From contig CAZBLV010000013.1 in the NCBI GenBank assembly GCA_964493085.1, positions 2,033-66,032 of the forward strand: 64,000 nt of DNA, given 5' to 3'. Made by a program: the position numbers and the translations under genes. Positions 1 through 64,000 of the stretch are shown one piece after another; position 1 is the first letter of the stretch; every line of letters begins with the position of its first letter. The DNA comes from an uncultured Candidatus Saccharibacteria bacterium (GTDB lineage: Bacteria > Patescibacteriota > Minisyncoccia > Minisyncoccales > GWA2-38-27). The notes below the pieces were generated by a model. The model worked only from the letters and a program-made list of their open reading frames with translations, was not told where the DNA came from and searched no databases.

Positions 1-1112
1 TTTCAGCTTACGAAACAGATCTTTTTGACTCTGTTATTAATAAAGCAGAGGAGCTTTCAAAAAAAGAATACAAAGAATACAAAAAAAACTTCAGGGTTGT
101 CGCAGATCATATTCGGGGTGCTGTATTTTTAGCTTCGGACGGAGTTGTCCCCAAAAATATAGAAGAGGGCTATATTTTAAGAAGAATTTTAAGAAGAGCG
201 ATTAGAATAGGCAAGATTTTAAAAATGCCCGATAACTTCCTTGTTCTTTTAGCCAAAGAAGTGATTAAAAAATACAGCTTAACTTATCTTGAGCTAAGAT
301 CTAGACAAGAAGAAATCCTAACTGTAATTCAAAAAGAACAGGAAAAGTTTAAAAAAACCTTGGATAAGGGTTTAAAGATTTTAAGCACCAGAATCAATGC
401 CCAAAATTATAAACCCGGAAAGAAAATAAAAAACATACCAGATGTTTCTTCGGGTTTTACGCCAAACCACCTTACGGGAAAATGGGTTTTTAATTTTTAC
501 CAAAATTTTGGTTTTCCTCCAGAGATTATTTTTGAAGAACTAGAAAATCAAGGAATAATTATTTCAAAAGAAGAAAAACAGAGAATTTTAAAAGAATTTC
601 AGGAGGAAACAAAACGCCATAAAGAAATTTCCAGAGCCGGAGCAGAGAAAAAGTTCGGAGGAGTGGGCAAGGAAGCAGGGGATGAGGAAGCCAAGTTTCA
701 TACTGCTACTCATCTTCTTCATCAGGCCCTAAGAGAGGTTTTGGGGGAGAAAGTAAAGCAAATGGGATCTGACATTAATTCAGAGAGGATGAGGTTTGAC
801 TTTTCTTATTCTGAAAAAATGACTGAAGAGCAGAAAGAAAAGGTAGAAAAAATTGTAAACCAGAAGATCAAGGAAGGCCTGGAAGTGAGAAAAGAAAAAA
901 TGTTGTTAAGCCAAGCCCTGGACAGCGGCGCCTTGGCTTTCTTTAGGGAGAAATACCCAGAAGAAGTTAACGTTTTTTCGATCGGCGATTTTTCCAAGGA
1001 AATATGCGCAGGTCCTCATGTCAGCAATACTTCAGAATTAGGAGAGTTTAAGATTACAAGCGAAAAATCGTCCGGAGCCGGAGTAAGAAGAATTAAGGCG
1101 ATATTGAAATAA
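1..1112 (+). CDS. alaS: alanyl-tRNA synthetase, 3' portion (gene starts upstream of the window)
   Basis: Frame 3 is open from nt 3. Translation upstream of the tracked Met reads VADHIRGAVFLASDGVVP...GYILRRILRRA, an AlaRS signature. The editing-domain motifs FHTATHLLHQALR and CAGPHV follow. The protein ends just after GAGVRRIKAILK, so no C-Ala domain is present. Confidence 0.9.
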   Translation, partial: SAYETDLFDSVINKAEELSKKEYKEYKKNFRVVADHIRGAVFLASDGVVPKNIEEGYILRRILRRAIRIGKILKMPDNFLVLLAKEVIKKYSLTYLELRSRQEEILTVIQKEQEKFKKTLDKGLKILSTRINAQNYKPGKKIKNIPDVSSGFTPNHLTGKWVFNFYQNFGFPPEIIFEELENQGIIISKEEKQRILKEFQEETKRHKEISRAGAEKKFGGVGKEAGDEEAKFHTATHLLHQALREVLGEKVKQMGSDINSERMRFDFSYSEKMTEEQKEKVEKIVNQKIKEGLEVRKEKMLLSQALDSGALAFFREKYPEEVNVFSIGDFSKEICAGPHVSNTSELGEFKITSEKSSGAGVRRIKAILK

Positions 1113-1151
1113 CCATTTTTATTTTGGCAGTTTTGCAAGTATAATTAAACA

Positions 1152-2369
1152 ATGAGGCTGAATTTTTTGAAAAAAAAGAAGAAGAATCCCTTTTTGGGGC
1201 TTGATATTGGCACAGAATCAGTGAAGGCAGCTGTTTTTTGGAAAGAGAAAGCAGAAGACTGCAGGGTTTTAGGGTATGCCTGCAATCATTATGAAAAATA
1301 CGGTATATTCAATACCCGGGAGTTTTTCAAAGACCTTCTGAAAAACACTATTTTAAAAACAATCAAGGAGGCAAAAGAGAGCGTCGCTGCGTCTGGAGAC
1401 TCGTCTCAGCTAAAGGATAGAGACGTCAGCAAAGAGTGGAACACGGTTCTAACTTTCAATCCCGAGCATTTAAAAACCAGAATTGATCAGGTTTCCCTTG
1501 AGAGGGAAAAGGGAGAAAAGACTATATCGAAAAAGGAAGAGAGAAACATTAAAGAGAGGGTTCTCGTTCGGGCCAGGAAAAAAATTTCAAGTCAGTTTGC
1601 CAGAGAGTCCGGAATTTTAGCCGGAGAGATAGAATGGATTTCTTTTAAGATGCTAGAGAAAAGGATTGACGGCTACAGAGTTGCCGGTCTGGCGGGTCAC
1701 AAAGGGAAAAGGCTGGATTTTGAAATTATGGCTGTTTTTTCGCCTGAATATTATTTAAGAAGGATAGAGTCTCTTCTGAAAGAAATAAACCTTAAGGTTA
1801 TTAAAATTCTTTCTCTTGCAGAAAGCATTCCCTCTCAAAAAAGAGAAATGTTTTTGGATATAGGCGGGAGCGTTAGCCAAGGAATTTGTTTTAAAGAGGG
1901 CCGGCCCAAGCATGTTTTTGAATTTAACAAAGGCGGGCATGGTTTTACAGAAACCCTTTCTGACAGTTTGGGGATTGATGAAGCCGTTGCCGAAAACCTT
2001 AAAAAAAGATATTCTAGCCTTGATTTGCAAAAAGATACGGAGAAGAAAATAAGGAATATTTTTGCTCCCCAAAGAAGATCTTGGTACAATAGTTTTAAGG
2101 ATAAAACAAGTTCTGCCCGTTTTGTTCCCTCAATTTTGAATATCATAGGAGGAGGAGCTGAGATTCCTGACACCAAAGATGCTCTAAAGGAAGAACTAGC
2201 AGCCGATTTTAAGAAATCTGAGTTCCGCTATCTTCCAGAAGTAAAGAAAGTTTATCCCAAAGATATTGAAAAGGGTCTGAAAATTTTAACAAAAGGAGTA
2301 GACAGCACTCAAGCCATGCCGCTTTTGTTTGTCTGTTCCAATTTTAATCTTAAAGAAAATGAGCAATAA
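1152..2369 (+). CDS. actin-fold ATPase, FtsA/PilM-like, highly diverged
   Basis: It has the N-terminal phosphate-1 motif LGLDIGTESVKAAVF, then DIGGSVS and IIGGGAEIP motifs typical of the FtsA/PilM/MreB fold. No ftsZ or pilN/O genes are adjacent. Confidence 0.5.
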   Translation: MRLNFLKKKKKNPFLGLDIGTESVKAAVFWKEKAEDCRVLGYACNHYEKYGIFNTREFFKDLLKNTILKTIKEAKESVAASGDSSQLKDRDVSKEWNTVLTFNPEHLKTRIDQVSLEREKGEKTISKKEERNIKERVLVRARKKISSQFARESGILAGEIEWISFKMLEKRIDGYRVAGLAGHKGKRLDFEIMAVFSPEYYLRRIESLLKEINLKVIKILSLAESIPSQKREMFLDIGGSVSQGICFKEGRPKHVFEFNKGGHGFTETLSDSLGIDEAVAENLKKRYSSLDLQKDTEKKIRNIFAPQRRSWYNSFKDKTSSARFVPSILNIIGGGAEIPDTKDALKEELAADFKKSEFRYLPEVKKVYPKDIEKGLKILTKGVDSTQAMPLLFVCSNFNLKENEQ

Positions 2370-3606
2370 ATTTTTCGACATTATCCCGCCGGGGGAAGAA
2401 ATTGAAACAGCAGAAGAAAAGCAGGTTTCTTATAAAGATCAGCCTGAAAAGAAAGAGAAAAAGTCTTCTGGAAGAAAGATAAAAAGAGTTGTTATCGGCA
2501 TCGGTTTTCTCCTGCTTCTGGCTGGAGCAGGAATGTTTTTTTTCCGCTCTGCCGAAGTAAGGATTTATCCGCAAGTTACGAATCTTGAGCTTGAGGAAAA
2601 TATCACGATTGTCCCTTCGAAAGAACAAACTGACTTTGTCGCTAAATCTATTCCAGGTGAAATAGTCGAGGTCGAGCAGTCAATGGCTAAAGATTTTTCT
2701 GCTACCGGTAAAACTTCAGAGGAAAAAAGAGCCAGAGGCACGATTAGAGTTTACAACGCTTATTCTACCAGCCCTCAAATTCTAGTTGCTTCCACAAGAT
2801 TTGTTTCTGCTGACGGCAAGCTTTTTCGTTCTGTCCAGAGAGAAACCATATCCGGAGGCCGTTACGAAGAAGGGGAGTTTGTGCCGGGCTATGCTGATAT
2901 AGAGGTGAAGGCGGCGGAGCCGGGCGAAGAATACAACATAGAAGCTACTACTTTTTCTATTCCGGGGTTTTCAGGGACAGACCGCTATACGGATTTTTAC
3001 GGGAAATCTTTCCAAGCCATGGAAGGCGGATATATAGGGGAAATGTCTCAGGTTACCCAAGAGGATCTTGCCAGAGCAAGAGAGCAGGCAATAGACCAGG
3101 CTAAAAGAGAAAGCAGGGACTTGTTGGGGGAGAGAGTTTCCCAAGAATTTGATATTGCAGAAGAAACTATTGTCCAAGAAATACTTTCAGAGGCAGCTTC
3201 AGCTCAAGCCGGGGATGTTGCAGAAACCTTTAATTATCAAGTTGAGGTCAAAACAACGGGTTTGTCTTTTAAAAAGAGCTATTTGCAGGATTTTGCCGAC
3301 AATCTTCTTAATTTGAGCTTGCCTGAGAAAAAAAAGATAAAAGAAGGCACTCGGGAATTCAGCTATTCTGTTATAGAGGCAAAAGACAGCGGAGCAGACC
3401 TTAAAATCAAAGTTCAAGCAAAAGCTTATTACGATCTGGATCTGACCGCCCTCAAAGGTTTTTTGGCCGGCCAGAGCCGGCAGGAGGCAGAGATTATGCT
3501 GAATAACCAGCCGGGCATAGAAAGAGCGGAAATAGACTTGGGAGGATTTTGGAACAGAAAATTTCCCAAAAAGCCGGAAGAGATAAAAATAGAGCTTCTT
3601 TTCTAA
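2359..3606 (+). CDS. hypothetical membrane-anchored protein
   Basis: The ATG at 2359 (MSNKFFDIIPP...) overlaps the upstream gene by 11 nt. There is one TM helix (VVIGIGFLLLLAGAGMFFF) followed by ~350 aa with no recognisable motif. Confidence 0.6.
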   Translation: MSNKFFDIIPPGEEIETAEEKQVSYKDQPEKKEKKSSGRKIKRVVIGIGFLLLLAGAGMFFFRSAEVRIYPQVTNLELEENITIVPSKEQTDFVAKSIPGEIVEVEQSMAKDFSATGKTSEEKRARGTIRVYNAYSTSPQILVASTRFVSADGKLFRSVQRETISGGRYEEGEFVPGYADIEVKAAEPGEEYNIEATTFSIPGFSGTDRYTDFYGKSFQAMEGGYIGEMSQVTQEDLARAREQAIDQAKRESRDLLGERVSQEFDIAEETIVQEILSEAASAQAGDVAETFNYQVEVKTTGLSFKKSYLQDFADNLLNLSLPEKKKIKEGTREFSYSVIEAKDSGADLKIKVQAKAYYDLDLTALKGFLAGQSRQEAEIMLNNQPGIERAEIDLGGFWNRKFPKKPEEIKIELLF

Positions 3607-3667
3607 AAGAATCGCCTTCTTAAGTGTTGACTTAATTGAGAAAGTTTGATAAATTGTATAATTACAA

Positions 3668-3892
3668 ATGCCAAAAACAGATAAAAATACGCATCGCACG
3701 CAAGGCGTTGTTTTAGAAAATTTGCCCAGTACCAATTTTAAGGTAAGATTGGATAGCGGGAAGGAAATAATTGCTCATTTAGCCGGAAAATTAAGAATCC
3801 ATAGGATTAAAATCCTTCCGGGCGACAATGTTACAGTTGAGATGAGCTCTTATGACGAAGACAGGGGACGGATAGTCTACAGGAACAAATAG
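3668..3892 (+). CDS. infA: translation initiation factor IF-1
   Basis: 74 aa with an S1-like fold sequence: [58 protein letters not shown]. Confidence 0.95.
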
Positions 3893-3916
3893 AGGGATTG
3901 GGGAATTGAATAAATT

Positions 3917-4030
3917 ATGAAAGTCAGACCTTCAGTCAAGAAAATTTGTAAACATTGCAAAATCGTCCGAAGGAAGGGGCGTATTTATGTTATTTGCTCT
4001 AATCCTAAGCATAAACAAAGGCAAGGTTAA
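3917..4030 (+). CDS. rpmJ: ribosomal protein L36 (not in the supplied ORF track)
   Basis: Hand translation gives [37 protein letters not shown] (37 aa). It has the CxxC...C...H zinc ribbon and sits in the classic position between infA and rpsM. Confidence 0.9.
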
Positions 4031-4038
4031 TAAAAATT

Positions 4039-4428
4039 ATGCCAAGAATAGCAGGCACCAACATACCAGAACAAAAACAGATTGAAATATCCTTAACGCA
4101 TGTTTACGGCATAGGGAGAAGTTTGAGCAGAAAAATTCTTAAAGATGCAGGCATTAATCCAAAAGAAAAAACTTCAGATTTAAAGGCAGAAGAAATTAAC
4201 AAATTAAGAGATGCAGTTGAAAAGAAATACGCCACAGAGGGAGACTTAAGAAGGAGGGTAGCGAGCGACATTAAAAGGCTTAAAGAAATAGGATGCTGGC
4301 GGGGGACAAGGCATTATAAGTCTCTTCCTGTCAGAGGCCAGCGCACAAAAACAAACAGCAGAACAGTAAGGGGCAATGTTAGAAAAACCGTTGGCTCTGG
4401 GAAAAAGCCCGCTCCTGAAGCAACCTAA
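4039..4428 (+). CDS. rpsM: ribosomal protein S13
   Basis: MPRIAGTNIPEQKQIEISLTHVYGIGRSLS...; operon context. Confidence 0.95.
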   Translation: MPRIAGTNIPEQKQIEISLTHVYGIGRSLSRKILKDAGINPKEKTSDLKAEEINKLRDAVEKKYATEGDLRRRVASDIKRLKEIGCWRGTRHYKSLPVRGQRTKTNSRTVRGNVRKTVGSGKKPAPEAT

Positions 4429-4437
4429 TTTTTATTT

Positions 4438-4890
4438 ATGGGAAAAAAAAGAATTATCGAGAAAAGTGAAGAGGAGCTAATTAAAGAGCGCGAAAAGGTA
4501 GAAGCCGGAGTGAAGAAAGAATTCAAGGCCTCGCAGACCCCTCAAAGAAGAGAGGGCAGAATTTATATATCTTCTTCTTATAACAACACAACCATAACCC
4601 TTACTGACGCCAAGGGCAATGTCCTGACTTGGGCAAGCGCAGGCTCTATAGGGTTTAAGGGGACTAAAAAAGCGACCCCTTTTGCCGCTTCCAAAGTGGC
4701 AGAAGCCATTGCTCTGGCTGCCAACAAGCTGAAAATGAAGAAATTCTCTGTTTTTGTCAAAGGTATCGGAGGAGGGCGTGATTCTGCCATGAGATCGTTA
4801 GCTGCCCGCGGACTGGAAATAATTTCTGTTAAAGACTGCACCCCTATTCCTCATAACGGCTGCAGGCCGCCTAAAGCAAGACGAGTTTAA
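4438..4890 (+). CDS. rpsK: ribosomal protein S11 (with ~35-aa basic N-terminal extension)
   Basis: [45 protein letters not shown]...RPPKARRV. Confidence 0.95.
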
Positions 4891-4892
4891 TT

Positions 4893-5522
4893 ATGCAAGA
4901 AAATAAATGCAAAATTTGCAGAAGGCTCGGGACAAAACTTTTTCTTAAAGGAGACAGGTGTTTTTCTCAAAAATGCGCTTTGCTTAGAAAGTCTTATCCC
5001 CCTGGCCAGAAAAGCAAAAAACGAAGGAGGAATATTTCAGAATACGGAAAAGAGCTTCAGGAAAAACAAAAACTTAGAAGATGGTATCAGCTTAAAGAGG
5101 GACAATTTAGAAAATATGTCCTATCAGCCCTTGCAAAGAGGGGGCAGGTTGAAGACGCCGGAACTTTTCTTATTCAAAAACTGGAGAAAAGACTCGACAA
5201 TGTTATATTCAGAATGGGCATAACTCCTTCGCGCCACCGGGCCAGACAGATAGTGGGGCACGGCCATGTGCTGGTAAACGGAAGAAAGATAGATACGCCC
5301 TCTTACGAAGTAAAAAATGGAGACTTGGTTTCTCTTAAGCCTGCAAGCTTAGAAAAGGACGGCTTTAAGGATATTGCTTCTTTGCTAAAAAGATATCAGG
5401 CGCCGTCTTGGATTAATTTGGATAAAGAAAAAATAGAAGCAAAGATTATTGGAGACCCCTCTATGGAGGATGTTGTTCCTCCCGCTGAAGTCTCTGCGAT
5501 TTTTGAGTTTTACTCAAGATAA
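4893..5522 (+). CDS. rpsD: ribosomal protein S4
   Basis: N-terminal Cys cluster CKICRRLGTKLFLKGDRCFSQKC, and an S4 RNA-binding domain RLDNVIFRMGITPSRHRARQIVGHGHVLVNG. Confidence 0.95.
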   Translation: MQENKCKICRRLGTKLFLKGDRCFSQKCALLRKSYPPGQKSKKRRRNISEYGKELQEKQKLRRWYQLKEGQFRKYVLSALAKRGQVEDAGTFLIQKLEKRLDNVIFRMGITPSRHRARQIVGHGHVLVNGRKIDTPSYEVKNGDLVSLKPASLEKDGFKDIASLLKRYQAPSWINLDKEKIEAKIIGDPSMEDVVPPAEVSAIFEFYSR

Positions 5523-5541
5523 TAAATTATATATAAAATAT

Positions 5542-6471
5542 ATGATTCTTTTGCCAAAATCTCCTAAAGTTGTTGATAAAAAGGATAACTGGGCCCGGAT
5601 TGAAATAGGGGGGCTTTACCCCGGATACGGATTGACTATCGGCAACAGCCTAAGAAGGGTTTTGCTTTCTTCTTTGGAAGGCGTAGCTATAACCCAAGCG
5701 AAAATAAAAGGGGTCCAGCATGAATTTTCAACTATTCCCGGAGTCCTTGAAGATGTAGTGACTATAATGATGAATCTGAAAAAAGCCAGATTTAAAATGC
5801 ATGGCGAAGGTCCCCAAAAAGCCACACTTAAAGCAAAGGGAGAAAAAAAGATATCAGGCAAAGACCTTAAGCTTCCCAGCCAAATAGAGCTGGCGAATAA
5901 GGACTGCCATATAGCCTCGCTGACCAGCAAGAACGCAGAGCTAGAGATGGAAATTACCGTTGAAAAAGGGGTGGGATATGAGCCCGTGGAAAGAAGAAAA
6001 AGAGAAGGAAAATTGGAGATCGGGACAATTCCTGTTGACGCTATTTTTACTCCGGTTCGCAAAGTAAGCTACAGAACAGAAAATATGAGAGTGGGGGAAA
6101 GGACAGATTTTGACAAATTAACCCTAGAGGTTGAAACCGACGGCTCTGTTGATCCCATGCGAGCCCTTTCTGAGGCCGCCGACATTTTAATCAAGCACTT
6201 TTCTTTGATTACAGAAGAAAAAAAGGAAGACAAACCTGAGAAAAAAGAGGATTCGGAAGAGAAGGAAGACTTCAGCAAAATAAAAGTTGAAGACCTTGGG
6301 CTTTCTTCCAGAACAGAAAGCGTTCTCCAAGACAATAATATCAAGACAGTAGGGGGAATCTTGAGAAAGAAAGAAGATGACTTGTTAAATCTTTCCGGAA
6401 TGGGAGACAAGGGGATTAAGGAGATAAAAAAAGCTTTGAAGAAATACAGTCTGGAACTTAAAGCAGAATAA
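5542..6471 (+). CDS. rpoA: DNA-directed RNA polymerase alpha subunit
   Basis: The start is taken at ATG 5542 (MILLPKSPKVV...), because the tracked 5449 start overlaps rpsD. NTD motif GYGLTIGNSLRRVLLSSLEG. The C-terminal domain LGLSSRTESVLQDNNIKTVGGIL follows a KE-rich linker. Confidence 0.9.
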   Translation: MILLPKSPKVVDKKDNWARIEIGGLYPGYGLTIGNSLRRVLLSSLEGVAITQAKIKGVQHEFSTIPGVLEDVVTIMMNLKKARFKMHGEGPQKATLKAKGEKKISGKDLKLPSQIELANKDCHIASLTSKNAELEMEITVEKGVGYEPVERRKREGKLEIGTIPVDAIFTPVRKVSYRTENMRVGERTDFDKLTLEVETDGSVDPMRALSEAADILIKHFSLITEEKKEDKPEKKEDSEEKEDFSKIKVEDLGLSSRTESVLQDNNIKTVGGILRKKEDDLLNLSGMGDKGIKEIKKALKKYSLELKAE

Positions 6472-6475
6472 AAAG

Positions 6476-6850
6476 ATGAATAAAAAGAAAAAAGGAAGAA
6501 AATTTTCTAGGAAAAGCCAGCAGAGAAAAGCAATGATAAAATCATTGGCTTCTTCCCTTTTTCTTAAAGAGAAAATCAGGACCACTGAAGCCAAGGCGAA
6601 AGAAGTATCTCCTTTTGCAGAAAAGTCACTTACTAAGGCCAAGAAAGGCGGGGTGCGGGCTATTCGACTGTTAAATAAAGACTACAAAGAAAGCGTTGTC
6701 CAAAAACTAATTCAAAAAATAGCCCCGCTTTTCAGCGAAAGACAGGGAGGATATACAAGAATTACCAAGGTGGGGCCCAGAAAGTCGGATGGAGCCAAAA
6801 TGGCAATAATAGAACTGGTAGAAAAAACCCAAAAACAGCCAAAGAAATAA
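6476..6850 (+). CDS. rplQ: ribosomal protein L17
   Basis: GRKFSRKSQQRKAMIKSLASSLFLKEKIRTTEAKAKEV...GGYTRITKVGPRKSDGAKMAIIELV. Confidence 0.9.
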   Translation: MNKKKKGRKFSRKSQQRKAMIKSLASSLFLKEKIRTTEAKAKEVSPFAEKSLTKAKKGGVRAIRLLNKDYKESVVQKLIQKIAPLFSERQGGYTRITKVGPRKSDGAKMAIIELVEKTQKQPKK

Positions 6851-6855
6851 CATTT

Positions 6856-7206
6856 ATGGAGAAAAACACGCATTTAATTGATGTAGATAATAAAATTATG
6901 GGCCGGATAGCCACTAGGGTGGCCGCTTTGTTAAGAGGCAAAAAAAAGCCTGATTTTAGACCGGATATTGATGCTGGAGATTTTGTGATTATTAAAAACA
7001 TAGAAAAGTTAAGGTTTTCCGGAAACAAGGAAAAGAATAAAATTTATTACAGCCACAGCGGATATTTAGGAAACTTAAAGAAAAAACCTTTAGGTAAATT
7101 TTTTAAAGAAAATCCGGAAAAAGTTTTTAGAAAAGCAGTTTACGGGATGCTTCCCAAGAACAAGCTAAGAGACGTTCAGATTAAAAGGCTTAAATTCCAG
7201 AAATAA
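6856..7206 (+). CDS. rplM: ribosomal protein L13 (short form)
   Basis: IDVDNKIMGRIATRVAALLRGKKKPDFRPDIDAGDFVIIKN...YYSHSGYLGNLK. Confidence 0.9.
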   Translation: MEKNTHLIDVDNKIMGRIATRVAALLRGKKKPDFRPDIDAGDFVIIKNIEKLRFSGNKEKNKIYYSHSGYLGNLKKKPLGKFFKENPEKVFRKAVYGMLPKNKLRDVQIKRLKFQK

Positions 7207-7208
7207 TT

Positions 7209-7634
7209 ATGCCCAAGAACACTAAAGAGAAAGAATCTAAAAAAGAAAAGTATTTTGAGTCCGTGGGGAAAAGAAAAACAGCCGTAGCCCGAGTTCGCCT
7301 TTTCGAAAAAGGAAAGGGAAAGTTTACAATAAACGACAAAGACCTTAAAAAATATTTCCCAACATCAGACCTTCAAAAGATAGCAACTGAAGCCCTGGAA
7401 AAAACAGATTATTCGGGCAAGTTTGATGTATCGGTGAAAGTAACTGGATCCGGCATACATTCTCAGGCCGAAGCCATAAGGCACGGTATTTCCCGCAGCT
7501 TAGTTGAGTTTGACAGCGAGCTTAGAAGAAAATTGAGAAGAGCAGGATTTTTAACCAGAGATCCAAGGCAAAGAGAAAGGAAGAAATTCGGTCTTAGGAG
7601 AGCAAGAAGAGCTCGGCAGTGGCGCAAAAGGTAA
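7209..7634 (+). CDS. rpsI: ribosomal protein S9
   Basis: GKRKTAVARVRL...GSGIHSQAEAIRHGISRSL...RDPRQRERKKFGLRRARRARQWRKR. Confidence 0.95.
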   Translation: MPKNTKEKESKKEKYFESVGKRKTAVARVRLFEKGKGKFTINDKDLKKYFPTSDLQKIATEALEKTDYSGKFDVSVKVTGSGIHSQAEAIRHGISRSLVEFDSELRRKLRRAGFLTRDPRQRERKKFGLRRARRARQWRKR

Positions 7635-7664
7635 AGCTATTTGGAGAAAAAACACGTTACCGAT

Positions 7665-7689
7665 GCCGGGGGCGCCCGGCTCTTTTTTT
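7665..7689 (+). terminator. rho-independent terminator after rpsI
   Basis: GCCGGG-ggcg-CCCGGC hairpin (7665-7680) followed by a T-run (7681-7689). Confidence 0.75.
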
Positions 7690-7737
7690 AAGTTTAAAAA
7701 AACTGCCTGATATCAGATTCTAAAAATAATAGATTCT

Positions 7738-9096
7738 TTAGGGGATCAGGGAGTCGGAACAGAAAAAGTTTTCTCGAGAGAGCAGGCATAGTTTCCCTAT
7801 TTCTTGGTACCAGAATATTTCAGGTTCTGGAAACTCTGCCAGATCAACAGAATTCATCCCATTTCTGTTGTCAATTTCTGAAACCTTTATTTTATCTCCG
7901 CTATTGAATATTAAATAGTGGGGGGTGTACCAAAAAACATTTCCTATTTTTCTTGAAAAGCGGCTGAAAAACTGGATTTCTCCTTTTTCTCTTTTGGGCT
8001 GCCCTGCAATGCTCTCAAGAAAGATTATTCCGATTTCAGATTCGCTGAAATAGCTTATTTTTTTGCTGTCCGGGGAAACTCTTATCCCTTCCACCTCTTC
8101 TGCTATTTTTTCAAACCGGTTTTCCCCTGGTTTCAGTAAGTAGAAGCTTTTCCCTTCCAGCAAAGCGATATGGGAATTCACTTTTTCTATGGTATATTTT
8201 GTCTCTTTTTTTATTAAGAAAGGCTCGTTAGTTATTTTTTCCTGTGAGCTGAGACTGTAGTCGCTTTTTAATAAAAAGCCCTCTTGGTCTAACAAGTAAA
8301 TGCCGTCTTTTTCTAAGGAAACAGCTGCCACTTCTTTCAGGGATCTCTTTTGTCCCATTTCTGACAATTCGTTTTCTCTTAGGTAGAAAATCCTGGAACT
8401 TTCCTCCGGGTGGAAATAAACTTCAGCAGCGCCGGATAATTCTATTTCCTCCAAAGAAGCGGGCAAAGAAGAGATATTTAAAACAAAATACCTTATTTCC
8501 CCTTGTATTCCAGCCTTTAAAAAAGCGTTTTTTCCATCAGGCGTAATCTTTAAGGATATTAAATCAGCGCCCTCTTTTGAAAGATTCTTTTCGGCTACAA
8601 GATGGCTTTTTAAATTTTTATCAGCCTCTATCAGCTTTAAGGACCACTGTTCTTCTTCCAGTTCAGTTATTATTGTTTTTTGGTTTTGAGTAGAAAAAAA
8701 AGACTTTCTAATATTTTTGGAAATGAGGCGGAACTCCGGATTCTCGGGAATCAGAACTATGTTTTTTGCTTCTGTTAATTCTCCTTTCTTTATTTCCAGG
8801 CTTTTCTCCCAGGAATGGTATCCGCTTCTTGCGACCTTAAAAGTGTGGCCGCCGGGGGCAATGTTTTCAATAAGGAGGGATCCGAAAAAAATATCTGTTC
8901 TGCCTTTTCTCTTGTTGTCCAAAAAGACGTTAGTCGTCCGGGGGGCTGTTTTGCAATAAAACATCCCTGGTTTAGTAAATTTTTTTTCTTCCCAATTAAA
9001 GCGCCACCCCATAGAATAAAAAACAAGAAGAGGGGCCACAGTCAAAAAAAGAATAACAAAAAATGCGAAAATTATTCTGCGAGTTCGTTTTTTCAT
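7738..9096 (-). CDS. hypothetical membrane protein with PEGA-like domain
   Basis: The probable start is ATG 9096 (MKKRTRRIIFAFFVILFL...), although the ORF is open to 9171. There is an N-terminal TM helix and a PEGA-like stretch NVFLDNKRKGRTD...APGGHTFKVARSGYHSWEKSLEIK. The rest is unassigned. Confidence 0.6.
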   Translation of the reverse strand: MKKRTRRIIFAFFVILFLTVAPLLVFYSMGWRFNWEEKKFTKPGMFYCKTAPRTTNVFLDNKRKGRTDIFFGSLLIENIAPGGHTFKVARSGYHSWEKSLEIKKGELTEAKNIVLIPENPEFRLISKNIRKSFFSTQNQKTIITELEEEQWSLKLIEADKNLKSHLVAEKNLSKEGADLISLKITPDGKNAFLKAGIQGEIRYFVLNISSLPASLEEIELSGAAEVYFHPEESSRIFYLRENELSEMGQKRSLKEVAAVSLEKDGIYLLDQEGFLLKSDYSLSSQEKITNEPFLIKKETKYTIEKVNSHIALLEGKSFYLLKPGENRFEKIAEEVEGIRVSPDSKKISYFSESEIGIIFLESIAGQPKREKGEIQFFSRFSRKIGNVFWYTPHYLIFNSGDKIKVSEIDNRNGMNSVDLAEFPEPEIFWYQEIGKLCLLSRENFFCSDSLIP

Positions 9097-9204
9097 GCCA
9101 ATAGTGAATTTTACCAGAAAAACAAAAATATCCAAGTTTTTGTACTTCGCATTCCTAGCTTCGCTTGTCATTTGCTTAATTTTGGACTAAGATAGTATAT
9201 AAAG

Positions 9205-10518
9205 ATGGCTGAAAAATTCGTAATAAAAGGAGGCAAGCAGCTTAAGGGAGAAATAGAGGTAAAAGGAGCGAAGAACTCGGCTCTTCCCATTCTTGCCGCT
9301 ACCATATTGACTGATGATCCTTGCGTGATTGGCAATTTGCCCTTGATCCAAGACGTTTTTAGAATGCTGGAAGCCATAGAGAGTTTGGGCGCCAGCATTA
9401 CCTGGCTTGGAGAAAGAAAGGTGAAGATTGATGCCAGGGGAGTTGAGGCTGACAACATTCCCTTTGAAGCAATAGCTAGATTTCGCGGCTCTGTTCTTCT
9501 TCTTGGATCTCTTTTGGCTCGCTTTAACAAAGTAGAAATCCCGCCTCCTGGGGGATGTCTTATCGGTGCCCGCCCTCTAGATACTCATTTGGACGCTTTT
9601 TCCCAACTAGGGGTTGGATCTGAAGCGAAAGAAGGAATTTTTTCTTTTAAAAAGGCAGAATTGCCTGAAGATTCTTTTGAAACCCTGGAGTTTTTCAAAA
9701 GGAAGCAGAAAGAAAAAAACTTAAAAGAGGTAGTTCTTAAAGAATTTAGCGTCACCGCTACAGAAAATGTTCTTTTGTATTCTTCTTTAGGGAAAAAAAA
9801 GATTTTGCTGAAAATTACAGATCAGGACTACCAGGTTCAGGAGCTAATAGAAGTTTTGCGGCAAATGGGGGCAGAGATCGAGATTAAAAAGTGCCACGTT
9901 ATTGAAATACAGGGCAATGAAAAGTTAAAAGGGTTTAATTATACAATCAAGCCCGATCCTATTGAAACAGGTACTTTGATGGTCGCGGCTTTAGCCACCA
10001 AGGGCGAGGTGGTTATAAAGAATGCCGCTCTTTCTTTTTTAGACCTTTTCCTTAAAAGACTTTATGATTCCGGAGCCCGGTTTAAAATTACCAAAGAAGA
10101 CGAATTAAAGGTTTTCCCCTCCAGAGGCCTTAGAATAGATAAAATACAAAGCTTGCCTTATCCCGGCATACACAGTGATTTGCAGCCTGAACTCGGAGTT
10201 TTGGCTACTCAGAGCAAGGGATCTACGCTAATCCACGATCCTTTGTACGAAGGGAGATTGAAATATTTGGAAGAATTGAATAAAATGGGGGCTGATATTA
10301 TTTTCTGCGATCCTCATAGAGCCATAATCAGCGGGCCCACTCCTTTGAGAGGAGTAGAGATACCCAGCCTTGATCTTAGGGCTGGCGCCGCTCTGATTAT
10401 TGCCGGACTGATTGCAGAAGGAGAAACCATAATAAATAATATTTATCAAATTAGTCGCGGATACGAAGAGATAGCAGAACGCCTTCGGTCTTTGGGGGCA
10501 GATATTAAAGAGATATAG
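9205..10518 (+). CDS. murA: UDP-N-acetylglucosamine 1-carboxyvinyltransferase
   Basis: MAEKFVIKGGKQLKGEIEVKGAKNSALPILAA; active-site loop PPGGCLIGARPLDTH; C-terminal YQISRGYEEIAERLRSLGADI. Confidence 0.9.
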   Translation: MAEKFVIKGGKQLKGEIEVKGAKNSALPILAATILTDDPCVIGNLPLIQDVFRMLEAIESLGASITWLGERKVKIDARGVEADNIPFEAIARFRGSVLLLGSLLARFNKVEIPPPGGCLIGARPLDTHLDAFSQLGVGSEAKEGIFSFKKAELPEDSFETLEFFKRKQKEKNLKEVVLKEFSVTATENVLLYSSLGKKKILLKITDQDYQVQELIEVLRQMGAEIEIKKCHVIEIQGNEKLKGFNYTIKPDPIETGTLMVAALATKGEVVIKNAALSFLDLFLKRLYDSGARFKITKEDELKVFPSRGLRIDKIQSLPYPGIHSDLQPELGVLATQSKGSTLIHDPLYEGRLKYLEELNKMGADIIFCDPHRAIISGPTPLRGVEIPSLDLRAGAALIIAGLIAEGETIINNIYQISRGYEEIAERLRSLGADIKEI

Positions 10519-10521
10519 GAT

Positions 10522-11529
10522 ATGTTTGTTAAAAAAATCGGCATTGATTTGGGCACGTGCAACTCCATTGTTTTTGTTGCCAACAAAGGGGTGGTGCTTG
10601 ACGAGCCTTCTGTAGTAGCGGTTTCTTTTGAAGAGAATAGGATTTTGGCAGTGGGCCGGGAAGCAAAAGAAATGACAGGAAGGACTCCGGACACCATTAA
10701 GGTTTACAGGCCCCTAAAAGATGGAGTAATAGCAGACTACAGGATTACAGAAGCGATGTTGCGCTATTTTATTAAGAAATCGTGCGGCAAGCTAAGGATT
10801 TTTAAGCCGGAGCTGTTGGTGGGGATTCCTGCCGGCATTACTTCAACAGAAAGAAGAGCTGTTATTGAAGCTGGCACGGCAGCCGGAGCAAAGGCAGTTT
10901 ATGTTGCCAAAGAGCCTGTTTTAGCCGCTATCGGGGCGGGCATTCCTATTAATTCCTGTTCAGGGCATATGATAGTTGATATCGGAGGAGGGACTACGGA
11001 AATTGCCGTAATCTCCTTGGGAGGGATTGTTACTTGGAGCTCCCTAAGGGTGGCAGGAGATAAAATGGATTATGCCATTTCAGATTATATAAAAGAAAAG
11101 CATAACCTGGCTGTCGGAGAACAAACGGCAGAAGAACTAAAAATTAAAATTGGCACTGCTATTCCTGAAAAAAAGCCGGAAGAGATGGAAATAAGAGGAA
11201 GGGATTTGGCTTCCGGCTTGCCTAAGAATATAAAAATATCTTCTAACGAGATTTGTGCGGCAATAAAGGAAAGGCTGTCGGAAATCGTGCAAGTGGTAAA
11301 AAAGGTATTAAGGGAAACTCCTCCGGAGCTGTCAGCGGATATTATGGACAAAGGAATGATTCTTTCCGGAGGCGGAGGCCTGCTTAATAATCTTGATCGG
11401 TTAATTACCCAGAATACCGGAGTGCCCTGTTTCGTCGCAGAAGATCCTTTATTGTGCGTAGCCAAGGGCACAGGAGCTGTCCTTGATAATCTGGAAGCCT
11501 ACAAAAGAAGCATAATGACAAAAAAATAA
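10522..11529 (+). CDS. mreB: rod-shape protein MreB (paralog 1)
   Basis: IGIDLGTCNSIVF, DGVIADY, IVDIGGGTTEIAVISLGGIV, LSGGGGLLNNLDRLI. Confidence 0.9.
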   Translation: MFVKKIGIDLGTCNSIVFVANKGVVLDEPSVVAVSFEENRILAVGREAKEMTGRTPDTIKVYRPLKDGVIADYRITEAMLRYFIKKSCGKLRIFKPELLVGIPAGITSTERRAVIEAGTAAGAKAVYVAKEPVLAAIGAGIPINSCSGHMIVDIGGGTTEIAVISLGGIVTWSSLRVAGDKMDYAISDYIKEKHNLAVGEQTAEELKIKIGTAIPEKKPEEMEIRGRDLASGLPKNIKISSNEICAAIKERLSEIVQVVKKVLRETPPELSADIMDKGMILSGGGGLLNNLDRLITQNTGVPCFVAEDPLLCVAKGTGAVLDNLEAYKRSIMTKK

Positions 11530-11533
11530 TATT

Positions 11534-12463
11534 GTGTTTATAGGCCACCAAAAACAATGGCGTCTTTTGAGAAACAGTTTCGAAAAAGAAAAGCTTCCTC
11601 ATGCTCTTTTATTCTGCGGCCAGGAAAAAATAGGGAAGAAAAAAGTGGCAATAGAACTGGCCAAATTCATTAATTGTTTAGAAAAAGAAAAGCCATGTGG
11701 CAGCTGCCGAAATTGTCTGGACATAGAAAGAGGCCTTTTCCCGGATTTTGTTTTAATTAGGCCCTCAAAAAAGCAGGCCAAAATCCAGATAGCCGAAGTT
11801 AGAAATACTATTAAAAAATTGTCTCTTAAGCCATATTCGTCTCCGCTTAGAATTGCCGTAATCGACCAAGCCCACCTAATGACTGCAGACGCTCAGGGAT
11901 GTTTTCTTAAATTCTTGGAAGAGCCCAAGGGAGACTCCCTGATAATTTTAATTACTGAATATCCAGAAATCCTTCTTCCTACCATCAGGTCCCGAATTCA
12001 AAAGATAAGATTTCATCCGCTTCCGGCTTCAGAGATAAAAGAGCGCCTTCAAAAAGAGGGGGCAGGAGAAAAGGAGGCAGAAACCCTTTCCCTGGTTTGC
12101 GGAGGCAAGACCGGGGTAGCCCTTGATCTTTTAGAAAGGCCGGATATTTTAGAAAAAAGAAAGAGTTTTATCAAAGACCTCGTCTCTTTAAACGGAGCGG
12201 ATATGGCAGTAAAATTCAACTATGCAAAAAACCTTTTTAAGAATTCTGAAAGCGGACTGCAAGAAATTCTTGACGCCTGGCTCAGCTATTTAAGAAGATC
12301 TCTGCTGGCCCAGATCTTTGGGGAGCAAAAAAGAAGCCCCTTGAAATATTCATTAGCAGAATTAAAAGAAATAATCTTATTAACCCAAAAAACGAGATTG
12401 CTGATTTCGACCACAAACGTTAGTCCGAGATTGGCTTTTGAGGTTTTGTTATTACAGATTTAA
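11534..12463 (+). CDS. holB: DNA polymerase III delta' subunit
   Basis: GTG start. Motifs: LPHALLFCGQEKIGKKKVAIELAKFINC, zinc module CGSCRNC, and SRIQKIRFHPL. Confidence 0.8.
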   Translation: MFIGHQKQWRLLRNSFEKEKLPHALLFCGQEKIGKKKVAIELAKFINCLEKEKPCGSCRNCLDIERGLFPDFVLIRPSKKQAKIQIAEVRNTIKKLSLKPYSSPLRIAVIDQAHLMTADAQGCFLKFLEEPKGDSLIILITEYPEILLPTIRSRIQKIRFHPLPASEIKERLQKEGAGEKEAETLSLVCGGKTGVALDLLERPDILEKRKSFIKDLVSLNGADMAVKFNYAKNLFKNSESGLQEILDAWLSYLRRSLLAQIFGEQKRSPLKYSLAELKEIILLTQKTRLLISTTNVSPRLAFEVLLLQI

Positions 12464-12465
12464 TT

Positions 12466-13020
12466 ATGTATAAAGAAATAATAGAAAAAATTAAACCGGA
12501 GCTGGAGAAAACAATAGAATATCTTAAGAGAGAAACAAGAAAACTAAGAACAGGGCGCGCTTCACCTTCTCTTGTCGAAGACATTGATGTAGACTGTTTC
12601 GGAAACAAAATGTCTTTGAAGCAGCTAGCCGCCATATCTGTTTCAGGCCCTAGACAGATAACAATACAGCCCTGGGACGACTCCTATATTCAGTCGATTG
12701 AAGAAGCCATTTTAAAATCTGATCTCGGATCTTCTCCGATAGTAGACAAGAACATTATTCGGATTTCTTTGCCGGAACTGACCGAAGATTACAGGAAAGA
12801 GCTTATTAGGCTGTTGTCTGAAAAGAAAGAAGAAACCCGCCAGACCATTAGAAGATGGAGGGAGGAAGCATGGAAAGAGATTCAGGAAAAAACAGAAGCA
12901 GGAGAAATAAGGGAAGACGATAAATTTAAAGCAAAAGAAGACCTTCAAAAGTTAGTGGACTCTTATAACCGAAAAGCGGAAGAAACGGTGGAGAAAAAAG
13001 AAAAAGAAATATCAAATTAA
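12466..13020 (+). CDS. frr: ribosome recycling factor
   Basis: LRTGRASPSLVEDIDVDCFGNKMSLKQLAAISV...ISLPELTEDYRKELIR. Confidence 0.9.
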   Translation: MYKEIIEKIKPELEKTIEYLKRETRKLRTGRASPSLVEDIDVDCFGNKMSLKQLAAISVSGPRQITIQPWDDSYIQSIEEAILKSDLGSSPIVDKNIIRISLPELTEDYRKELIRLLSEKKEETRQTIRRWREEAWKEIQEKTEAGEIREDDKFKAKEDLQKLVDSYNRKAEETVEKKEKEISN

Positions 13021-13023
13021 AAA

Positions 13024-14109
13024 ATGGCAACCATCATAATTACAATTATTTCTCTTGTCCTTTTGCTGATTTTCCACGAAACAGGGCACTTTCTTTTAGC
13101 CAAGCTTTTTGGCGTAAGGGTGCCGGAGTTTGGATTGGGCTATCCTCCCCGGCTTTGGGGGAAGAAAATTAAGGGGACTCTGTATTCTTTAAACCTTATT
13201 CCTTTTGGCGCTTTTGTTAAAATATACGGCCAGGAGAAGAGAATCGACAGTCCTGACAGTTTTTCTGTAAAACCCTTTTGGCAGAAAGCCCTTATTATCC
13301 TAGGAGGGGTTATAAGTTTTTGGATAGTGGCTGCTATATTGTTGTCCGTTGTAATGTATATGGGCGTTCCGACAGTTATAGGGGACACGGCTGACAAAGA
13401 GCTTCTGAAAAATCCTAAAGTCCAAATAGTGAGCGTTGCCCCTAATTCTCCTGCAGACAGCGCAGGACTGGAAATCGGCGATGCGATTAAGGGAGTTTTT
13501 GTTTCAGGCGCTTTCTACGAGGTGGATAAAGTCGGGCAGGTGCAAGAAATAATTGAAAACAACAAGGGGAAAGAGATCTCCTTAAAAATTTCAAGAGCCG
13601 GGGAAGAAACAACCTTTTCTTTAACCCCCAGGACTTCTCCTCCCGAAGAGGAAGGCGCTATTGGAGTGGCTCTTCTTAGAACCGCCCTAAAGTCTTATCC
13701 TTGGTACCTGGCCCCCGTTGAGGGAGCAAAGGCCACGGTGGGACTGACCGCATCCATAATAAAGTCTTGGGGCGCGACTTTTTCCAGCTTGTTCGGCGGA
13801 GACGGTCTTCCTGCCGGCGTAGAGGTCAGGGGAATGGTCGGCATTTTTGAATTGTTCGTTCAGGCCGGCGCTCTCGGAGCAAGCTATTTTTTGCAATTAG
13901 TTGCTATAATTGCCGTTCATCTGGCTCTAATTAATGCTCTTCCGATTCCTGCCTTGGACGGAGGATGGCTTGTCTTTCTCGCAGCAGAAAAAATAGCAAG
14001 GAGGCCCTTAAACCAAAAAATAGTTCAGGCAATAAGCAGCATCTTCTTTATTCTATTAATAATTTTAATGGTTTGGATTACCGTCAAAGACGTTGCCAGG
14101 CTTTTTTAA
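13024..14109 (+). CDS. rseP: site-2 (M50) intramembrane metalloprotease with PDZ domain
   Basis: HETGHF (HExxH) in TM1, a PDZ-like SPADSAGLEIGD, and NALPIPALDGG (NxxPxxxLDG). Confidence 0.85.
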   Translation: MATIIITIISLVLLLIFHETGHFLLAKLFGVRVPEFGLGYPPRLWGKKIKGTLYSLNLIPFGAFVKIYGQEKRIDSPDSFSVKPFWQKALIILGGVISFWIVAAILLSVVMYMGVPTVIGDTADKELLKNPKVQIVSVAPNSPADSAGLEIGDAIKGVFVSGAFYEVDKVGQVQEIIENNKGKEISLKISRAGEETTFSLTPRTSPPEEEGAIGVALLRTALKSYPWYLAPVEGAKATVGLTASIIKSWGATFSSLFGGDGLPAGVEVRGMVGIFELFVQAGALGASYFLQLVAIIAVHLALINALPIPALDGGWLVFLAAEKIARRPLNQKIVQAISSIFFILLIILMVWITVKDVARLF

Positions 14110-14112
14110 CAG

Positions 14113-15360
14113 ATGAGACAATCAAAACTTTTTTTTAAAACTGCAAAAAATCCGCCCAAGGAAGCCAAAGTTTCTTCCCACAAGCTTCTTCTAAGGGGAG
14201 ACTTTATTTCCCAGCTTTCTTCCGGTGTTTATAGCTTTCTGCCCCTGGGCCTGAGAGTTCATCGAAAAGTAGAGAATATAATCAGGGAGGAGATAGAGAA
14301 AATAGGCTCTCAGGAAATTTTTCTTCCTGCGCTTCAGCCCAAAGAGCTTTGGCTAAAAAGCGGAAGATGGGACAGCATGGATCCTCCGCTGTTCAAATTA
14401 AAAGACAGGCATAAGAAAGAGTTTGCGCTGGGCTCTACCCACGAAGAAGTGGTTACTGATTTAGCTAAAAACAGAATTCAGTCCTACAAGGACCTTCCTT
14501 TTGCCCTTTATCAGATTCAAACAAAGTTCCGTAATGAAATGCGCTTTACCGGAGGCATTCTTAGGGCTAGGGAGTTTATGATGAAAGATTTGTATAGCTT
14601 TCATAAAGATTTTCAGGGGTTGGAAGATTTTTTTCAGAAAGTTCTTTCTGCCTATGATAATATCTTCAAAAGATGTCTTACGCCGGCCCTTAGAAGCGAA
14701 GCTTCCGGGGGAGTCTTTACCAAAGAAAAAAATTATGAATTTCAAGTTATTTCTAAGGCCGGGGAAGACAAAATCATTTACTGTCCCAAATGCAGCTGGG
14801 CTGCTAATCTGGAAGTGGCAGAAATAAAAAAAGGGGGAAACTGTCCCCGTTGCGGAGGCAAGACAAAAGAAGCAGAGTCTATTGAAGTGGCCCACGCCTT
14901 TAAACTGGGAGACAGATATTCCAAATCGCTTGACCTTAATTTTATAGACAAAAACGCAGAGAAAAAACCTGTTTTAATGGGATGTTACGGAATAGGAGTG
15001 GGGAGGCTGATGGCCACTATTGTCGAAAGCAATCATGACAAAGAGGGCATTGTCTGGCCCAAAGAGACCGCTCCTTTTGATGTCCACCTAGTTCAGCTTG
15101 GCAAAGACAGTTCAGCAAAAGAGAAGGCGGAAAAACTTTACAGAGATTTACAGGCGAGAAGAATAGAAGTATTATATGACGATAGGGAAGAAAAGGGGTC
15201 CGGGGAAAAATTAGTGGAGTCAGATCTTATCGGCATTCCATTAAGAATAGTGGCCAGCGAAAGAAGCGTTAAAAAAGGATCCTTTGAGGTTGCGGAGCGA
15301 GCAGGAAAAACAAGGTTGATTAAATTTAACAAAGTTTTAGATGTTATAAAATCGTGTTAG
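14113..15360 (+). CDS. proS: prolyl-tRNA synthetase, short form without INS editing domain
   Basis: Class II motif 2 is FRNEMRFTGGILRAREFMMKDLYSF and motif 3 is GCYGIGVGRLMATIVE. The space between them (~110 aa) holds CPKC...CPRC instead of the ~180-aa INS domain. An anticodon-binding C-terminus is present. Confidence 0.85.
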   Translation: MRQSKLFFKTAKNPPKEAKVSSHKLLLRGDFISQLSSGVYSFLPLGLRVHRKVENIIREEIEKIGSQEIFLPALQPKELWLKSGRWDSMDPPLFKLKDRHKKEFALGSTHEEVVTDLAKNRIQSYKDLPFALYQIQTKFRNEMRFTGGILRAREFMMKDLYSFHKDFQGLEDFFQKVLSAYDNIFKRCLTPALRSEASGGVFTKEKNYEFQVISKAGEDKIIYCPKCSWAANLEVAEIKKGGNCPRCGGKTKEAESIEVAHAFKLGDRYSKSLDLNFIDKNAEKKPVLMGCYGIGVGRLMATIVESNHDKEGIVWPKETAPFDVHLVQLGKDSSAKEKAEKLYRDLQARRIEVLYDDREEKGSGEKLVESDLIGIPLRIVASERSVKKGSFEVAERAGKTRLIKFNKVLDVIKSC

Positions 15361-16406
15361 ATAAATTTTTATCGCGTCTTTCTTACGACATAGGCATTGA
15401 TTTGGGAACGGCTACTTCATTAGTCTATATTAAGGGAAGAGGAATTGTTATCAACGAGCCTTCGGTTGTTGCCATTAACCAGAAAACAGGCCAAGTTTTA
15501 GCTATCGGAGAAGAAGCGAGAAGAATGGTTGGAAGAACCCCCGCCTTTATTACAGCCACAAGGCCCTTGGTAGACGGGGTAGTCTCTGATTTTGAGGTAA
15601 CCGAGCAAATGCTTAAATATTTCATAGACAAGATCCATAAACGGAAATTTGTATTCGGTCCAAGGCCCCGGGTAATAGTAGGCATTCCTTACGGAGTTAC
15701 CGAAGTGGAGAAAAAAGCAGTTTGCGACGCAACTAAAAACGCAGGAGCCAGAGAAGTCTTTCTAGTGGAAGAGCCCATGGCAGCAGCCATAGGCGCTAGG
15801 ATGCCGGTACAGGAAGCCAGCGGCAATTTTATTGTGGATATCGGAGGGGGAACTACGGAAGTTGCAGTAATCTCTCTTGGCGGCATTGTTATCGCAAAGA
15901 GCTTGAGAGTAGCCGGAGACCGTCTTAATGAAGATATTGTCAGTTTTGCCCAAGAGGAATACAAGCTTCTTATCGGTCTCAGGGTTGCAGAGAATATTAA
16001 AATAGGAATAGGGTCGGTCTATCCCCAAAAAGAGAAAAAAGAGCTTCCTATGAGAGGAAGAAATTTGGTTACCGGCCTGCCCGAGGAAGTTTGGATTTCG
16101 AGTACGGACGTTAGAAAAGCTCTTGAAAAATCAATAAAGCAAATTGTCTCTGCCATAAAAGACACCGTTGAGGAAACCCCGCCTGAGCTGTTAGCTGATA
16201 TTATGTCCAGGGGCATTTATTTGGCAGGAGGAGGGAGTCTGCTAAGAGGACTGGACACCCTTATTCAAGAGGAGACAAAAATGCCTGTTAAGCTTATAGA
16301 AGATCCCATGACAGCAGTAGTCAGGGGAGCCGGAATGGTCTTGGAAAATCTTAATACTTTAAAAGATGTTTTAGCAGAAACAGAGCAACTGGAGCCTCCT
16401 CGTTAA
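15354..16406 (+). CDS. mreB: MreB-like protein (paralog 2)
   Basis: GTG start overlapping the proS stop. Motifs: IGIDLGTATSLVY, DGVVSDF, IVDIGGGTTEVAVISLGGIV, LAGGGSLLRGLDTLI. Confidence 0.85.
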   Translation: MLDKFLSRLSYDIGIDLGTATSLVYIKGRGIVINEPSVVAINQKTGQVLAIGEEARRMVGRTPAFITATRPLVDGVVSDFEVTEQMLKYFIDKIHKRKFVFGPRPRVIVGIPYGVTEVEKKAVCDATKNAGAREVFLVEEPMAAAIGARMPVQEASGNFIVDIGGGTTEVAVISLGGIVIAKSLRVAGDRLNEDIVSFAQEEYKLLIGLRVAENIKIGIGSVYPQKEKKELPMRGRNLVTGLPEEVWISSTDVRKALEKSIKQIVSAIKDTVEETPPELLADIMSRGIYLAGGGSLLRGLDTLIQEETKMPVKLIEDPMTAVVRGAGMVLENLNTLKDVLAETEQLEPPR

Positions 16407-16408
16407 TC

Positions 16409-16723
16409 ATGGTTAACAAAAAAGACGTCTACCATATAGCAAAACTTGCCAGACTAAGAATAGAAGAAAAAGAGGCAGAAAACTATAAAAAAGAGTTTAC
16501 CTCTATCTTAGGCTACTTTGAATTGATGAAAGAGCTGGATGTTTCCAGAGTAGAGCCTACTTTCCATCCAGCAGAGATTTTCTTTGGAGAAAAAATGGGA
16601 ACAATGAGAGAAGACAAGAGTATTGCAGAACAGGAAGAGGCTAAGGATTTAATCAGGGGGGCTTTTCCCGGCAAAAAAGGAAAGCATGTAAAAGTTAAGA
16701 CAGTTTTTGATAATGAAAGTTGA
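16409..16723 (+). CDS. gatC: Asp/Glu-tRNA amidotransferase subunit C
   Basis: VYHIAKLARLRIEEKEAENYKKEFTSILGYFELMKELDV; sits directly upstream of gatA. Confidence 0.85.
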   Translation: MVNKKDVYHIAKLARLRIEEKEAENYKKEFTSILGYFELMKELDVSRVEPTFHPAEIFFGEKMGTMREDKSIAEQEEAKDLIRGAFPGKKGKHVKVKTVFDNES

Positions 16724-18128
16724 AGAATTAACTATAAAAAAAATAAACCAGGGACTGAAAAACAAAGAATTTTCTGCTGTTGATTTAACCAAAGAGTATT
16801 TTTCCAAAATCAAAGAAAAAGACAAGGAAATATCTTCCTTCATAGTTCTTACTGAAAGATTAGCCGAAGAGCAGGCTCTTAAAGTAGACGAAAAGATATC
16901 CTTAGGAAAAGAAATTTCTGTTTTGGCGGGCGTGCCAATGGCTGTAAAAGACAATATTTTAATTAAAGGATCCAAAACAACTTGTGCTTCCAGAATGCTT
17001 GAAAATTACAACCCCCCCTATGAGGCAACCTGTATTAAAAAATTAAGAGAGGAGGGAGCTGTTTTTTTGGGGAAAACAAATTTAGACGAGTTTGCAATGG
17101 GGGCCTCTACTGAAAATTCCGCCTTTTTCCCGACAAAAAACCCTCATGACCCAGAAAGAGTCCCTGGCGGAAGTTCCGGAGGGTCGGCGGCTGCGGTAGC
17201 GGCTGGATTCTGCCCTTTTGCTTTGGGCTCTGATACCGGCGGCTCCATCAGGCAGCCTGCCTCTTTTTGCGGCGTAGTGGGACTGAAGCCTACTTATGGC
17301 GCGGTTTCCAGATACGGACTGGTCGCCTACGGGTCTTCTCTTGACCAAATAGGGCCTCTTGCCAAAAATGCGGAAGACGCTGAAATAGTTTTTGAAAGAA
17401 TTTCAGGGAAAGACGACCATGACTCTACTAGCTTAGCTAGAAAGCCGTCTTCGTCCGTTCCCAAAAAGATTGATAAGATGGTTATCGGGGTGCCCAAAGA
17501 ATACTTCCAAGAGGGCCTTGATTCCGGGGCAAGAGAGGTAATAATGCGGAAGATTAAAGAATTCGAAGATTTGGGGGCTAAAATAGAAGAGATTAGCCTG
17601 CCTCATACAAAATATGCGGTTTCTGCCTATTATTTAATTGTTAATTCCGAAGCTTCTACTAATTTAGCCAGATACGACGGCATAAAATACGGACTTTTCG
17701 AAGAGGGAGATAATCTGAAAGAAGTATATTCAAAAACAAGGGGACAGGGCTTTGGGAGCGAAGTCAAGAGAAGAATTATGCTGGGAACCTACGCTCTTTC
17801 TGCAGGATATTATCAAGCATATTATTTAAAAGCCCAAAAAACAAGAACCCTTATTGCTCAAGATTTCTATAAAGCTTTTGAAAAAGTAGATGTTATAATG
17901 GCTCCGGTAGCGCCAACGCCTCCTTTTAAGCTTGGAGAAAAAATTACGGATCCTCTGGCGATGTATCTTTGTGACGTTTATACGGCACCCGTAAGCTTAG
18001 CGGGTCTGCCTTCCCTTTCTTTGCCGGCCGGCTTTTTGGGGAAGTTGCCCATAGGCTTGCAAATCATCGGGAAGCCCTTTGGAGAAAAAACAATTTTTAA
18101 TATCGCCAAACAGGCTGAAAGGCAATAA
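16713..18128 (+). CDS. gatA: Asp/Glu-tRNA amidotransferase subunit A
   Basis: Amidase signature [39 protein letters not shown] at 16713; the tracked TTG at 16707 is also possible. Confidence 0.9.
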
Positions 18129-18682
18129 TGAACTTTATTAACAAAATTATATCTCTTTTTTCCAGGTTATTTTCTGAAGAAACATACTATTTCATAATAG
18201 ATCCGGAATTTGAGGGATGGCTGCTTATTGCCAGAAACGCCTTTCTTTTTGTCTCCGGGATTCTTTTACTGCTTTTGGTAATTCTTTTAGTTGTGTCGGG
18301 CTGGATAAGAAATCGCTATACAGAAGACCTGTACGAAGCCACTTCTTACAAGCCCTTCGGCGTCAAGCAGTCTGCTAAAGAGTGGAAAAGAATATCCGCA
18401 AGAATTAAAAGCGGGGAAGAATCGGATCACAAGCTGGCCTTGATTGAAGCGGATGATCTGTTGGAAGAAAGATTAAGGGCTATGGGATATAAGGGAGGCA
18501 AAATGCAAGATCTTTTGAGTCAAGTTCCGGGAACTATTCTTCCCAATGTCGAGGAGGTAATCCGAGTGCATCAATTGCGCAATAACATTGTTCACGATCC
18601 CGACTATAAGCTGGATCCGGAAGAAGCCAGCGAGGCAATAAGCATTTTTGAGAGGGCTCTCCAAGAACTGGGAGCAGTTTAA
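18128..18682 (+). CDS. hypothetical membrane protein
   Basis: One TM helix (FLFVSGILLLLLVILLVVSGW) followed by a helical soluble domain. No motif recognised. Confidence 0.55.
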   Translation: MNFINKIISLFSRLFSEETYYFIIDPEFEGWLLIARNAFLFVSGILLLLLVILLVVSGWIRNRYTEDLYEATSYKPFGVKQSAKEWKRISARIKSGEESDHKLALIEADDLLEERLRAMGYKGGKMQDLLSQVPGTILPNVEEVIRVHQLRNNIVHDPDYKLDPEEASEAISIFERALQELGAV

Positions 18683-18685
18683 TTG

Positions 18686-18714
18686 TTGATTTTATTTTTA
18701 TTTTGGTATATAAT
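18686..18714 (+). promoter_or_regulatory. sigma70-like promoter for the three-tRNA cluster
   Basis: TTGATT (18686-18691), 17-nt spacer, TATAAT (18709-18714), located 13 nt upstream of the first tRNA. Confidence 0.5.
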
Positions 18715-18726
18715 GCCAAATAATAT

Positions 18727-18797
18727 CGCGGGGTGGAGAAGTAGTATCTCACGAGGCCCATAACCTCGGGACGCGGGTGCAATTCCCGCCCCCGCAA
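18727..18797 (+). tRNA. initiator tRNA-fMet (anticodon CAU)
   Basis: Hand-folded cloverleaf. The acceptor CGCGGGG/CCCCGCA carries the bacterial initiator C1:A72 mismatch. Anticodon arm is CGAGG-CCCAUAA-CCUCG. No CCA is encoded. Confidence 0.8.
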
Positions 18798-18808
18798 CAA
18801 TTTTAATA

Positions 18809-18880
18809 GCCGGTGTAGCTCAGTGGCAGAGCGGAGGACTCATAAGCCTTAGGTCGCAGGTTCAAATCCTGCCACCGGCA
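18809..18880 (+). tRNA. tRNA with CAU anticodon (elongator Met or Ile2/lysidine type)
   Basis: Acceptor GCCGGTG/CACCGGC, D arm GCTC-AGTGGCA-GAGC, anticodon loop CTCATAA, T arm GCAGG-TTCAAAT-CCTGC. G27:U43 and an A31-G39 mismatch were noted. No CCA is encoded. Confidence 0.75.
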
Positions 18881-18886
18881 TATTTT

Positions 18887-18961
18887 GCGGACGTAGCTTA
18901 GCTGGCTTAAAGCGCCGCCCTGTCACGGCGGAGATCGTGGGTTCAAATCCCATCGTCCGCG
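18887..18961 (+). tRNA. tRNA-Asp (GUC)
   Basis: Acceptor GCGGACG/CGTCCGC, anticodon arm CCGCC-CTGTCAC-GGCGG, T loop TTCAAAT. No CCA is encoded. Confidence 0.85.
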
Positions 18962-19084
18962 CTTTAAGGAAAAATCATTATTTTTTGACTCGAAAATCTG
19001 GCGATTAGGCTGGAATTTTTTTATGCATTTTTCCCCAATTTTTACCTTGATTCAGAAGGATTTTTAAGGTAAAATAAGTATAAT

Positions 19085-20083
19085 ATGGACTTAAATGAAA
19101 TAAAAGAAAAAGCCCTAGAGGAGGCGAAAGCAGCCCAGAATGCAGAGGATTTAGCTGTTTGCAGAAAGAAATATTTAGGCAAAAAAGGGGAGTTGACAAA
19201 GATCTTTTCTTCGCTTAAGAATTCTTCGCAAAAAGCTGAAACAGGGGAAAAAGCTAATGAATTGAAAAAAGAAATAGTAGCAATTCTTGAAGAAAAAGAG
19301 AAATCTTTTAAAACCCAGAAGAGCAAGAAGAGAGAAGCTCTTGATATAACTATTCCAGCCGAGAAAGTGGAGACAGGCCACCTGCATCCTCTTACGCTTA
19401 TTAGGAGAAAGATTGAAGAGATTTTTCAGGGAATGGGCTTTTCTGTTGCCGAAGGACCTGAAATTGAGACCGAATTTTATAACTTCGATGCCTTAAATAT
19501 CCCCAAAGAGCATCCGGCACGGGATCTTTGGGACACTTTTTATTTAAAGGACGGGACGCTTTTAAGAACCCACACTTCCCCTGTGCAGATAAGGTACATG
19601 GAAAAGAACAATCCCCCTCTTAGAATCATAGCCCCGGGCAGGATTTATAGACATGAGGCAACAGACGCCTCTCACGACTTCCAGTTTTATCAGGTAGAAG
19701 GGCTGATGGTGGGGGATAATATCTCTGTTGCTAATTTCAGGGCTATTATTCAGGAATTTTTATCCCAGTTTTTCAGAAAAGCAATAAAAATCAGGTTGAG
19801 ACCCGGTTATTTCCCTTTCACAGAGCCTTCTTTTGAAGTAGATATTGCATGCATTGTTTGCAAGGGCAGGGGGTGCAGCGTTTGTTCTAATACCGGATGG
19901 CTGGAGTTAATCGGAGCTGGCATGGTTCATCCCAACGTTTTAAAGTCAAGCGGCCTTAACCCAAAAAATTGGCAGGGGTTTGCCTTCGGAATCGGAATGG
20001 ACAGGCTTGCGATGATGAAATACAGGATTGACGATATAAGGCTGTTCCGGTCCGGAGATACAAGATTTTTAGAACAATTTTAA
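19085..20083 (+). CDS. pheS: phenylalanyl-tRNA synthetase alpha subunit
   Basis: HPLTLIRRKIEEIFQGMGF, LLRTHTSPVQIRYM, FRHEATDASHDFQFYQVEG, GFAFGIGMDRLAM. Confidence 0.95.
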   Translation: MDLNEIKEKALEEAKAAQNAEDLAVCRKKYLGKKGELTKIFSSLKNSSQKAETGEKANELKKEIVAILEEKEKSFKTQKSKKREALDITIPAEKVETGHLHPLTLIRRKIEEIFQGMGFSVAEGPEIETEFYNFDALNIPKEHPARDLWDTFYLKDGTLLRTHTSPVQIRYMEKNNPPLRIIAPGRIYRHEATDASHDFQFYQVEGLMVGDNISVANFRAIIQEFLSQFFRKAIKIRLRPGYFPFTEPSFEVDIACIVCKGRGCSVCSNTGWLELIGAGMVHPNVLKSSGLNPKNWQGFAFGIGMDRLAMMKYRIDDIRLFRSGDTRFLEQF

Positions 20084-20085
20084 CT

Positions 20086-24044
<3,959 letters not shown>

Positions 24045-24051
24045 CGGATGC

Positions 24052-24080
24052 TTGACTTTAGCCCGGCTTTTGGATATTAT
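24052..24080 (+). promoter_or_regulatory. sigma70-like promoter upstream of secE
   Basis: TTGACT (24052-24057), 17-nt spacer, TATTAT (24075-24080). Confidence 0.45.
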
Positions 24081-24113
24081 TAGTCCAGAAGCCCGGAAGG
24101 CTTTTTTTAAACA

Positions 24114-24311
24114 ATGAAAATTTCTATTTTTTCCAAAAGCATTGCTTTTCTGAAAGAAGTCAAAATCGAAATGAAAAAAGTAAACTGGCCGACAAGGACA
24201 GAAACTTTCAGATATACCCTTATAATAGTCGGGACTTCTCTTGTTGTGGCTGCATTTTTGGGCGGACTCGATTTTGTTTTTTCTGTCCTGCTTAATGTTT
24301 TTGTTTTTTAA
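24114..24311 (+). CDS. secE: preprotein translocase subunit SecE
   Basis: 65 aa; FLKEVKIEMKKVNWPTRTETFRYTLIIVGTSLVVAAFLGGLDF; lies upstream of nusG. Confidence 0.9.
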   Translation: MKISIFSKSIAFLKEVKIEMKKVNWPTRTETFRYTLIIVGTSLVVAAFLGGLDFVFSVLLNVFVF

Positions 24312-24314
24312 TCT

Positions 24315-24860
24315 ATGCCAAAACAAAAATTACCCCAAGAAAGAAATTGGTATGTTATTCACACTTATTCTGGATACGAAGAGGCGGTGGCAAAGAGCCT
24401 TAGGCAGAGAGTGGAGTCTTTAGGCATGGAAGACAAAATATTTGATGTCTTGGTGCCGAAAGAAAAGAAGATTAAGATTAAAAGCGGCAAGAGAAAAAAC
24501 GTTGAAGAAAAAATCTATCCGGGATATGTGCTGGTGGAAATGATTGTTACCGATGATTCCTGGTATATAGTGAGAAACACGCCCAATGTCACGGGGTTTG
24601 TGGGAGTAGGAACCACTCCAGTGCCGGTTTCTCAAGAAGAAATTGACAGCCTGAAGAAAAGAATGGGGGCAGAAACTCCTAGTTACAAGATCGAGGTGAA
24701 AGAAGGAGACTCTGTAAAAATTATTGACGGGCCCTTTAAGGATTCAGACGGAAAGGTTTCAGAAGTTGACCAAGCAAGAGGCAAGGTCAAGGTAATGGTC
24801 AATATGTTTGGTCGCGACACTCCGGTAGAGTTGGATTCTTTGCAAATTAAGAAACTATAA
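24315..24860 (+). CDS. nusG: transcription termination/antitermination factor NusG
   Basis: [22 protein letters not shown], and the KOW motif [22 protein letters not shown]. Confidence 0.95.
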
Positions 24861-24864
24861 AATT

Positions 24865-25290
24865 ATGGCAAAAAAAACAATAGCTGTTGTAAAACTTCAA
24901 ATTAAAGCAGGTCAAGCCAGCCCTGCCCCTCCCATAGGACCGTCTTTGGCCCAGCACGGCATAAACATTTCTGATTTTTGCCAGAAGTTTAACGACGAAA
25001 CTAAAGACAAAAGCGGAAGCACCATTCCAGCAGAAATAACCATTTATGAAGATAGGAGTTTTGATTTCAAGTTAAAAAAGCCCCCCGCTTCAGAGCTGTT
25101 AAAGAAAGCGGCCGGGGTAGAGAAGGGGTCTGGCGTGCCTAACAAGAAGAAAATAGGCAAAATTACCAGAGACCAGCTTAAAGAAATAGCCCAAGAAAAA
25201 ATGGAAGACCTAAACACGGATGATGTAGAGCAAGCGATGAAAGTGATCGAAGGCACCGCCAAGAATATGGGAATTGAGATAGGAAATTAA
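24865..25290 (+). CDS. rplK: ribosomal protein L11
   Basis: [35 protein letters not shown]. Confidence 0.95.
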
Positions 25291-25305
25291 TAATTTATCG
25301 ATCAA

Positions 25306-25812
25306 ATGGAGGAAAACAAAAACAAATCTAAATATGTTCGGCCCGATTGGGACAATTACTTTTTAAATTTATTGGATCCTTTGAGTAAAAGGGCGACTTG
25401 CGACAGAGGACGCAACTCAGCAATCATTGTAAGCCCCGGAAATACTATTCTGGCCACAGGATATGTGGGATCTCCTCCGGGACAACCTCACTGCGACGAA
25501 GTCGGCCATATGATGGTAACAGTAATTGACGGGAATGGAAACAAGTCGCAGCATTGCGTAAGAACTTTGCATGCTGAAGAGAACGCTATTTTGCAGTGCG
25601 CCAAAGACGGAATAAGAGTTGAGGGAGCCACCCTTTATTGCAAAATGGCACCTTGCTACAATTGCGCTATGAGAATAGTGCGAGTAGGCATAAAAAGGGT
25701 AGTGGCCAAAAAAAAATATCATGCCGGCCAAATGGCTCTGGACTTGTTTGAGAGTGCGGGGGTGAAGATGGATATTATTGACGATTCAGTAGAAGATTAC
25801 AGCCAGCAATAA
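25306..25812 (+). CDS. dCMP deaminase (cytidine/deoxycytidylate deaminase family)
   Basis: Zinc motifs HAEENAI and PCYNCAMRIV; N-terminal WDNYFLNL typical of dCMP deaminases. Confidence 0.85.
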   Translation: MEENKNKSKYVRPDWDNYFLNLLDPLSKRATCDRGRNSAIIVSPGNTILATGYVGSPPGQPHCDEVGHMMVTVIDGNGNKSQHCVRTLHAEENAILQCAKDGIRVEGATLYCKMAPCYNCAMRIVRVGIKRVVAKKKYHAGQMALDLFESAGVKMDIIDDSVEDYSQQ

Positions 25813-25868
25813 ATAGATGCTTTTAAAGGGCTTTGACAGCCCTTTTTTTAAATGTATTATTAATTAAA

Positions 25869-26489
25869 ATGATTGAGAATACTAACCAAGGAAAATTTAT
25901 TGTTTTTGAGGGCCCGGACGGATCAGGCCAAAGTACTCAGGTCTCCTTATTAAGGGATTTTTTAATAGAGAAAGGACATCAGGCGATTATTACCAAAGAG
26001 CCCACCCTGGACTCTGAAGCAGGCAAGAAAATAAAAAAGGTCTTAGAAAAAGAGGTTGAGGCAAGCCCGGAAGAGCTCCAGGAACTGTTTGTTCAAGACA
26101 GAAAGGAACATCTAGAGAACCTGATTATTCCTGCCTTAAAAGAAGGGAAATTCATTATATCTGATCGCTATTTCTTTTCTACTTTTTGCTTCGGAGCCGC
26201 TGCCGGTCTTGATATGGAAGAGCTAATCAAAATGAATAATGATTTTTTGCTTCCAGACCTCACTTTTATACTAAATGTTAGACCCGAAGTCTGCGTCCAA
26301 AGAATTACAAATAGGGGAAGCAAGAAAACGCTTTTTGAGGTAAAAGAAAGATTGGGAAAGGTAATGGAGAATTACAAGAAAATGCCTTCCCGATTTGAGA
26401 ATGTTAACCTTGTTAATGGCGAACAGCCAATAGGAAAAGTTTTCGAGGACATAAAAGAGGTTGTTTACTTAGAAATTTTAAATAAATAA
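25869..26489 (+). CDS. tmk: thymidylate kinase
   Basis: ATG 25869; P-loop FIVFEGPDGSGQSTQ; DRYFFST. Confidence 0.85.
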   Translation: MIENTNQGKFIVFEGPDGSGQSTQVSLLRDFLIEKGHQAIITKEPTLDSEAGKKIKKVLEKEVEASPEELQELFVQDRKEHLENLIIPALKEGKFIISDRYFFSTFCFGAAAGLDMEELIKMNNDFLLPDLTFILNVRPEVCVQRITNRGSKKTLFEVKERLGKVMENYKKMPSRFENVNLVNGEQPIGKVFEDIKEVVYLEILNK

Positions 26490-26495
26490 AGCAAA

Positions 26496-27182
26496 ATGGC
26501 AGAGATATTAAAAAACGCGGGCTCTCACAGAATTCTTTCCATAATGGCGGGCCTGGAAGGAGAAAACCCGCTTCAGCTGATTGAAGTTGCTGGAAGGACT
26601 GCTTATCAAAGCAGAGATAAAGTTGACGACGAATCGGCAGCAAAGTTTGTAGAAATGATAAGAAAAAGGGGGCATGAGTCAGTGTTAGAGCATTCTTGTA
26701 TGGCAGTGGAATTTGATAATGTCTGCCGAGGATTTACCCACGAGCTGGTTCGCCACAGATTGGCAGCTTACACCCAAGAGTCCACGAGGTATGTTGACGA
26801 GAGCGACTTTAAGGTAGTTGTTCCTCCCGATAAAGACGCCAGCGAAAAATTGGTAGATCTTAATCTTCCGAATGGAGAAAAAACGAGAGTTTCTTTTAAA
26901 GACTGGGTTGCCCTTAACGAACAAATGTACAGGGGATTGAGAAAAGCAGGATGGGTTCCCCAGGACGCCAGGCAGACCCTTCCCATAGGAATCAAGGCCC
27001 AAATTGTAGCTACGGCTAATTTTAGGGAATGGCGTCACATTTTTACTTTAAGGTGTTCTCCTGGGGCTCACTGGGAAATAAGAAGAGTAATGACAAATCT
27101 CTTAAAAGAGGTAAAAAAGAGAATTCCGGTTGTTTTTGACGACTTTGAAATTTCAGAAGAGGGCGCCCAGAAGAAATCATAA
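26496..27182 (+). CDS. thyX: flavin-dependent thymidylate synthase
   Basis: ThyX signature ELVRHRLAAYTQESTRY (RHRxxSxxxxSxRY-like). Confidence 0.9.
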   Translation: MAEILKNAGSHRILSIMAGLEGENPLQLIEVAGRTAYQSRDKVDDESAAKFVEMIRKRGHESVLEHSCMAVEFDNVCRGFTHELVRHRLAAYTQESTRYVDESDFKVVVPPDKDASEKLVDLNLPNGEKTRVSFKDWVALNEQMYRGLRKAGWVPQDARQTLPIGIKAQIVATANFREWRHIFTLRCSPGAHWEIRRVMTNLLKEVKKRIPVVFDDFEISEEGAQKKS

Positions 27183-27186
27183 ACCT

Positions 27187-28647
27187 ATGAAGTATACTCC
27201 TGTTATTGGGCTGGAAATACATGTAGAGCTGAAAACTCGCTCTAAAATGTTTTGTTCTTGCCCGAATGATCCAGACGTCAAAGAGGCAAATGCCAATATT
27301 TGCCCCATTTGCATGGGACATCCGGGCACGCTTCCGGTTATTAACAAAGAAGCGGTCAGGAAAGTTGTTAAGGCAGGATTGGCTTTGAATTGCGAAGTGC
27401 CAGAATTCTCTAAGTTCGACAGGAAAAGCTATTTTTATCCTGATCTCCCCAAGGGATACCAGATTTCTCAGTATGACATGCCTTTATGCGAAAAAGGGCA
27501 ATTAACGGTTGGCGAAAAAAAAGTAAGGATAACAAGAATCCATTTGGAAGAAGACACAGGAAGCTTGCAGCACTCCTCAAAAGACAATGCTTCCCTGGTT
27601 AATTTTAACAGGGCAGGGATTCCCTTAATGGAACTTGTTACGGAGCCTGATCTTTCTTCCGGGAAAGAAGCAAGAGCTTTTGCAGAAGAACTAAGGCTGA
27701 TTTTAAGATATCTGGAAGTTTCCCTGGCTGATATGGAAAAAGGCCAGATGAGAGTGGAAGTAAATATTAGTCTTAGCAGGGATTCAAAAAAGGGGACTAA
27801 GGTAGAAATAAAAAATCTTAATTCTTTCAGGGCGGTAGAGAAGGCTGTTGATTATGAGATTGAAAGACAGCAAGAAGTGCTAGAGGAAGGAAAAAGCGTT
27901 ATCCAGGAGACTAGGGGATGGGATGAAAAGAAAGGGGAGACTGTCAGCCAGAGAGAAAAAGAAGAAGCTCACGACTATAGATATTTACCCGAGCCCGACC
28001 TGCCAACCCTTAGGATAGACCCAGAATTTTTATCTGAAATTAAAGCAGAAATTCCAGAACTTCCTTCTCAGAAAAGAAAAAGATTTCTCGAGCAGTATCC
28101 CATAGAAGACAAAATGGCAGATTTCTTTACTTTTAACAAAGAGGCGGGGGAGTATTTCGAAAAAGTTTGTTCAGAATTAAGAAACTGGCTTAAGGATTTC
28201 GGGATAAAAGAAGAGAAAGAGATCGAAAGGGCTTCCAGGCTGGCCTCAAATTACATATCTTCTGATCTCATAGGCCTTCTTGGAGGAGATTCGATAGAGA
28301 GTATTCTTATAACACCTGAAAATTTTGCAGAATTTATCGCTCTTCTTTACAAAAAAGAAATATCAAGCAAGATAGCAAAGCAGGTCTTAAAAGAGATGCT
28401 TAAAACAGGGGCAGATCCTTCTCATATTATTAAAGACAAAGGATTGTCCCAGATCAGCGATGAGTCAGAGATAGGGGGGATTGTTAAAAAAGTTTTGTCT
28501 GAAAACAAAAAAGCGGTTGAAGATTACAAAAAAGGGAAAGAAAATGCTCTGAAATTTCTTGTGGGTCAGGCAATGGCAGTCACCAAAGGAAGAGCAGAGC
28601 CAGAGAGGTTGAACAAAATTCTTAAAAAGGCGATAGGACAGTTGTAA
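27187..28647 (+). CDS. gatB: Asp/Glu-tRNA amidotransferase subunit B (separated from gatCA by 9 kb)
   Basis: ATG 27187 (MKYTPVIGLEIHVELKT). Motifs: CPICMGHPGTLP, YFYPDLPKGYQISQ, and a C-terminal YqeY-like domain. Confidence 0.9.
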   Translation: MKYTPVIGLEIHVELKTRSKMFCSCPNDPDVKEANANICPICMGHPGTLPVINKEAVRKVVKAGLALNCEVPEFSKFDRKSYFYPDLPKGYQISQYDMPLCEKGQLTVGEKKVRITRIHLEEDTGSLQHSSKDNASLVNFNRAGIPLMELVTEPDLSSGKEARAFAEELRLILRYLEVSLADMEKGQMRVEVNISLSRDSKKGTKVEIKNLNSFRAVEKAVDYEIERQQEVLEEGKSVIQETRGWDEKKGETVSQREKEEAHDYRYLPEPDLPTLRIDPEFLSEIKAEIPELPSQKRKRFLEQYPIEDKMADFFTFNKEAGEYFEKVCSELRNWLKDFGIKEEKEIERASRLASNYISSDLIGLLGGDSIESILITPENFAEFIALLYKKEISSKIAKQVLKEMLKTGADPSHIIKDKGLSQISDESEIGGIVKKVLSENKKAVEDYKKGKENALKFLVGQAMAVTKGRAEPERLNKILKKAIGQL

Positions 28648-28649
28648 TA

Positions 28650-28684
28650 AAAAAGCGCAGGTATTTTTTTCTGCGCTTTTTTTG
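28650..28684. terminator. bidirectional rho-independent terminator between gatB and the convergent orphan gene
   Basis: The AAAAAGCGCAG ... CTGCGCTTTTT hairpin is flanked by an A-run and a T-run. Confidence 0.75.
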
Positions 28685-28687
28685 TTG

Positions 28688-29002
28688 CTAAAATTCGTCA
28701 AAGTCCATGCTTTGAGCTATTCTTGCGATCATCTCGTAGCCGCCGAACAGGTTGTAAGCGATTTGAGGGGGAATAAAAACGTTCAGCGCCAAAGCCGTCA
28801 TAATGACATCCAGCACGGTAAGGCCCTCGACTTCGCTGACAGCCTTAAAATAGTTTCTGCTAAGGTCTCCGTCGGAGGCCCTTATTATATGGGTTTTTTT
28901 ACCGGGAAATTTGGGAGAAGCCACTATTAAAACCTCTCCGTCTTCGTTGATTGATATCCGGCAGTCAACCGTTCTTGTTCTCAGACGGACTGTCGCTCCC
29001 AT
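28688..29002 (-). CDS. orphan hypothetical protein (104 aa), GC-enriched
   Basis: AAGGAG Shine-Dalgarno 7 nt upstream, its own promoter, and a shared terminator. Sampled GC is ~45-55% against AT-rich flanks. There is a hydrophobic central segment and an acidic tail MDFDEF. No family recognised. Confidence 0.65.
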   Translation of the reverse strand: MGATVRLRTRTVDCRISINEDGEVLIVASPKFPGKKTHIIRASDGDLSRNYFKAVSEVEGLTVLDVIMTALALNVFIPPQIAYNLFGGYEMIARIAQSMDFDEF

Positions 29003-29046
29003 GCTTTTCTCCTTTAGGTTGTTTTGTTGACAAAGATCTATTTAAT

Positions 29047-29074
29047 ATTATAACTGATTTTCAAATTTTAGCAA
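29047..29074 (-). promoter_or_regulatory. sigma70-like promoter for the orphan gene
   Basis: The minus strand reads TTGCTA (29074-29069), a 16-nt spacer, then TATAAT (29052-29047). Confidence 0.5.
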
Positions 29075-29083
29075 GCCCCCAGC

Positions 29084-29971
29084 TTATTGTGCCAGAAACT
29101 TTTTTGCTTTCTTTTCCGCCTCTTTTTGGCTTTTTATCCAATGGATTCTTTTGTTTTTTTTGAACCAAGTCATTTGGCGCTTGGCAAAATGTTCTATTTC
29201 TTTTTGCAATCTTTCTTCCATTTCCTCTCTGGTAATCTTTTTTTGAAGATATTTTGCCACCCATTTATATTCAAGACCCAGGCCTTCTAGCCTTTTCCAG
29301 GAGAGTCCCGCTTGTTTCAGTTTTCTAACTTCAGCTACCATTCCTCTTTTTAGTCTTTTTTTTAGCCTTTGCTCTATCCTTTTTTTAAGTTTTCCAAACT
29401 CTTTTTTAACGCCCAAGATCAAGACGTCAAATTGAGGGGGGGATTTTTCAATAAAGGGGACTGGCTTTCCTGTTTTATAAATAATTTCAAGGGCTCTTAT
29501 CAGTCTTCTTTTGTTGCGCTTGTCAATGTTTCCGGCTCTTTTCGGATCTTTTTTCTTTAATAAAAAGAAAAGCTCCTCTAAAGATTTCTTCTCTAATTTT
29601 TTTCTAAGGCTCCAGTCGGGTTTTACTTTGGGAATCTTAATGCCATCCACAATGGTTTGGATGTAAAAGGCGGTTCCTCCTACCAAGAAAGGAACTTTTC
29701 CTTTTTTTTGGATCTGTTCTATGGCCCTTAAGGCTCTTTTTTTGTATTGGGCTACCGTAAACTTTCTTTTAGGGGAAGCTACGTCCAGAAGATAATGGGG
29801 GACGCCCTTCATTTCCTTTTTGGTTGCTTTTCCGGTGCCGATATCCATTTTCTTATACACTTGTCTGGAGTCAGCAGAAACCACCTCTCCATTGAATTTC
29901 TTGGCCAGCTTTATGGAAAGATCGGTTTTTCCGGCAGAGGTCGGCCCCAAAATTACAATTAGCTTTTTCAT
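29084..29971 (-). CDS. miaA: tRNA dimethylallyltransferase
   Basis: Start ATG 29971 (MKKLIVILGPTSAGKTDLSIKLA...SADSRQVYKKMDIGTGK). There is an ATGA overlap with the miaB stop. Confidence 0.9.
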   Translation of the reverse strand: MKKLIVILGPTSAGKTDLSIKLAKKFNGEVVSADSRQVYKKMDIGTGKATKKEMKGVPHYLLDVASPKRKFTVAQYKKRALRAIEQIQKKGKVPFLVGGTAFYIQTIVDGIKIPKVKPDWSLRKKLEKKSLEELFFLLKKKDPKRAGNIDKRNKRRLIRALEIIYKTGKPVPFIEKSPPQFDVLILGVKKEFGKLKKRIEQRLKKRLKRGMVAEVRKLKQAGLSWKRLEGLGLEYKWVAKYLQKKITREEMEERLQKEIEHFAKRQMTWFKKNKRIHWIKSQKEAEKKAKKFLAQ

Positions 29972-31194
29972 TTTTTTATTTCGCCTTTTAGCCCCCAAGG
30001 AAGGGCTTTTGTTATCTTTATCTCTGTAAACTGGCCAGAAAGGTCTTTGGCAAGGGAACGGAACTTCACTGTCTTATGGGTTCTGGTTTTGCCGGTACAG
30101 AAACCATTGGAACAGCCGGAGACTAGAATTATTTCTGTTTTTCCTATATATTTTTTATTATTTTCCAGCGCGGTCTTTTTTAACACTTTTGTCAGCATCT
30201 TTTCTCTTCTATTTTTTTCTTTTGAAGAAACGTCGTCCTTCATTTTTAAAGCAGCTGTTTGCGGGCGAGGGGAGTACTTGGCAACATATGCCATGTCATA
30301 CTTTATTTCTTCAAACAGCTTTAGGGTATTGTTAAATTGTTTTTCCGTCTCTCCCGGAAATCCCACGATGATGTCAGTGGAAATAGCTATATTGGGAATC
30401 GCTTTCCTTATTTCCTTTACCAACTTTTTATATTGCTTTATTGTATAGGAGCGATTCATCCTTTTTAATATTTTATTGTCTCCTGACTGGACAGGAAGAT
30501 TGAGATATTCTGTAACTTTTTCAGAGCCAGCCATGGTTTGGATGAGTTCGCTTGGAAAGTCCTTCGGATGGGGGGAGGTGAACCTTATCCAGAAGTCTCC
30601 CGGAATATCGTTGATCTTTTTCAAAAGGGCAGAAAAGCTTGTTTTTCCGCTCTTGTAGGTATTTACATTTTGCCCCAAGAGCCATATCTCTTTGTATCCC
30701 TTATCTGCTAAATCCTTAACTTCTTTAATTATATTTTTGGCAGGCCGGGATATTTCTCTTCCTCGGGTAAGGGGAACCACGCAATAAGAGCAGAAGTTGT
30801 TGCATCCTGTCATAACGGGCAGAAAAGCCGAAAAATTATTTGAATAATCTGGCTTAATCTCCAGATAATTTTCAGGGAGCAGCTTGCTAAAGATCCTTGG
30901 CCAGTTCGGCAAGTCTTTTATGTTTAGCAGATAATCAAAATTCTTTGATAGATTCTTTCTGTCTTTATTTAAAATACACCCTGTTAGTATTGTTTTTTTG
31001 CCCTTTAGCTTCGGTTCTAGTCCGTAAACTCTGTCTACGGCTGACTGTCTTACAGAGCACATGTTGACTATAACCAAATCGGCCTCTTTTATATTAAAAA
31101 CGGGTTTGTGGTTTGAGTTTTTCAAGGCAGCGGAGATTCTTTCACTGTCTGATTTATTCATCTGGCAGCCAAAAGTAATTATATGATATTTCAT
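29968..31194 (-). CDS. miaB: tRNA-i6A37 methylthiotransferase
   Basis: MKYHIITFGCQMN; radical-SAM motif CNNFCSYCVVP; C-terminal TRAM domain. The start at 31194 is preferred over the tracked 31230 because of the promoter spacing. Confidence 0.85.
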   Translation of the reverse strand: MKYHIITFGCQMNKSDSERISAALKNSNHKPVFNIKEADLVIVNMCSVRQSAVDRVYGLEPKLKGKKTILTGCILNKDRKNLSKNFDYLLNIKDLPNWPRIFSKLLPENYLEIKPDYSNNFSAFLPVMTGCNNFCSYCVVPLTRGREISRPAKNIIKEVKDLADKGYKEIWLLGQNVNTYKSGKTSFSALLKKINDIPGDFWIRFTSPHPKDFPSELIQTMAGSEKVTEYLNLPVQSGDNKILKRMNRSYTIKQYKKLVKEIRKAIPNIAISTDIIVGFPGETEKQFNNTLKLFEEIKYDMAYVAKYSPRPQTAALKMKDDVSSKEKNRREKMLTKVLKKTALENNKKYIGKTEIILVSGCSNGFCTGKTRTHKTVKFRSLAKDLSGQFTEIKITKALPWGLKGEIKK

Positions 31195-31201
31195 ATTGGG
31201 C

Positions 31202-31230
31202 ATTTTATCTTGAAGGGGATTGAAAAACAA
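31202..31230 (-). promoter_or_regulatory. candidate promoter giving a leaderless miaB-miaA mRNA
   Basis: The minus strand reads TTGTTT (31230-31225), a 17-nt spacer, TAAAAT (31207-31202), then 7 nt to ATG 31194. Confidence 0.35.
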
Positions 31231-31242
31231 GGCCTTTGTAAT

Positions 31243-31271
31243 AAAAAAGCCCTTGTTGGCCGGGCTTTTTT
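31243..31271. terminator. rho-independent terminator downstream of the 540-aa gene
   Basis: An AAAAAAGCCC ... GGGCTTTTTT hairpin with A- and T-runs on both sides. Confidence 0.6.
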
Positions 31272-31276
31272 ATTGT

Positions 31277-32899
31277 TTAGTGAATTTCTTCCTTTTTTTC
31301 CTTTAGGAAGTATCGCCATTGTTCTATGAATTCAACGAAAACCATAAAAGGCATATCTATAAGAGCGTTGAAAAAAGCCGAGATTACATTGTACTTTTTC
31401 CATCTTACAGTAAGCCACTTGCCAAGCTGGACCACTGGAACGGCGAAGGGGTCGAATATGAAATGAAAAAAAGTTTCTTTTTCCTCTATTATCTGCAACT
31501 CCTTGGATCTTTGCCTTATCTTGGCTCCGGCAAAAGCAATCAAAGAAAGGAATATGATAAAGATAACATGAGAGAGCGGAGGAAAGTTTACTTGATAAAG
31601 CCCCCATATTATTAACGTCAAGAAAGCAGCGGAGCTTAGAAGATAAATAAAATTAATTATAGAGCGGATAACTGTGCCACCTTTGCGATAGGCCTTGACT
31701 TCATAGATGTCTTCTATCTCTGTCTTGTAAGCTATCTTCATAATCTCAACTATTACCTGTTGGAGATTCTTCCTTTTGGGAGGTTTTATAGAAACCACTA
31801 GCAAGGCCATCAGCAAGGTAGGGACAAAGATGTCCACTCCGATAGCGAATAAGCTGAAGTTTCCCATTACGTATTTTGAAAAAGGGATTTCAATAGCAAG
31901 CAGAGAGACAATATTAGTTAAAAATATAGAAAGGGTAGAATAAAAAGCCGCTCTTCCAAGGCGCGACTTTAGGGTTTTGAGGCGATTTTTATATTTTTCT
32001 GTGGCTTTTTCTTCTAAAATTTCCGGGTCATTGATTTTTTCTTCTGCATCCAGGGGAAACTCTTCTATAACGTCTCCTAAAATAAGGTAAGGGGTATCGT
32101 ATTTTTCGCAAATTTGATAAAATTTGTCTCCCAGGGGATGAGCGAGATCTTTCTCCAGCCTATCCCAGACAGAATAAATGTTTTTAGTAATCTCTTCTGT
32201 CTCTTTTGGAGACTGATTTTTCCAGGTTGGATAGTAATATTTTAAAAGATGATAGCTTATAACAGGAGAATCTAAATTAAACAGGGCTCTTTGTACCGCG
32301 ATATATGTTTGGATGTTTTTTTCCTCCTCTGGTATTCCGTTCTTTACTATCAAGCCCTCGTTTATTCTTATCTTGTCTTTCATCTGGGAGAACATATAAT
32401 CAATTAATGCCCGCTCTTTGGAAGCAGAGGTGAGAATCTCTTCTATTTCGCAGGCCGCTATTGAAAACAGCCAGTTGTAAAGCCTTATCTTGGATTTTTT
32501 CTTTTGGGCAGGACTGTTATTAATAATATGGGTATATTTTTCAATTGTTCTCTGGACTTCTGCTATTTTTTCCTCTTCAATTTTATCGTTGGGAAAGTGG
32601 CCGCTCCTTATCAGGTCTAAGACCATGGGCTCTGCCAGGTTTTCCACTTCAAAACTGCCGCTTAATAGATCGGCTTTTGAATAGACTCTTCTTTTGAGTA
32701 TTCTCTCTATAGCCCCTCTTTTTAAGAGATGCTCTTCTTTCCAGTCGATAATGCCCCTTAGCTTTTCATAAAAAGCCGCTACCTTAGAGGCTACTTCGTC
32801 CACATGGATTGTGTTTGCTTCTTTTGCGGGCTTCAAAGACCGGCTCCAGGCCTCGTATCTCGCTATTAGCTTTTTAGTTGCCTCGGAAATTTCTTTCAT
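31277..32899 (-). CDS. hypothetical polytopic membrane protein (540 aa)
   Basis: Long ORF with a ~300-aa soluble helical N-terminal region followed by several TM helices. No motif recognised. Confidence 0.6.
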   Translation of the reverse strand: MKEISEATKKLIARYEAWSRSLKPAKEANTIHVDEVASKVAAFYEKLRGIIDWKEEHLLKRGAIERILKRRVYSKADLLSGSFEVENLAEPMVLDLIRSGHFPNDKIEEEKIAEVQRTIEKYTHIINNSPAQKKKSKIRLYNWLFSIAACEIEEILTSASKERALIDYMFSQMKDKIRINEGLIVKNGIPEEEKNIQTYIAVQRALFNLDSPVISYHLLKYYYPTWKNQSPKETEEITKNIYSVWDRLEKDLAHPLGDKFYQICEKYDTPYLILGDVIEEFPLDAEEKINDPEILEEKATEKYKNRLKTLKSRLGRAAFYSTLSIFLTNIVSLLAIEIPFSKYVMGNFSLFAIGVDIFVPTLLMALLVVSIKPPKRKNLQQVIVEIMKIAYKTEIEDIYEVKAYRKGGTVIRSIINFIYLLSSAAFLTLIIWGLYQVNFPPLSHVIFIIFLSLIAFAGAKIRQRSKELQIIEEKETFFHFIFDPFAVPVVQLGKWLTVRWKKYNVISAFFNALIDMPFMVFVEFIEQWRYFLKEKKEEIH

Positions 32900-32901
32900 G
32901 T

Positions 32902-34617
32902 CTATTTTTTTTCTTCAATTTCTTTTTTTATTCTTTTTATAAAAGTGGCTATTTTTATCATTCCAAGATCTCCTTCTTTTCTTTTTCTTACTCTGACGGA
33001 TTCGCTTTTTTTCTCTTTGTCTCCGACAATAAGGATATAGGGGATTTTTTGTTTTTCTCCTTCCCGAATTTTTCTGCCGACAGTTTCAGCTCTTGTTTTT
33101 GCTTCACTCCTTATATTGTTATCGCTTAATTCTTTTTGGATTTTTTCTGCATACTTTCTGTGGCTGGATCCGACTGGCACTACCGAAACCTGGACAGGGG
33201 ATAGCCACAAAGGAAAAGCGCCTGCGTAATGTTCTATTAAAACGCCCGTAAACCTCTCTATGCTTCCTAGAAGAGCTCTGTGTATCATAAAGGGTTCTCT
33301 CTTTTCTCCTTTTTTGTCAGTGTAATTAATGCCGAATCTTTGTGGCAAATTAAAATCAAATTGAATAGTAGTACACTGCCATTCTCTTCCCAGAGAATCC
33401 TTAATTTTGATATCGATTTTAGGGCCGTAGAAAACGCCGCCTCCTTGGTCTGTTTCATAATTTAATTTTTGTTCTTCCAAAACCTTTTTAAGGGTATCAG
33501 TGGCGTGTTTCCAGCTCTTAAGGGAACCAGCATATTTTTCGGGTCGGGTAGAGAGATATATATTGTATTCTTTAAATCCAAAGTTCTTTAGTATTTCAAG
33601 GCCGTATTTTACTAGTTTTTCAACCTCCTTCTTTATCTGTTCTGGGGTACAAAAAATATGGGCATCGTCTTGGGTAAAGCCTCTGACCCTGGTTAATCCG
33701 TGAAGAGTGCCCGATCTTTCGTATCTATAAACGGTTCCCAGTTCTGCAAAATAGATAGGTAAGTCTCTGTAGCTCCGGATTTTAGAGCTGTAAGCTTTAA
33801 CATGGAAAGGGCAATTCATGGGCTTTAGAAGGTATTTTTCTTTATCAATTTCTATGGGAGAATAAAGATTTTCTTTATAAAAGTTCCAATGTCCGGATTT
33901 TTTCCACAAATCTATTTTTCCTATATGGGGAGTATAAAGCCATTTGTAGCCCTGCTTGGTTAGCTTCTCTTTCAAATGATTCTCCATAACGTTTCTTAAG
34001 GCAGACCCTCTTGGTAACCAAACAGGGAGGCCCATTCCTACTTCTTCATCTAAAAGAAAAAGCTCTAACTCTCTTCCCAGTTTTCTGTGGTCTCTTTTTT
34101 CTGCTTCTTTTTGAAGTTCAAGGTATTTTTGAAGGTCTTTTTTGTTTTCAAAAGCAACTCCGTAAATTCTGGTGAGCATAGGATTTTTTTCGTCTCCTCT
34201 CCAATAAGCTCCGGCTACTTTTGTTAGCTTAAAGTTAGCCGGATTTATTTCTTTGGCAAACTTAACATGAGGACCTTTGCAAAGGTCGACAAAGTCTCCG
34301 CTTTCGTAAACAGTTACTTTCTCGGCCGGCATCTCCCTGATCAGCTCTTTTTTATAGGGCTGGTTTTTGAAAAGGGTTTTTGCTTTTTCTTTAGAGACCG
34401 TCTTTTTTTTGAAAGGTATGTTCTTTTTGATAATCCTTTTCATTTCTTTTTCTATCTTTGGCAGATCAGTCGGAGAAATTTTCTGAGGCAGTTCAATGTC
34501 ATAGTAAAAACCATTCTCAATAGCAGGACCTATGCCGAATTTGGATTCGGGATAAAGATTCTGAACAGCTGCAGCTAAAATATGAGCTAAAGAGTGTCTT
34601 ATATTATTTATTTCCAT
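32902..34617 (-). CDS. thrS: threonyl-tRNA synthetase lacking the N-terminal TGS domain
   Basis: It begins at the editing-domain motif RHSLAHIL. Further motifs: GFYYD, CKGPHV, AGAYWRGD, RDHRKLG, class II motifs, and an anticodon-binding C-terminus. Confidence 0.9.
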   Translation of the reverse strand: MEINNIRHSLAHILAAAVQNLYPESKFGIGPAIENGFYYDIELPQKISPTDLPKIEKEMKRIIKKNIPFKKKTVSKEKAKTLFKNQPYKKELIREMPAEKVTVYESGDFVDLCKGPHVKFAKEINPANFKLTKVAGAYWRGDEKNPMLTRIYGVAFENKKDLQKYLELQKEAEKRDHRKLGRELELFLLDEEVGMGLPVWLPRGSALRNVMENHLKEKLTKQGYKWLYTPHIGKIDLWKKSGHWNFYKENLYSPIEIDKEKYLLKPMNCPFHVKAYSSKIRSYRDLPIYFAELGTVYRYERSGTLHGLTRVRGFTQDDAHIFCTPEQIKKEVEKLVKYGLEILKNFGFKEYNIYLSTRPEKYAGSLKSWKHATDTLKKVLEEQKLNYETDQGGGVFYGPKIDIKIKDSLGREWQCTTIQFDFNLPQRFGINYTDKKGEKREPFMIHRALLGSIERFTGVLIEHYAGAFPLWLSPVQVSVVPVGSSHRKYAEKIQKELSDNNIRSEAKTRAETVGRKIREGEKQKIPYILIVGDKEKKSESVRVRKRKEGDLGMIKIATFIKRIKKEIEEKK

Positions 34618-34649
34618 GTTTTTAGTTTAATACTTTTTGGGGATGAAAT

Positions 34650-37600
34650 CTAGGAAAATCCTACAATTTCTTCAATGTTTTCTGCAATAAGCTTTACCTC
34701 TCCTTGCCTGTTGTCTACCCGGGCTGAAACAAAAACGACTTTATTCTCTTCGAAGATAGCAGGATTTTTTGACATAATGCTCGGGAAAACAACCACCTCT
34801 CTTCTTCCGGTTAGGTCTTCGAGCTGCATAAAAAGCATTGATTTTCCGTTTTTGGTAAGTATTTTTTTAACTCCAGAAACAATTCCTCCCACCCTTACTC
34901 TTCTATTAACCAGAGAATCCTCTATTTTCGCCAAAGGAAGGGCATTCTTCTTAAAAACCTCTCTATAATCTTCTAGGGGATGAGAGCTGATATAAAGGCC
35001 AAGCAACTCTTTTTCCCAGCCCAGCTTTTTGAGATTAGAAATAGGCTCTGCTGCAGCTAAAGTAAGGTGAACATTAAAGCTTCCTTTGTCAAACAATCCT
35101 TTTTGTCCGTTCTTTTTTGTTTTGCTTTTTTCTCTGATTGCTTCCAATATTCTTTCCGTGTTTTGGAGCAGGCGGTTTCTTTCTTCAAAGCTGTCGAAAA
35201 CTCCGGCCCTGATTAAGCTTTCCAGGGACTTTTTGTTTAAAACAGAGCTGTCCATTCTTTCTGTGAAGTCTCCAATTGATTTAAAGGGCCCTCTTTCTTT
35301 TTTCTCTTTAACAATAGCGTCTACTACGTTCTCTCCGACATTCTTAATCGCTAAGAGACCGAACCGAATCTGTTTTTTGTCCGTGATAACAGTAAAGTTT
35401 TTCAAGCTTTCATTGAGATTGGGGGCGAGAGTTTCAATATTCATCTTACGGGCGTCATCAATAAGAATGGCGATTTTTTCTACATCGTTTTTCTCAGCAG
35501 TCATTAAAGAAGCCATGAATTCTACCGGATAGCGAGCCTTTAAGTAAGCTGTCTGGTAGGCGATCATAGCGTAAGCTGCGCTATGCGACTTATTAAATCC
35601 GTATCTGGCAAAAGGAAGAATCCATTGCCATATTTTCTGGCCCACCTCTTTTTTTATTCCGTTTTTGACCGTGCCGTCAATAAATTTCTTTTTCTGGCTG
35701 TGAAGAAGTTTTTCTATTTTTTTGCCTACTGCCTTTCTCAGTATATCAGCTTCTGACAGGCTGAATCCTGCTATTTCTCTGGCAATCTGCATCAATTGTT
35801 CTTGGTAAATGCAAATCCCGTTTGTTTCTTTAAGGATAGGCTTAAGTTTTGGGTGGAGATATTCGGTTTTTTGGCGGCCGTGCCTTCTTTCAATAAAGTC
35901 CGGCAGAAATTGCATAGGTCCTGGCCGGTAAAGAGCAACCATGGCAACAATATCTTCAAACTTAACCGGCTTTAATTGTTTTAGGAATCTTTTCATGCCC
36001 CCTGATTCCAGTTGAAAAACGCCCGTGGTGTTTGCTTCTTGCAAAAGCTGGAAAGTTTTTTCATCGTCAAGAGGTATGTTTTCAATGTCTACTTTTTCTT
36101 TGTTTCTTACTACGTAAATTCTGGCTAAAGTATCTTCAATAATAGTAAGGTTTTTCAATCCCAGGAAATCCATTTTCAACAATCCGAGGTCTTCAATGGC
36201 GTGCATTTCATACTGGGTTACTATTGTTTCATCGTTTTGCGTCGGATGCTGGAGGGGGACTGAAGCAGTGAGGGGGTCTGCAGAAATTACAACGCCGCAG
36301 GCGTGGGTGGAAGCGTGCCTGGCTACTCCTTCCAGTTTCTGGGCCAGATCTATTAGTCTTTTGGCTTGTTCGTCTGAATCATAGAGGTCTTTAAATTCTT
36401 TTATTTTTTCCAGCGTTTCTTTCAGAGAAAAGCCGAAGGGTATCATTTTTGCCAGTTTGTCGCAGTATCCGTAACTATACTGCAAAACTCTGCCCACATC
36501 TCTTATTACGGCTCTGGCTGCCATGGTTCCAAACGTTATAATCTGGGCCACTCTTTCTCTTCCGTATTTTTGGGAAACGTAAGATATCACCTCGTCCCTT
36601 CTTCTGTCGGCGAAATCAAGATCAATGTCCGGCATAGAAATTCTTTCCGGATTTAAAAATCTTTCGAAGAGAAGATCGTACTTAAGGGGATTGATGTTAG
36701 TAATGCTTAAAAGATAAGCCACCAAAGACCCTCCGACAGAACCTCTTCCCGGGCCCACAACAATGCGGTTTTCTTTGGCCCAGTTAACAAAATCTTGGAC
36801 TATAAGAAAGTAGGAGGCAAATCCCGTTTGCTTGATTACGGATAATTCGTATTCTAGGCGGTCTGTTATTTCTTTTTTGTAATTTTTTCCGAATTTTTCT
36901 TTTAGCCCCTTGTAACATAATTCTTTTAAGTACTGATCTGCCGTTTTTTTGTCTGGGAGGTCGAATTTAGGCAGTTTTGTTTTTCCCAATTCGAACTCAA
37001 AGTTGCACTTTTCTGTTATTTTTTGGGTGTTTTTTATCGCTTCAGGAATATCTTTGAAGGCCTCCTTCATCTCCTCTTCTGACTTTAAAGAAAGATCTTC
37101 TGTTTTCATGGTAAGGCGTTCGGGGTCGTTTAGGTCAGCTCCGGTGTTTATCATCATCAAGATGTCTTGGGCCTGCCCGTCTTCTGTTTTTAAATAATGG
37201 ACGTCATTGGTGGCCACCAAGGGAATGTCGAGCTTTTTTGCCATAGGAATTAATATTTTGTTTGCCTTTACCTGGTTTTCATTTTTTGGATGGTGCTGGA
37301 TTTCAAGATAAAAGTCATCCTTAAAAATCTCTTTATATCTTAAGGCAGCCTTTTCAGCTTCCTCTTCTTTCCCGGCCAGAATAAGACGCGGGACTTTTCC
37401 TTGGATACAAGCTGAGCAGGCCACTAGTCCCTCGGAGTAATCTTTTAGAATTTCTTCATCTACTCTCGGCTTATAATAAAATCCCTCAAGATGGGCTTTA
37501 GTAACAAGCTTTACCAGGTTTTCGTAGCCTTTTTTGTTCTTGGCAAGCAGGAGAAGGTGGTATCTTGTGTCGTCAATCCTGGGTCTCTTTTGGCGCCTTC

Positions 37601-37820
37601 CCTCAAAGGCTTGATAGACCTCGCAGCCGATAATTGGCTTTATCCCTTTTTCTTTGGCTTTTTGAAAAAACTCTACGGCCCCGTACATTACCCCGTGATC
37701 GGTGAGAGCCAAAGAGTTCATCCCCAATTCTTTGGCGTAATTTAAGAGTTCTTCGGGTTTGGCCAGCCCGTCCAGCAAAGAATAGTGGGAGTGGACATGT
37801 AAATGAGTAAACTGGGGCAT
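34650..37820 (-). CDS. dnaE: DNA polymerase III alpha subunit
   Basis: PHP domain FTHLHVHSHYSLLDG; palm motifs PDIDLDF and GLLKMDFLGL; OB fold at the C-terminus. Confidence 0.95.
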   Translation of the reverse strand: MPQFTHLHVHSHYSLLDGLAKPEELLNYAKELGMNSLALTDHGVMYGAVEFFQKAKEKGIKPIIGCEVYQAFEGRRQKRPRIDDTRYHLLLLAKNKKGYENLVKLVTKAHLEGFYYKPRVDEEILKDYSEGLVACSACIQGKVPRLILAGKEEEAEKAALRYKEIFKDDFYLEIQHHPKNENQVKANKILIPMAKKLDIPLVATNDVHYLKTEDGQAQDILMMINTGADLNDPERLTMKTEDLSLKSEEEMKEAFKDIPEAIKNTQKITEKCNFEFELGKTKLPKFDLPDKKTADQYLKELCYKGLKEKFGKNYKKEITDRLEYELSVIKQTGFASYFLIVQDFVNWAKENRIVVGPGRGSVGGSLVAYLLSITNINPLKYDLLFERFLNPERISMPDIDLDFADRRRDEVISYVSQKYGRERVAQIITFGTMAARAVIRDVGRVLQYSYGYCDKLAKMIPFGFSLKETLEKIKEFKDLYDSDEQAKRLIDLAQKLEGVARHASTHACGVVISADPLTASVPLQHPTQNDETIVTQYEMHAIEDLGLLKMDFLGLKNLTIIEDTLARIYVVRNKEKVDIENIPLDDEKTFQLLQEANTTGVFQLESGGMKRFLKQLKPVKFEDIVAMVALYRPGPMQFLPDFIERRHGRQKTEYLHPKLKPILKETNGICIYQEQLMQIAREIAGFSLSEADILRKAVGKKIEKLLHSQKKKFIDGTVKNGIKKEVGQKIWQWILPFARYGFNKSHSAAYAMIAYQTAYLKARYPVEFMASLMTAEKNDVEKIAILIDDARKMNIETLAPNLNESLKNFTVITDKKQIRFGLLAIKNVGENVVDAIVKEKKERGPFKSIGDFTERMDSSVLNKKSLESLIRAGVFDSFEERNRLLQNTERILEAIREKSKTKKNGQKGLFDKGSFNVHLTLAAAEPISNLKKLGWEKELLGLYISSHPLEDYREVFKKNALPLAKIEDSLVNRRVRVGGIVSGVKKILTKNGKSMLFMQLEDLTGRREVVVFPSIMSKNPAIFEENKVVFVSARVDNRQGEVKLIAENIEEIVGFS

Positions 37821-37915
37821 GATTTAAGCATTTTAACTTTATTATAGCGAGAAATCAAGCTCTTCCGGCCTGTTGCCAGTTAAGTCGGGCATGATATTGT
37901 GTTAAGATATATAAA

Positions 37916-38563
37916 ATGGGAAATCTTAATTTCAAAGAAGAAAAAAGAGCCTGGCGGCAAGGCCACAAAAACATCACAGGAATAGATGAATCTGGAAGAG
38001 GGTGCTTGGCAGGGCCCGTGGTTGCTGCAGCCATTTCTCTGGAAAAGCCCTCCAATTATTTTTTAAAAAAGCTTCCTGGATTAAACGATTCCAAGAAGAT
38101 GTCTTCCCGACAGAGAGAAAAGATTTTTGAGATTGCCAGGGAAGACCCACAGATAAAATGGAGCGTTTCCAAGGTTTCAGAAAAGACCATAGACCGGATT
38201 AACATATTAGAAGCAGCCAAACTGGCTATGAAAAGAGCAGTTTTGGGCCTGGACAAGGAGTCAGATTTTCTTTTGATAGACGGAACCAGCAGGCTGGATC
38301 TCGGCATTCTTCAAAAAACCGTTGTCAGGGGAGACGGCAGTGTTTTTTCCTGTGCCCTGGCTTCTGTTTTTGCGAAAGTTGTCAGGGACAGGGCCATGGT
38401 AAAATATCATAAGAAATACCCTTTTTACGGATTTGACAAGCATAAAGGATATTCAACCAAGCTTCATCAGCAGAGGATTAATCAATACGGTCTTTGCAGA
38501 ATTCACAGAAAAAGCTACAGCCCCTGTCAAAAAGCCCTTGCCAAAAAAGGATTTTCTTGCTAG
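37916..38563 (+). CDS. rnhB: ribonuclease HII
   Basis: GIDESGRGCLAGPVVAAA; DSKKMS; GYSTKLH. Confidence 0.9.
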   Translation: MGNLNFKEEKRAWRQGHKNITGIDESGRGCLAGPVVAAAISLEKPSNYFLKKLPGLNDSKKMSSRQREKIFEIAREDPQIKWSVSKVSEKTIDRINILEAAKLAMKRAVLGLDKESDFLLIDGTSRLDLGILQKTVVRGDGSVFSCALASVFAKVVRDRAMVKYHKKYPFYGFDKHKGYSTKLHQQRINQYGLCRIHRKSYSPCQKALAKKGFSC

Positions 38564-38576
38564 GTTATAAGATAAT

Positions 38577-38855
38577 ATGGCAGTTCCAAAGCAAAGAAAA
38601 ACAAAATCAAGGAGAGACAAAAGAAGAATGCATCTTTTTATTGGAAAGCCGAGTTTGGCTACCTGTCCCAAGTGCGGCGCTTTTGTCAGACCTCATACCG
38701 CCTGTTCCAAGTGCGGGTTTTACAGAGGCAGGGAAGCAATCAATGTTTTGGAAAAGATGGACAAGAAAGAAAGGAAGAAAAAAGAAAAGGAAATGGCAGA
38801 ACAGGAAAAGCAGAGCAGCAAGCCCTTGAATATGGAAGAAATGTCTAAAGAATAA
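38577..38855 (+). CDS. rpmF: ribosomal protein L32 with KE-rich C-terminal tail
   Basis: [17 protein letters not shown]...[22 protein letters not shown], followed by a ~35-aa Lys/Glu-rich tail. Confidence 0.9.
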
Positions 38856-38859
38856 CATT

Positions 38860-39288
38860 ATGGCCTCTCGTCATTTATCCCGTTCAATTGCGATGCAAAG
38901 TCTTTATGAATGGGATTTCTACGGAAAGAAAAAAGGGGTTTTGGAAGAGATAACAGAAAGAAACATCAAAGAATTCGGTCCTGGCCTACAAGACAGTTCT
39001 TTTGTAAAACAGCTAATTAATGGCGTCGTTTCCAAGATAGACAAAATAGACGGAATAATAGAAAAAGCAGCTCCGGAATGGCCGATTGAACAAATCACTA
39101 TAGTAGACAGGAATGTATTGAGGTTGGGCCTTTTTGAATTGTTGTTCAGCGACAAAAGAGAAGTTCCTCCGAAAGTAGCTATTAACGAGTCTATAGAATT
39201 GGCCAAAAAGTTCGGGGGAGAAAGTTCCGGGAAATTTATTAATGGAGTTCTGGGAACGGTTTATAAGCAAATGCAAGAAGAAAAATGA
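38860..39288 (+). CDS. nusB: transcription antitermination factor NusB
   Basis: [14 protein letters not shown]...[15 protein letters not shown]...[12 protein letters not shown]. Confidence 0.85.
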
Positions 39289-40013
39289 AAAATTCCTCTC
39301 TTCCGAGCAGCCAAGAATCTCTAAAAGAGAAGTTTGGCTGGTTGGAAAAGAAAATAAACATAAGGTTTAAAAACAAAAACCTTCTTATCCAAGCCTTTGT
39401 CCACCGATCTTTTTTAAATGAGGTTCCGGAAGAAGGAATGAAACACAATGAGCGCTTGGAGTTTTTGGGAGATGCCGTCTTAGAGCATATTGTTACGGTT
39501 TTCCTTTTCAAAAAATATCCAGAAGAGTCCGAGGGGACGCTAACTGCCTGGCGAGCCGCTCTGGTTAATTCTAAGACATTGGCTGAGTGCGCAGAGGAAT
39601 TGGGGTTTGAAGAGTTTCTTCTGCTTTCCAGAGGAGAAAACAACGATAATCGCAAGTCTAAGCAGTTTATCTTAGCAAACACTCTCGAGGCCTTTATCGG
39701 CGCCCTATACCTTGACCGAGGCTTAAAGGTATGCGATAGTTTCATTAACGAAAATCTTATTAAAAAACTAGATAACATTATAGCGAACAAGCTGTTTCTG
39801 GACTCCAAGTCTCATTTCCAAGAAATGGCTCAGGAGAAAAAAGGAGTTACCCCTACCTACAGAGTGGTTAGGGAGTGGGGTCCGGATCATGCCAAGCATT
39901 TTGTTGTCGGAGTCTGCCTTGGCAGAGAATTAGTGGCAAAGGGAGAGGGTCTCTCTAAGCAAGAAGCAGAGGAAGAGGCAGCAGAGAAAGCGCTTAAAAT
40001 AAAGAATTGGTAA
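39285..40013 (+). CDS. rnc: ribonuclease III
   Basis: Signature [15 protein letters not shown] and a C-terminal dsRBD ([12 protein letters not shown]...[14 protein letters not shown]). Confidence 0.9.
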
Positions 40014-40017
40014 AAAT

Positions 40018-40716
40018 ATGCTAACAATAAGACTATTCCCAAAAGGAAGAAAAAACCAGCCGTTTTTCAAGATTGTCGTTACAGCCAAAGAAAATCCTCC
40101 AAAAGGAGGGCGTTTTGTGGAAGAAATCGGTTTTGTCAATCCTCTAACAAAAGAAAAAAAAGTTGACAAAGAAAAAGCAAAACATTGGCTTTCTGTAGGG
40201 GCCAAGCCCTCAGATACGGTTTACAATCTTCTTATAGAAGAAAAGATTTTGGAAGGCAAGAAGACCCCCCTTCATAAAAAGAAAAAGAAGTCTGAAGAAG
40301 AAGAAAAAACCGAAGATCAGGGGGCAGAACAAGCTTCAAAAGAAGAAGTCCCCGAGAAAAAACCGGAAGAAACTTCCAAGGAGGCCACCAAAGAAGGGGA
40401 GACGGCAAACAAATCCCCCGAAGAAGGACCGCAGGAAGCCCCGAAAGAAGAGGAATCCTCTAAAGAAGAACCAGTAAAGGAGTCCGCCGAGAAGGAGGAG
40501 GGAGAAGTTCAAAAGGAAGAAACTTCCACTGAGGCCGCCAAAGAAGAGGAATCCTTTAAAGAAGAACCAGTAAAGGAGTCCGCCGAGAAGGAGGAGGGAG
40601 AAGTTCGAAAGGAAGAAACTTCCACTGAAGCCCCCAAAGAAGAGGAAGCTTCGAAAGAAGAACCAGCGAAAAAACAACAGGGCAGTGGAGAGAAAGAGGA
40701 GATTAAAAAGGAGTAG
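40018..40716 (+). CDS. rpsP: ribosomal protein S16 with ~150-aa repetitive KE-rich C-terminal extension
   Basis: The N-terminal 80 aa (MLTIRLFPKGRKNQPFFKIVV...HWLSVGAKPSDTV) is S16. The remainder is low-complexity E/K/S/P sequence. Confidence 0.9.
   Translation: MLTIRLFPKGRKNQPFFKIVVTAKENPPKGGRFVEEIGFVNPLTKEKKVDKEKAKHWLSVGAKPSDTVYNLLIEEKILEGKKTPLHKKKKKSEEEEKTEDQGAEQASKEEVPEKKPEETSKEATKEGETANKSPEEGPQEAPKEEESSKEEPVKESAEKEEGEVQKEETSTEAAKEEESFKEEPVKESAEKEEGEVRKEETSTEAPKEEEASKEEPAKKQQGSGEKEEIKKE
40444..40670 (+). repeat. 96-nt coding tandem repeat (about 2.4 copies) inside rpsP
   Basis: Units start at 40444, 40540 and 40636. They encode EESSKEEPVKESAEKEEGEVQKEETSTEAAK and EESFKEEPVKESAEKEEGEVRKEETSTEAPK. 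Confidence 0.85.
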
Positions 40717-40724
40717 ATCGTTGC

Positions 40725-40752
40725 TTGACAATTGTTTTCAAAAAGATATAAT
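40725..40752 (+). promoter_or_regulatory. consensus sigma70 promoter between rpsP and the KH-domain gene
   Basis: TTGACA (40725-40730), 16-nt spacer, TATAAT (40747-40752). A leader hairpin GCGTTTTGAAT-tgacgag-ATTCAAACGC follows at 40768-40795. Confidence 0.55.
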
Positions 40753-40835
40753 GCGGCTTAGAAAGTAGCGTTTTGAATTGACGAGATTCAAACGCTCGAA
40801 AGGTCGTTTAATCAGTTTGATTTGCGAAATTGATC

Positions 40836-41168
40836 ATGGCAAAAGAACAAGACCAGGAATTTCTTGAATTTTTAGTAAAATCCTTGGTTGATCATCCCGA
40901 TGATGTAAAAATTGAGAGGAAAGTTGACGAAATGGGAGTACTTCTTACTCTAAGAGTCCACTCCGAAGACATGGGGCAGATAATCGGGAAGGCAGGTTCT
41001 ACCGCTAGGGCAATTAGATCTTTGGTTCGCGTTGTTGGCCTTAAAAACCACGCCAGAGTTAACCTAAAGATAGAAGAACCTGAAGGCGGAAGAGCTAGAC
41101 CAGCTTCTTCTGAGAAGAAAGAAGAAGAAGGAGGATCATCCGAAGGGTTAGAAGACCTAAAACTGTAA
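40836..41168 (+). CDS. KH-domain RNA-binding protein (YlqC/UPF0109-like)
   Basis: LVKSLVDHPDDVKIE...GQIIGKAGSTARAIRSLV (GxxG KH motif). It occupies the canonical position between rpsP and trmD. Confidence 0.8.
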   Translation: MAKEQDQEFLEFLVKSLVDHPDDVKIERKVDEMGVLLTLRVHSEDMGQIIGKAGSTARAIRSLVRVVGLKNHARVNLKIEEPEGGRARPASSEKKEEEGGSSEGLEDLKL

Positions 41169-41193
41169 ACTTTTCGTTTGCATTAAACAAAGG

Positions 41194-41227
41194 CAGTGCT
41201 ACTATTATTGGTAGCACTGTTTTGTTT
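41194..41227 (+). terminator. rho-independent terminator-like hairpin abutting the trmD start
   Basis: CAGTGCTAC-tattattg-GTAGCACTG followed by TTTTGTTT. The trmD ATG is at 41233. Confidence 0.55.
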
Positions 41228-41232
41228 AAAAT

Positions 41233-41898
41233 ATGATAAAGTTTGATGTAATTACAATTTTTCCTAAGATTTTCAAGGTCTATTTTTCAGAAAGCATTAT
41301 TTCTCAAGCCCAAAAAAAAGGCCTGATTAAGATTGGCATTCATGACCTAAGAAAATGGACAGAAAACAAACACAAGACAGTTGACGACAAGCCCTTTGGC
41401 GGGGGCAGGGGCATGGTGATGAAAGTGGGTCCTATCTATAGAGCGGTAAAAGACTTGAAAAAGAAAAATAGCAAAGTAGTACTTTTCACTCCCCGGGGGA
41501 AAAAATATAATCAGAAAACAGCTACTGAATTCTGCAAAGAAAAACATTTTATCCTAATTTGCGGAAGATACGAAGCAATTGACGAAAGGGTGTCAAGGAA
41601 AATAGCTGACATTAATCTTTCAATGGGGAATTATGTTTTAATGGGCGGGGAATTGCCCGCTATGGCAGTAATAGAATCAGTTTCTAGGCTTGTCCCCGGA
41701 GTAATAGGAAAACCTGATCTTTTGAAAGAAAGAATAACCAAGAAAGGGGGCTTTATAGAATATCCCCAGTATACAAGGCCTGAAGAATTTAAGGCTTCCA
41801 AAAAAGAGAAGTGGAGAGTTCCCAAGGTCTTGTTGTCCGGAAATCATAAAGAAATAAAGGAATGGAGGGAAAAGCACAGGAAAATCATTGAAAAATAG
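41233..41898 (+). CDS. trmD: tRNA (guanine37-N1)-methyltransferase
   Basis: FDVITIFPKIF, DDKPFGGGRGMVM, ICGRYEAIDERV, GGELPAM. Confidence 0.9.
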   Translation: MIKFDVITIFPKIFKVYFSESIISQAQKKGLIKIGIHDLRKWTENKHKTVDDKPFGGGRGMVMKVGPIYRAVKDLKKKNSKVVLFTPRGKKYNQKTATEFCKEKHFILICGRYEAIDERVSRKIADINLSMGNYVLMGGELPAMAVIESVSRLVPGVIGKPDLLKERITKKGGFIEYPQYTRPEEFKASKKEKWRVPKVLLSGNHKEIKEWREKHRKIIEK

Positions 41899-41925
41899 GG
41901 GAGTTGGTGTTAATATGTTAGAGTC

Positions 41926-42008
41926 GGGCAGGTGGCAGAGTGGACTAACGCATCAGACTGTAAATCTGACGGCTTCGGCCTTCGGGGGTTCGAATCCCTC
42001 CCTGCCCA
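41926..42008 (+). tRNA. tRNA-Tyr (GUA), long variable arm
   Basis: Acceptor GGGCAGG/CCTGCCC, anticodon arm TCAGA-CTGTAAA-TCTGA, variable arm CGGCTTCGGCCTTC, T loop TTCGAAT. Confidence 0.85.
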
Positions 42009-42014
42009 CCGCTT

Positions 42015-42087
42015 GCCAAGGTAGCTCAGCTGGTAGAGCATCCCCATGGTAAGGGGAAGGTCACGAGTTCAAATCTCGTCCTTGGCT
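42015..42087 (+). tRNA. tRNA-Thr (GGU)
   Basis: Acceptor GCCAAGG/CCTTGGC, anticodon arm TCCCC-ATGGTAA-GGGGA, T arm ACGAG-TTCAAAT-CTCGT. Confidence 0.85.
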
Positions 42088-42111
42088 CATAATAATTAAA
42101 AGAAAAAACTT

Positions 42112-42273
42112 ATGGCGGTAAAGAAAAAACCTTTTGTAAAGCTTCAGTGCCAGGAGTGCAAGAATATAAACTACTTTTCTAATAAATCCAAAGGAGTAGA
42201 GGGAAAGTTAGAGCTGAAAAAGTTCTGCAAGCACTGCAGAAAGCACACCACCCATAAAGAAATCAAGAAATAG
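42112..42273 (+). CDS. rpmG: ribosomal protein L33 (not in the supplied ORF track)
   Basis: Hand translation gives [53 protein letters not shown] (53 aa, CxxC...CxxC). Confidence 0.9.
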
Positions 42274-42375
42274 TTTTTTGGAGAGACTTGCCGCCTTTTT
42301 TTAGAGGCAGAATGTAGCTATGGCGCGAAAAAGACGATGTTGCTGTCCCTTCTTTAAAAAAACAATGATTAACGA

Positions 42376-42447
42376 GGGGGTATAAGCTAATTGGCAAACT
42401 GTCGGTCTCCAAAACCGATCTTCTAGGTTCGACTCCTAGTACCCCCG
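42376..42447 (+). tRNA. tRNA-Trp (CCA)
   Basis: Acceptor GGGGGTA/TACCCCC, anticodon arm TCGGT-CTCCAAA-ACCGA, T arm CTAGG-TTCGACT-CCTAG. Confidence 0.8.
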
Positions 42448-42509
42448 CATACCGTCTCTTTATGCTTTTTTTTATTTGACATCCTTTTAGGGGCAAGGTA
42501 ATGTTTAAT

Positions 42510-43043
42510 ATGGCCAGAAAATTACAAATTGGGGTAATGGGGTCTGCTTCAGACGTTAAATACAGCAAAGAAGTGGAAGAAATCGCTGAAAAAACAGGAG
42601 AACTAATTGCCCGAAAAGGAGCTGTTCTTATCTTCGGCGCGGAAAAAGAATTCGATTCTCTTTCCACAGCTGCCTGCCGGGGAGCGAAAAAGGCGAGCGG
42701 TCTGACGATTGGAATTACTTATAACAAGGGTAAAAAAGTTTTTACCGAAGATGCAGACATCATAATTCCCACAGGAATGGACGTGGGCGGCGGAAGAGAA
42801 TTTGTCTTGGGGTTAAGTTGCGATGCAATGATTGTTATTAACGGAGGGTCTGGCACTCTGAACGAAATAGCCGTTGCTTATCAGGCCAACATACCTATTA
42901 TTGCTATTAAAGGAAGCGGAGGATGGAGTGACAAGTTGGCAGGAACTTATCTGGATGAGAGGAAAAGAATCAAGATTCTGGCAGCAGAAACCCCGGAAGA
43001 AGCAGTCGATTTGGCTGTGAGATTAGGAAAGGAGAAGCAATGA
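42510..43043 (+). CDS. LOG / TIGR00725-like Rossmann-fold nucleotide-binding protein
   Basis: IGVMGSASDV at the N-terminus and a NGGSGTLNE motif, the equivalent of the LOG-family PGGxGTxxE. The first glycine-rich motif is degenerate (IFGAEKEF). Confidence 0.6.
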   Translation: MARKLQIGVMGSASDVKYSKEVEEIAEKTGELIARKGAVLIFGAEKEFDSLSTAACRGAKKASGLTIGITYNKGKKVFTEDADIIIPTGMDVGGGREFVLGLSCDAMIVINGGSGTLNEIAVAYQANIPIIAIKGSGGWSDKLAGTYLDERKRIKILAAETPEEAVDLAVRLGKEKQ

Positions 43044-43103
43044 AGAGAGCTCTTTAAAAACTAGAAAGGTTTTTTGTAACTTCGAGAAAGAAAGGATAGG
43101 AAA

Positions 43104-44105
43104 ATGCTAAAGAGTGCCAGCGGTGCGGCCGGCAAGACGTATTTGTTGACTCAGACGCTTTTTGAACATCTTTCCGCATTTAGTTGGATCGGCCTTCAGA
43201 TTCCCCCCCGAGATTTCATCGAAGAGATCGAGAAGAAGGTCGGCCAGCTTGTAGAAGAGATGTTCGCCGGGACCCAAGTCTCGGTGGAAACTCTTTCCGC
43301 TTCAGATTTATTCGGTGCGCTTGTTTCTTCTGTTCAGGACGTTAAGAAAAGCAATCCCGAACTCGTTTTCGTGAGCACTGCTCCTTTGATGGCCTACGAG
43401 GTAGAGGGAGAGTGTGTCCATCTTAATCGTCTTATTGATTGCTCGGGTGAACTTATCGGAATTGGCCCGCGTCCTGGTCATCCGAAAATAGAGGCGCAGT
43501 TGTCTTATCTTCCGAGGGGTGAAAAGAGCCTGGTTATCATTGAGGACGGATCCTTTACGGGAGGGACCATGCAGGCTCTCCTTGGGATCCTGGGCCCCGA
43601 AAGAGTTAGAACAATTGTTCTGGGCATTCTCTTTCCGAGAGCCGCTGATGTTCTTGAGAAGAATTTTGACGGTGAAGTAATCTGCAACAGGAACGAGAAG
43701 GACGATCTCATTGATTGGGTTCCTTCTCACGACTTTCTTCCTTTCATGCCTAACAACGGAAGGGTCGTCGGAAGTTTTCTGGGGAAGAGCTGTTTTCCCG
43801 TTTATCTTTATAACCATGCAAGTCTTTGTATGCCCTATATTCTTCCCTACGGCCGGCCCGAGGAATGGGCTTCCATCAGGGGAGAAAAAGCCAAGATCTG
43901 CCAGTTCAGCATACATTGTATTCAGCTGGCTCTGCAGATTTTCGAAGAGATGGAAAGAATTAACGGCAAGAAAATCACTGTTCAGGATGTGGTTTTCTCC
44001 AGTCCAAGGACCAGCCTTCCTATTGCCCCTAATCAGGGAGGATTTACCGAGCTAAGCGAGAGGGTGACATCGATTCTTTCAGAGGACATTAAGTACCTGG
44101 CCTAA
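43104..44105 (+). CDS. type I phosphoribosyltransferase-fold protein, substrate unknown
   Basis: Central PRPP-loop-like motif SLVIIEDGSFTGGTMQ, followed ~45 aa later by LIDWVPSHDF, reminiscent of the purine-PRT hood. There are unassigned ~130-aa N-terminal and ~110-aa C-terminal regions. Confidence 0.55.
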   Translation: MLKSASGAAGKTYLLTQTLFEHLSAFSWIGLQIPPRDFIEEIEKKVGQLVEEMFAGTQVSVETLSASDLFGALVSSVQDVKKSNPELVFVSTAPLMAYEVEGECVHLNRLIDCSGELIGIGPRPGHPKIEAQLSYLPRGEKSLVIIEDGSFTGGTMQALLGILGPERVRTIVLGILFPRAADVLEKNFDGEVICNRNEKDDLIDWVPSHDFLPFMPNNGRVVGSFLGKSCFPVYLYNHASLCMPYILPYGRPEEWASIRGEKAKICQFSIHCIQLALQIFEEMERINGKKITVQDVVFSSPRTSLPIAPNQGGFTELSERVTSILSEDIKYLA

Positions 44106-44127
44106 ACCGGCCCGGATTGGAGATAAG

Positions 44128-45528
44128 ATGACAAAACAGGAAAGAGTGGCGGCTATTAAGCCTGAGTTGATTGGAGGATTTCTAGATTTTCTCCCTTCGA
44201 CAATGATAGCGCGTCAAGCCATGTTAGATACTATTAGGGAAGTATATGAACGATTTGGTTTTGTTCCGCTTGAAACGCCAGCGGTTGAAAAACTTAGTGT
44301 CTTGACGGGGAATAACCCGAACTTTACGATGCTTCTTTACCGAACTGCTGTGGTGCGGGGGCTGAAAGGACTGGATCAATCCTCTTTTGAAGGAGAAGAT
44401 CAGATGGCCCTTCGTTTCGATCTAACGGTCCCCTTAGCTAGAGTAGTCTCTGCTTATCCGGATAGAATAACAAAACCTTTTAAACGGTATCAGGTGGGCA
44501 AGGTTTGGAGGGGCGAGAAACCCCAAGCCGGTCGTTTTAGAGAGTTTTATCAGTTTGATGCAGATATTGTGGGATCCCGCTCCATGATGGCGGATGCCGA
44601 AATAATCTGCCTGATGGCAGAAGTCATGAAGGCCTTGGGTCTTTCTGACTTCTTAATCAGGGTAAGCGATCGCAAAGTTCTAGAGGGGCTAAACTCTCTT
44701 CTCGGACTTACGGATGAAGCGCAGCGGACAGAGGTCATGCGTATTGTGGATAAGCGCGAGAAGGTAGGAAACGAGGAAGTAAAGATTGAGCTTTCTCGAG
44801 AGCCAGTTCACAAATATGATCCTGCTCCGAATCTTTCTTCCGAACAAGCAGATCGGGTAATGGATTTCCTGGACATTAAACAGGGCGGTGAAGAAGCCTT
44901 GGAGTCTGCAAGCAGCATAGTCGGCTCTGTGCCCATCGGGGCGAAAGGGATAGCCGAATTAAGGGAAATTGCTTCCTATCTTGATGTATTGGGTGTTTCC
45001 CGAGATAATTGGTGTATTGATCTTTCCATCGCACGGGGCTTGGATTACTATACTGGTCCAGTGTTTGAGACTACCCTGGGAGCTCTTCCTGAACTGGGAA
45101 GCGTCTATTCGGGTGGCCGGTTCGATGGTCTGACAGATCGTTTTATTCCTGGAAGCAATATACCGGGTACTGGCGCCTCTGTGGGTGTGGACCGTCTTTT
45201 CGCCGCTATGCAACAACTGGGGAAGTTCGAGGCCAAATTTACAGTAACGAAAGTTTTAATCGCTTCTCTCGATCCGAGCCTCAACAATGAGTACTTAAAG
45301 ATCGTGAAAGAGTTAAGAGAGGCTGGAATCCCCTCAGAAGTATACTTGGCTGAAGACCCCCTAAAGAAGCAGCTTGGCTACGCTGCTAAGAAAAGAATTC
45401 CCTTTATGATTATTCTTGGCCCTGACGAGTTCTCAAAGGGCGTGGTTGCCCTCAGAAACATGGACACCCGCTCCCAAGAAACAATGGGGCGCGAGGCCTT
45501 GACAGACAGACTGAAACAGGTAATATAA
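44128..45528 (+). CDS. hisS: histidyl-tRNA synthetase
   Basis: Motif 2 is GRFREFYQFDADIVG. Further motifs: GLDYYTGPVFE, GGRFDGL, and motif 3 GTGASVGVDRL. A C-terminal anticodon-binding domain is present. The N-terminal signature reads GGFLDFLP. Confidence 0.85.
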   Translation: MTKQERVAAIKPELIGGFLDFLPSTMIARQAMLDTIREVYERFGFVPLETPAVEKLSVLTGNNPNFTMLLYRTAVVRGLKGLDQSSFEGEDQMALRFDLTVPLARVVSAYPDRITKPFKRYQVGKVWRGEKPQAGRFREFYQFDADIVGSRSMMADAEIICLMAEVMKALGLSDFLIRVSDRKVLEGLNSLLGLTDEAQRTEVMRIVDKREKVGNEEVKIELSREPVHKYDPAPNLSSEQADRVMDFLDIKQGGEEALESASSIVGSVPIGAKGIAELREIASYLDVLGVSRDNWCIDLSIARGLDYYTGPVFETTLGALPELGSVYSGGRFDGLTDRFIPGSNIPGTGASVGVDRLFAAMQQLGKFEAKFTVTKVLIASLDPSLNNEYLKIVKELREAGIPSEVYLAEDPLKKQLGYAAKKRIPFMIILGPDEFSKGVVALRNMDTRSQETMGREALTDRLKQVI

Positions 45529-45563
45529 GCGAAGAACCTTTTCAAAACAAATAAGACGCAAGC

Positions 45564-45636
45564 GGGTACGTAACTCAACTGGGAGAGTACTGGATTGTGG
45601 ATCCAGGTGTTGCGGGTTCGAATCCCGTCGTACCCC
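45564..45636 (+). tRNA. tRNA-His (GUG), no genomically encoded G-1
   Basis: Acceptor GGGTACG/CGTACCC, D arm ACTC-AACTGGGA-GAGT, anticodon arm CTGGA-TTGTGGA-TCCAG, T arm GCGGG-TTCGAAT-CCCGT. Position 73 is C and position -1 (45563) is C. Confidence 0.8.
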
Positions 45637-45645
45637 GTTTGCTAA

Positions 45646-45681
45646 AGGGTGATATCTATTGATGTCACCCTCTTTTTTTTT
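45646..45681 (+). terminator. rho-independent terminator after tRNA-His
   Basis: AGGGTGA-(12-nt loop)-TCACCCT followed by a T-run of about 10 nt. Confidence 0.8.
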
Positions 45682-45725
45682 ATTGTTTTTAGGGTTAATT
45701 AATGATATTCTAAATTATTAGAGCT

Positions 45726-46913
45726 ATGGACAAAGTTCAAGAAATTATTAAAGAAGTGAGAAAAAACGGAGACAAGGCTGTGAAGAAATATACAGCTGTT
45801 TTTGATAAGGTAGAATTAGATAGATTTAAAGTAACCCGGAAAGACATAAAAAGAGCATACAAAGAAACGGGCCAAGAGGCAATTACGGCGCTGAAAGAGG
45901 CGGCCTCTAATATTAAAGAATTTGCCAGGAGGCAGTCTAAGGGGCTTAAAGACTTTGAATATCAAAAAAACGGAGTCACTTTGGGTCAAAAGATAGTCCC
46001 TCTCGAGAGAGTGGGGGTTTATGCCCCGGGAGGCAGATATCCTTTGCCCTCTACTGCCTTAATGGGGGTGATCCCGGCTAAGGTCGCAGGAGTAAAAGAT
46101 GTTATAGTCTGCTCTCCTAAGATAAAAGCTGTCACCATAGTGGCCTCAGATCTGGCAGGGGCAGAGGAAATCTATAACATAGGAGGCGTTCAGGCAATAG
46201 CCGCTATGGCCTACGGAACAGAGAGTATACCTAAAGTTGATAAGGTGGTGGGGCCTGGGAACGAGTATGTGACTGCCGCCAAAAAAGAAATATTCGGAGA
46301 CTGCGGAATAGATCTTTTGGCAGGCCCCAGCGAGGTTTTAATAATTGCAGACCAAGGGGCAGATTACAAGATAATAGCGGCTGATTTACTGGCTCAAGCA
46401 GAGCATGACGTGAAAGCTAAAATAATTCTTGTTTCAGATTCTGCCTCTTTGCTAAAAGAAGTAGAGGGGGAATTAAAAAATCAGCTGAAGAATATAGACA
46501 CCAGAGAGGTGGCCGGACCTTCCCTTGCTAATAAAAGGTTTGTAAAGGTAAAAAACATAGAAAAAGCCGTTGATGTGGCTAATGAAATTGCCCCCGAGCA
46601 CCTGGAGCTGCAAGTTAAAAGCCCAAAGAAGTATCTTAATAAATTAAAGAATTATGGATCTTTGTTTTTAGGAAAGTATTCAGGCGTGGTTTTTGGAGAT
46701 TACTGTTCGGGGACAAATCACATTCTGCCCACCGGAGGATCTGCTAAGTTTACGGGAGGACTCTCCGTTAAGGGATTCCTTAAAATATTAACTTATCAGC
46801 AATTGCAAAAAAGGGGCGGCGAAAGGTTAGCCGAGACCGCCAAAAAACTTGCTTCCGTAGAAGGGCTTTCCGCTCACAAAAAATCTGTAGAAATCAGGTT
46901 TGATCATGAATAA
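45726..46913 (+). CDS. hisD: histidinol dehydrogenase family protein
   Basis: [56 protein letters not shown]. Confidence 0.85.
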
Positions 46914-47403
46914 TCTCAAGATTAGAAAATTTAACGATCCCATTCTTAGAGAAAAGGCCCAGCTGGTTGAGAAAGTGGATAAAGGAATAAAAGAACTGGC
47001 TTCTCAAATGACGAAGATAATGCTAGAGAATGAAGGGATAGGGCTGGCCGCTCCTCAGGTTGGGATTAGCAAAAAGTTAATTGTTGTTGCCGCCAATCCC
47101 GAGAAGGGAGAGGTTTTTGCTTTAATCAATCCTCGCGTTATCAGGAAAAGCAAGCAAAAGATAAAAGGAGAAGAAGGATGTTTAAGTTTTCCCGACATAT
47201 TCTTAGAGATAAAAAGGAGTAGGGAAATAGAGATGGAGGGGATGAATCTTAACGGGGAGAACGTGGGTTTTACGGCGAAAGATCTCTTGGCTCGCGTGCT
47301 TCAGCATGAGACTGACCATACCAACGGCATCCTGTTTTTCAACCGGCTGTCTTTATGGGGGAAGATTTTGTTTAAACTGCGCCATCTCTCAATAAAATTT
47401 TAA
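46906..47403 (+). CDS. def: peptide deformylase
   Basis: GIGLAAPQVG, EGCLSFP, HETDH. Confidence 0.9.
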   Translation: MNNLKIRKFNDPILREKAQLVEKVDKGIKELASQMTKIMLENEGIGLAAPQVGISKKLIVVAANPEKGEVFALINPRVIRKSKQKIKGEEGCLSFPDIFLEIKRSREIEMEGMNLNGENVGFTAKDLLARVLQHETDHTNGILFFNRLSLWGKILFKLRHLSIKF

Positions 47404-47404
47404 C

Positions 47405-48031
47405 ATGAGCGAGTTGATAGATTCTTTAATTGAAGAGGGATGGCTTAAGAGTCCGGAAATCATAGAGGCTTTTGAAAAAATAAAAAGAAAAGACTTTATG
47501 CCTCCTGAAATGAAAGAAATGGCAGAGATAAACGAAGCCCTGCCTATTGGTCAAGGACAGACAATCTCCCAGCCCTTGGTAGTCGCTTTCATGATAGAGA
47601 AGTTAAAGCCGGCCAAGGGGCATAATATTTTAGACATAGGGTCGGGATCCGGCTGGACTACGGGCCTTCTTTCCTATATCGCGGGAAAAGAAGGGAGGGT
47701 AACAGCTTTGGAATTATTGCCCGAACTAAAAGAATTTGGAGAAAGCAATCTGAAGAAATACAGCTTTATCAAAAAAGGAATAGCAAGCTTTGTCTGCCGA
47801 GATGGGTCTAGGGGATTCGAAGAAAAAGCGCCCTTTGACAGGATACTTGTCTCAGCATCAGTTCAGGGAGAAATTCCCAATTCTTGGAAAAACCAGCTGA
47901 AAAAAGGAGGTAGAATAGTTGCTCCGGTAGGAAGTTCTATCATGGTTTTAGAAAAAGAAAACAATAACAGCTTTAAAAAAGAGGAATATCCGGGCTTTGC
48001 CTTTGTTCCTCTTGTCTCCAAAAATGAATAA
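47405..48031 (+). CDS. pcm: protein-L-isoaspartate O-methyltransferase
   Basis: QTISQPLVVAFMIE and the SAM motif LDIGSGSGWTT. Confidence 0.85.
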   Translation: MSELIDSLIEEGWLKSPEIIEAFEKIKRKDFMPPEMKEMAEINEALPIGQGQTISQPLVVAFMIEKLKPAKGHNILDIGSGSGWTTGLLSYIAGKEGRVTALELLPELKEFGESNLKKYSFIKKGIASFVCRDGSRGFEEKAPFDRILVSASVQGEIPNSWKNQLKKGGRIVAPVGSSIMVLEKENNNSFKKEEYPGFAFVPLVSKNE

Positions 48032-49043
48032 AGCATATATTATTTTTTTATTAACAGCGACAGGCCTTTTTGCTTTTTTGGCTCAAGGCATTTATTTTCC
48101 CTTAAATAAAGATCAGACAGAAACTCAGGAAATAATGATTGAAAAAGGCCAAGGAGGAAAAGAAATTGCCAAAATTCTGCAAGAACGGGAGATTATTAAA
48201 TGGGCTCCTTTTTTCCGAATTTACGTCTTGACTATGGGGCACCAAGGAAGCCTAAAGGCAGGAAGGTATGAACTTAGTCCCTCTATGAACATTCCAGAAA
48301 TCGCAGAAAAAATGATCAAGGGCATAGTTGTCAGGAAAAAGATAATCATTGTTGAAGGATGGAATTTAAGGGATATAGGCCGGTATTTAGAAAACAAAGA
48401 AGTAGTCCAAGCAGAAGAGTTTTTTGGATTGGCGGGTGATCATTCTAAAGCGGCAAATTTGCTGAAGCAAGGTGATTTTGAATACCCCTTTCTTTCCGAC
48501 AAGCCGGACAACTTAGGGCTGGAGGGATATCTTTTTCCAGATACCTATGAGATTTTGCCCGGCGAAGGGGCAGAGGGCCTTATTGCCAGGGCTTTGGACA
48601 ATTTCAACAAGAAGGTTTGCCAAAAACTTAAAGAAGAAATTAATTCTCAAGAGAAAACGCTTTTTGAGATAATAACAATGGCTTCTTTAATAGAAAAAGA
48701 AGTAAGGGAAGAAGAGGACAAAAGACTGGTCTCCGGTCTTTTGTGGAAAAGAATTGAAGCCGGCATGCCCCTTCAGGTTGACGCCACCATCGCTTATTTA
48801 ACAGGAAAAAGAACTACTAAGGTTTCCAAAGAGGAAACCCAGATAGACTCTCCTTTTAACACTTACAAATACAAAGGCTTGCCTGCGGGGCCTATTTGCA
48901 ATCCGGGCCTTGAAAGCATTAGGGCCTCTCTCAATCCTCAAGAAAGCCCTTACTGGTATTATTTGTCCACTCCTGAGGGAAAAACTATTTTCAGCAGAAA
49001 CCTACAGGAACATAATGCAGCCAAAGCAAAATACCTAAAATAA
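48024..49043 (+). CDS. mltG: endolytic murein transglycosylase (YceG family)
   Basis: ATG 48024, an N-terminal TM helix, and the motifs MASLIEKEV, SPFNTYKYKGLPAGPICNPG. Confidence 0.85.
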   Translation: MNKAYIIFLLTATGLFAFLAQGIYFPLNKDQTETQEIMIEKGQGGKEIAKILQEREIIKWAPFFRIYVLTMGHQGSLKAGRYELSPSMNIPEIAEKMIKGIVVRKKIIIVEGWNLRDIGRYLENKEVVQAEEFFGLAGDHSKAANLLKQGDFEYPFLSDKPDNLGLEGYLFPDTYEILPGEGAEGLIARALDNFNKKVCQKLKEEINSQEKTLFEIITMASLIEKEVREEEDKRLVSGLLWKRIEAGMPLQVDATIAYLTGKRTTKVSKEETQIDSPFNTYKYKGLPAGPICNPGLESIRASLNPQESPYWYYLSTPEGKTIFSRNLQEHNAAKAKYLK

Positions 49044-49077
49044 TTTTGTTTGATATTTAATAATTGCTATAATAACA

Positions 49078-49599
49078 ATGATGCCTAAGATTGCCGAAAT
49101 AATTTCTTTTAAGGATTTTCGGGATGAAGAATATTTCATACCCAAGCAGGAATTTGAAAAAGCAGGATTTAAAGTGACGACAATAAGCACAAAGAAAGGC
49201 AAGGCGCTTGGGAAGCTGGGCGGGGAAACAGAAAGCACCCTTTTAATAGAAGACGTTAATATTGAAGATTTTGATGCTTTGGTTTTTGTGGGGGGCCCGG
49301 GCGCCCATAAGAATATAGACGACGAAAGATTCCACAAGCTGGCAAAAGCGGGACTGGAAAAAGGCAAAATTGTCGCTGCTATCTGCATAGCTCCTGCGAT
49401 ATTGGCTAAGGCAGGACTACTGAAAAACAGAAAAGCTACGGTTTGGGCCAGCAACATGGATAAATCTGCGGTTAGAATATTAGAACGGGAGGGGGCAGAC
49501 TATGCGAAAAAAGCCGTTGTCAGAGACAAGAATATTATCACAGCTTCCGGTCCGGGCGCAGCTAAAGACTTTGCCTTAGAAGTAATAAATGCTTTATGA
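49078..49599 (+). CDS. DJ-1/PfpI family protein
   Basis: ALVFVGGPG; nucleophile elbow AAICIAPAILAKAGLL. Confidence 0.8.
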   Translation: MMPKIAEIISFKDFRDEEYFIPKQEFEKAGFKVTTISTKKGKALGKLGGETESTLLIEDVNIEDFDALVFVGGPGAHKNIDDERFHKLAKAGLEKGKIVAAICIAPAILAKAGLLKNRKATVWASNMDKSAVRILEREGADYAKKAVVRDKNIITASGPGAAKDFALEVINAL

Positions 49600-50249
49600 A
49601 CAGCGAGTTCGACATTGTGGCCAATCTTCCCTTGATGATATTTGCCTTTTTCTTTTTATTGGTCTTTATTATTTTTATTGCCGCCGGGATTATTCTTTTG
49701 ACAGCTAAAGACGACCTGGTGAAAAGAGAAAAGGGCAGAAAAACTTTATTAACCGGCTTTTTCTCTTTTTTGGTTCTTTTGGCGATTGTGGCGGTTTTTT
49801 ACGGAGTAACTTATTTTCTAAAAAGAGGAGAAGTTTTTAGGCCGGAAATGTCAACAGGAGAAATGCCGTCTTCTCCTGCCATTAATTTTCCTCCTTCCAA
49901 GGGGGTGGTAAAAATAGGGAATTACTATTTTGACGGTCCTTGGCCCTGGGAAGAAGCTCCTGCTCCTCAAGAACCTGCTCTTTATGCTGTAATCTGCAAA
50001 GAAGAGGGCCAAGACAGGATTTTGGGAATAGGGGAGGCCGACGGACATGACAGCTTTTATTCCGGAGAGGATACTCAGTGCTGGTCAGACAACTGCAGAA
50101 CCATGGCAAATGGCTTATATCTGGCAGTCTTTTGGATTCCCCAGGATTACGGGGCCCAGGCCGGAAGAAGCATTAGAGAGGGAATAATAAGGGAAATTAA
50201 TCCTCCATGCTCCAGCTTAGAAGAGGCCGGAGCCGCTGGAGAAAAGTAA
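49596..50249 (+). CDS. hypothetical membrane protein
   Basis: Two N-terminal TM helices and a small Cys-containing C-terminal domain. No motif recognised. Confidence 0.5.
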   Translation: MNSEFDIVANLPLMIFAFFFLLVFIIFIAAGIILLTAKDDLVKREKGRKTLLTGFFSFLVLLAIVAVFYGVTYFLKRGEVFRPEMSTGEMPSSPAINFPPSKGVVKIGNYYFDGPWPWEEAPAPQEPALYAVICKEEGQDRILGIGEADGHDSFYSGEDTQCWSDNCRTMANGLYLAVFWIPQDYGAQAGRSIREGIIREINPPCSSLEEAGAAGEK

Positions 50250-50250
50250 A

Positions 50251-51414
50251 ATGGAAAAATCCTTTTTTCAAAAAATAACTTTGGAAAAAACATTGATATA
50301 TATTATAATTTTTGCCGTTGTCATAACATTCGCTTTTATCTTTTATCTCTTTTTCGGTCAGTTTACCAAAGGCATAGAGATAATAAATCCCAGAGGAGGG
50401 AATGAGCTGGAGATTGGGAAAACCCATCAAATAACTTGGAAGGCCAGCGGAATAGACAGGGTAGGAATAGTTCTGTATAAGGGAGGGGAGCCCAAATGGA
50501 TAGCAAAAAACGTTCCTGCCGGTGCTGAAAAATATGACTGGAAGATCCACCCCGGACAAGAATATGGAGACGATTACTGGATAGCAGTTTTCGAATATCC
50601 TTGGCATAAAGGAAACGAGCTGGACTATACCAGAGGAGCTTTTGTTATTACTTATCCGGAGCTGGCCACTTGCGAAGATTTATCGATAGAGAATGAGTGG
50701 CCCTATGTGCCCAGCGATCTGCCTCACCTAAGAAGAGTCTTTATTACAGAAGAAAAATTTACCGGCGACCTGGGAGGATTGGAGGGAGCAGATCAAAGGT
50801 GCCAGAGCGAGGCGGAAAAAATGGGCTATCAAGGAAACTGGAAGGCCCTTATCGGAGGAGAGTCAGAAGAAGAGATAGCGGTTTCCCGTCTTAGGGAAAG
50901 CATGCAGGAGCCCGGGGGCGCTTATGTTCTGGCTCTTCCGGAAGCTACGCTGATAAGGGGGGCTACTTGCCATCGTCTGCTTGGAAACAACCTCAATTCT
51001 TTTTTATTCAAACTTTCTGGATCTTTGGCCATCAACAAAGAGAAATTGGGTGAAGACTTTTATGAAGGGCTTTCGGGGGTCTGGCTGGGAAGAATAGACA
51101 GCAAGAGCAAAAAGAACTGTATTCCTATTACTTCTGTTTTAGACAGCATAAATGTAAAATTGCAAGAAAAATACAGCTTCACCAGCACTTGCCAGAACTG
51201 GACTAACGGAGAAATGTTTGCTGAAGGCTATCCTGTTTCGGAAGGAGAGGTTGGCGGAGATTTTCCAACCTGCTTTACGCCGGCTGGGGAGTCTACTAAA
51301 ACTGCAGCCCTTGGCGCTTTTGCGACAGGAGTGTCCGGGGACGATAATCTCGTTACAAACTGGGGCAAATACTGTTCGGAAAAGCAGGGCTTGATTTGCG
51401 TTGAAGCTTACTAG
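50251..51414 (+). CDS. hypothetical secreted/anchored Cys-rich protein
   Basis: N-terminal TM helix. The C-terminal half carries FITEEKFTGDLGGLEGADQRCQSEA and several further Cys residues. Confidence 0.55.
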   Translation: MEKSFFQKITLEKTLIYIIIFAVVITFAFIFYLFFGQFTKGIEIINPRGGNELEIGKTHQITWKASGIDRVGIVLYKGGEPKWIAKNVPAGAEKYDWKIHPGQEYGDDYWIAVFEYPWHKGNELDYTRGAFVITYPELATCEDLSIENEWPYVPSDLPHLRRVFITEEKFTGDLGGLEGADQRCQSEAEKMGYQGNWKALIGGESEEEIAVSRLRESMQEPGGAYVLALPEATLIRGATCHRLLGNNLNSFLFKLSGSLAINKEKLGEDFYEGLSGVWLGRIDSKSKKNCIPITSVLDSINVKLQEKYSFTSTCQNWTNGEMFAEGYPVSEGEVGGDFPTCFTPAGESTKTAALGAFATGVSGDDNLVTNWGKYCSEKQGLICVEAY

Positions 51415-51417
51415 GCC

Positions 51418-51446
51418 TTGACAAGGATCATAGTTATCTTTAATAT
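51418..51446 (+). promoter_or_regulatory. consensus sigma70 promoter for rplJ-rplL
   Basis: TTGACA (51418-51423), 17-nt spacer, TAATAT (51441-51446). Confidence 0.55.
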
Positions 51447-51559
51447 GGAGCCATAACGATTTAACCGAAGACAGCGGGTATCCTTTAAGGAATAAAACCT
51501 GCCGAGGAAATATATTAAGGAAGAAATTCCTTTTGCTGTCTTCGATAGACAGTTTTTTT
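51447..51559 (+). ncRNA. candidate ribosomal-protein L10 leader (autoregulatory 5' UTR)
   Basis: A 10-bp long-range stem pairs CGAAGACAGC (51466-51475) with GCTGTCTTCG (51535-51544) and encloses smaller hairpins. It sits directly upstream of rplJ, as known L10 leaders do. Confidence 0.45.
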
Positions 51560-52075
51560 ATGGCAATAACAAAAGAAAAAAAACAAGAAGTCGTTAAGAA
51601 GCTAAAAGACTCCCTTCAAAAGCAGAAGGCTGTAATTTTTGTCGCCATAGATGGGCTGGCAGCAGCAGACCTTTTCGATTTAAGGGCGAAGCTTAAAGGA
51701 AACGAATGCGAATTTTGTGTTGTTAAAAAAACTCTTATGAGCAGAGCTTTCTCCGATGAAAAGATTGAAGCTAGCACTGAGAGCTTGGAAGGACAGGTAG
51801 CCCTGGTTTTGGGATACGGAGATGTGATTTCTCCTGCAAAAACAACCTATAATTTCGCAAAAGGAAACGAAAATTTAAAGATATTGGGAGGTCTTTATGA
51901 AAACAGATTTATTGGCTTTGAAGAAGTGGTTAATTTAGCCAGGATACCTTCAAGAGAGGAGCTCTTGGCAAAGGTCGTAGGAAGCATCTCCAACCCCCTG
52001 TCAGGACTTGTCAATGTATTTCAGGGAAGCATGGGGTCGTTGGTTTATGCGCTTTGCGCAATAAAAAATAAATAA
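51560..52075 (+). CDS. rplJ: ribosomal protein L10
   Basis: ATG 51560 ([28 protein letters not shown]...); lies upstream of rplL. Confidence 0.9.
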
Positions 52076-52079
52076 AATT

Positions 52080-52631
52080 ATGGCAGAAGAAGAAAAAAAA
52101 CAAGAAACTCAAGAAACTGAAGAAAAAGAGCAGTCTCAAGAAGCTCCTAAAGAAGAGTCCCAAAAAGAAGAACCTTCAAAAGAAAAAGAGGCTCCCAAAG
52201 AGGAGAAAGTTGAAGATAAAGCGGAAGAGGAAGTAGAGGTTCCTGATAAATTTAAAGATCTTGTAGAAAAGATCGAACAGCTTTCTGTCTTGGACCTGGC
52301 CGAACTGGTTAAGATTTTAGAGAAAAAGTTTGGCGTTTCTGCTGCAGCTCCGGCTGCTGTTGTTTCCGCTTCAGCGGGGTCCGGCGATGAATCGGGCGGA
52401 GGAGAAGAAAAAAGCGAGTTTAATGTCGAGCTTCAGGAAATCGGAGACAAAAAAATAGAAGTTATTAAAGTAGCCAGAGACGCTCTTGGCAAAGGCCTAA
52501 AAGAGGCAAAAGACTTAATCGATGGCGCTGCTTCAGGACCGAAAGTAATTAAAGAGGGTGCCAAGAAAGAAGAAGCAGAAGAACTAAAGAAGAAATTTGA
52601 AGCAGCAGGAGCCAAGGTAGAGCTGAAGTAA
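52080..52631 (+). CDS. rplL: ribosomal protein L7/L12 with ~55-aa acidic N-terminal extension
   Basis: The canonical part starts near [29 protein letters not shown] and ends [21 protein letters not shown]. It is preceded by a KE-rich extension. Confidence 0.9.
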
Positions 52632-52644
52632 GGAATTGATTCCG

Positions 52645-52679
52645 AAAAAAGCGCCCTGCTTTTGGCCAGGGCGTTTTTT
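52645..52679. terminator. bidirectional rho-independent terminator after rplL
   Basis: CGCCCTG-cttttggc-CAGGGCG, flanked by an A-run and a T-run. Confidence 0.75.
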
Positions 52680-54558
52680 ATATCCCAATTTGATAAACCT
52701 TATTGCCGTTCAGTATCCAGGCCGTTTCTCCTGTTTCAGAGATTGCCAAATCCCTTAAATCAGTAAACTTATTGCTCCGGATTTGCTTGACCACCTGTGC
52801 TTTTTCTTTGTCGACAATTATTATTCTCTTTTGGCTCGGCTCTAAAAGATAAAGATAGGGGAGGGCAGCGTTTGTGGTTATCCTTTCTATTTTTTCAATA
52901 AAGGGGAAAATGTCTAACTTAACCTCTTTTTTTAAGACGCCCTGGTAGAATTCCCAGATCTTGTTTTCTTCGCCCAAAATCCAGACAGATCCGTCTATGG
53001 CCAAAGATTTTGGTTTGGAGCAGGAAAAATCATCTTCCAGCCAGTTTCGGGGAACTCCCCATTGAAGTTTTGCTACGGACGGGTATTTTACAATCTGGCA
53101 GTCTCGGGTTAGGAAATAAATGCTGGACCAGTAGCTGACCGCGTCTACAAATTCTTCCTTCCAGGGCTCTATGCTTTTTGAAATCCAGCCCTGTTCATCA
53201 AGGGAAATAATATTTTTCGGCGGAGAATAAAAGATTGCTTTATTCTGGTAATTGGCAGCCAGGCTAATCGGTTGGTTGCTGGGCACAAACTGCTCTTTTG
53301 GATATATTTGATATACGCCCCCTTGACTCTGCAAATAAACAGAATCTCCTGCTGCCAAAATACTAACAGCGTTTGGCCCTTGAGAATCTATTTCCGACAC
53401 AATAACCGGGTTTTCTATCTCCTCTAGATTGTTAAGGCGGAACAACTTTTGCTCCGTGGTTTCTTTAAGGTCCTCAACCCTGGGAGTCGAGGGAAGCAGA
53501 GAGATTTCTTTCCAGGCCTGTTTTAATAAATCATTGGCTTCTTCTTTTTGGTCAAAAAGAGAATAGTTTTCCGCTTCTGCTATCTTTTTTTCCACCTGGC
53601 TTATTTTCTTTTCCGCTTCCGCTTTCTTGTTTTCTTGGCTTTGCCTGAAGATCAAAAATCCCAGAAGCAAAATCGCTAAAAGAAGTAATATCAAAATCAC
53701 TTTTTTAGAAAGCCGGAAAGGAACGGAAATTCTCTTTTTTGTTCTTTTTTTTGGCGACTTCTTAAATGTTTTTCTCTTTAGTCTTCTGATGGGAGCCAGG
53801 ACAGGATCAAAAACGCCTTTCCAAGAAAAACTTTTCTGATTTTGAAACAGCATAGTGGTTGGACTTTCTTTTTTCAGCTCCTTTTTAAAAGCCAGAATCA
53901 TAAGAGCTCCAGCCGTCTCTGCCCCGTCTTCTTTTTTAAAAAGGGAAGAGGGAAGTATTTCTTTGATTTCCTTTTCTTCTATTTCTCCTCCCTTGTCAGC
54001 TAGTCGGGATAGCAGCCCCTTTTTTGACAGAAAATCGTAGACTTTTTCCGTCATCATCATCATTAAATCGCTCTGTTCTATTTTTCCTGAAATTACATTG
54101 AAAAAAACTTTCAGCGGGTAAGGATCTATTTCTTGCTTTTCTAAACCTCCGCCTATGTCTATAATATTCCCTGCTCTGGCCAGCAGGATTTTTATATTAC
54201 CTGTTTTGGTGAAACTTAATTCCAGCCCCTTTATCGAGAGGACGGCAAATCCAAGATTACCTAGCCAATGGACATTGTTCCGCTGAACCTCTTCTGACAG
54301 AAAAGAATTAGCCGACCTTAGCGAGTTAGTTAAAGAGGTTTCCGGCTTTCCGACCAAAGAAGAGTAAAAGTTTTTTTTGATATTTTCTGCTAAATCATTT
54401 AAGAGCCTTAGGTCTTGGGGAAGGGAAGATTTCACTTCTCCTAAGGCGTATAGTCCTCCCATTCTTTTTTCTGAGGCTTTCTCCGGGCGGTAGATGAAGG
54501 TGTCGAAAGAATAGTCCTTTTTTGCTTTTGGATTGAAGTGGAGTTCGAATATCTGCAT
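52678..54558 (-). CDS. hypothetical bitopic membrane protein (626 aa)
   Basis: A ~270-aa cytoplasmic N-terminal domain, a central TM helix (VILILLLLAILLLGFLIF), a coiled-coil stretch, and a C-terminal repeat-like beta-rich region. No motif recognised. Confidence 0.6.
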   Translation of the reverse strand: MQIFELHFNPKAKKDYSFDTFIYRPEKASEKRMGGLYALGEVKSSLPQDLRLLNDLAENIKKNFYSSLVGKPETSLTNSLRSANSFLSEEVQRNNVHWLGNLGFAVLSIKGLELSFTKTGNIKILLARAGNIIDIGGGLEKQEIDPYPLKVFFNVISGKIEQSDLMMMMTEKVYDFLSKKGLLSRLADKGGEIEEKEIKEILPSSLFKKEDGAETAGALMILAFKKELKKESPTTMLFQNQKSFSWKGVFDPVLAPIRRLKRKTFKKSPKKRTKKRISVPFRLSKKVILILLLLAILLLGFLIFRQSQENKKAEAEKKISQVEKKIAEAENYSLFDQKEEANDLLKQAWKEISLLPSTPRVEDLKETTEQKLFRLNNLEEIENPVIVSEIDSQGPNAVSILAAGDSVYLQSQGGVYQIYPKEQFVPSNQPISLAANYQNKAIFYSPPKNIISLDEQGWISKSIEPWKEEFVDAVSYWSSIYFLTRDCQIVKYPSVAKLQWGVPRNWLEDDFSCSKPKSLAIDGSVWILGEENKIWEFYQGVLKKEVKLDIFPFIEKIERITTNAALPYLYLLEPSQKRIIIVDKEKAQVVKQIRSNKFTDLRDLAISETGETAWILNGNKVYQIGI

Positions 54559-54632
54559 TAATATATTATAACTAGCAGAAACAGAAAAGCAAAAGGTTTA
54601 CTCTTAACAAGCAAAGTTATAAAATGGTAGCG

Positions 54633-54707
54633 GGACGGTTGGCTCAGCGGCAGAGCGCTTCGTTCACATCGAAGAGGACGCAGGTTCGATTCCTGCACCG
54701 TCCACCA
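54633..54707 (+). tRNA. tRNA-Val (CAC) with encoded CCA
   Basis: Acceptor GGACGGT/ACCGTCC, D arm GCTC-AGCGGCA-GAGC, anticodon arm CTTCG-TTCACAT-CGAAG, T arm GCAGG-TTCGATT-CCTGC, discriminator A, then CCA (54705-54707). Confidence 0.85.
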
Positions 54708-54732
54708 AACAGGATTCTGCAAAAGACAAAGA

Positions 54733-54807
54733 GGTTTGCTCACCGCGCCTGCGGGCGCGGCTCGCAAGGAACGAACCGCCTCATTTCCGAAAAAATTTCG
54801 CGGCGAA
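54733..54807 (+). repeat. repeat element copy A (inverted partner at 56561-56643)
   Basis: Its parts are GGTTTGC, the hairpin CCGCGCC-tgcg-GGCGCGG (54743-54760), CCGCCTC (54776-54782), and the 24-mer TTTCCGAAAAAATTTCGCGGCGAA (54784-54807). Confidence 0.8.
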
Positions 54808-54838
54808 TTAAAGGAAAATTTTTTATTTTTGTTTGTTG

Positions 54839-54870
54839 CAGAAATTCTGATGAATTTCTGTTTTTGTTTT
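54839..54870 (+). terminator. rho-independent terminator downstream of tRNA-Val and repeat A
   Basis: A perfect 9-bp stem CAGAAATTC-tgat-GAATTTCTG followed by TTTTTGTTTT. Confidence 0.75.
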
Positions 54871-54980
54871 AAAAACTTTATTTTTTCTATGTTTTTTGGT
54901 AATGTGCGTTAGAGGAGGGTCAAGCTGGTGCTTGGCTCAATTTGTACCTCGAAAACCAAATACAGGAAAGGATAATCGTC

Positions 54981-55742
54981 ATGATCAGTAACGCAACGTC
55001 AGACAGACTCGCCCTTGAAGTTTTGAGGGCCGACACGCTGGAACTCAGAGCGGTCCCAAAGAAGGTGACCAACGAAGAGGTAGATAGTCTACCTCTCAAC
55101 GTGCAGCCGTTTCTTTACGCCTCGGGCAACTGGGGGCCTGGTTATCTCATGATTAAGGGTTTGGTCGGCAATAAGCCGCTGATCAGATGCCTTGGTCGCT
55201 ACTTGGCGCTCGAAATCGCCGAGAAATGGCCGACCGAAATCGATTTTGTTGCTGGCAACGTTACCGGCGGCATGATCCCGGGCTGGTTGATCAGCGAAGA
55301 GTTGGAAGTCCTTCTCGGTAAGCGGATTCCATTCGTTTATATCCGGGAACTTCGGAAGACCGGCGGTCAGAAGGAACTCATCACCGGCTACCAAAAGAAT
55401 CGGGAAATTCCTCCCGGCTCCAGCGGTTTGGATATGGAGGAACTGGTTAACTTCGCCCAGACCATTGCCAACGGCGCGATTTGCCTTCGCGAAGTGGGAT
55501 TCGTCTGTACGAAAGGTGCTTGCATCCTTTACTACGACAATCCTGTTGCGAACAAGGATTTGGCCGCCGCCGGAATCGAGATGGTTTCGTTGCTTACCCT
55601 CCCAAGGATCATCGACGTGGCCGAGCGGTTTGGTACACACCCCAAGGAACTTTTGGTCGAGTACCGCGAGTTCCTGAAAAATCCGTTGCAATGGCAGGCC
55701 GATCGCGGTCTGGCGCATGTAGAAAGAGGGGGTACGAAATGA
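54981..55742 (+). CDS. orotate phosphoribosyltransferase-family protein, divergent PRPP-binding loop
   Basis: ATG 54981 has an AAAGGA Shine-Dalgarno. It is colinear with PyrE: FLYASGNWGPGY (compare FxLxSGxxSPxY), DFVAGNVTGGMIPG, FVYIRELRKTGGQKELITG, and the C-terminal LVEYREFLKNP. The canonical VDDVxTxG loop reads MEELVNFAQT. Confidence 0.7.
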   Translation: MISNATSDRLALEVLRADTLELRAVPKKVTNEEVDSLPLNVQPFLYASGNWGPGYLMIKGLVGNKPLIRCLGRYLALEIAEKWPTEIDFVAGNVTGGMIPGWLISEELEVLLGKRIPFVYIRELRKTGGQKELITGYQKNREIPPGSSGLDMEELVNFAQTIANGAICLREVGFVCTKGACILYYDNPVANKDLAAAGIEMVSLLTLPRIIDVAERFGTHPKELLVEYREFLKNPLQWQADRGLAHVERGGTK

Positions 55743-56431
55743 AAAATCCATTTCTTTTCGTGGCACTCGACGACCTTGGCAACAAGGAATGGGAAACCCT
55801 GGAGGTTGTTCGAGAATTGGATCAAGTACCCGGCAATTTCGGGTATAAAATCAATCTTGACTGCCTAATGGCTGGAGGCGTCAGTGCGACTATCCGTAAA
55901 CTGCTAGTTTCGCGTCCGATCTTTGCCGACACTAAGACATGGAACGGCAAAAGGACAATGGCCGACCTCGCCAAGATGCTGGTTGACGCCAGCGTGGACT
56001 ACTTTAATGTCTGGGTTCAAGCGGACGATCAGCTCGCAGGCGCGGTCAAGGCCACCGAGGGTTCTAAGACCAAGATTCTCGGAGTTACCGTGCTCACTCA
56101 TTACAGTGATGATTGGTGCAGGATGTATTTCCGCCGCTCGCTTGAGGAGACAGTTGTTTTTCTTACTCAGCGAGCAAAGGATCTCGGTTTGCACGGCGTT
56201 GTTTTGCCGGGAACTTGCTTGCCAGCGGTCATGGACAGCGATCGGATCAAGACCGTGCCCGGAATCCGTATGGAGGATTTCAAGGACGATAGGCACAAGC
56301 AGGAGGTCACTCCGGAATTCGCAACTCAAAACGGAGCGGACATAGTCGTGTGCGGAAGCCCGATCATGAAGGTTTCCGACAAGGCGAGCGCGCTTCGTCA
56401 GGTTCTTGCGCGATTGACTGTCACACAGTGA
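55739..56431 (+). CDS. orotidine-5'-phosphate decarboxylase-family protein (short bacterial type), altered catalytic motif
   Basis: ATG 55739 overlaps the upstream stop (ATGA). Motifs: FVALD, YKINLD, FADTKTWNGKRT (DxKxxN instead of DxKxxD), VTVLTH, VPGIR, and IVVCGSPI. Confidence 0.7.
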   Translation: MKNPFLFVALDDLGNKEWETLEVVRELDQVPGNFGYKINLDCLMAGGVSATIRKLLVSRPIFADTKTWNGKRTMADLAKMLVDASVDYFNVWVQADDQLAGAVKATEGSKTKILGVTVLTHYSDDWCRMYFRRSLEETVVFLTQRAKDLGLHGVVLPGTCLPAVMDSDRIKTVPGIRMEDFKDDRHKQEVTPEFATQNGADIVVCGSPIMKVSDKASALRQVLARLTVTQ

Positions 56432-56506
56432 ACAACAAGAGGTCCAGCGGCACCTCGTCATAACAAGACAAAGCCGCTTTTTTCTTTGCCAAAACTTTCC
56501 TTTAAA

Positions 56507-56522
56507 TCAGAAAATTTTCTGA
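56507..56522. promoter_or_regulatory. perfect 16-bp palindrome TCAGAAAATTTTCTGA
   Basis: Exact dyad symmetry in the 357-nt gap between the two island modules. It could be an operator-like site or a hairpin. Confidence 0.35.
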
Positions 56523-56560
56523 AATAAGTTGTGATTAACTTATAGTTTTTATTGTTAAAG

Positions 56561-56643
56561 TTCGCCGCGAAATTTTTTCGGAAAGCGAGGGCGAGGCGGG
56601 ATTTTGCGAAACGCCGCAGGCGTTTCTCTCAAAAAAGGTTTGC
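56561..56643 (-). repeat. repeat element copy B1 (inverted copy of 54733-54807)
   Basis: 56561-56584 is the exact reverse complement (24/24) of 54784-54807. GAGGCGG (56593-56599) and the hairpin GAAACGCC-gca-GGCGTTTC (56608-56626) sit in equivalent positions. Confidence 0.8.
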
Positions 56644-56676
56644 GTATTTTTAATTATAGTCCACCAAATTGAATTA

Positions 56677-56708
56677 GTCGCCTCGTTTGAGAAAAATTTT
56701 TTGGGAGG
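56677..56708. repeat. repeat element B2 (inverted partner at 59509-59542)
   Basis: AGTCGCCTCGTTTGAGAAAAATTTTTTGGGAGG. Its reverse complement aligns by hand with 59509-59542 at about 28 of 33 positions. Confidence 0.6.
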
Positions 56709-56788
56709 ACTTGAAAAATACAGGTCAAATGATAATCTAAATTCGGTAAAGTGTTCTTTCAAAATTACATAAACAGGAGGAAAATGAG

Positions 56789-58180
56789 ATGAAAACACGC
56801 GACCAGTTCGACAGTCTCTCACCGGTTGACTACCGATACTGGGATGAAGAAGTGGCGAAGTATCTCTCCGAGAACGGGTTTACCCGCTACAAGCTTCTCG
56901 TGGAGCTTGCGCTTGTGAGAGCGCTTCACCGCCGTGGAATTTGTCCCGAAGTTGCCGTCAAAGAAGTTGAGACGGCGTGCGGCCGAGTTACGGCCGCCGA
57001 AGTTTACAAGGAAGAAGACCGAATCCGGCACGACATCCGTGCGCTCGTGAACTGCATCCGCGCCGAAGTTAGCGATGTAGCGAAGCCGTACGTCCATATG
57101 ACGGCGACTTCGTTTGATATTGTTGATCCGGCGAACGCGGCTCGCTACAAGGATGCGATCGAGAAAGTACTTGTTCCGTCGCTTACCAAGCTGGAAGGAG
57201 TGCTCATCGCTACCACGCTCCGCGAAGTAGAGACGGTGCAAGTTGGCAGAACTCACGGACAGCACGCCGTACCGATTACGTTCGGATTCGCACTAGCCGG
57301 ATATGTAAGCCGTCTCGGCAACTCTATCGAAAAATTGAGTACGCTCGCCAAAGAATTGCCGGGTAAGTTTTCCGGAGCGGTCGGAGCGTACAACGCCTCC
57401 TCGCTGTTCTTTAATGATCCGGAGAGCTTTGAGGCGGAAGTCCTCGCCGAACTTGGATTAATTGCGGCGGAACACTCGACGCAGATCGTGCCGCCGGAGG
57501 CGTTGACGCGCCTCTTCTGCGAAGTTACGATTGTGGCGGGCATTTTCGCCAACTTGTCCGACGACATGCGGAATCTTCAACGGACAGAGATCGGAGAAGT
57601 GGGCGAAGAGTTTGAAGCGGCGCAGGTCGGTTCCTCGACCATGCCACAGAAACGCAACCCTATCAACTTTGAGAACGCCAAGAGTTGTTGGAAAATCGTC
57701 GCGCCGCGAATCTTGACGGTGTTCATGGACCAAATTAGCGAACACCAGCGTGACCTTACCAATTCCGCCTCCGCGCGGACTTACGGCGAGATTGTCGCAT
57801 ATGTGGTTTCGATCGCAAAGCGACTCACGCGCACCATGAAGAAGCTCACTGTTGACCGCGTTAACTTGGAGCGCAACCTCGCTATGCAGAAGGGCTTGGT
57901 GGTTGCGGAGCCGCTCTACATTATCCTCGCCGCGCTTGGACACCCCGACGCTCACGAGAAGGTGCGGATGCTCACACTTCAAGCCCAACACGAGGTGCGA
58001 CCACTCGAAGAAGTTGTTTTCGGCGATGTGGAGATACAGGGTTATCTTAAACGGATGACTCCCTACCAACGGCAGATTATCTCTAACCCGTCTCTATATA
58101 CGGGCATCGCCGCCAAGAAAGCGAAAGTGGTCGCGGAAAGATGGCAGCAAAAACTCAATCTCAATAGAAAGGAGAGATAG
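56789..58180 (+). CDS. purB: adenylosuccinate lyase
   Basis: SPVDYRY at the N-terminus; GRTHGQHAVPITFG; fumarate-lyase signature GSSTMPQKRNPINFEN. AGGAGG Shine-Dalgarno upstream. Confidence 0.85.
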   Translation: MKTRDQFDSLSPVDYRYWDEEVAKYLSENGFTRYKLLVELALVRALHRRGICPEVAVKEVETACGRVTAAEVYKEEDRIRHDIRALVNCIRAEVSDVAKPYVHMTATSFDIVDPANAARYKDAIEKVLVPSLTKLEGVLIATTLREVETVQVGRTHGQHAVPITFGFALAGYVSRLGNSIEKLSTLAKELPGKFSGAVGAYNASSLFFNDPESFEAEVLAELGLIAAEHSTQIVPPEALTRLFCEVTIVAGIFANLSDDMRNLQRTEIGEVGEEFEAAQVGSSTMPQKRNPINFENAKSCWKIVAPRILTVFMDQISEHQRDLTNSASARTYGEIVAYVVSIAKRLTRTMKKLTVDRVNLERNLAMQKGLVVAEPLYIILAALGHPDAHEKVRMLTLQAQHEVRPLEEVVFGDVEIQGYLKRMTPYQRQIISNPSLYTGIAAKKAKVVAERWQQKLNLNRKER

Positions 58181-58181
58181 A

Positions 58182-59456
58182 GTGAACAGCACAGTGCAGT
58201 TACTGGCAGAGGGAAAGACGAAGAAAATCCTGACAGCGGAAGCTCCAGGACAAGTGATCGTCGAATCCAAGGACGATCTTACCGCTGGAGATGGTGCGAA
58301 ACACGACATCATCGCTGACAAGGCATCACTCTCGAACAGAACTACGTCGAATGTGTTCCGGCTTCTCAAGGCATGCGGCATTCCGGTCGCTTTCCTTGAT
58401 GGGGTGGACGAGACGCGATTCCTCGCAGAGCAGTGCGACATGATTCCCTACGAAGTGGTTGTCAGGCGAGAGGCGCACGGTTCGTTCCTCAAGCGTTATC
58501 CGGGAATTCAAAAGGGGCATATTTTTCCGCGCCTTCTGTTGGAGTTCTTTCTGAAGACTTCTGGCAGGAAGTGGAAAGACGCCGATCTCCCGAAGGACGA
58601 TCCCTTCATGCGTTTCGATGAGAATCGTGCTTTGCTGTATCTGCCCGATCAGCCAATCCATCAACAGACACCGTTTCTGATTCTTGACGATTTTCCTTTG
58701 CGGGAGTCGCCTGACGGAATCAAGCAAATCAGCAAAGTTGCCGTCAAGACCTTTCTCATTCTGGAGAAAGCGTGGCAACTCGTTGGGCGGAGACTGGTGG
58801 ACTTCAAGGTGGAGTTCGGAACGAACACTGCGGGAGAGGTACGGCTCGCTGACGTGATCGACAACGATTCGTGGCGGGTGCTTGACGAAGGAAAATACAT
58901 CGACAAGCAACTTTACCGCGACGGCGCGGATCTCAACATCGTCACAGCGAAGTACCGACTGGTAGCAGAGTTAACCAGTAACTTCAGCCTACCGCGCCAA
59001 CAGATTATTCTCTGGCGAGCTTCAGCGTCCGATGACCTGAAGGCATTTGAGGACGCTATCGCGGCTTACGGTGCGAACAAGGCTTGCGATGTGGAAATCG
59101 CAACTTGCTCTCTTCACAAGGATCCGATTCGAGCGTGCGAAGAAGTCGCTAGACTGGTGCAGGAAGTTCCCAACTCCGTAGTGATTGTCTTCTGCGGAAG
59201 AAGTAATGGAGCGGGGCCGACTCTGTCCACGCAATGCACTGTGCCGGTAATCACGGTTCCAGCAACGTGGCGGGAGTTCCCCGAAGATGTGTGGTCATCG
59301 CTCCGCACGCCGAGCGAGACGCCGGTCGTTACAATCCTCGATCCTAAGAACGCTGTTCTTTCGGCGCTTCAAATTCTTGCGATGGGAAACCCACGGCTCT
59401 ATGCCGAGCTTCGCTTTCGGCAAGAGAAGCGTCTCCACAATATTATTAGACTCTGA
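58182..59456 (+). CDS. bifunctional SAICAR synthetase / AIR carboxylase fusion (PAICS-like, PurC-PurE)
   Basis: GTG start 1 nt after the purB stop, with an AAGGAG Shine-Dalgarno. The N-terminal half has AEGKTKKIL, SKDDLTAGDGAKHD, GSFLKRYPG and LADVIDNDSWR. The C-terminal half has PurE-like WRASASDD, CGRSNGAGPTLS and DVWSSLRTP. Confidence 0.8.
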   Translation: MNSTVQLLAEGKTKKILTAEAPGQVIVESKDDLTAGDGAKHDIIADKASLSNRTTSNVFRLLKACGIPVAFLDGVDETRFLAEQCDMIPYEVVVRREAHGSFLKRYPGIQKGHIFPRLLLEFFLKTSGRKWKDADLPKDDPFMRFDENRALLYLPDQPIHQQTPFLILDDFPLRESPDGIKQISKVAVKTFLILEKAWQLVGRRLVDFKVEFGTNTAGEVRLADVIDNDSWRVLDEGKYIDKQLYRDGADLNIVTAKYRLVAELTSNFSLPRQQIILWRASASDDLKAFEDAIAAYGANKACDVEIATCSLHKDPIRACEEVARLVQEVPNSVVIVFCGRSNGAGPTLSTQCTVPVITVPATWREFPEDVWSSLRTPSETPVVTILDPKNAVLSALQILAMGNPRLYAELRFRQEKRLHNIIRL

Positions 59457-59467
59457 CGAGCTGACGA

Positions 59468-59508
59468 AGGGGTATTACCAGAAATGGCAATACCCCTCTT
59501 TTGTTTTT
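59468..59508 (+). terminator. rho-independent terminator ending the island operon
   Basis: An AGGGGTATT(a)CC-agaaat-GG(c)AATACCCCT hairpin followed by TCTTTTGTTTTT. Confidence 0.75.
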
Positions 59509-59547
59509 CCACCCAAAAATTTTTCTCGAACGAGAGCGGCTCGCGGG
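59508..59547. repeat. repeat element C (partner of B2) with a degenerate copy of the tRNA-Val 3' end
   Basis: TCCACCCAAAAATTTTTCTCGAACGAGAGCGGCTCGCGGG. It shares GCGGCTCGC with copy A (54757-54765). Confidence 0.6.
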
Positions 59548-59569
59548 TTTTATTTTTCTTTTTTTCAAG

Positions 59570-59974
59570 ATGAGATATAATGAAACAATGGATAATTTTA
59601 TTCTAGCTCGCTACCTTGCTTGGCAACTATATGATGTCCCTCGGGCTTTGCTGGCTGCCTGGAAGAACTTTCTCCGATTTAATCTAGACTACTTTTCAAT
59701 ACCTGTGCTTTTAAGGACCTACTTTTCTTATTGGAGAAAATATTCTTCTTCTTACGGCAGGGGATTTAATATGGGACGCTATTTTGAAACATTTATTTTT
59801 AATATGATGTCTCGGATCATAGGAGCTATTCTCCGCACTTTTTTTATAATCTTAGGCCTGATTTCAGAGCTTTTTATAATAATAGCCGGAGCGGCAGCGC
59901 TTTTAGTATGGCTAGTTTCTCCCTTAATATTGATTTTTGGCTTATTTTTGGGAATTAAAATGATTATTTTCTAA
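59570..59974 (+). CDS. small hypothetical membrane protein
   Basis: ATG 59570 (MRYNETMDNF...) or ATG 59588. Two C-terminal TM helices. Its stop overlaps the start of the Clp-like gene (TAATG). Confidence 0.55.
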   Translation: MRYNETMDNFILARYLAWQLYDVPRALLAAWKNFLRFNLDYFSIPVLLRTYFSYWRKYSSSYGRGFNMGRYFETFIFNMMSRIIGAILRTFFIILGLISELFIIIAGAAALLVWLVSPLILIFGLFLGIKMIIF

Positions 59975-62517
59975 TGTTTGTTTTTGACCTTAAAAAAACA
60001 GAGTTTCCTGCAATTTTCCGTTGGGAAAGATTTCCTTTTTTTAGATTCTCCGCGGTCTTTAAAACAATATTTTTAGTTCTCTTTGCCCTTGCTTTAATAG
60101 CCTTTCTTTATGGTTTTTTTTCGAACAATTTTTCGGAAGAAACTTCCCGTTTTCTATTGGGCTGGAGCATTCTTTTCCTTTCGCTTTTTCTTGTGTTCTG
60201 GAAAACGCAGTTCTTTTTTAATTCCAAAATAAAGGCGCTAGACCCGGACTTAAATATAAGCCGGGATGTTTTGGATTCAGAAAAAGACAATCTGGCTAAA
60301 TTCTTAACTCTTCCCGCTGCCCGGGCAGCCAAAAAAGCGCTTAAGAAAGCAAAAAAAACTCCGATTTCCTCCAGCCATCTTTTTGCCGCTCTGATTGCTG
60401 ACAAAAAAGAAATTGGTTTTGTTTTTGAACGGCTTATCTTAAACAGAAGAGAAGTTGCCAAAAGAATAAAACAGAGCCTTAAAACAGCAGAAGTTTCAGA
60501 GGAAGGGAAGGGATATAAAGAGAGTTTCAAGAAAACAATCTTAAAAGCTGCAGAAACAGCAGTTGAAAGAAAGCATCCAAGGATCAGAATGGGGGACCTC
60601 TTAACTGCCCTTGCAGAGGAAGACCCTGTTCTAAAAAGAATCTTAATCGATTTTAACCTTAGGGCGGAAGATATAGAAAATCTGACTTGGTGGTGGGAGG
60701 ACGTCCAAAAAGAAATAGCAAAAAATAAGAGGTTTTGGGACTATAGAAATCTTGCCAAAAAAGGCACTTTAGCCAAGACGTGGACAGCCGGATATACTAT
60801 AACTCTTGATAGGTTTTCTAGGGATATAACAGAATCTATCCGAGGGTCCGATTTTAAAAAAATAGGGCACCAAGAAGAAATAGCTTCTATAGAAAGGATT
60901 ATTTCCAGGAGGGAGATAAACAATGTCTTGATGGTGGGTCGACCGGGGTCTGGCAGAAAAAGTATTGTTCTTGCTTTGGCTCAAAAAAGCCTGATGGGGG
61001 AGAGCGCACCCGAGGTTAATTATCGGAGAATAGTCGAGCTTGATATGGCTTCTCTAATTGCTCAACTAGACAGCGTCGAGGAAATGGAAAGAGTGCTTGA
61101 CAGGATCTTCAGAGAAGCAGCCGGGGCTGGCAATATTACCTTGGTGATTAATGATTTTCACAATTACGTCCGCCAAGCCACCATCCCGGGCATGGTTGAT
61201 ATAGGGGGAATTATTTCCCCTTATTTGGATTTGCCCCAGTTTCAATTAATAGCAATAACCACTTACGACGGCCTTCACAGTATTATAGAAAAGCAAAGCT
61301 CCATACTTTCCAGACTGGAAAAAGTAGAAGTTTCTGAAATTTCCCCTAGAGAAACATTAATGCTTTTGGAAGCTCTTGTTCCGGAGCTGGAAAAGAAGCA
61401 CAAGGTTTTTGTTTCTTATCCTGCCATAAGAAGAATAATTGATCTAACGGATCGCTATTTTGCTTCCCAGCCTTTTCCCGACAAAGCTCTCGATGTTCTT
61501 GACGAAGTTGTTATTTATACTGCTCGTTCAACCAAAGACCGATTTGTCTTGCCAAAGCATGTTTCAAAAATTATTACAGAAAAGACAGAAGTCCCGCTAA
61601 GCGAATTAGGGTCTGAAGAGAAAGAAATCCTGCTCAATTTGGAAAATCTAATTCACCAAAGAATTATTAACCAAGAAGAGGCAGTAAAACAGATTGCCGC
61701 CGCCCTAAGAAGGGCACGTTCCGAAATTACAGTCAGAGAGGGGCCTCTCGGCACCTTTCTTTTCTTGGGGCCAACCGGAGTCGGAAAAACAGAAACTTCT
61801 AAGGCATTGTCTCACTTCTACTTCGGATCTGAAGAAAGAATGATAAGAGTTGATATGTCAGAATTTCAAAACCCGAGCGATGTCGAAAGGCTTATCGGAT
61901 CGAATCAACAAGAAGGCTTTTTAACTACCAAAGTAAAAGAGGATCCCTTTTCTTTAGTTCTTTTAGATGAAATAGAAAAGTCGCATCCCAATATTCTTAA
62001 TCTTTTTCTTCAGATATTTGACGAAGGCTATGTCACAGATGGCTTGGGCAGAAAGATTGATTTCAGGAACACGATAATAATAGCTACTAGCAATGCAGGG
62101 TATAAAGTTATCCTAGAGTCCCTTAAAAACAAGCTGGACTGGGGGGAAACAAGAAAAACCCTTCTTGATTACTTGTTCCAGCAGGGCATATTTCGTCCCG
62201 AATTAATAAATAGATTTGACGCGGTTGTGCTTTTTAGTCCCTTAACTAAAGATAATCTTTTAGACATTTCCGGTCTTATGCTCAAGAAGCTTCAAAAAAA
62301 TATGGAAAGCAAGGGAATCGATCTTGAGATTACCCGTCCTCTTAAAGAGAAAATAGTGAAGTTAAGCTATAGTCCGGTTTTTGGGGCCAGAGAAATGAGA
62401 AGAGTCATCCAGAACAATGTTGAAAATGTTTTGGCTTCAGCCGTTCTCTCTGGTAAAATTAGAAGAGGAGACAAGGTTAAGATGGACTCTTCTTTTAGCT
62501 TGAAGGTATTGCATTAA
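59974..62517 (+). CDS. Clp/Hsp100-family AAA+ protein with N-terminal membrane anchor and degenerate first ATPase module
   Basis: Two N-terminal TM helices and Clp_N-like repeats. D1 has Walker A GRPGSGRKS and Walker B VINDFH, both off consensus. D2 has canonical GPTGVGKTETSKAL, LVLLDEIEKSHP and GAREMRRVIQ. Confidence 0.75.
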   Translation: MFVFDLKKTEFPAIFRWERFPFFRFSAVFKTIFLVLFALALIAFLYGFFSNNFSEETSRFLLGWSILFLSLFLVFWKTQFFFNSKIKALDPDLNISRDVLDSEKDNLAKFLTLPAARAAKKALKKAKKTPISSSHLFAALIADKKEIGFVFERLILNRREVAKRIKQSLKTAEVSEEGKGYKESFKKTILKAAETAVERKHPRIRMGDLLTALAEEDPVLKRILIDFNLRAEDIENLTWWWEDVQKEIAKNKRFWDYRNLAKKGTLAKTWTAGYTITLDRFSRDITESIRGSDFKKIGHQEEIASIERIISRREINNVLMVGRPGSGRKSIVLALAQKSLMGESAPEVNYRRIVELDMASLIAQLDSVEEMERVLDRIFREAAGAGNITLVINDFHNYVRQATIPGMVDIGGIISPYLDLPQFQLIAITTYDGLHSIIEKQSSILSRLEKVEVSEISPRETLMLLEALVPELEKKHKVFVSYPAIRRIIDLTDRYFASQPFPDKALDVLDEVVIYTARSTKDRFVLPKHVSKIITEKTEVPLSELGSEEKEILLNLENLIHQRIINQEEAVKQIAAALRRARSEITVREGPLGTFLFLGPTGVGKTETSKALSHFYFGSEERMIRVDMSEFQNPSDVERLIGSNQQEGFLTTKVKEDPFSLVLLDEIEKSHPNILNLFLQIFDEGYVTDGLGRKIDFRNTIIIATSNAGYKVILESLKNKLDWGETRKTLLDYLFQQGIFRPELINRFDAVVLFSPLTKDNLLDISGLMLKKLQKNMESKGIDLEITRPLKEKIVKLSYSPVFGAREMRRVIQNNVENVLASAVLSGKIRRGDKVKMDSSFSLKVLH

Positions 62518-62554
62518 TAAAGGTCGGCAGATAATAAGTTTAAAAAATAAAAAC

Positions 62555-63598
62555 ATGGAAGAATTTTCTAATTTACCCGCAGAAAGGCCTTCTTCTAGCA
62601 AGGGGCTTCTTGCGCTTAAAATAGCAGGCATAGCAGCATTGGTGGTTGTGATCGGAGGAGGAGTCGTCTTGGCCAGCCGGATCTGGGATCCTTTGTGGAA
62701 TCCCTTCAGGCCGGATCCAGAAGAGGTTCTAGACAGCATGTTTGAGAAAATGAGGACCGAAGACTCTGTGCATTATAAGATGGAAATGAGTTTTGTCGGA
62801 AAGAGCGGAGGCGAAGAGAGCCGATTTAGTTTTGCCGCCACAGGAAAAGGCGACAGTTCCGACGAAAATAATCCTAGAGTCGAAGCAGACTTTACTTTAG
62901 CTGCTTCGGAAGCAGGAAACCAAGAAATCGCTCTGAAATCCAGCCTTAAGGGAATAGGCCAGGACGCCTACATTAACTTAAAAGAAATCGGCTTGTCCGA
63001 ACAGGACCAATCCTTGCTTTTAATGCTCGGCCTTGACCTGAATCAGATTACAAATCAGTGGATAAAGCTTTCAGACGACTTTCAGGTCCAAGAAACAGAA
63101 CAGTCAAAGAGGATGATAGAGGAGATAACAGCTCTGTTAGAGGAAAAGGACATGTTTGACGTGAAAAAAGAATTTTCCGACGAAAAAGTTGAAGGAAAGG
63201 GGTGCTATCACTATCTTCTTTCTCTGAATAAGGAGAATTTTAAAGAGGTTGTTTCAAAAGTCTATGAAACAAGCTTTGAGGGAACGCAGGCAGCCTTTAT
63301 GGCTGGAGAAATGTCAGAGCAGACAGACCTCTTTATAGAGAAGATCGGAGGAATAGAAATGGATGTTTGGGTCGGCAAAAAGAACGATCTGTTTAAAATA
63401 GCCCTATCTAAAGACATAAAAGGAGAGGATATAGGAGAACCGGCAGGAGATGATGCAAGCTTGTCTGCAGAGATGACCTTTTTTGATTTTGGAAAAAAGG
63501 CAGAGATCGAAGCTCCCCAAGACTTTAAGGGAATAGATGAGCTATTTTCGCCAATGATTCTTGCGCCGCCTTCGGTTTCAGCGCCAGAAAACGAATAG
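62555..63598 (+). CDS. hypothetical membrane-anchored protein
   Basis: N-terminal TM helix (IAGIAALVVVIGGGVVLA) followed by a ~300-aa acidic extracytoplasmic domain. No motif recognised. Confidence 0.55.
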   Translation: MEEFSNLPAERPSSSKGLLALKIAGIAALVVVIGGGVVLASRIWDPLWNPFRPDPEEVLDSMFEKMRTEDSVHYKMEMSFVGKSGGEESRFSFAATGKGDSSDENNPRVEADFTLAASEAGNQEIALKSSLKGIGQDAYINLKEIGLSEQDQSLLLMLGLDLNQITNQWIKLSDDFQVQETEQSKRMIEEITALLEEKDMFDVKKEFSDEKVEGKGCYHYLLSLNKENFKEVVSKVYETSFEGTQAAFMAGEMSEQTDLFIEKIGGIEMDVWVGKKNDLFKIALSKDIKGEDIGEPAGDDASLSAEMTFFDFGKKAEIEAPQDFKGIDELFSPMILAPPSVSAPENE

Positions 63599-63624
63599 AT
63601 CTTCTAATTAAAGAGTAATTTAAA

Positions 63625-63656
63625 GCAAAAATCCCGTTTTATTGCGGGATTTTTGC
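63625..63656. terminator. 12-bp hairpin, probable terminator
   Basis: GCAAAAATCCCG-ttttattg-CGGGATTTTTGC. Only a short T-run follows. Confidence 0.5.
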
Positions 63657-63658
63657 TT

Positions 63659-63750
63659 GTGGATTTCCTGTGGATAATTTTGGGTTGACTTAACCCCATA
63701 AAGTGGAGTATAAAGAAGGTGTAGTGGAAAATTGTGGAAAAATATGGGGA
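63659..63750 (+). promoter_or_regulatory. mraZ promoter region with an array of GTGGA/GGGGA direct repeats (candidate MraZ boxes)
   Basis: GTGGA occurs at 63659, 63670, 63703, 63724 and 63734, and GGGGA at 63746. Spacings of 10-12 nt occur in two clusters. TTGACT (63685-63690), an 18-nt spacer and TATAAA (63709-63714) lie between the clusters. Confidence 0.5.
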
Positions 63751-63777
63751 TAACCTCGAAAACGGGGGAAAACTTTT

Positions 63778-64000
63778 ATGCTGATAGGAGAATACTTCCA
63801 TACCATTGATACTAAAAAACGCTTAGCTTTGCCGGCAAAATTCAGAAAGGAGCTGGGAAAATCTTTGATTGTCACCAGAGGGGTTGATAACTGTTTAGTG
63901 GTTTATACTGAACAAGAATGGAAAAAGATTGCAGAAAAACTGGCTTCTTTGCCAGAGAGCAGGCCAGAGGCCAGAACCTACAGAAGACTGATCTTGGCTG
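63778..64000 (+). CDS. mraZ: transcriptional regulator MraZ, 5' portion (runs off the window)
   Basis: MLIGEYFHTIDTKKRLALPAKFRKELGKSLIVTRGVDNCLVVYTEQEW (SpoVT/AbrB-type MraZ N-terminal repeat). Confidence 0.9.
   Translation, partial: MLIGEYFHTIDTKKRLALPAKFRKELGKSLIVTRGVDNCLVVYTEQEWKKIAEKLASLPESRPEARTYRRLILA

Follow-up and report, generated by a model that had tools for sequence, protein, structure and literature searches.

The locus analysed here raises the question of whether a bacterial reading frame that joins PurC to PurE encodes a bifunctional enzyme comparable to animal PAICS, whether its PurE half could act without PurK, and how the gene came to lie in a GC-rich island. In the window, meaning the whole 64-kb stretch of DNA that was analysed, the gene and its parts are placed as follows:

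58182..59456, + strand: PAICS-type bifunctional gene, SAICAR synthetase plus predicted class II PurE (ORF, Pfam, PDB matches, AlphaFold/Foldseek)
58203..58928, + strand: SAICAR synthetase (PurC) domain, aa 8-249 (SAICAR_synt, PF01259, E 1.3e-44)
58563..58676, + strand: insertion of ~35 aa within the SAICAR synthetase domain, aa ~128-165 (alignment)
59031..59429, + strand: predicted class II PurE (AIR carboxylase) domain, aa 284-416 (AIRC, PF00731, E 8.8e-17)

The gene is a single unbroken ORF that begins with GTG and codes for 424 aa, and the two Pfam domains follow each other in one polypeptide in the PurC-PurE order that the preliminary description had read from the sequence. When the protein was searched against PDB sequences, the top match was the insect PAICS 4ja0 (E 1.6e-62), unbroken over aa 6-421, and human PAICS 2h31 was matched at E 1.2e-57, whereas stand-alone structures reached only ~1e-26 for PurC and ~1e-4 for PurE. 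The protein is nearer over its whole chain to PAICS than to either stand-alone enzyme. The AlphaFold monomer model (pLDDT 86.6, pTM 0.89) has a one-chain fold; its best Foldseek match was human PAICS 6yb8 (E 1.4e-32, TM 0.68), and ranks 1-6 were all PAICS chains. The NCBIfam equivalogs for purC (TIGR00081, score 98.4) and purE (TIGR01162, score 54.7) did not reach their curated cut-offs of 189.9 and 149.6, respectively.

The likeness to animal PAICS (human 2H31/6YB8, insect 4JA0) extends to the SAICARs-then-AIRc order and to the length, 424 vs. 425 aa, as previously proposed, with 36% identity to the human enzyme from end to end (41% for the N half, 28% for the C half) and a whole-chain fold match of TM ~0.68 for the predicted monomer. 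All five motifs quoted in the preliminary description were found in the ORF, and LADVIDNDSWR, GSFLKR, SxHK, GRSNGxGP and DVWSSLR are shared with the animal proteins. The gene differs from animal PAICS in its bacterial host, its operon linkage to purB, the ~35-aa insertion and the P-loop of the PurE half, which reads R-A-S-A-S-D here vs. M-G-S-T-S-D in animals.

In the SAICAR synthetase half, 22 of the 24 active-site residues listed for human SAICARs (PMC9376930) were identical in the alignment; the exceptions were N43, replaced by D as in insect PAICS, and D133, replaced by S at a position that varies across the family. The catalytic set is kept (human numbering: the GKTK loop, E97, K131, D137, K191, E193 and D207), as are D212-S-W-R215, K228 and R232; in the protein itself, the ATP loop GKTK lies at aa 11-14 and LADVIDNDSWR at aa 222-232. 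Canonical PurC of bacteria and archaea (E. coli 2GQR, T. maritima 1KUT, S. pneumoniae 4FE2) has the same fold (TM to the target 0.85-0.89) and shares the ATP- and CAIR-binding residues, but it carries LADE(I/F)SPDxxRxW where LADVIDNDSWR stands here, and it is a stand-alone protein of ~235 aa whose partners are a class I mutase and the ATP-dependent PurK. The motif contrast drawn in the preliminary description was correct, with LADEFSPDNCRLW / LADEISPDTCRFW in canonical PurC vs. LADVIDNDSWR in this protein and in PAICS. The insertion stands out against human, fish and sponge PAICS and is common to the bacterial fusions (FLKTSGxxW...DDP); its residues W131, D139, D140 and P141 are invariant in alignment A1, and beta-strands are predicted at 142-146 and 149-153 in the AlphaFold model.

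The class of the PurE half had been left as a question, and the diagnostic residues were inspected after mapping by alignment (S281/D284, S310-L-H312-K313 and G339-R-S-N-G343). The 40s loop, S310-L-H312-K313, aligns with human S301-A-H303-K304, whereas class I structures have SAHR. The 70s loop, G339-R-S-N-G343-A-G-P, resembles GRSNGLGP of the human enzyme and GRSNALSG of T. denticola, and differs from the class I loops AGGAAHLPG (1o4v) and AGLAAHLPG (2ywx). Of the human AIRc residues, those key to catalysis are kept as well. Among single-domain structures, Foldseek placed the bacterial class II PurE of T. denticola (3rg8) closest to the C half; this enzyme shares the GRSN(G/A) 70s loop but is a stand-alone protein of ~160 aa, unfused to PurC and only ~24% identical; the PurE half of animal PAICS is far closer (E 1e-15 vs. 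1e-4). Motifs (SxHK and GRSNGxGP) and neighbours support an assignment of this half to class II, which would make it CO2-using and PurK-independent. A class I N5-CAIR mutase served by a PurK from another part of the genome would agree with the fact that the PurE classes are not separated by Pfam AIRC or TIGR01162, and with a genome seen only within the window, beyond which PurK could lie. Nevertheless, this assignment was rejected as very improbable on the loop motifs (SLHK close to class II SAHK rather than class I SAHR; GRSNGAGP close to class II AGRSNGLGP rather than class I AGGAAHLPG) and on the neighbours in sequence and structure, which are PAICS and the T. denticola enzyme. Where the gene calls of related loci were read, no PurK lay next to the fusion either, and the absence of purK stated in the preliminary description held for the window ORFs of 150 aa or more, almost all of them scanned or covered by JGI Pfam calls.

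In textbook bacteria, purC and purE are separate genes. On this ground alone the fusion could be taken for an artefact, i.e. two adjacent genes run together through a frameshift in sequencing or assembly, a reading to which we give practically no credence. The homologue search returned 3029 matches, and among the best 120, from independent assemblies, both Pfam domains were present in one protein in every case, with a length of 420-480 aa in 117. Moreover, a full-length fusion is encoded by at least 586 GTDB species-representative genomes from many bacterial phyla, Patescibacteria, Dependentiae, Verrucomicrobiota and Alphaproteobacteria included, with matches spanning residues ~7-424, and the linker region is free of gaps in an alignment of 11 diverse family members, in agreement with the single chain of the model (pTM 0.89). 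As thousands of independent homologues share the architecture, a frameshift was excluded.

The same figures overturn the rarity that had been implied. The fusion belongs to a bacterial family that is both large and old (467 clusters at 50% identity, E<=1e-30), with a bacterial diversity far beyond what had been assumed, and it is both common and already annotated in bacteria, some members being named at JGI 'phosphoribosylaminoimidazole carboxylase / phosphoribosylaminoimidazole-succinocarboxamide synthase'. Because hundreds of bacterial species carry it, the enzyme must be regarded as an ordinary one. A literature search on bacterial PAICS-type fusions found nothing relevant, and the gene's own family is one of uncharacterised bacterial PurC-PurE(II) fusions with 54-85% identity and the same insertion and motifs, found in Patescibacteria, Dependentiae, Verrucomicrobiota (e.g. 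Chthoniobacter) and Xanthobacteraceae (e.g. Pseudolabrys). A phage-borne auxiliary gene was also considered and discarded: no fusion was found in IMG/VR or among GenBank phages, where the homologues were PurC-only, with at most 39% identity.

Whereas some bacterial fusions are embedded in pur clusters, the present one lies in a 4.5-kb cassette of foreign composition (pyrE-like, pyrF, purB, PAICS) that adjoins a tRNA-Val gene in a Paceibacteria genome. Besides the PAICS gene, the following features were located:

54633..54707, + strand: tRNA-Val(CAC), left edge of the GC-rich cassette (ARAGORN; Rfam 69 bits)
54784..54807, no strand: left arm of a 24-nt perfect inverted repeat, TTTCCGAAAAAATTTCGCGGCGAA (repeat search)
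54981..55742, + strand: pyrE-like gene, divergent orotate phosphoribosyltransferase-like, 253 aa (PRK00455)
55739..56431, + strand: pyrF (OMP decarboxylase), 230 aa (Pfam OMPdecase, E 1.2e-19)
56561..56584, no strand: right arm of the inverted repeat, in the AT-rich pyrF-purB spacer (repeat search)
56659..56675, + strand: imperfect direct copy of the tRNA-Val 3' end, GTCCACCAAA..GATT, 17 nt (repeat search)
56789..58180, + strand: purB (adenylosuccinate lyase), 463 aa (Pfam Lyase_1 and ASL_C)
58169..58174, + strand: Shine-Dalgarno AAGGAG, 7 nt before the PAICS GTG (read from the sequence)
59468..59497, + strand: hairpin with 13-nt arms and a 4-nt loop, then a T-rich run (repeat search)

Support for the three companion genes is graded. 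The purB gene, co-oriented with the PAICS gene and abutting it, matched TIGR00928 at E 5e-85, with a score of 285.8 that is below the cut-off of 326, and PDB adenylosuccinate lyases down to 1.8e-41. For pyrF, PDB OMP decarboxylases were matched down to 6e-11, and a JGI gene call is present in locus L004. The pyrE-like gene, whose longest ORF begins at 54942, gave no match in the Pfam search, scored well under the cut-off of NCBIfam PRK00455 (E 4e-16) and matched PDB OPRTs down to 1.2e-7 over aa 42-239. The purB stop codon TAG (58178-58180) lies just before the PAICS start, and this abutment together with the ribosome-binding site implies that both genes may be translationally coupled. The hairpin that follows PAICS is likely the terminator of the purB-PAICS unit, although it was not among the calls of a simple terminator scan. 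Rfam searches of the AT-rich cassette spacers gave no riboswitch or structured RNA other than the tRNA, so this candidate was dropped, and a permuted tmRNA called by ARAGORN at 54611-55366 was without support.

The GC-rich island that the preliminary description had placed around the gene was borne out by its composition, with a GC content of 0.51-0.58 from ~55000 to 59470 vs. ~0.40 in the flanks and a rise from 0.41 to 0.55 over the 300 nt that follow tRNA-Val. GC3 in the four cassette genes (0.60-0.64) was also well above that of 49 background ORFs (0.41 +/- 0.036; z 5.3-6.4), which indicates that the cassette was gained by horizontal transfer, with a direction and a source that can be proposed only by inference. 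Arginine CGN codons amount to 76% in the cassette genes vs. 26% in the background. The tRNA adjacency, the repeats and the GC-rich relatives within AT-rich flanks also back a transfer. The tRNA-Val(CAC) gene is possibly the integration site. The inverted repeat brackets pyrE-pyrF and has two matches in the window vs. none expected from shuffles. The copy of the tRNA-Val 3' end (54700-54716 vs. 56659-56675) agrees at only 14/17 positions and lies mid-cassette, so that an att-like remnant is possible but weakly indicated; no integrase or transposase was found among the window ORFs. As to the host, the 'minimal genome' of the preliminary description has only indirect support, through GyrB relatives that are Pacebacteria, Parcubacteria, Nealsonbacteria and Minisyncoccales and through window genes that are housekeeping only.

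The neighbourhoods of related genes show which parts of this arrangement recur. The purB-PAICS pair is kept in the closest relatives (L086, L089 and L092), overlapping or adjacent as here in the 84%-identical one (L086), and a GC-rich pair within AT-rich flanks recurs in the CPR contigs of close relatives. In Dependentiae-type loci (L002, L009 and L017), the fusion stands within complete pur clusters, among purP, guaA, purB, purM, purL, purQ and purD, whereas the closest long-contig relatives (L001 and L005) carry PAICS alone on contigs of 0.64 and 0.83 Mb. None of the 99 related loci examined had the full pyrE-like/pyrF/purB/PAICS arrangement, and a pyrF-PAICS-purB order was seen in a single Taylorbacteria locus (L077). 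Among the window ORFs of at least 150 aa, no pur gene other than purB and PAICS was found.

Taken together, we consider it highly probable that the gene, carried on a horizontally acquired 4.5-kb cassette, specifies a functional bacterial enzyme of the PAICS type with a class II PurE half, its catalysis being predicted from conserved residues. The C-terminal class II PurE would convert AIR and CO2 into CAIR without PurK, ATP or N5-CAIR; the N-terminal SAICAR synthetase would then produce SAICAR from CAIR, aspartate and ATP, and the coupled upstream PurB would convert SAICAR into AICAR, in such a way that PAICS and PurB together would account for steps 6-8 in the de novo synthesis of purines. 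The cassette, with its pyrE-like, pyrF, purB and PAICS genes, would have reached the Paceibacteria genome by horizontal transfer, beside tRNA-Val. As in PAICS, the protein may assemble as an octamer with a PurE core and a channel linking both active sites, and the host may supply its AIR. A role in the pathway is backed by context, namely the Dependentiae-type pur loci, the kept purB-PAICS pair and the ribosome-binding site with the stop/start abutment. Counting against this main reading are both NCBIfam equivalogs below their cut-offs and a window with no further de novo purine gene, as well as the relatives with PAICS alone, the 14/17 repeat and the missing integrase.

In another explanation, the cassette is a late-pathway or salvage module that stands alone and is fed by intermediates from the host or the environment, or else a recent passenger with no function at present. 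As a module, PAICS with PurB and PyrE with PyrF would use AIR or its riboside and orotate, with the early steps absent. Such a proposal is favoured by a window in which no further pur or pyr gene of de novo synthesis was found, by the solitary PAICS of the closest long-contig relatives (0.64- and 0.83-Mb contigs), and by a GC-rich state that recurs in CPR genomes of AT-rich composition and suggests repeated recent transfer. It also agrees with the report that most Patescibacteria lack de novo nucleotide synthesis and that the genes they do have for it are phylogenetically scattered (bioRxiv 10.64898/2026.06.21.733656). However, the sequence covered amounts to 64 kb, or ~75 kb with the extra L004 flank, complete de novo purine synthesis is reported for ~32% of CPR MAGs (PMC11608272), and the cassette contains neither a transporter nor a kinase that would handle AIR riboside. 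In the case of a passenger, the intact ORFs, the kept catalytic residues and the ribosome-binding site argue against decay. We consider a module or passenger quite unlikely. A broader proposal, in which a late-steps module circulates horizontally among otherwise auxotrophic CPR cells and the fusion family was the source of the animal PAICS architecture, is doubtful as well; with that module, the cells would complete their purines and pyrimidines from AIR or its riboside and orotate taken from a host, with no need of the early pathway. As to the origin, a rough NJ tree placed Microgenomates/Woykebacteria sequences as the nearest neighbours of the animal clade, which, in a tree with no support values and many metagenomic representatives, amounts to a hint only.

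Returning to the PAICS-type enzyme on an acquired cassette, it does not represent a new kind of system, and the reactions it catalyses should be those of PAICS. The locus is an example of a small nucleotide-biosynthesis cassette of foreign composition in a reduced Paceibacteria genome, and it fits the reports of patchy nucleotide-synthesis genes in the phylum. Textbooks and recent reviews ascribe the direct carboxylation of AIR by a PurC-PurE fusion, with no PurK, to animals or eukaryotes, and they describe PurK together with class I PurE as the route taken by microbes and as a target for selective antibacterials (PMC10484210, PMC10912719). The PAICS architecture is, on the evidence above, widespread in bacteria, in free-living Verrucomicrobiota and Alphaproteobacteria and also in CPR and Dependentiae, and this bacterial spread qualifies the textbook dichotomy and bears on the origin of animal PAICS.

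The PAICS-type fusion lies in a cassette of four genes downstream of a tRNA-Val gene, with the following elements:

54633-54707, + strand: tRNA-Val(CAC), ~275 nt upstream of the cassette start
54784-54807 and 56561-56584: perfect 24-nt inverted repeat bracketing pyrE-pyrF (0 expected by chance)
54981-59456, + strand: the cassette, consisting of a divergent OPRT-like pyrE, pyrF, purB and PAICS
56659-56675, + strand: direct copy of the tRNA-Val 3' end (14/17, a weak repeat) in the AT-rich spacer before purB
58169-58174, + strand: Shine-Dalgarno sequence AAGGAG upstream of the GTG at 58182
58178-58180, + strand: TAG stop codon of purB, abutting the PAICS start
58182-59456, + strand: PAICS-type fusion ORF, one open frame of 424 codons with a GTG start
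59468-59497, + strand: hairpin followed by a T-rich run, probably the terminator of the purB-PAICS unit

Two Pfam domains were detected in the fusion protein, SAICAR_synt (aa 8-249, E 1.3e-44) and AIRC (aa 284-416, E 8.8e-17), and the motifs quoted in the preliminary description were all present in the ORF. Among all PDB sequences, the best two matches were bifunctional enzymes, insect PAICS 4ja0 (E 1.6e-62, in a single alignment covering aa 6-421) and human PAICS 2h31 (E 1.2e-57), with weaker matches to stand-alone PurC (~1e-26) and stand-alone PurE (~1e-4). An AlphaFold2 model obtained from an 11-sequence alignment was confident (pLDDT 86.6, pTM 0.89), and a Foldseek comparison with the PDB ranked human PAICS 6yb8 (E 1.4e-32, TM 0.68) and insect PAICS first, followed by PurC structures for the N half and the class II PurE of Treponema denticola for the C half. 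The contrast drawn between LADVIDNDSWR and bacterial PurC also proved correct, the PurC sequences at this position being LADEFSPDNCRLW in S. pneumoniae, LADEISPDTCRFW in P. horikoshii and LGDEISPDTFRL in T. maritima.

The active sites were compared with the residue lists published for human PAICS (PMC9376930), using a human reference sequence 100% identical to the database entries. The same residue was found at 22 of the 24 SAICARs positions, and those of the AIRc site were all kept (S274, D277, S301, H303, K304, G330, R331, S332, N333 and G334). Overall, identity to human PAICS was 35.8%, rising to 40.7% for the N half and falling to 27.8% for the C half. The 40s loop of the fusion, S310-L-H312-K313, resembles the SAHK of animal PAICS, in contrast to the SAHR of class I PurE in the same alignments. 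Similarly, its 70s loop (G339-R-S-N-G-A-G-P) is close to GRSNGLGP of human PAICS and GRSNALSG of T. denticola PurE, whereas the corresponding class I sequence is AGGAAHLPG or AGLAAHLPG. All available sequence criteria thus place the PurE half in class II, which answers the question raised about it earlier. The sole structural difference from animal PAICS is an insertion of ~35 residues in the SAICARs domain (aa ~128-165), common to the bacterial fusions and absent from the animal enzymes.

The mechanism of the fusion is most likely that of PAICS: the PurE core would convert AIR and CO2 to CAIR, the PurC domain would use CAIR, Asp and ATP to produce SAICAR, and PurB would release AICAR and fumarate from the latter. 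We infer that activity, oligomeric state and channelling are also as in PAICS. Given the positions of the purB stop codon, the Shine-Dalgarno sequence and the GTG, purB and PAICS are predicted to be translationally coupled, and purB is immediately 5' of the fusion in the closest relatives (84-85% identical) as well.

No purK, nor any pur gene besides purB, was found within the 64-kb window. Complete de novo purine synthesis has been described in ~32% of CPR MAGs (PMC11608272), at odds with the 7% given for de novo nucleotide synthesis elsewhere (bioRxiv 10.64898/2026.06.21.733656). Were this cell to lack the early purine steps, the four genes would constitute a stand-alone module for the late steps or a passenger, which we regard as improbable. 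An ordinary purine-biosynthetic role is supported by the gene context in relatives: on a 523-kb contig of 35% GC (locus L002), a fusion 58% identical to the window protein is found in the order purP-purP-guaA-PAICS-purB-purM-purL-purQ...purD, and two Dependentiae loci have similar clusters.

When 5.8 billion proteins were screened by a word-indexed search, the fusion had 3029 matches. Both Pfam domains were present in all of the best 120, nearly all of 420-480 aa, whose named sources were Gracilibacteria, Patescibacteria, Colwellbacteria, Paceibacterota, Sungbacteria and Verrucomicrobiaceae MAGs; several JGI entries were already labelled with the PAICS-type name 'phosphoribosylaminoimidazole carboxylase / phosphoribosylaminoimidazole-succinocarboxamide synthase'. 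A GTDB scan with one genome per species confirmed at least 586 relatives, with residues ~7-424 aligned in all of the best 80. Among the matches listed were Patescibacteria (Gracilibacteria, Staskawicz-, Giovannoni-, Vogel- and Taylorbacteria, Paceibacterota, Saccharimonas), Dependentiae, Verrucomicrobiota (Chthoniobacter, Terrimicrobiaceae, Akkermansiaceae), many Xanthobacteraceae/Pseudolabrys/Rhodoplanes, a Gammaproteobacterium, Polyangiaceae and Tepidisphaerales. In an exhaustive HMMER search of 1.84 billion cluster representatives, 2328 clusters passed E<=1e-3, of which 467 also passed E<=1e-30. Full-length fusions were mostly nearer to the window protein than to human PAICS.

Because the same architecture recurs across these searches, a frameshift artefact joining purC and purE is excluded. 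The novelty and rarity in bacteria initially attributed to the fusion are likewise refuted, as it is already common and annotated there, whereas its reading as a PAICS-type enzyme with a class II PurE half stands. PAICS is still described in reviews as a eukaryotic solution (PMC10912719; PMC10484210). As no discussion of bacterial PAICS-type fusions was found in the literature searched and no NCBIfam equivalog attains its cut-off on the protein, this family is abundant in databases and essentially uncharacterised.

Stand-alone PurC of the PAICS subtype also exists (~270-300 aa, 45-50% identity to the N half, among the homologous proteins P0172-P0271). PurC-only homologues occur on many viral contigs (L100-L179, at most 39% identity); no PurC-PurE fusion was found in the viral collections searched. 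A distant fusion (L099, 8001-9275; 37% identity to the window protein by BLASTP), belonging to a large prokaryotic clade, neighbours PRTase, MetK, PfkB kinase, AdoHcy hydrolase and PurD genes, and therefore shows that another deep lineage of prokaryotes, possibly an archaeal one, has the architecture too.

From its GyrB relatives (Pacebacteria, Parcubacteria DG_72, Nealsonbacteria, Minisyncoccales), the host is identified as a Paceibacteria/Parcubacteria-type CPR bacterium, and outside the cassette the window consists entirely of housekeeping genes. The window corresponds to contig MLSed_10000020 of JGI metagenome 3300001533. In this biosynthetically poor window, hisD (histidinol dehydrogenase; 45726-46913, Pfam E 5e-157) directly follows hisS, with no other his genes seen. 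A compact pyrimidine/deoxynucleotide cluster (dCMP/cytidine deaminase, thymidylate kinase, ThyX) occupies 25306-27182, two full-length MreB paralogues (10522-11529 and 15354-16406; Pfam E ~1e-139 for both) are found less than 5 kb apart, and a SLOG/LDcluster4 (LOG-like) protein (42501-43043) follows a tRNA cluster (Tyr, Thr, Trp). Large ORFs of 626 aa (52678-54558, -), 540 aa (31277-32899, -), 477 aa (7738-9171, -) and 333 aa (43104-44105, +) gave no Pfam hit when the threshold was E<=1e-5, the last showing the top GC3 (0.52) outside the cassette.

The cassette has a GC content of 0.52-0.55 and a GC3 of 0.60-0.64 vs. 0.41 ± 0.036 in the 49 other ORFs of the window (z 5.3-6.4), with 76% CGN among Arg codons (26% elsewhere) and 70% AAG for Lys (32% elsewhere). 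By this composition, it is judged to be foreign and horizontally acquired. No integrase was present in it; the inverted repeat and the tRNA-end copy may perhaps have been left behind by one insertion event or by two. A permuted tmRNA called by ARAGORN at 54611-55366, overlapping tRNA-Val and pyrE, is most likely a false positive, as Rfam shows no tmRNA there (E<=1).

In several other CPR contigs (L086, L089, L092, L006/L090, L087, L088 and L005), a closely related PAICS gene, alone or paired with purB, is likewise markedly GC-rich (0.49-0.57) compared to its flanks (0.37-0.46). This recurrence speaks against an assembly chimera and favours repeated horizontal spread, suggesting repeated recent transfer of this PAICS lineage among CPR genomes, in line with the phylogenetic scatter reported for nucleotide-synthesis genes of the phylum (bioRxiv 10.64898/2026.06.21.733656). 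In a genome of 53% GC (L001), the PAICS gene is not anomalous in composition, so that a genome of this type is a plausible donor. Finally, a rough NJ tree, a lead only as its branches carry no support values and many of its sequences are unnamed, placed the animal clade (human, fish and the sponge Oscarella) within a very diverse prokaryotic radiation, adjoining a Woykebacteria/Microgenomates cluster, which hints that the PAICS architecture may be of bacterial origin.
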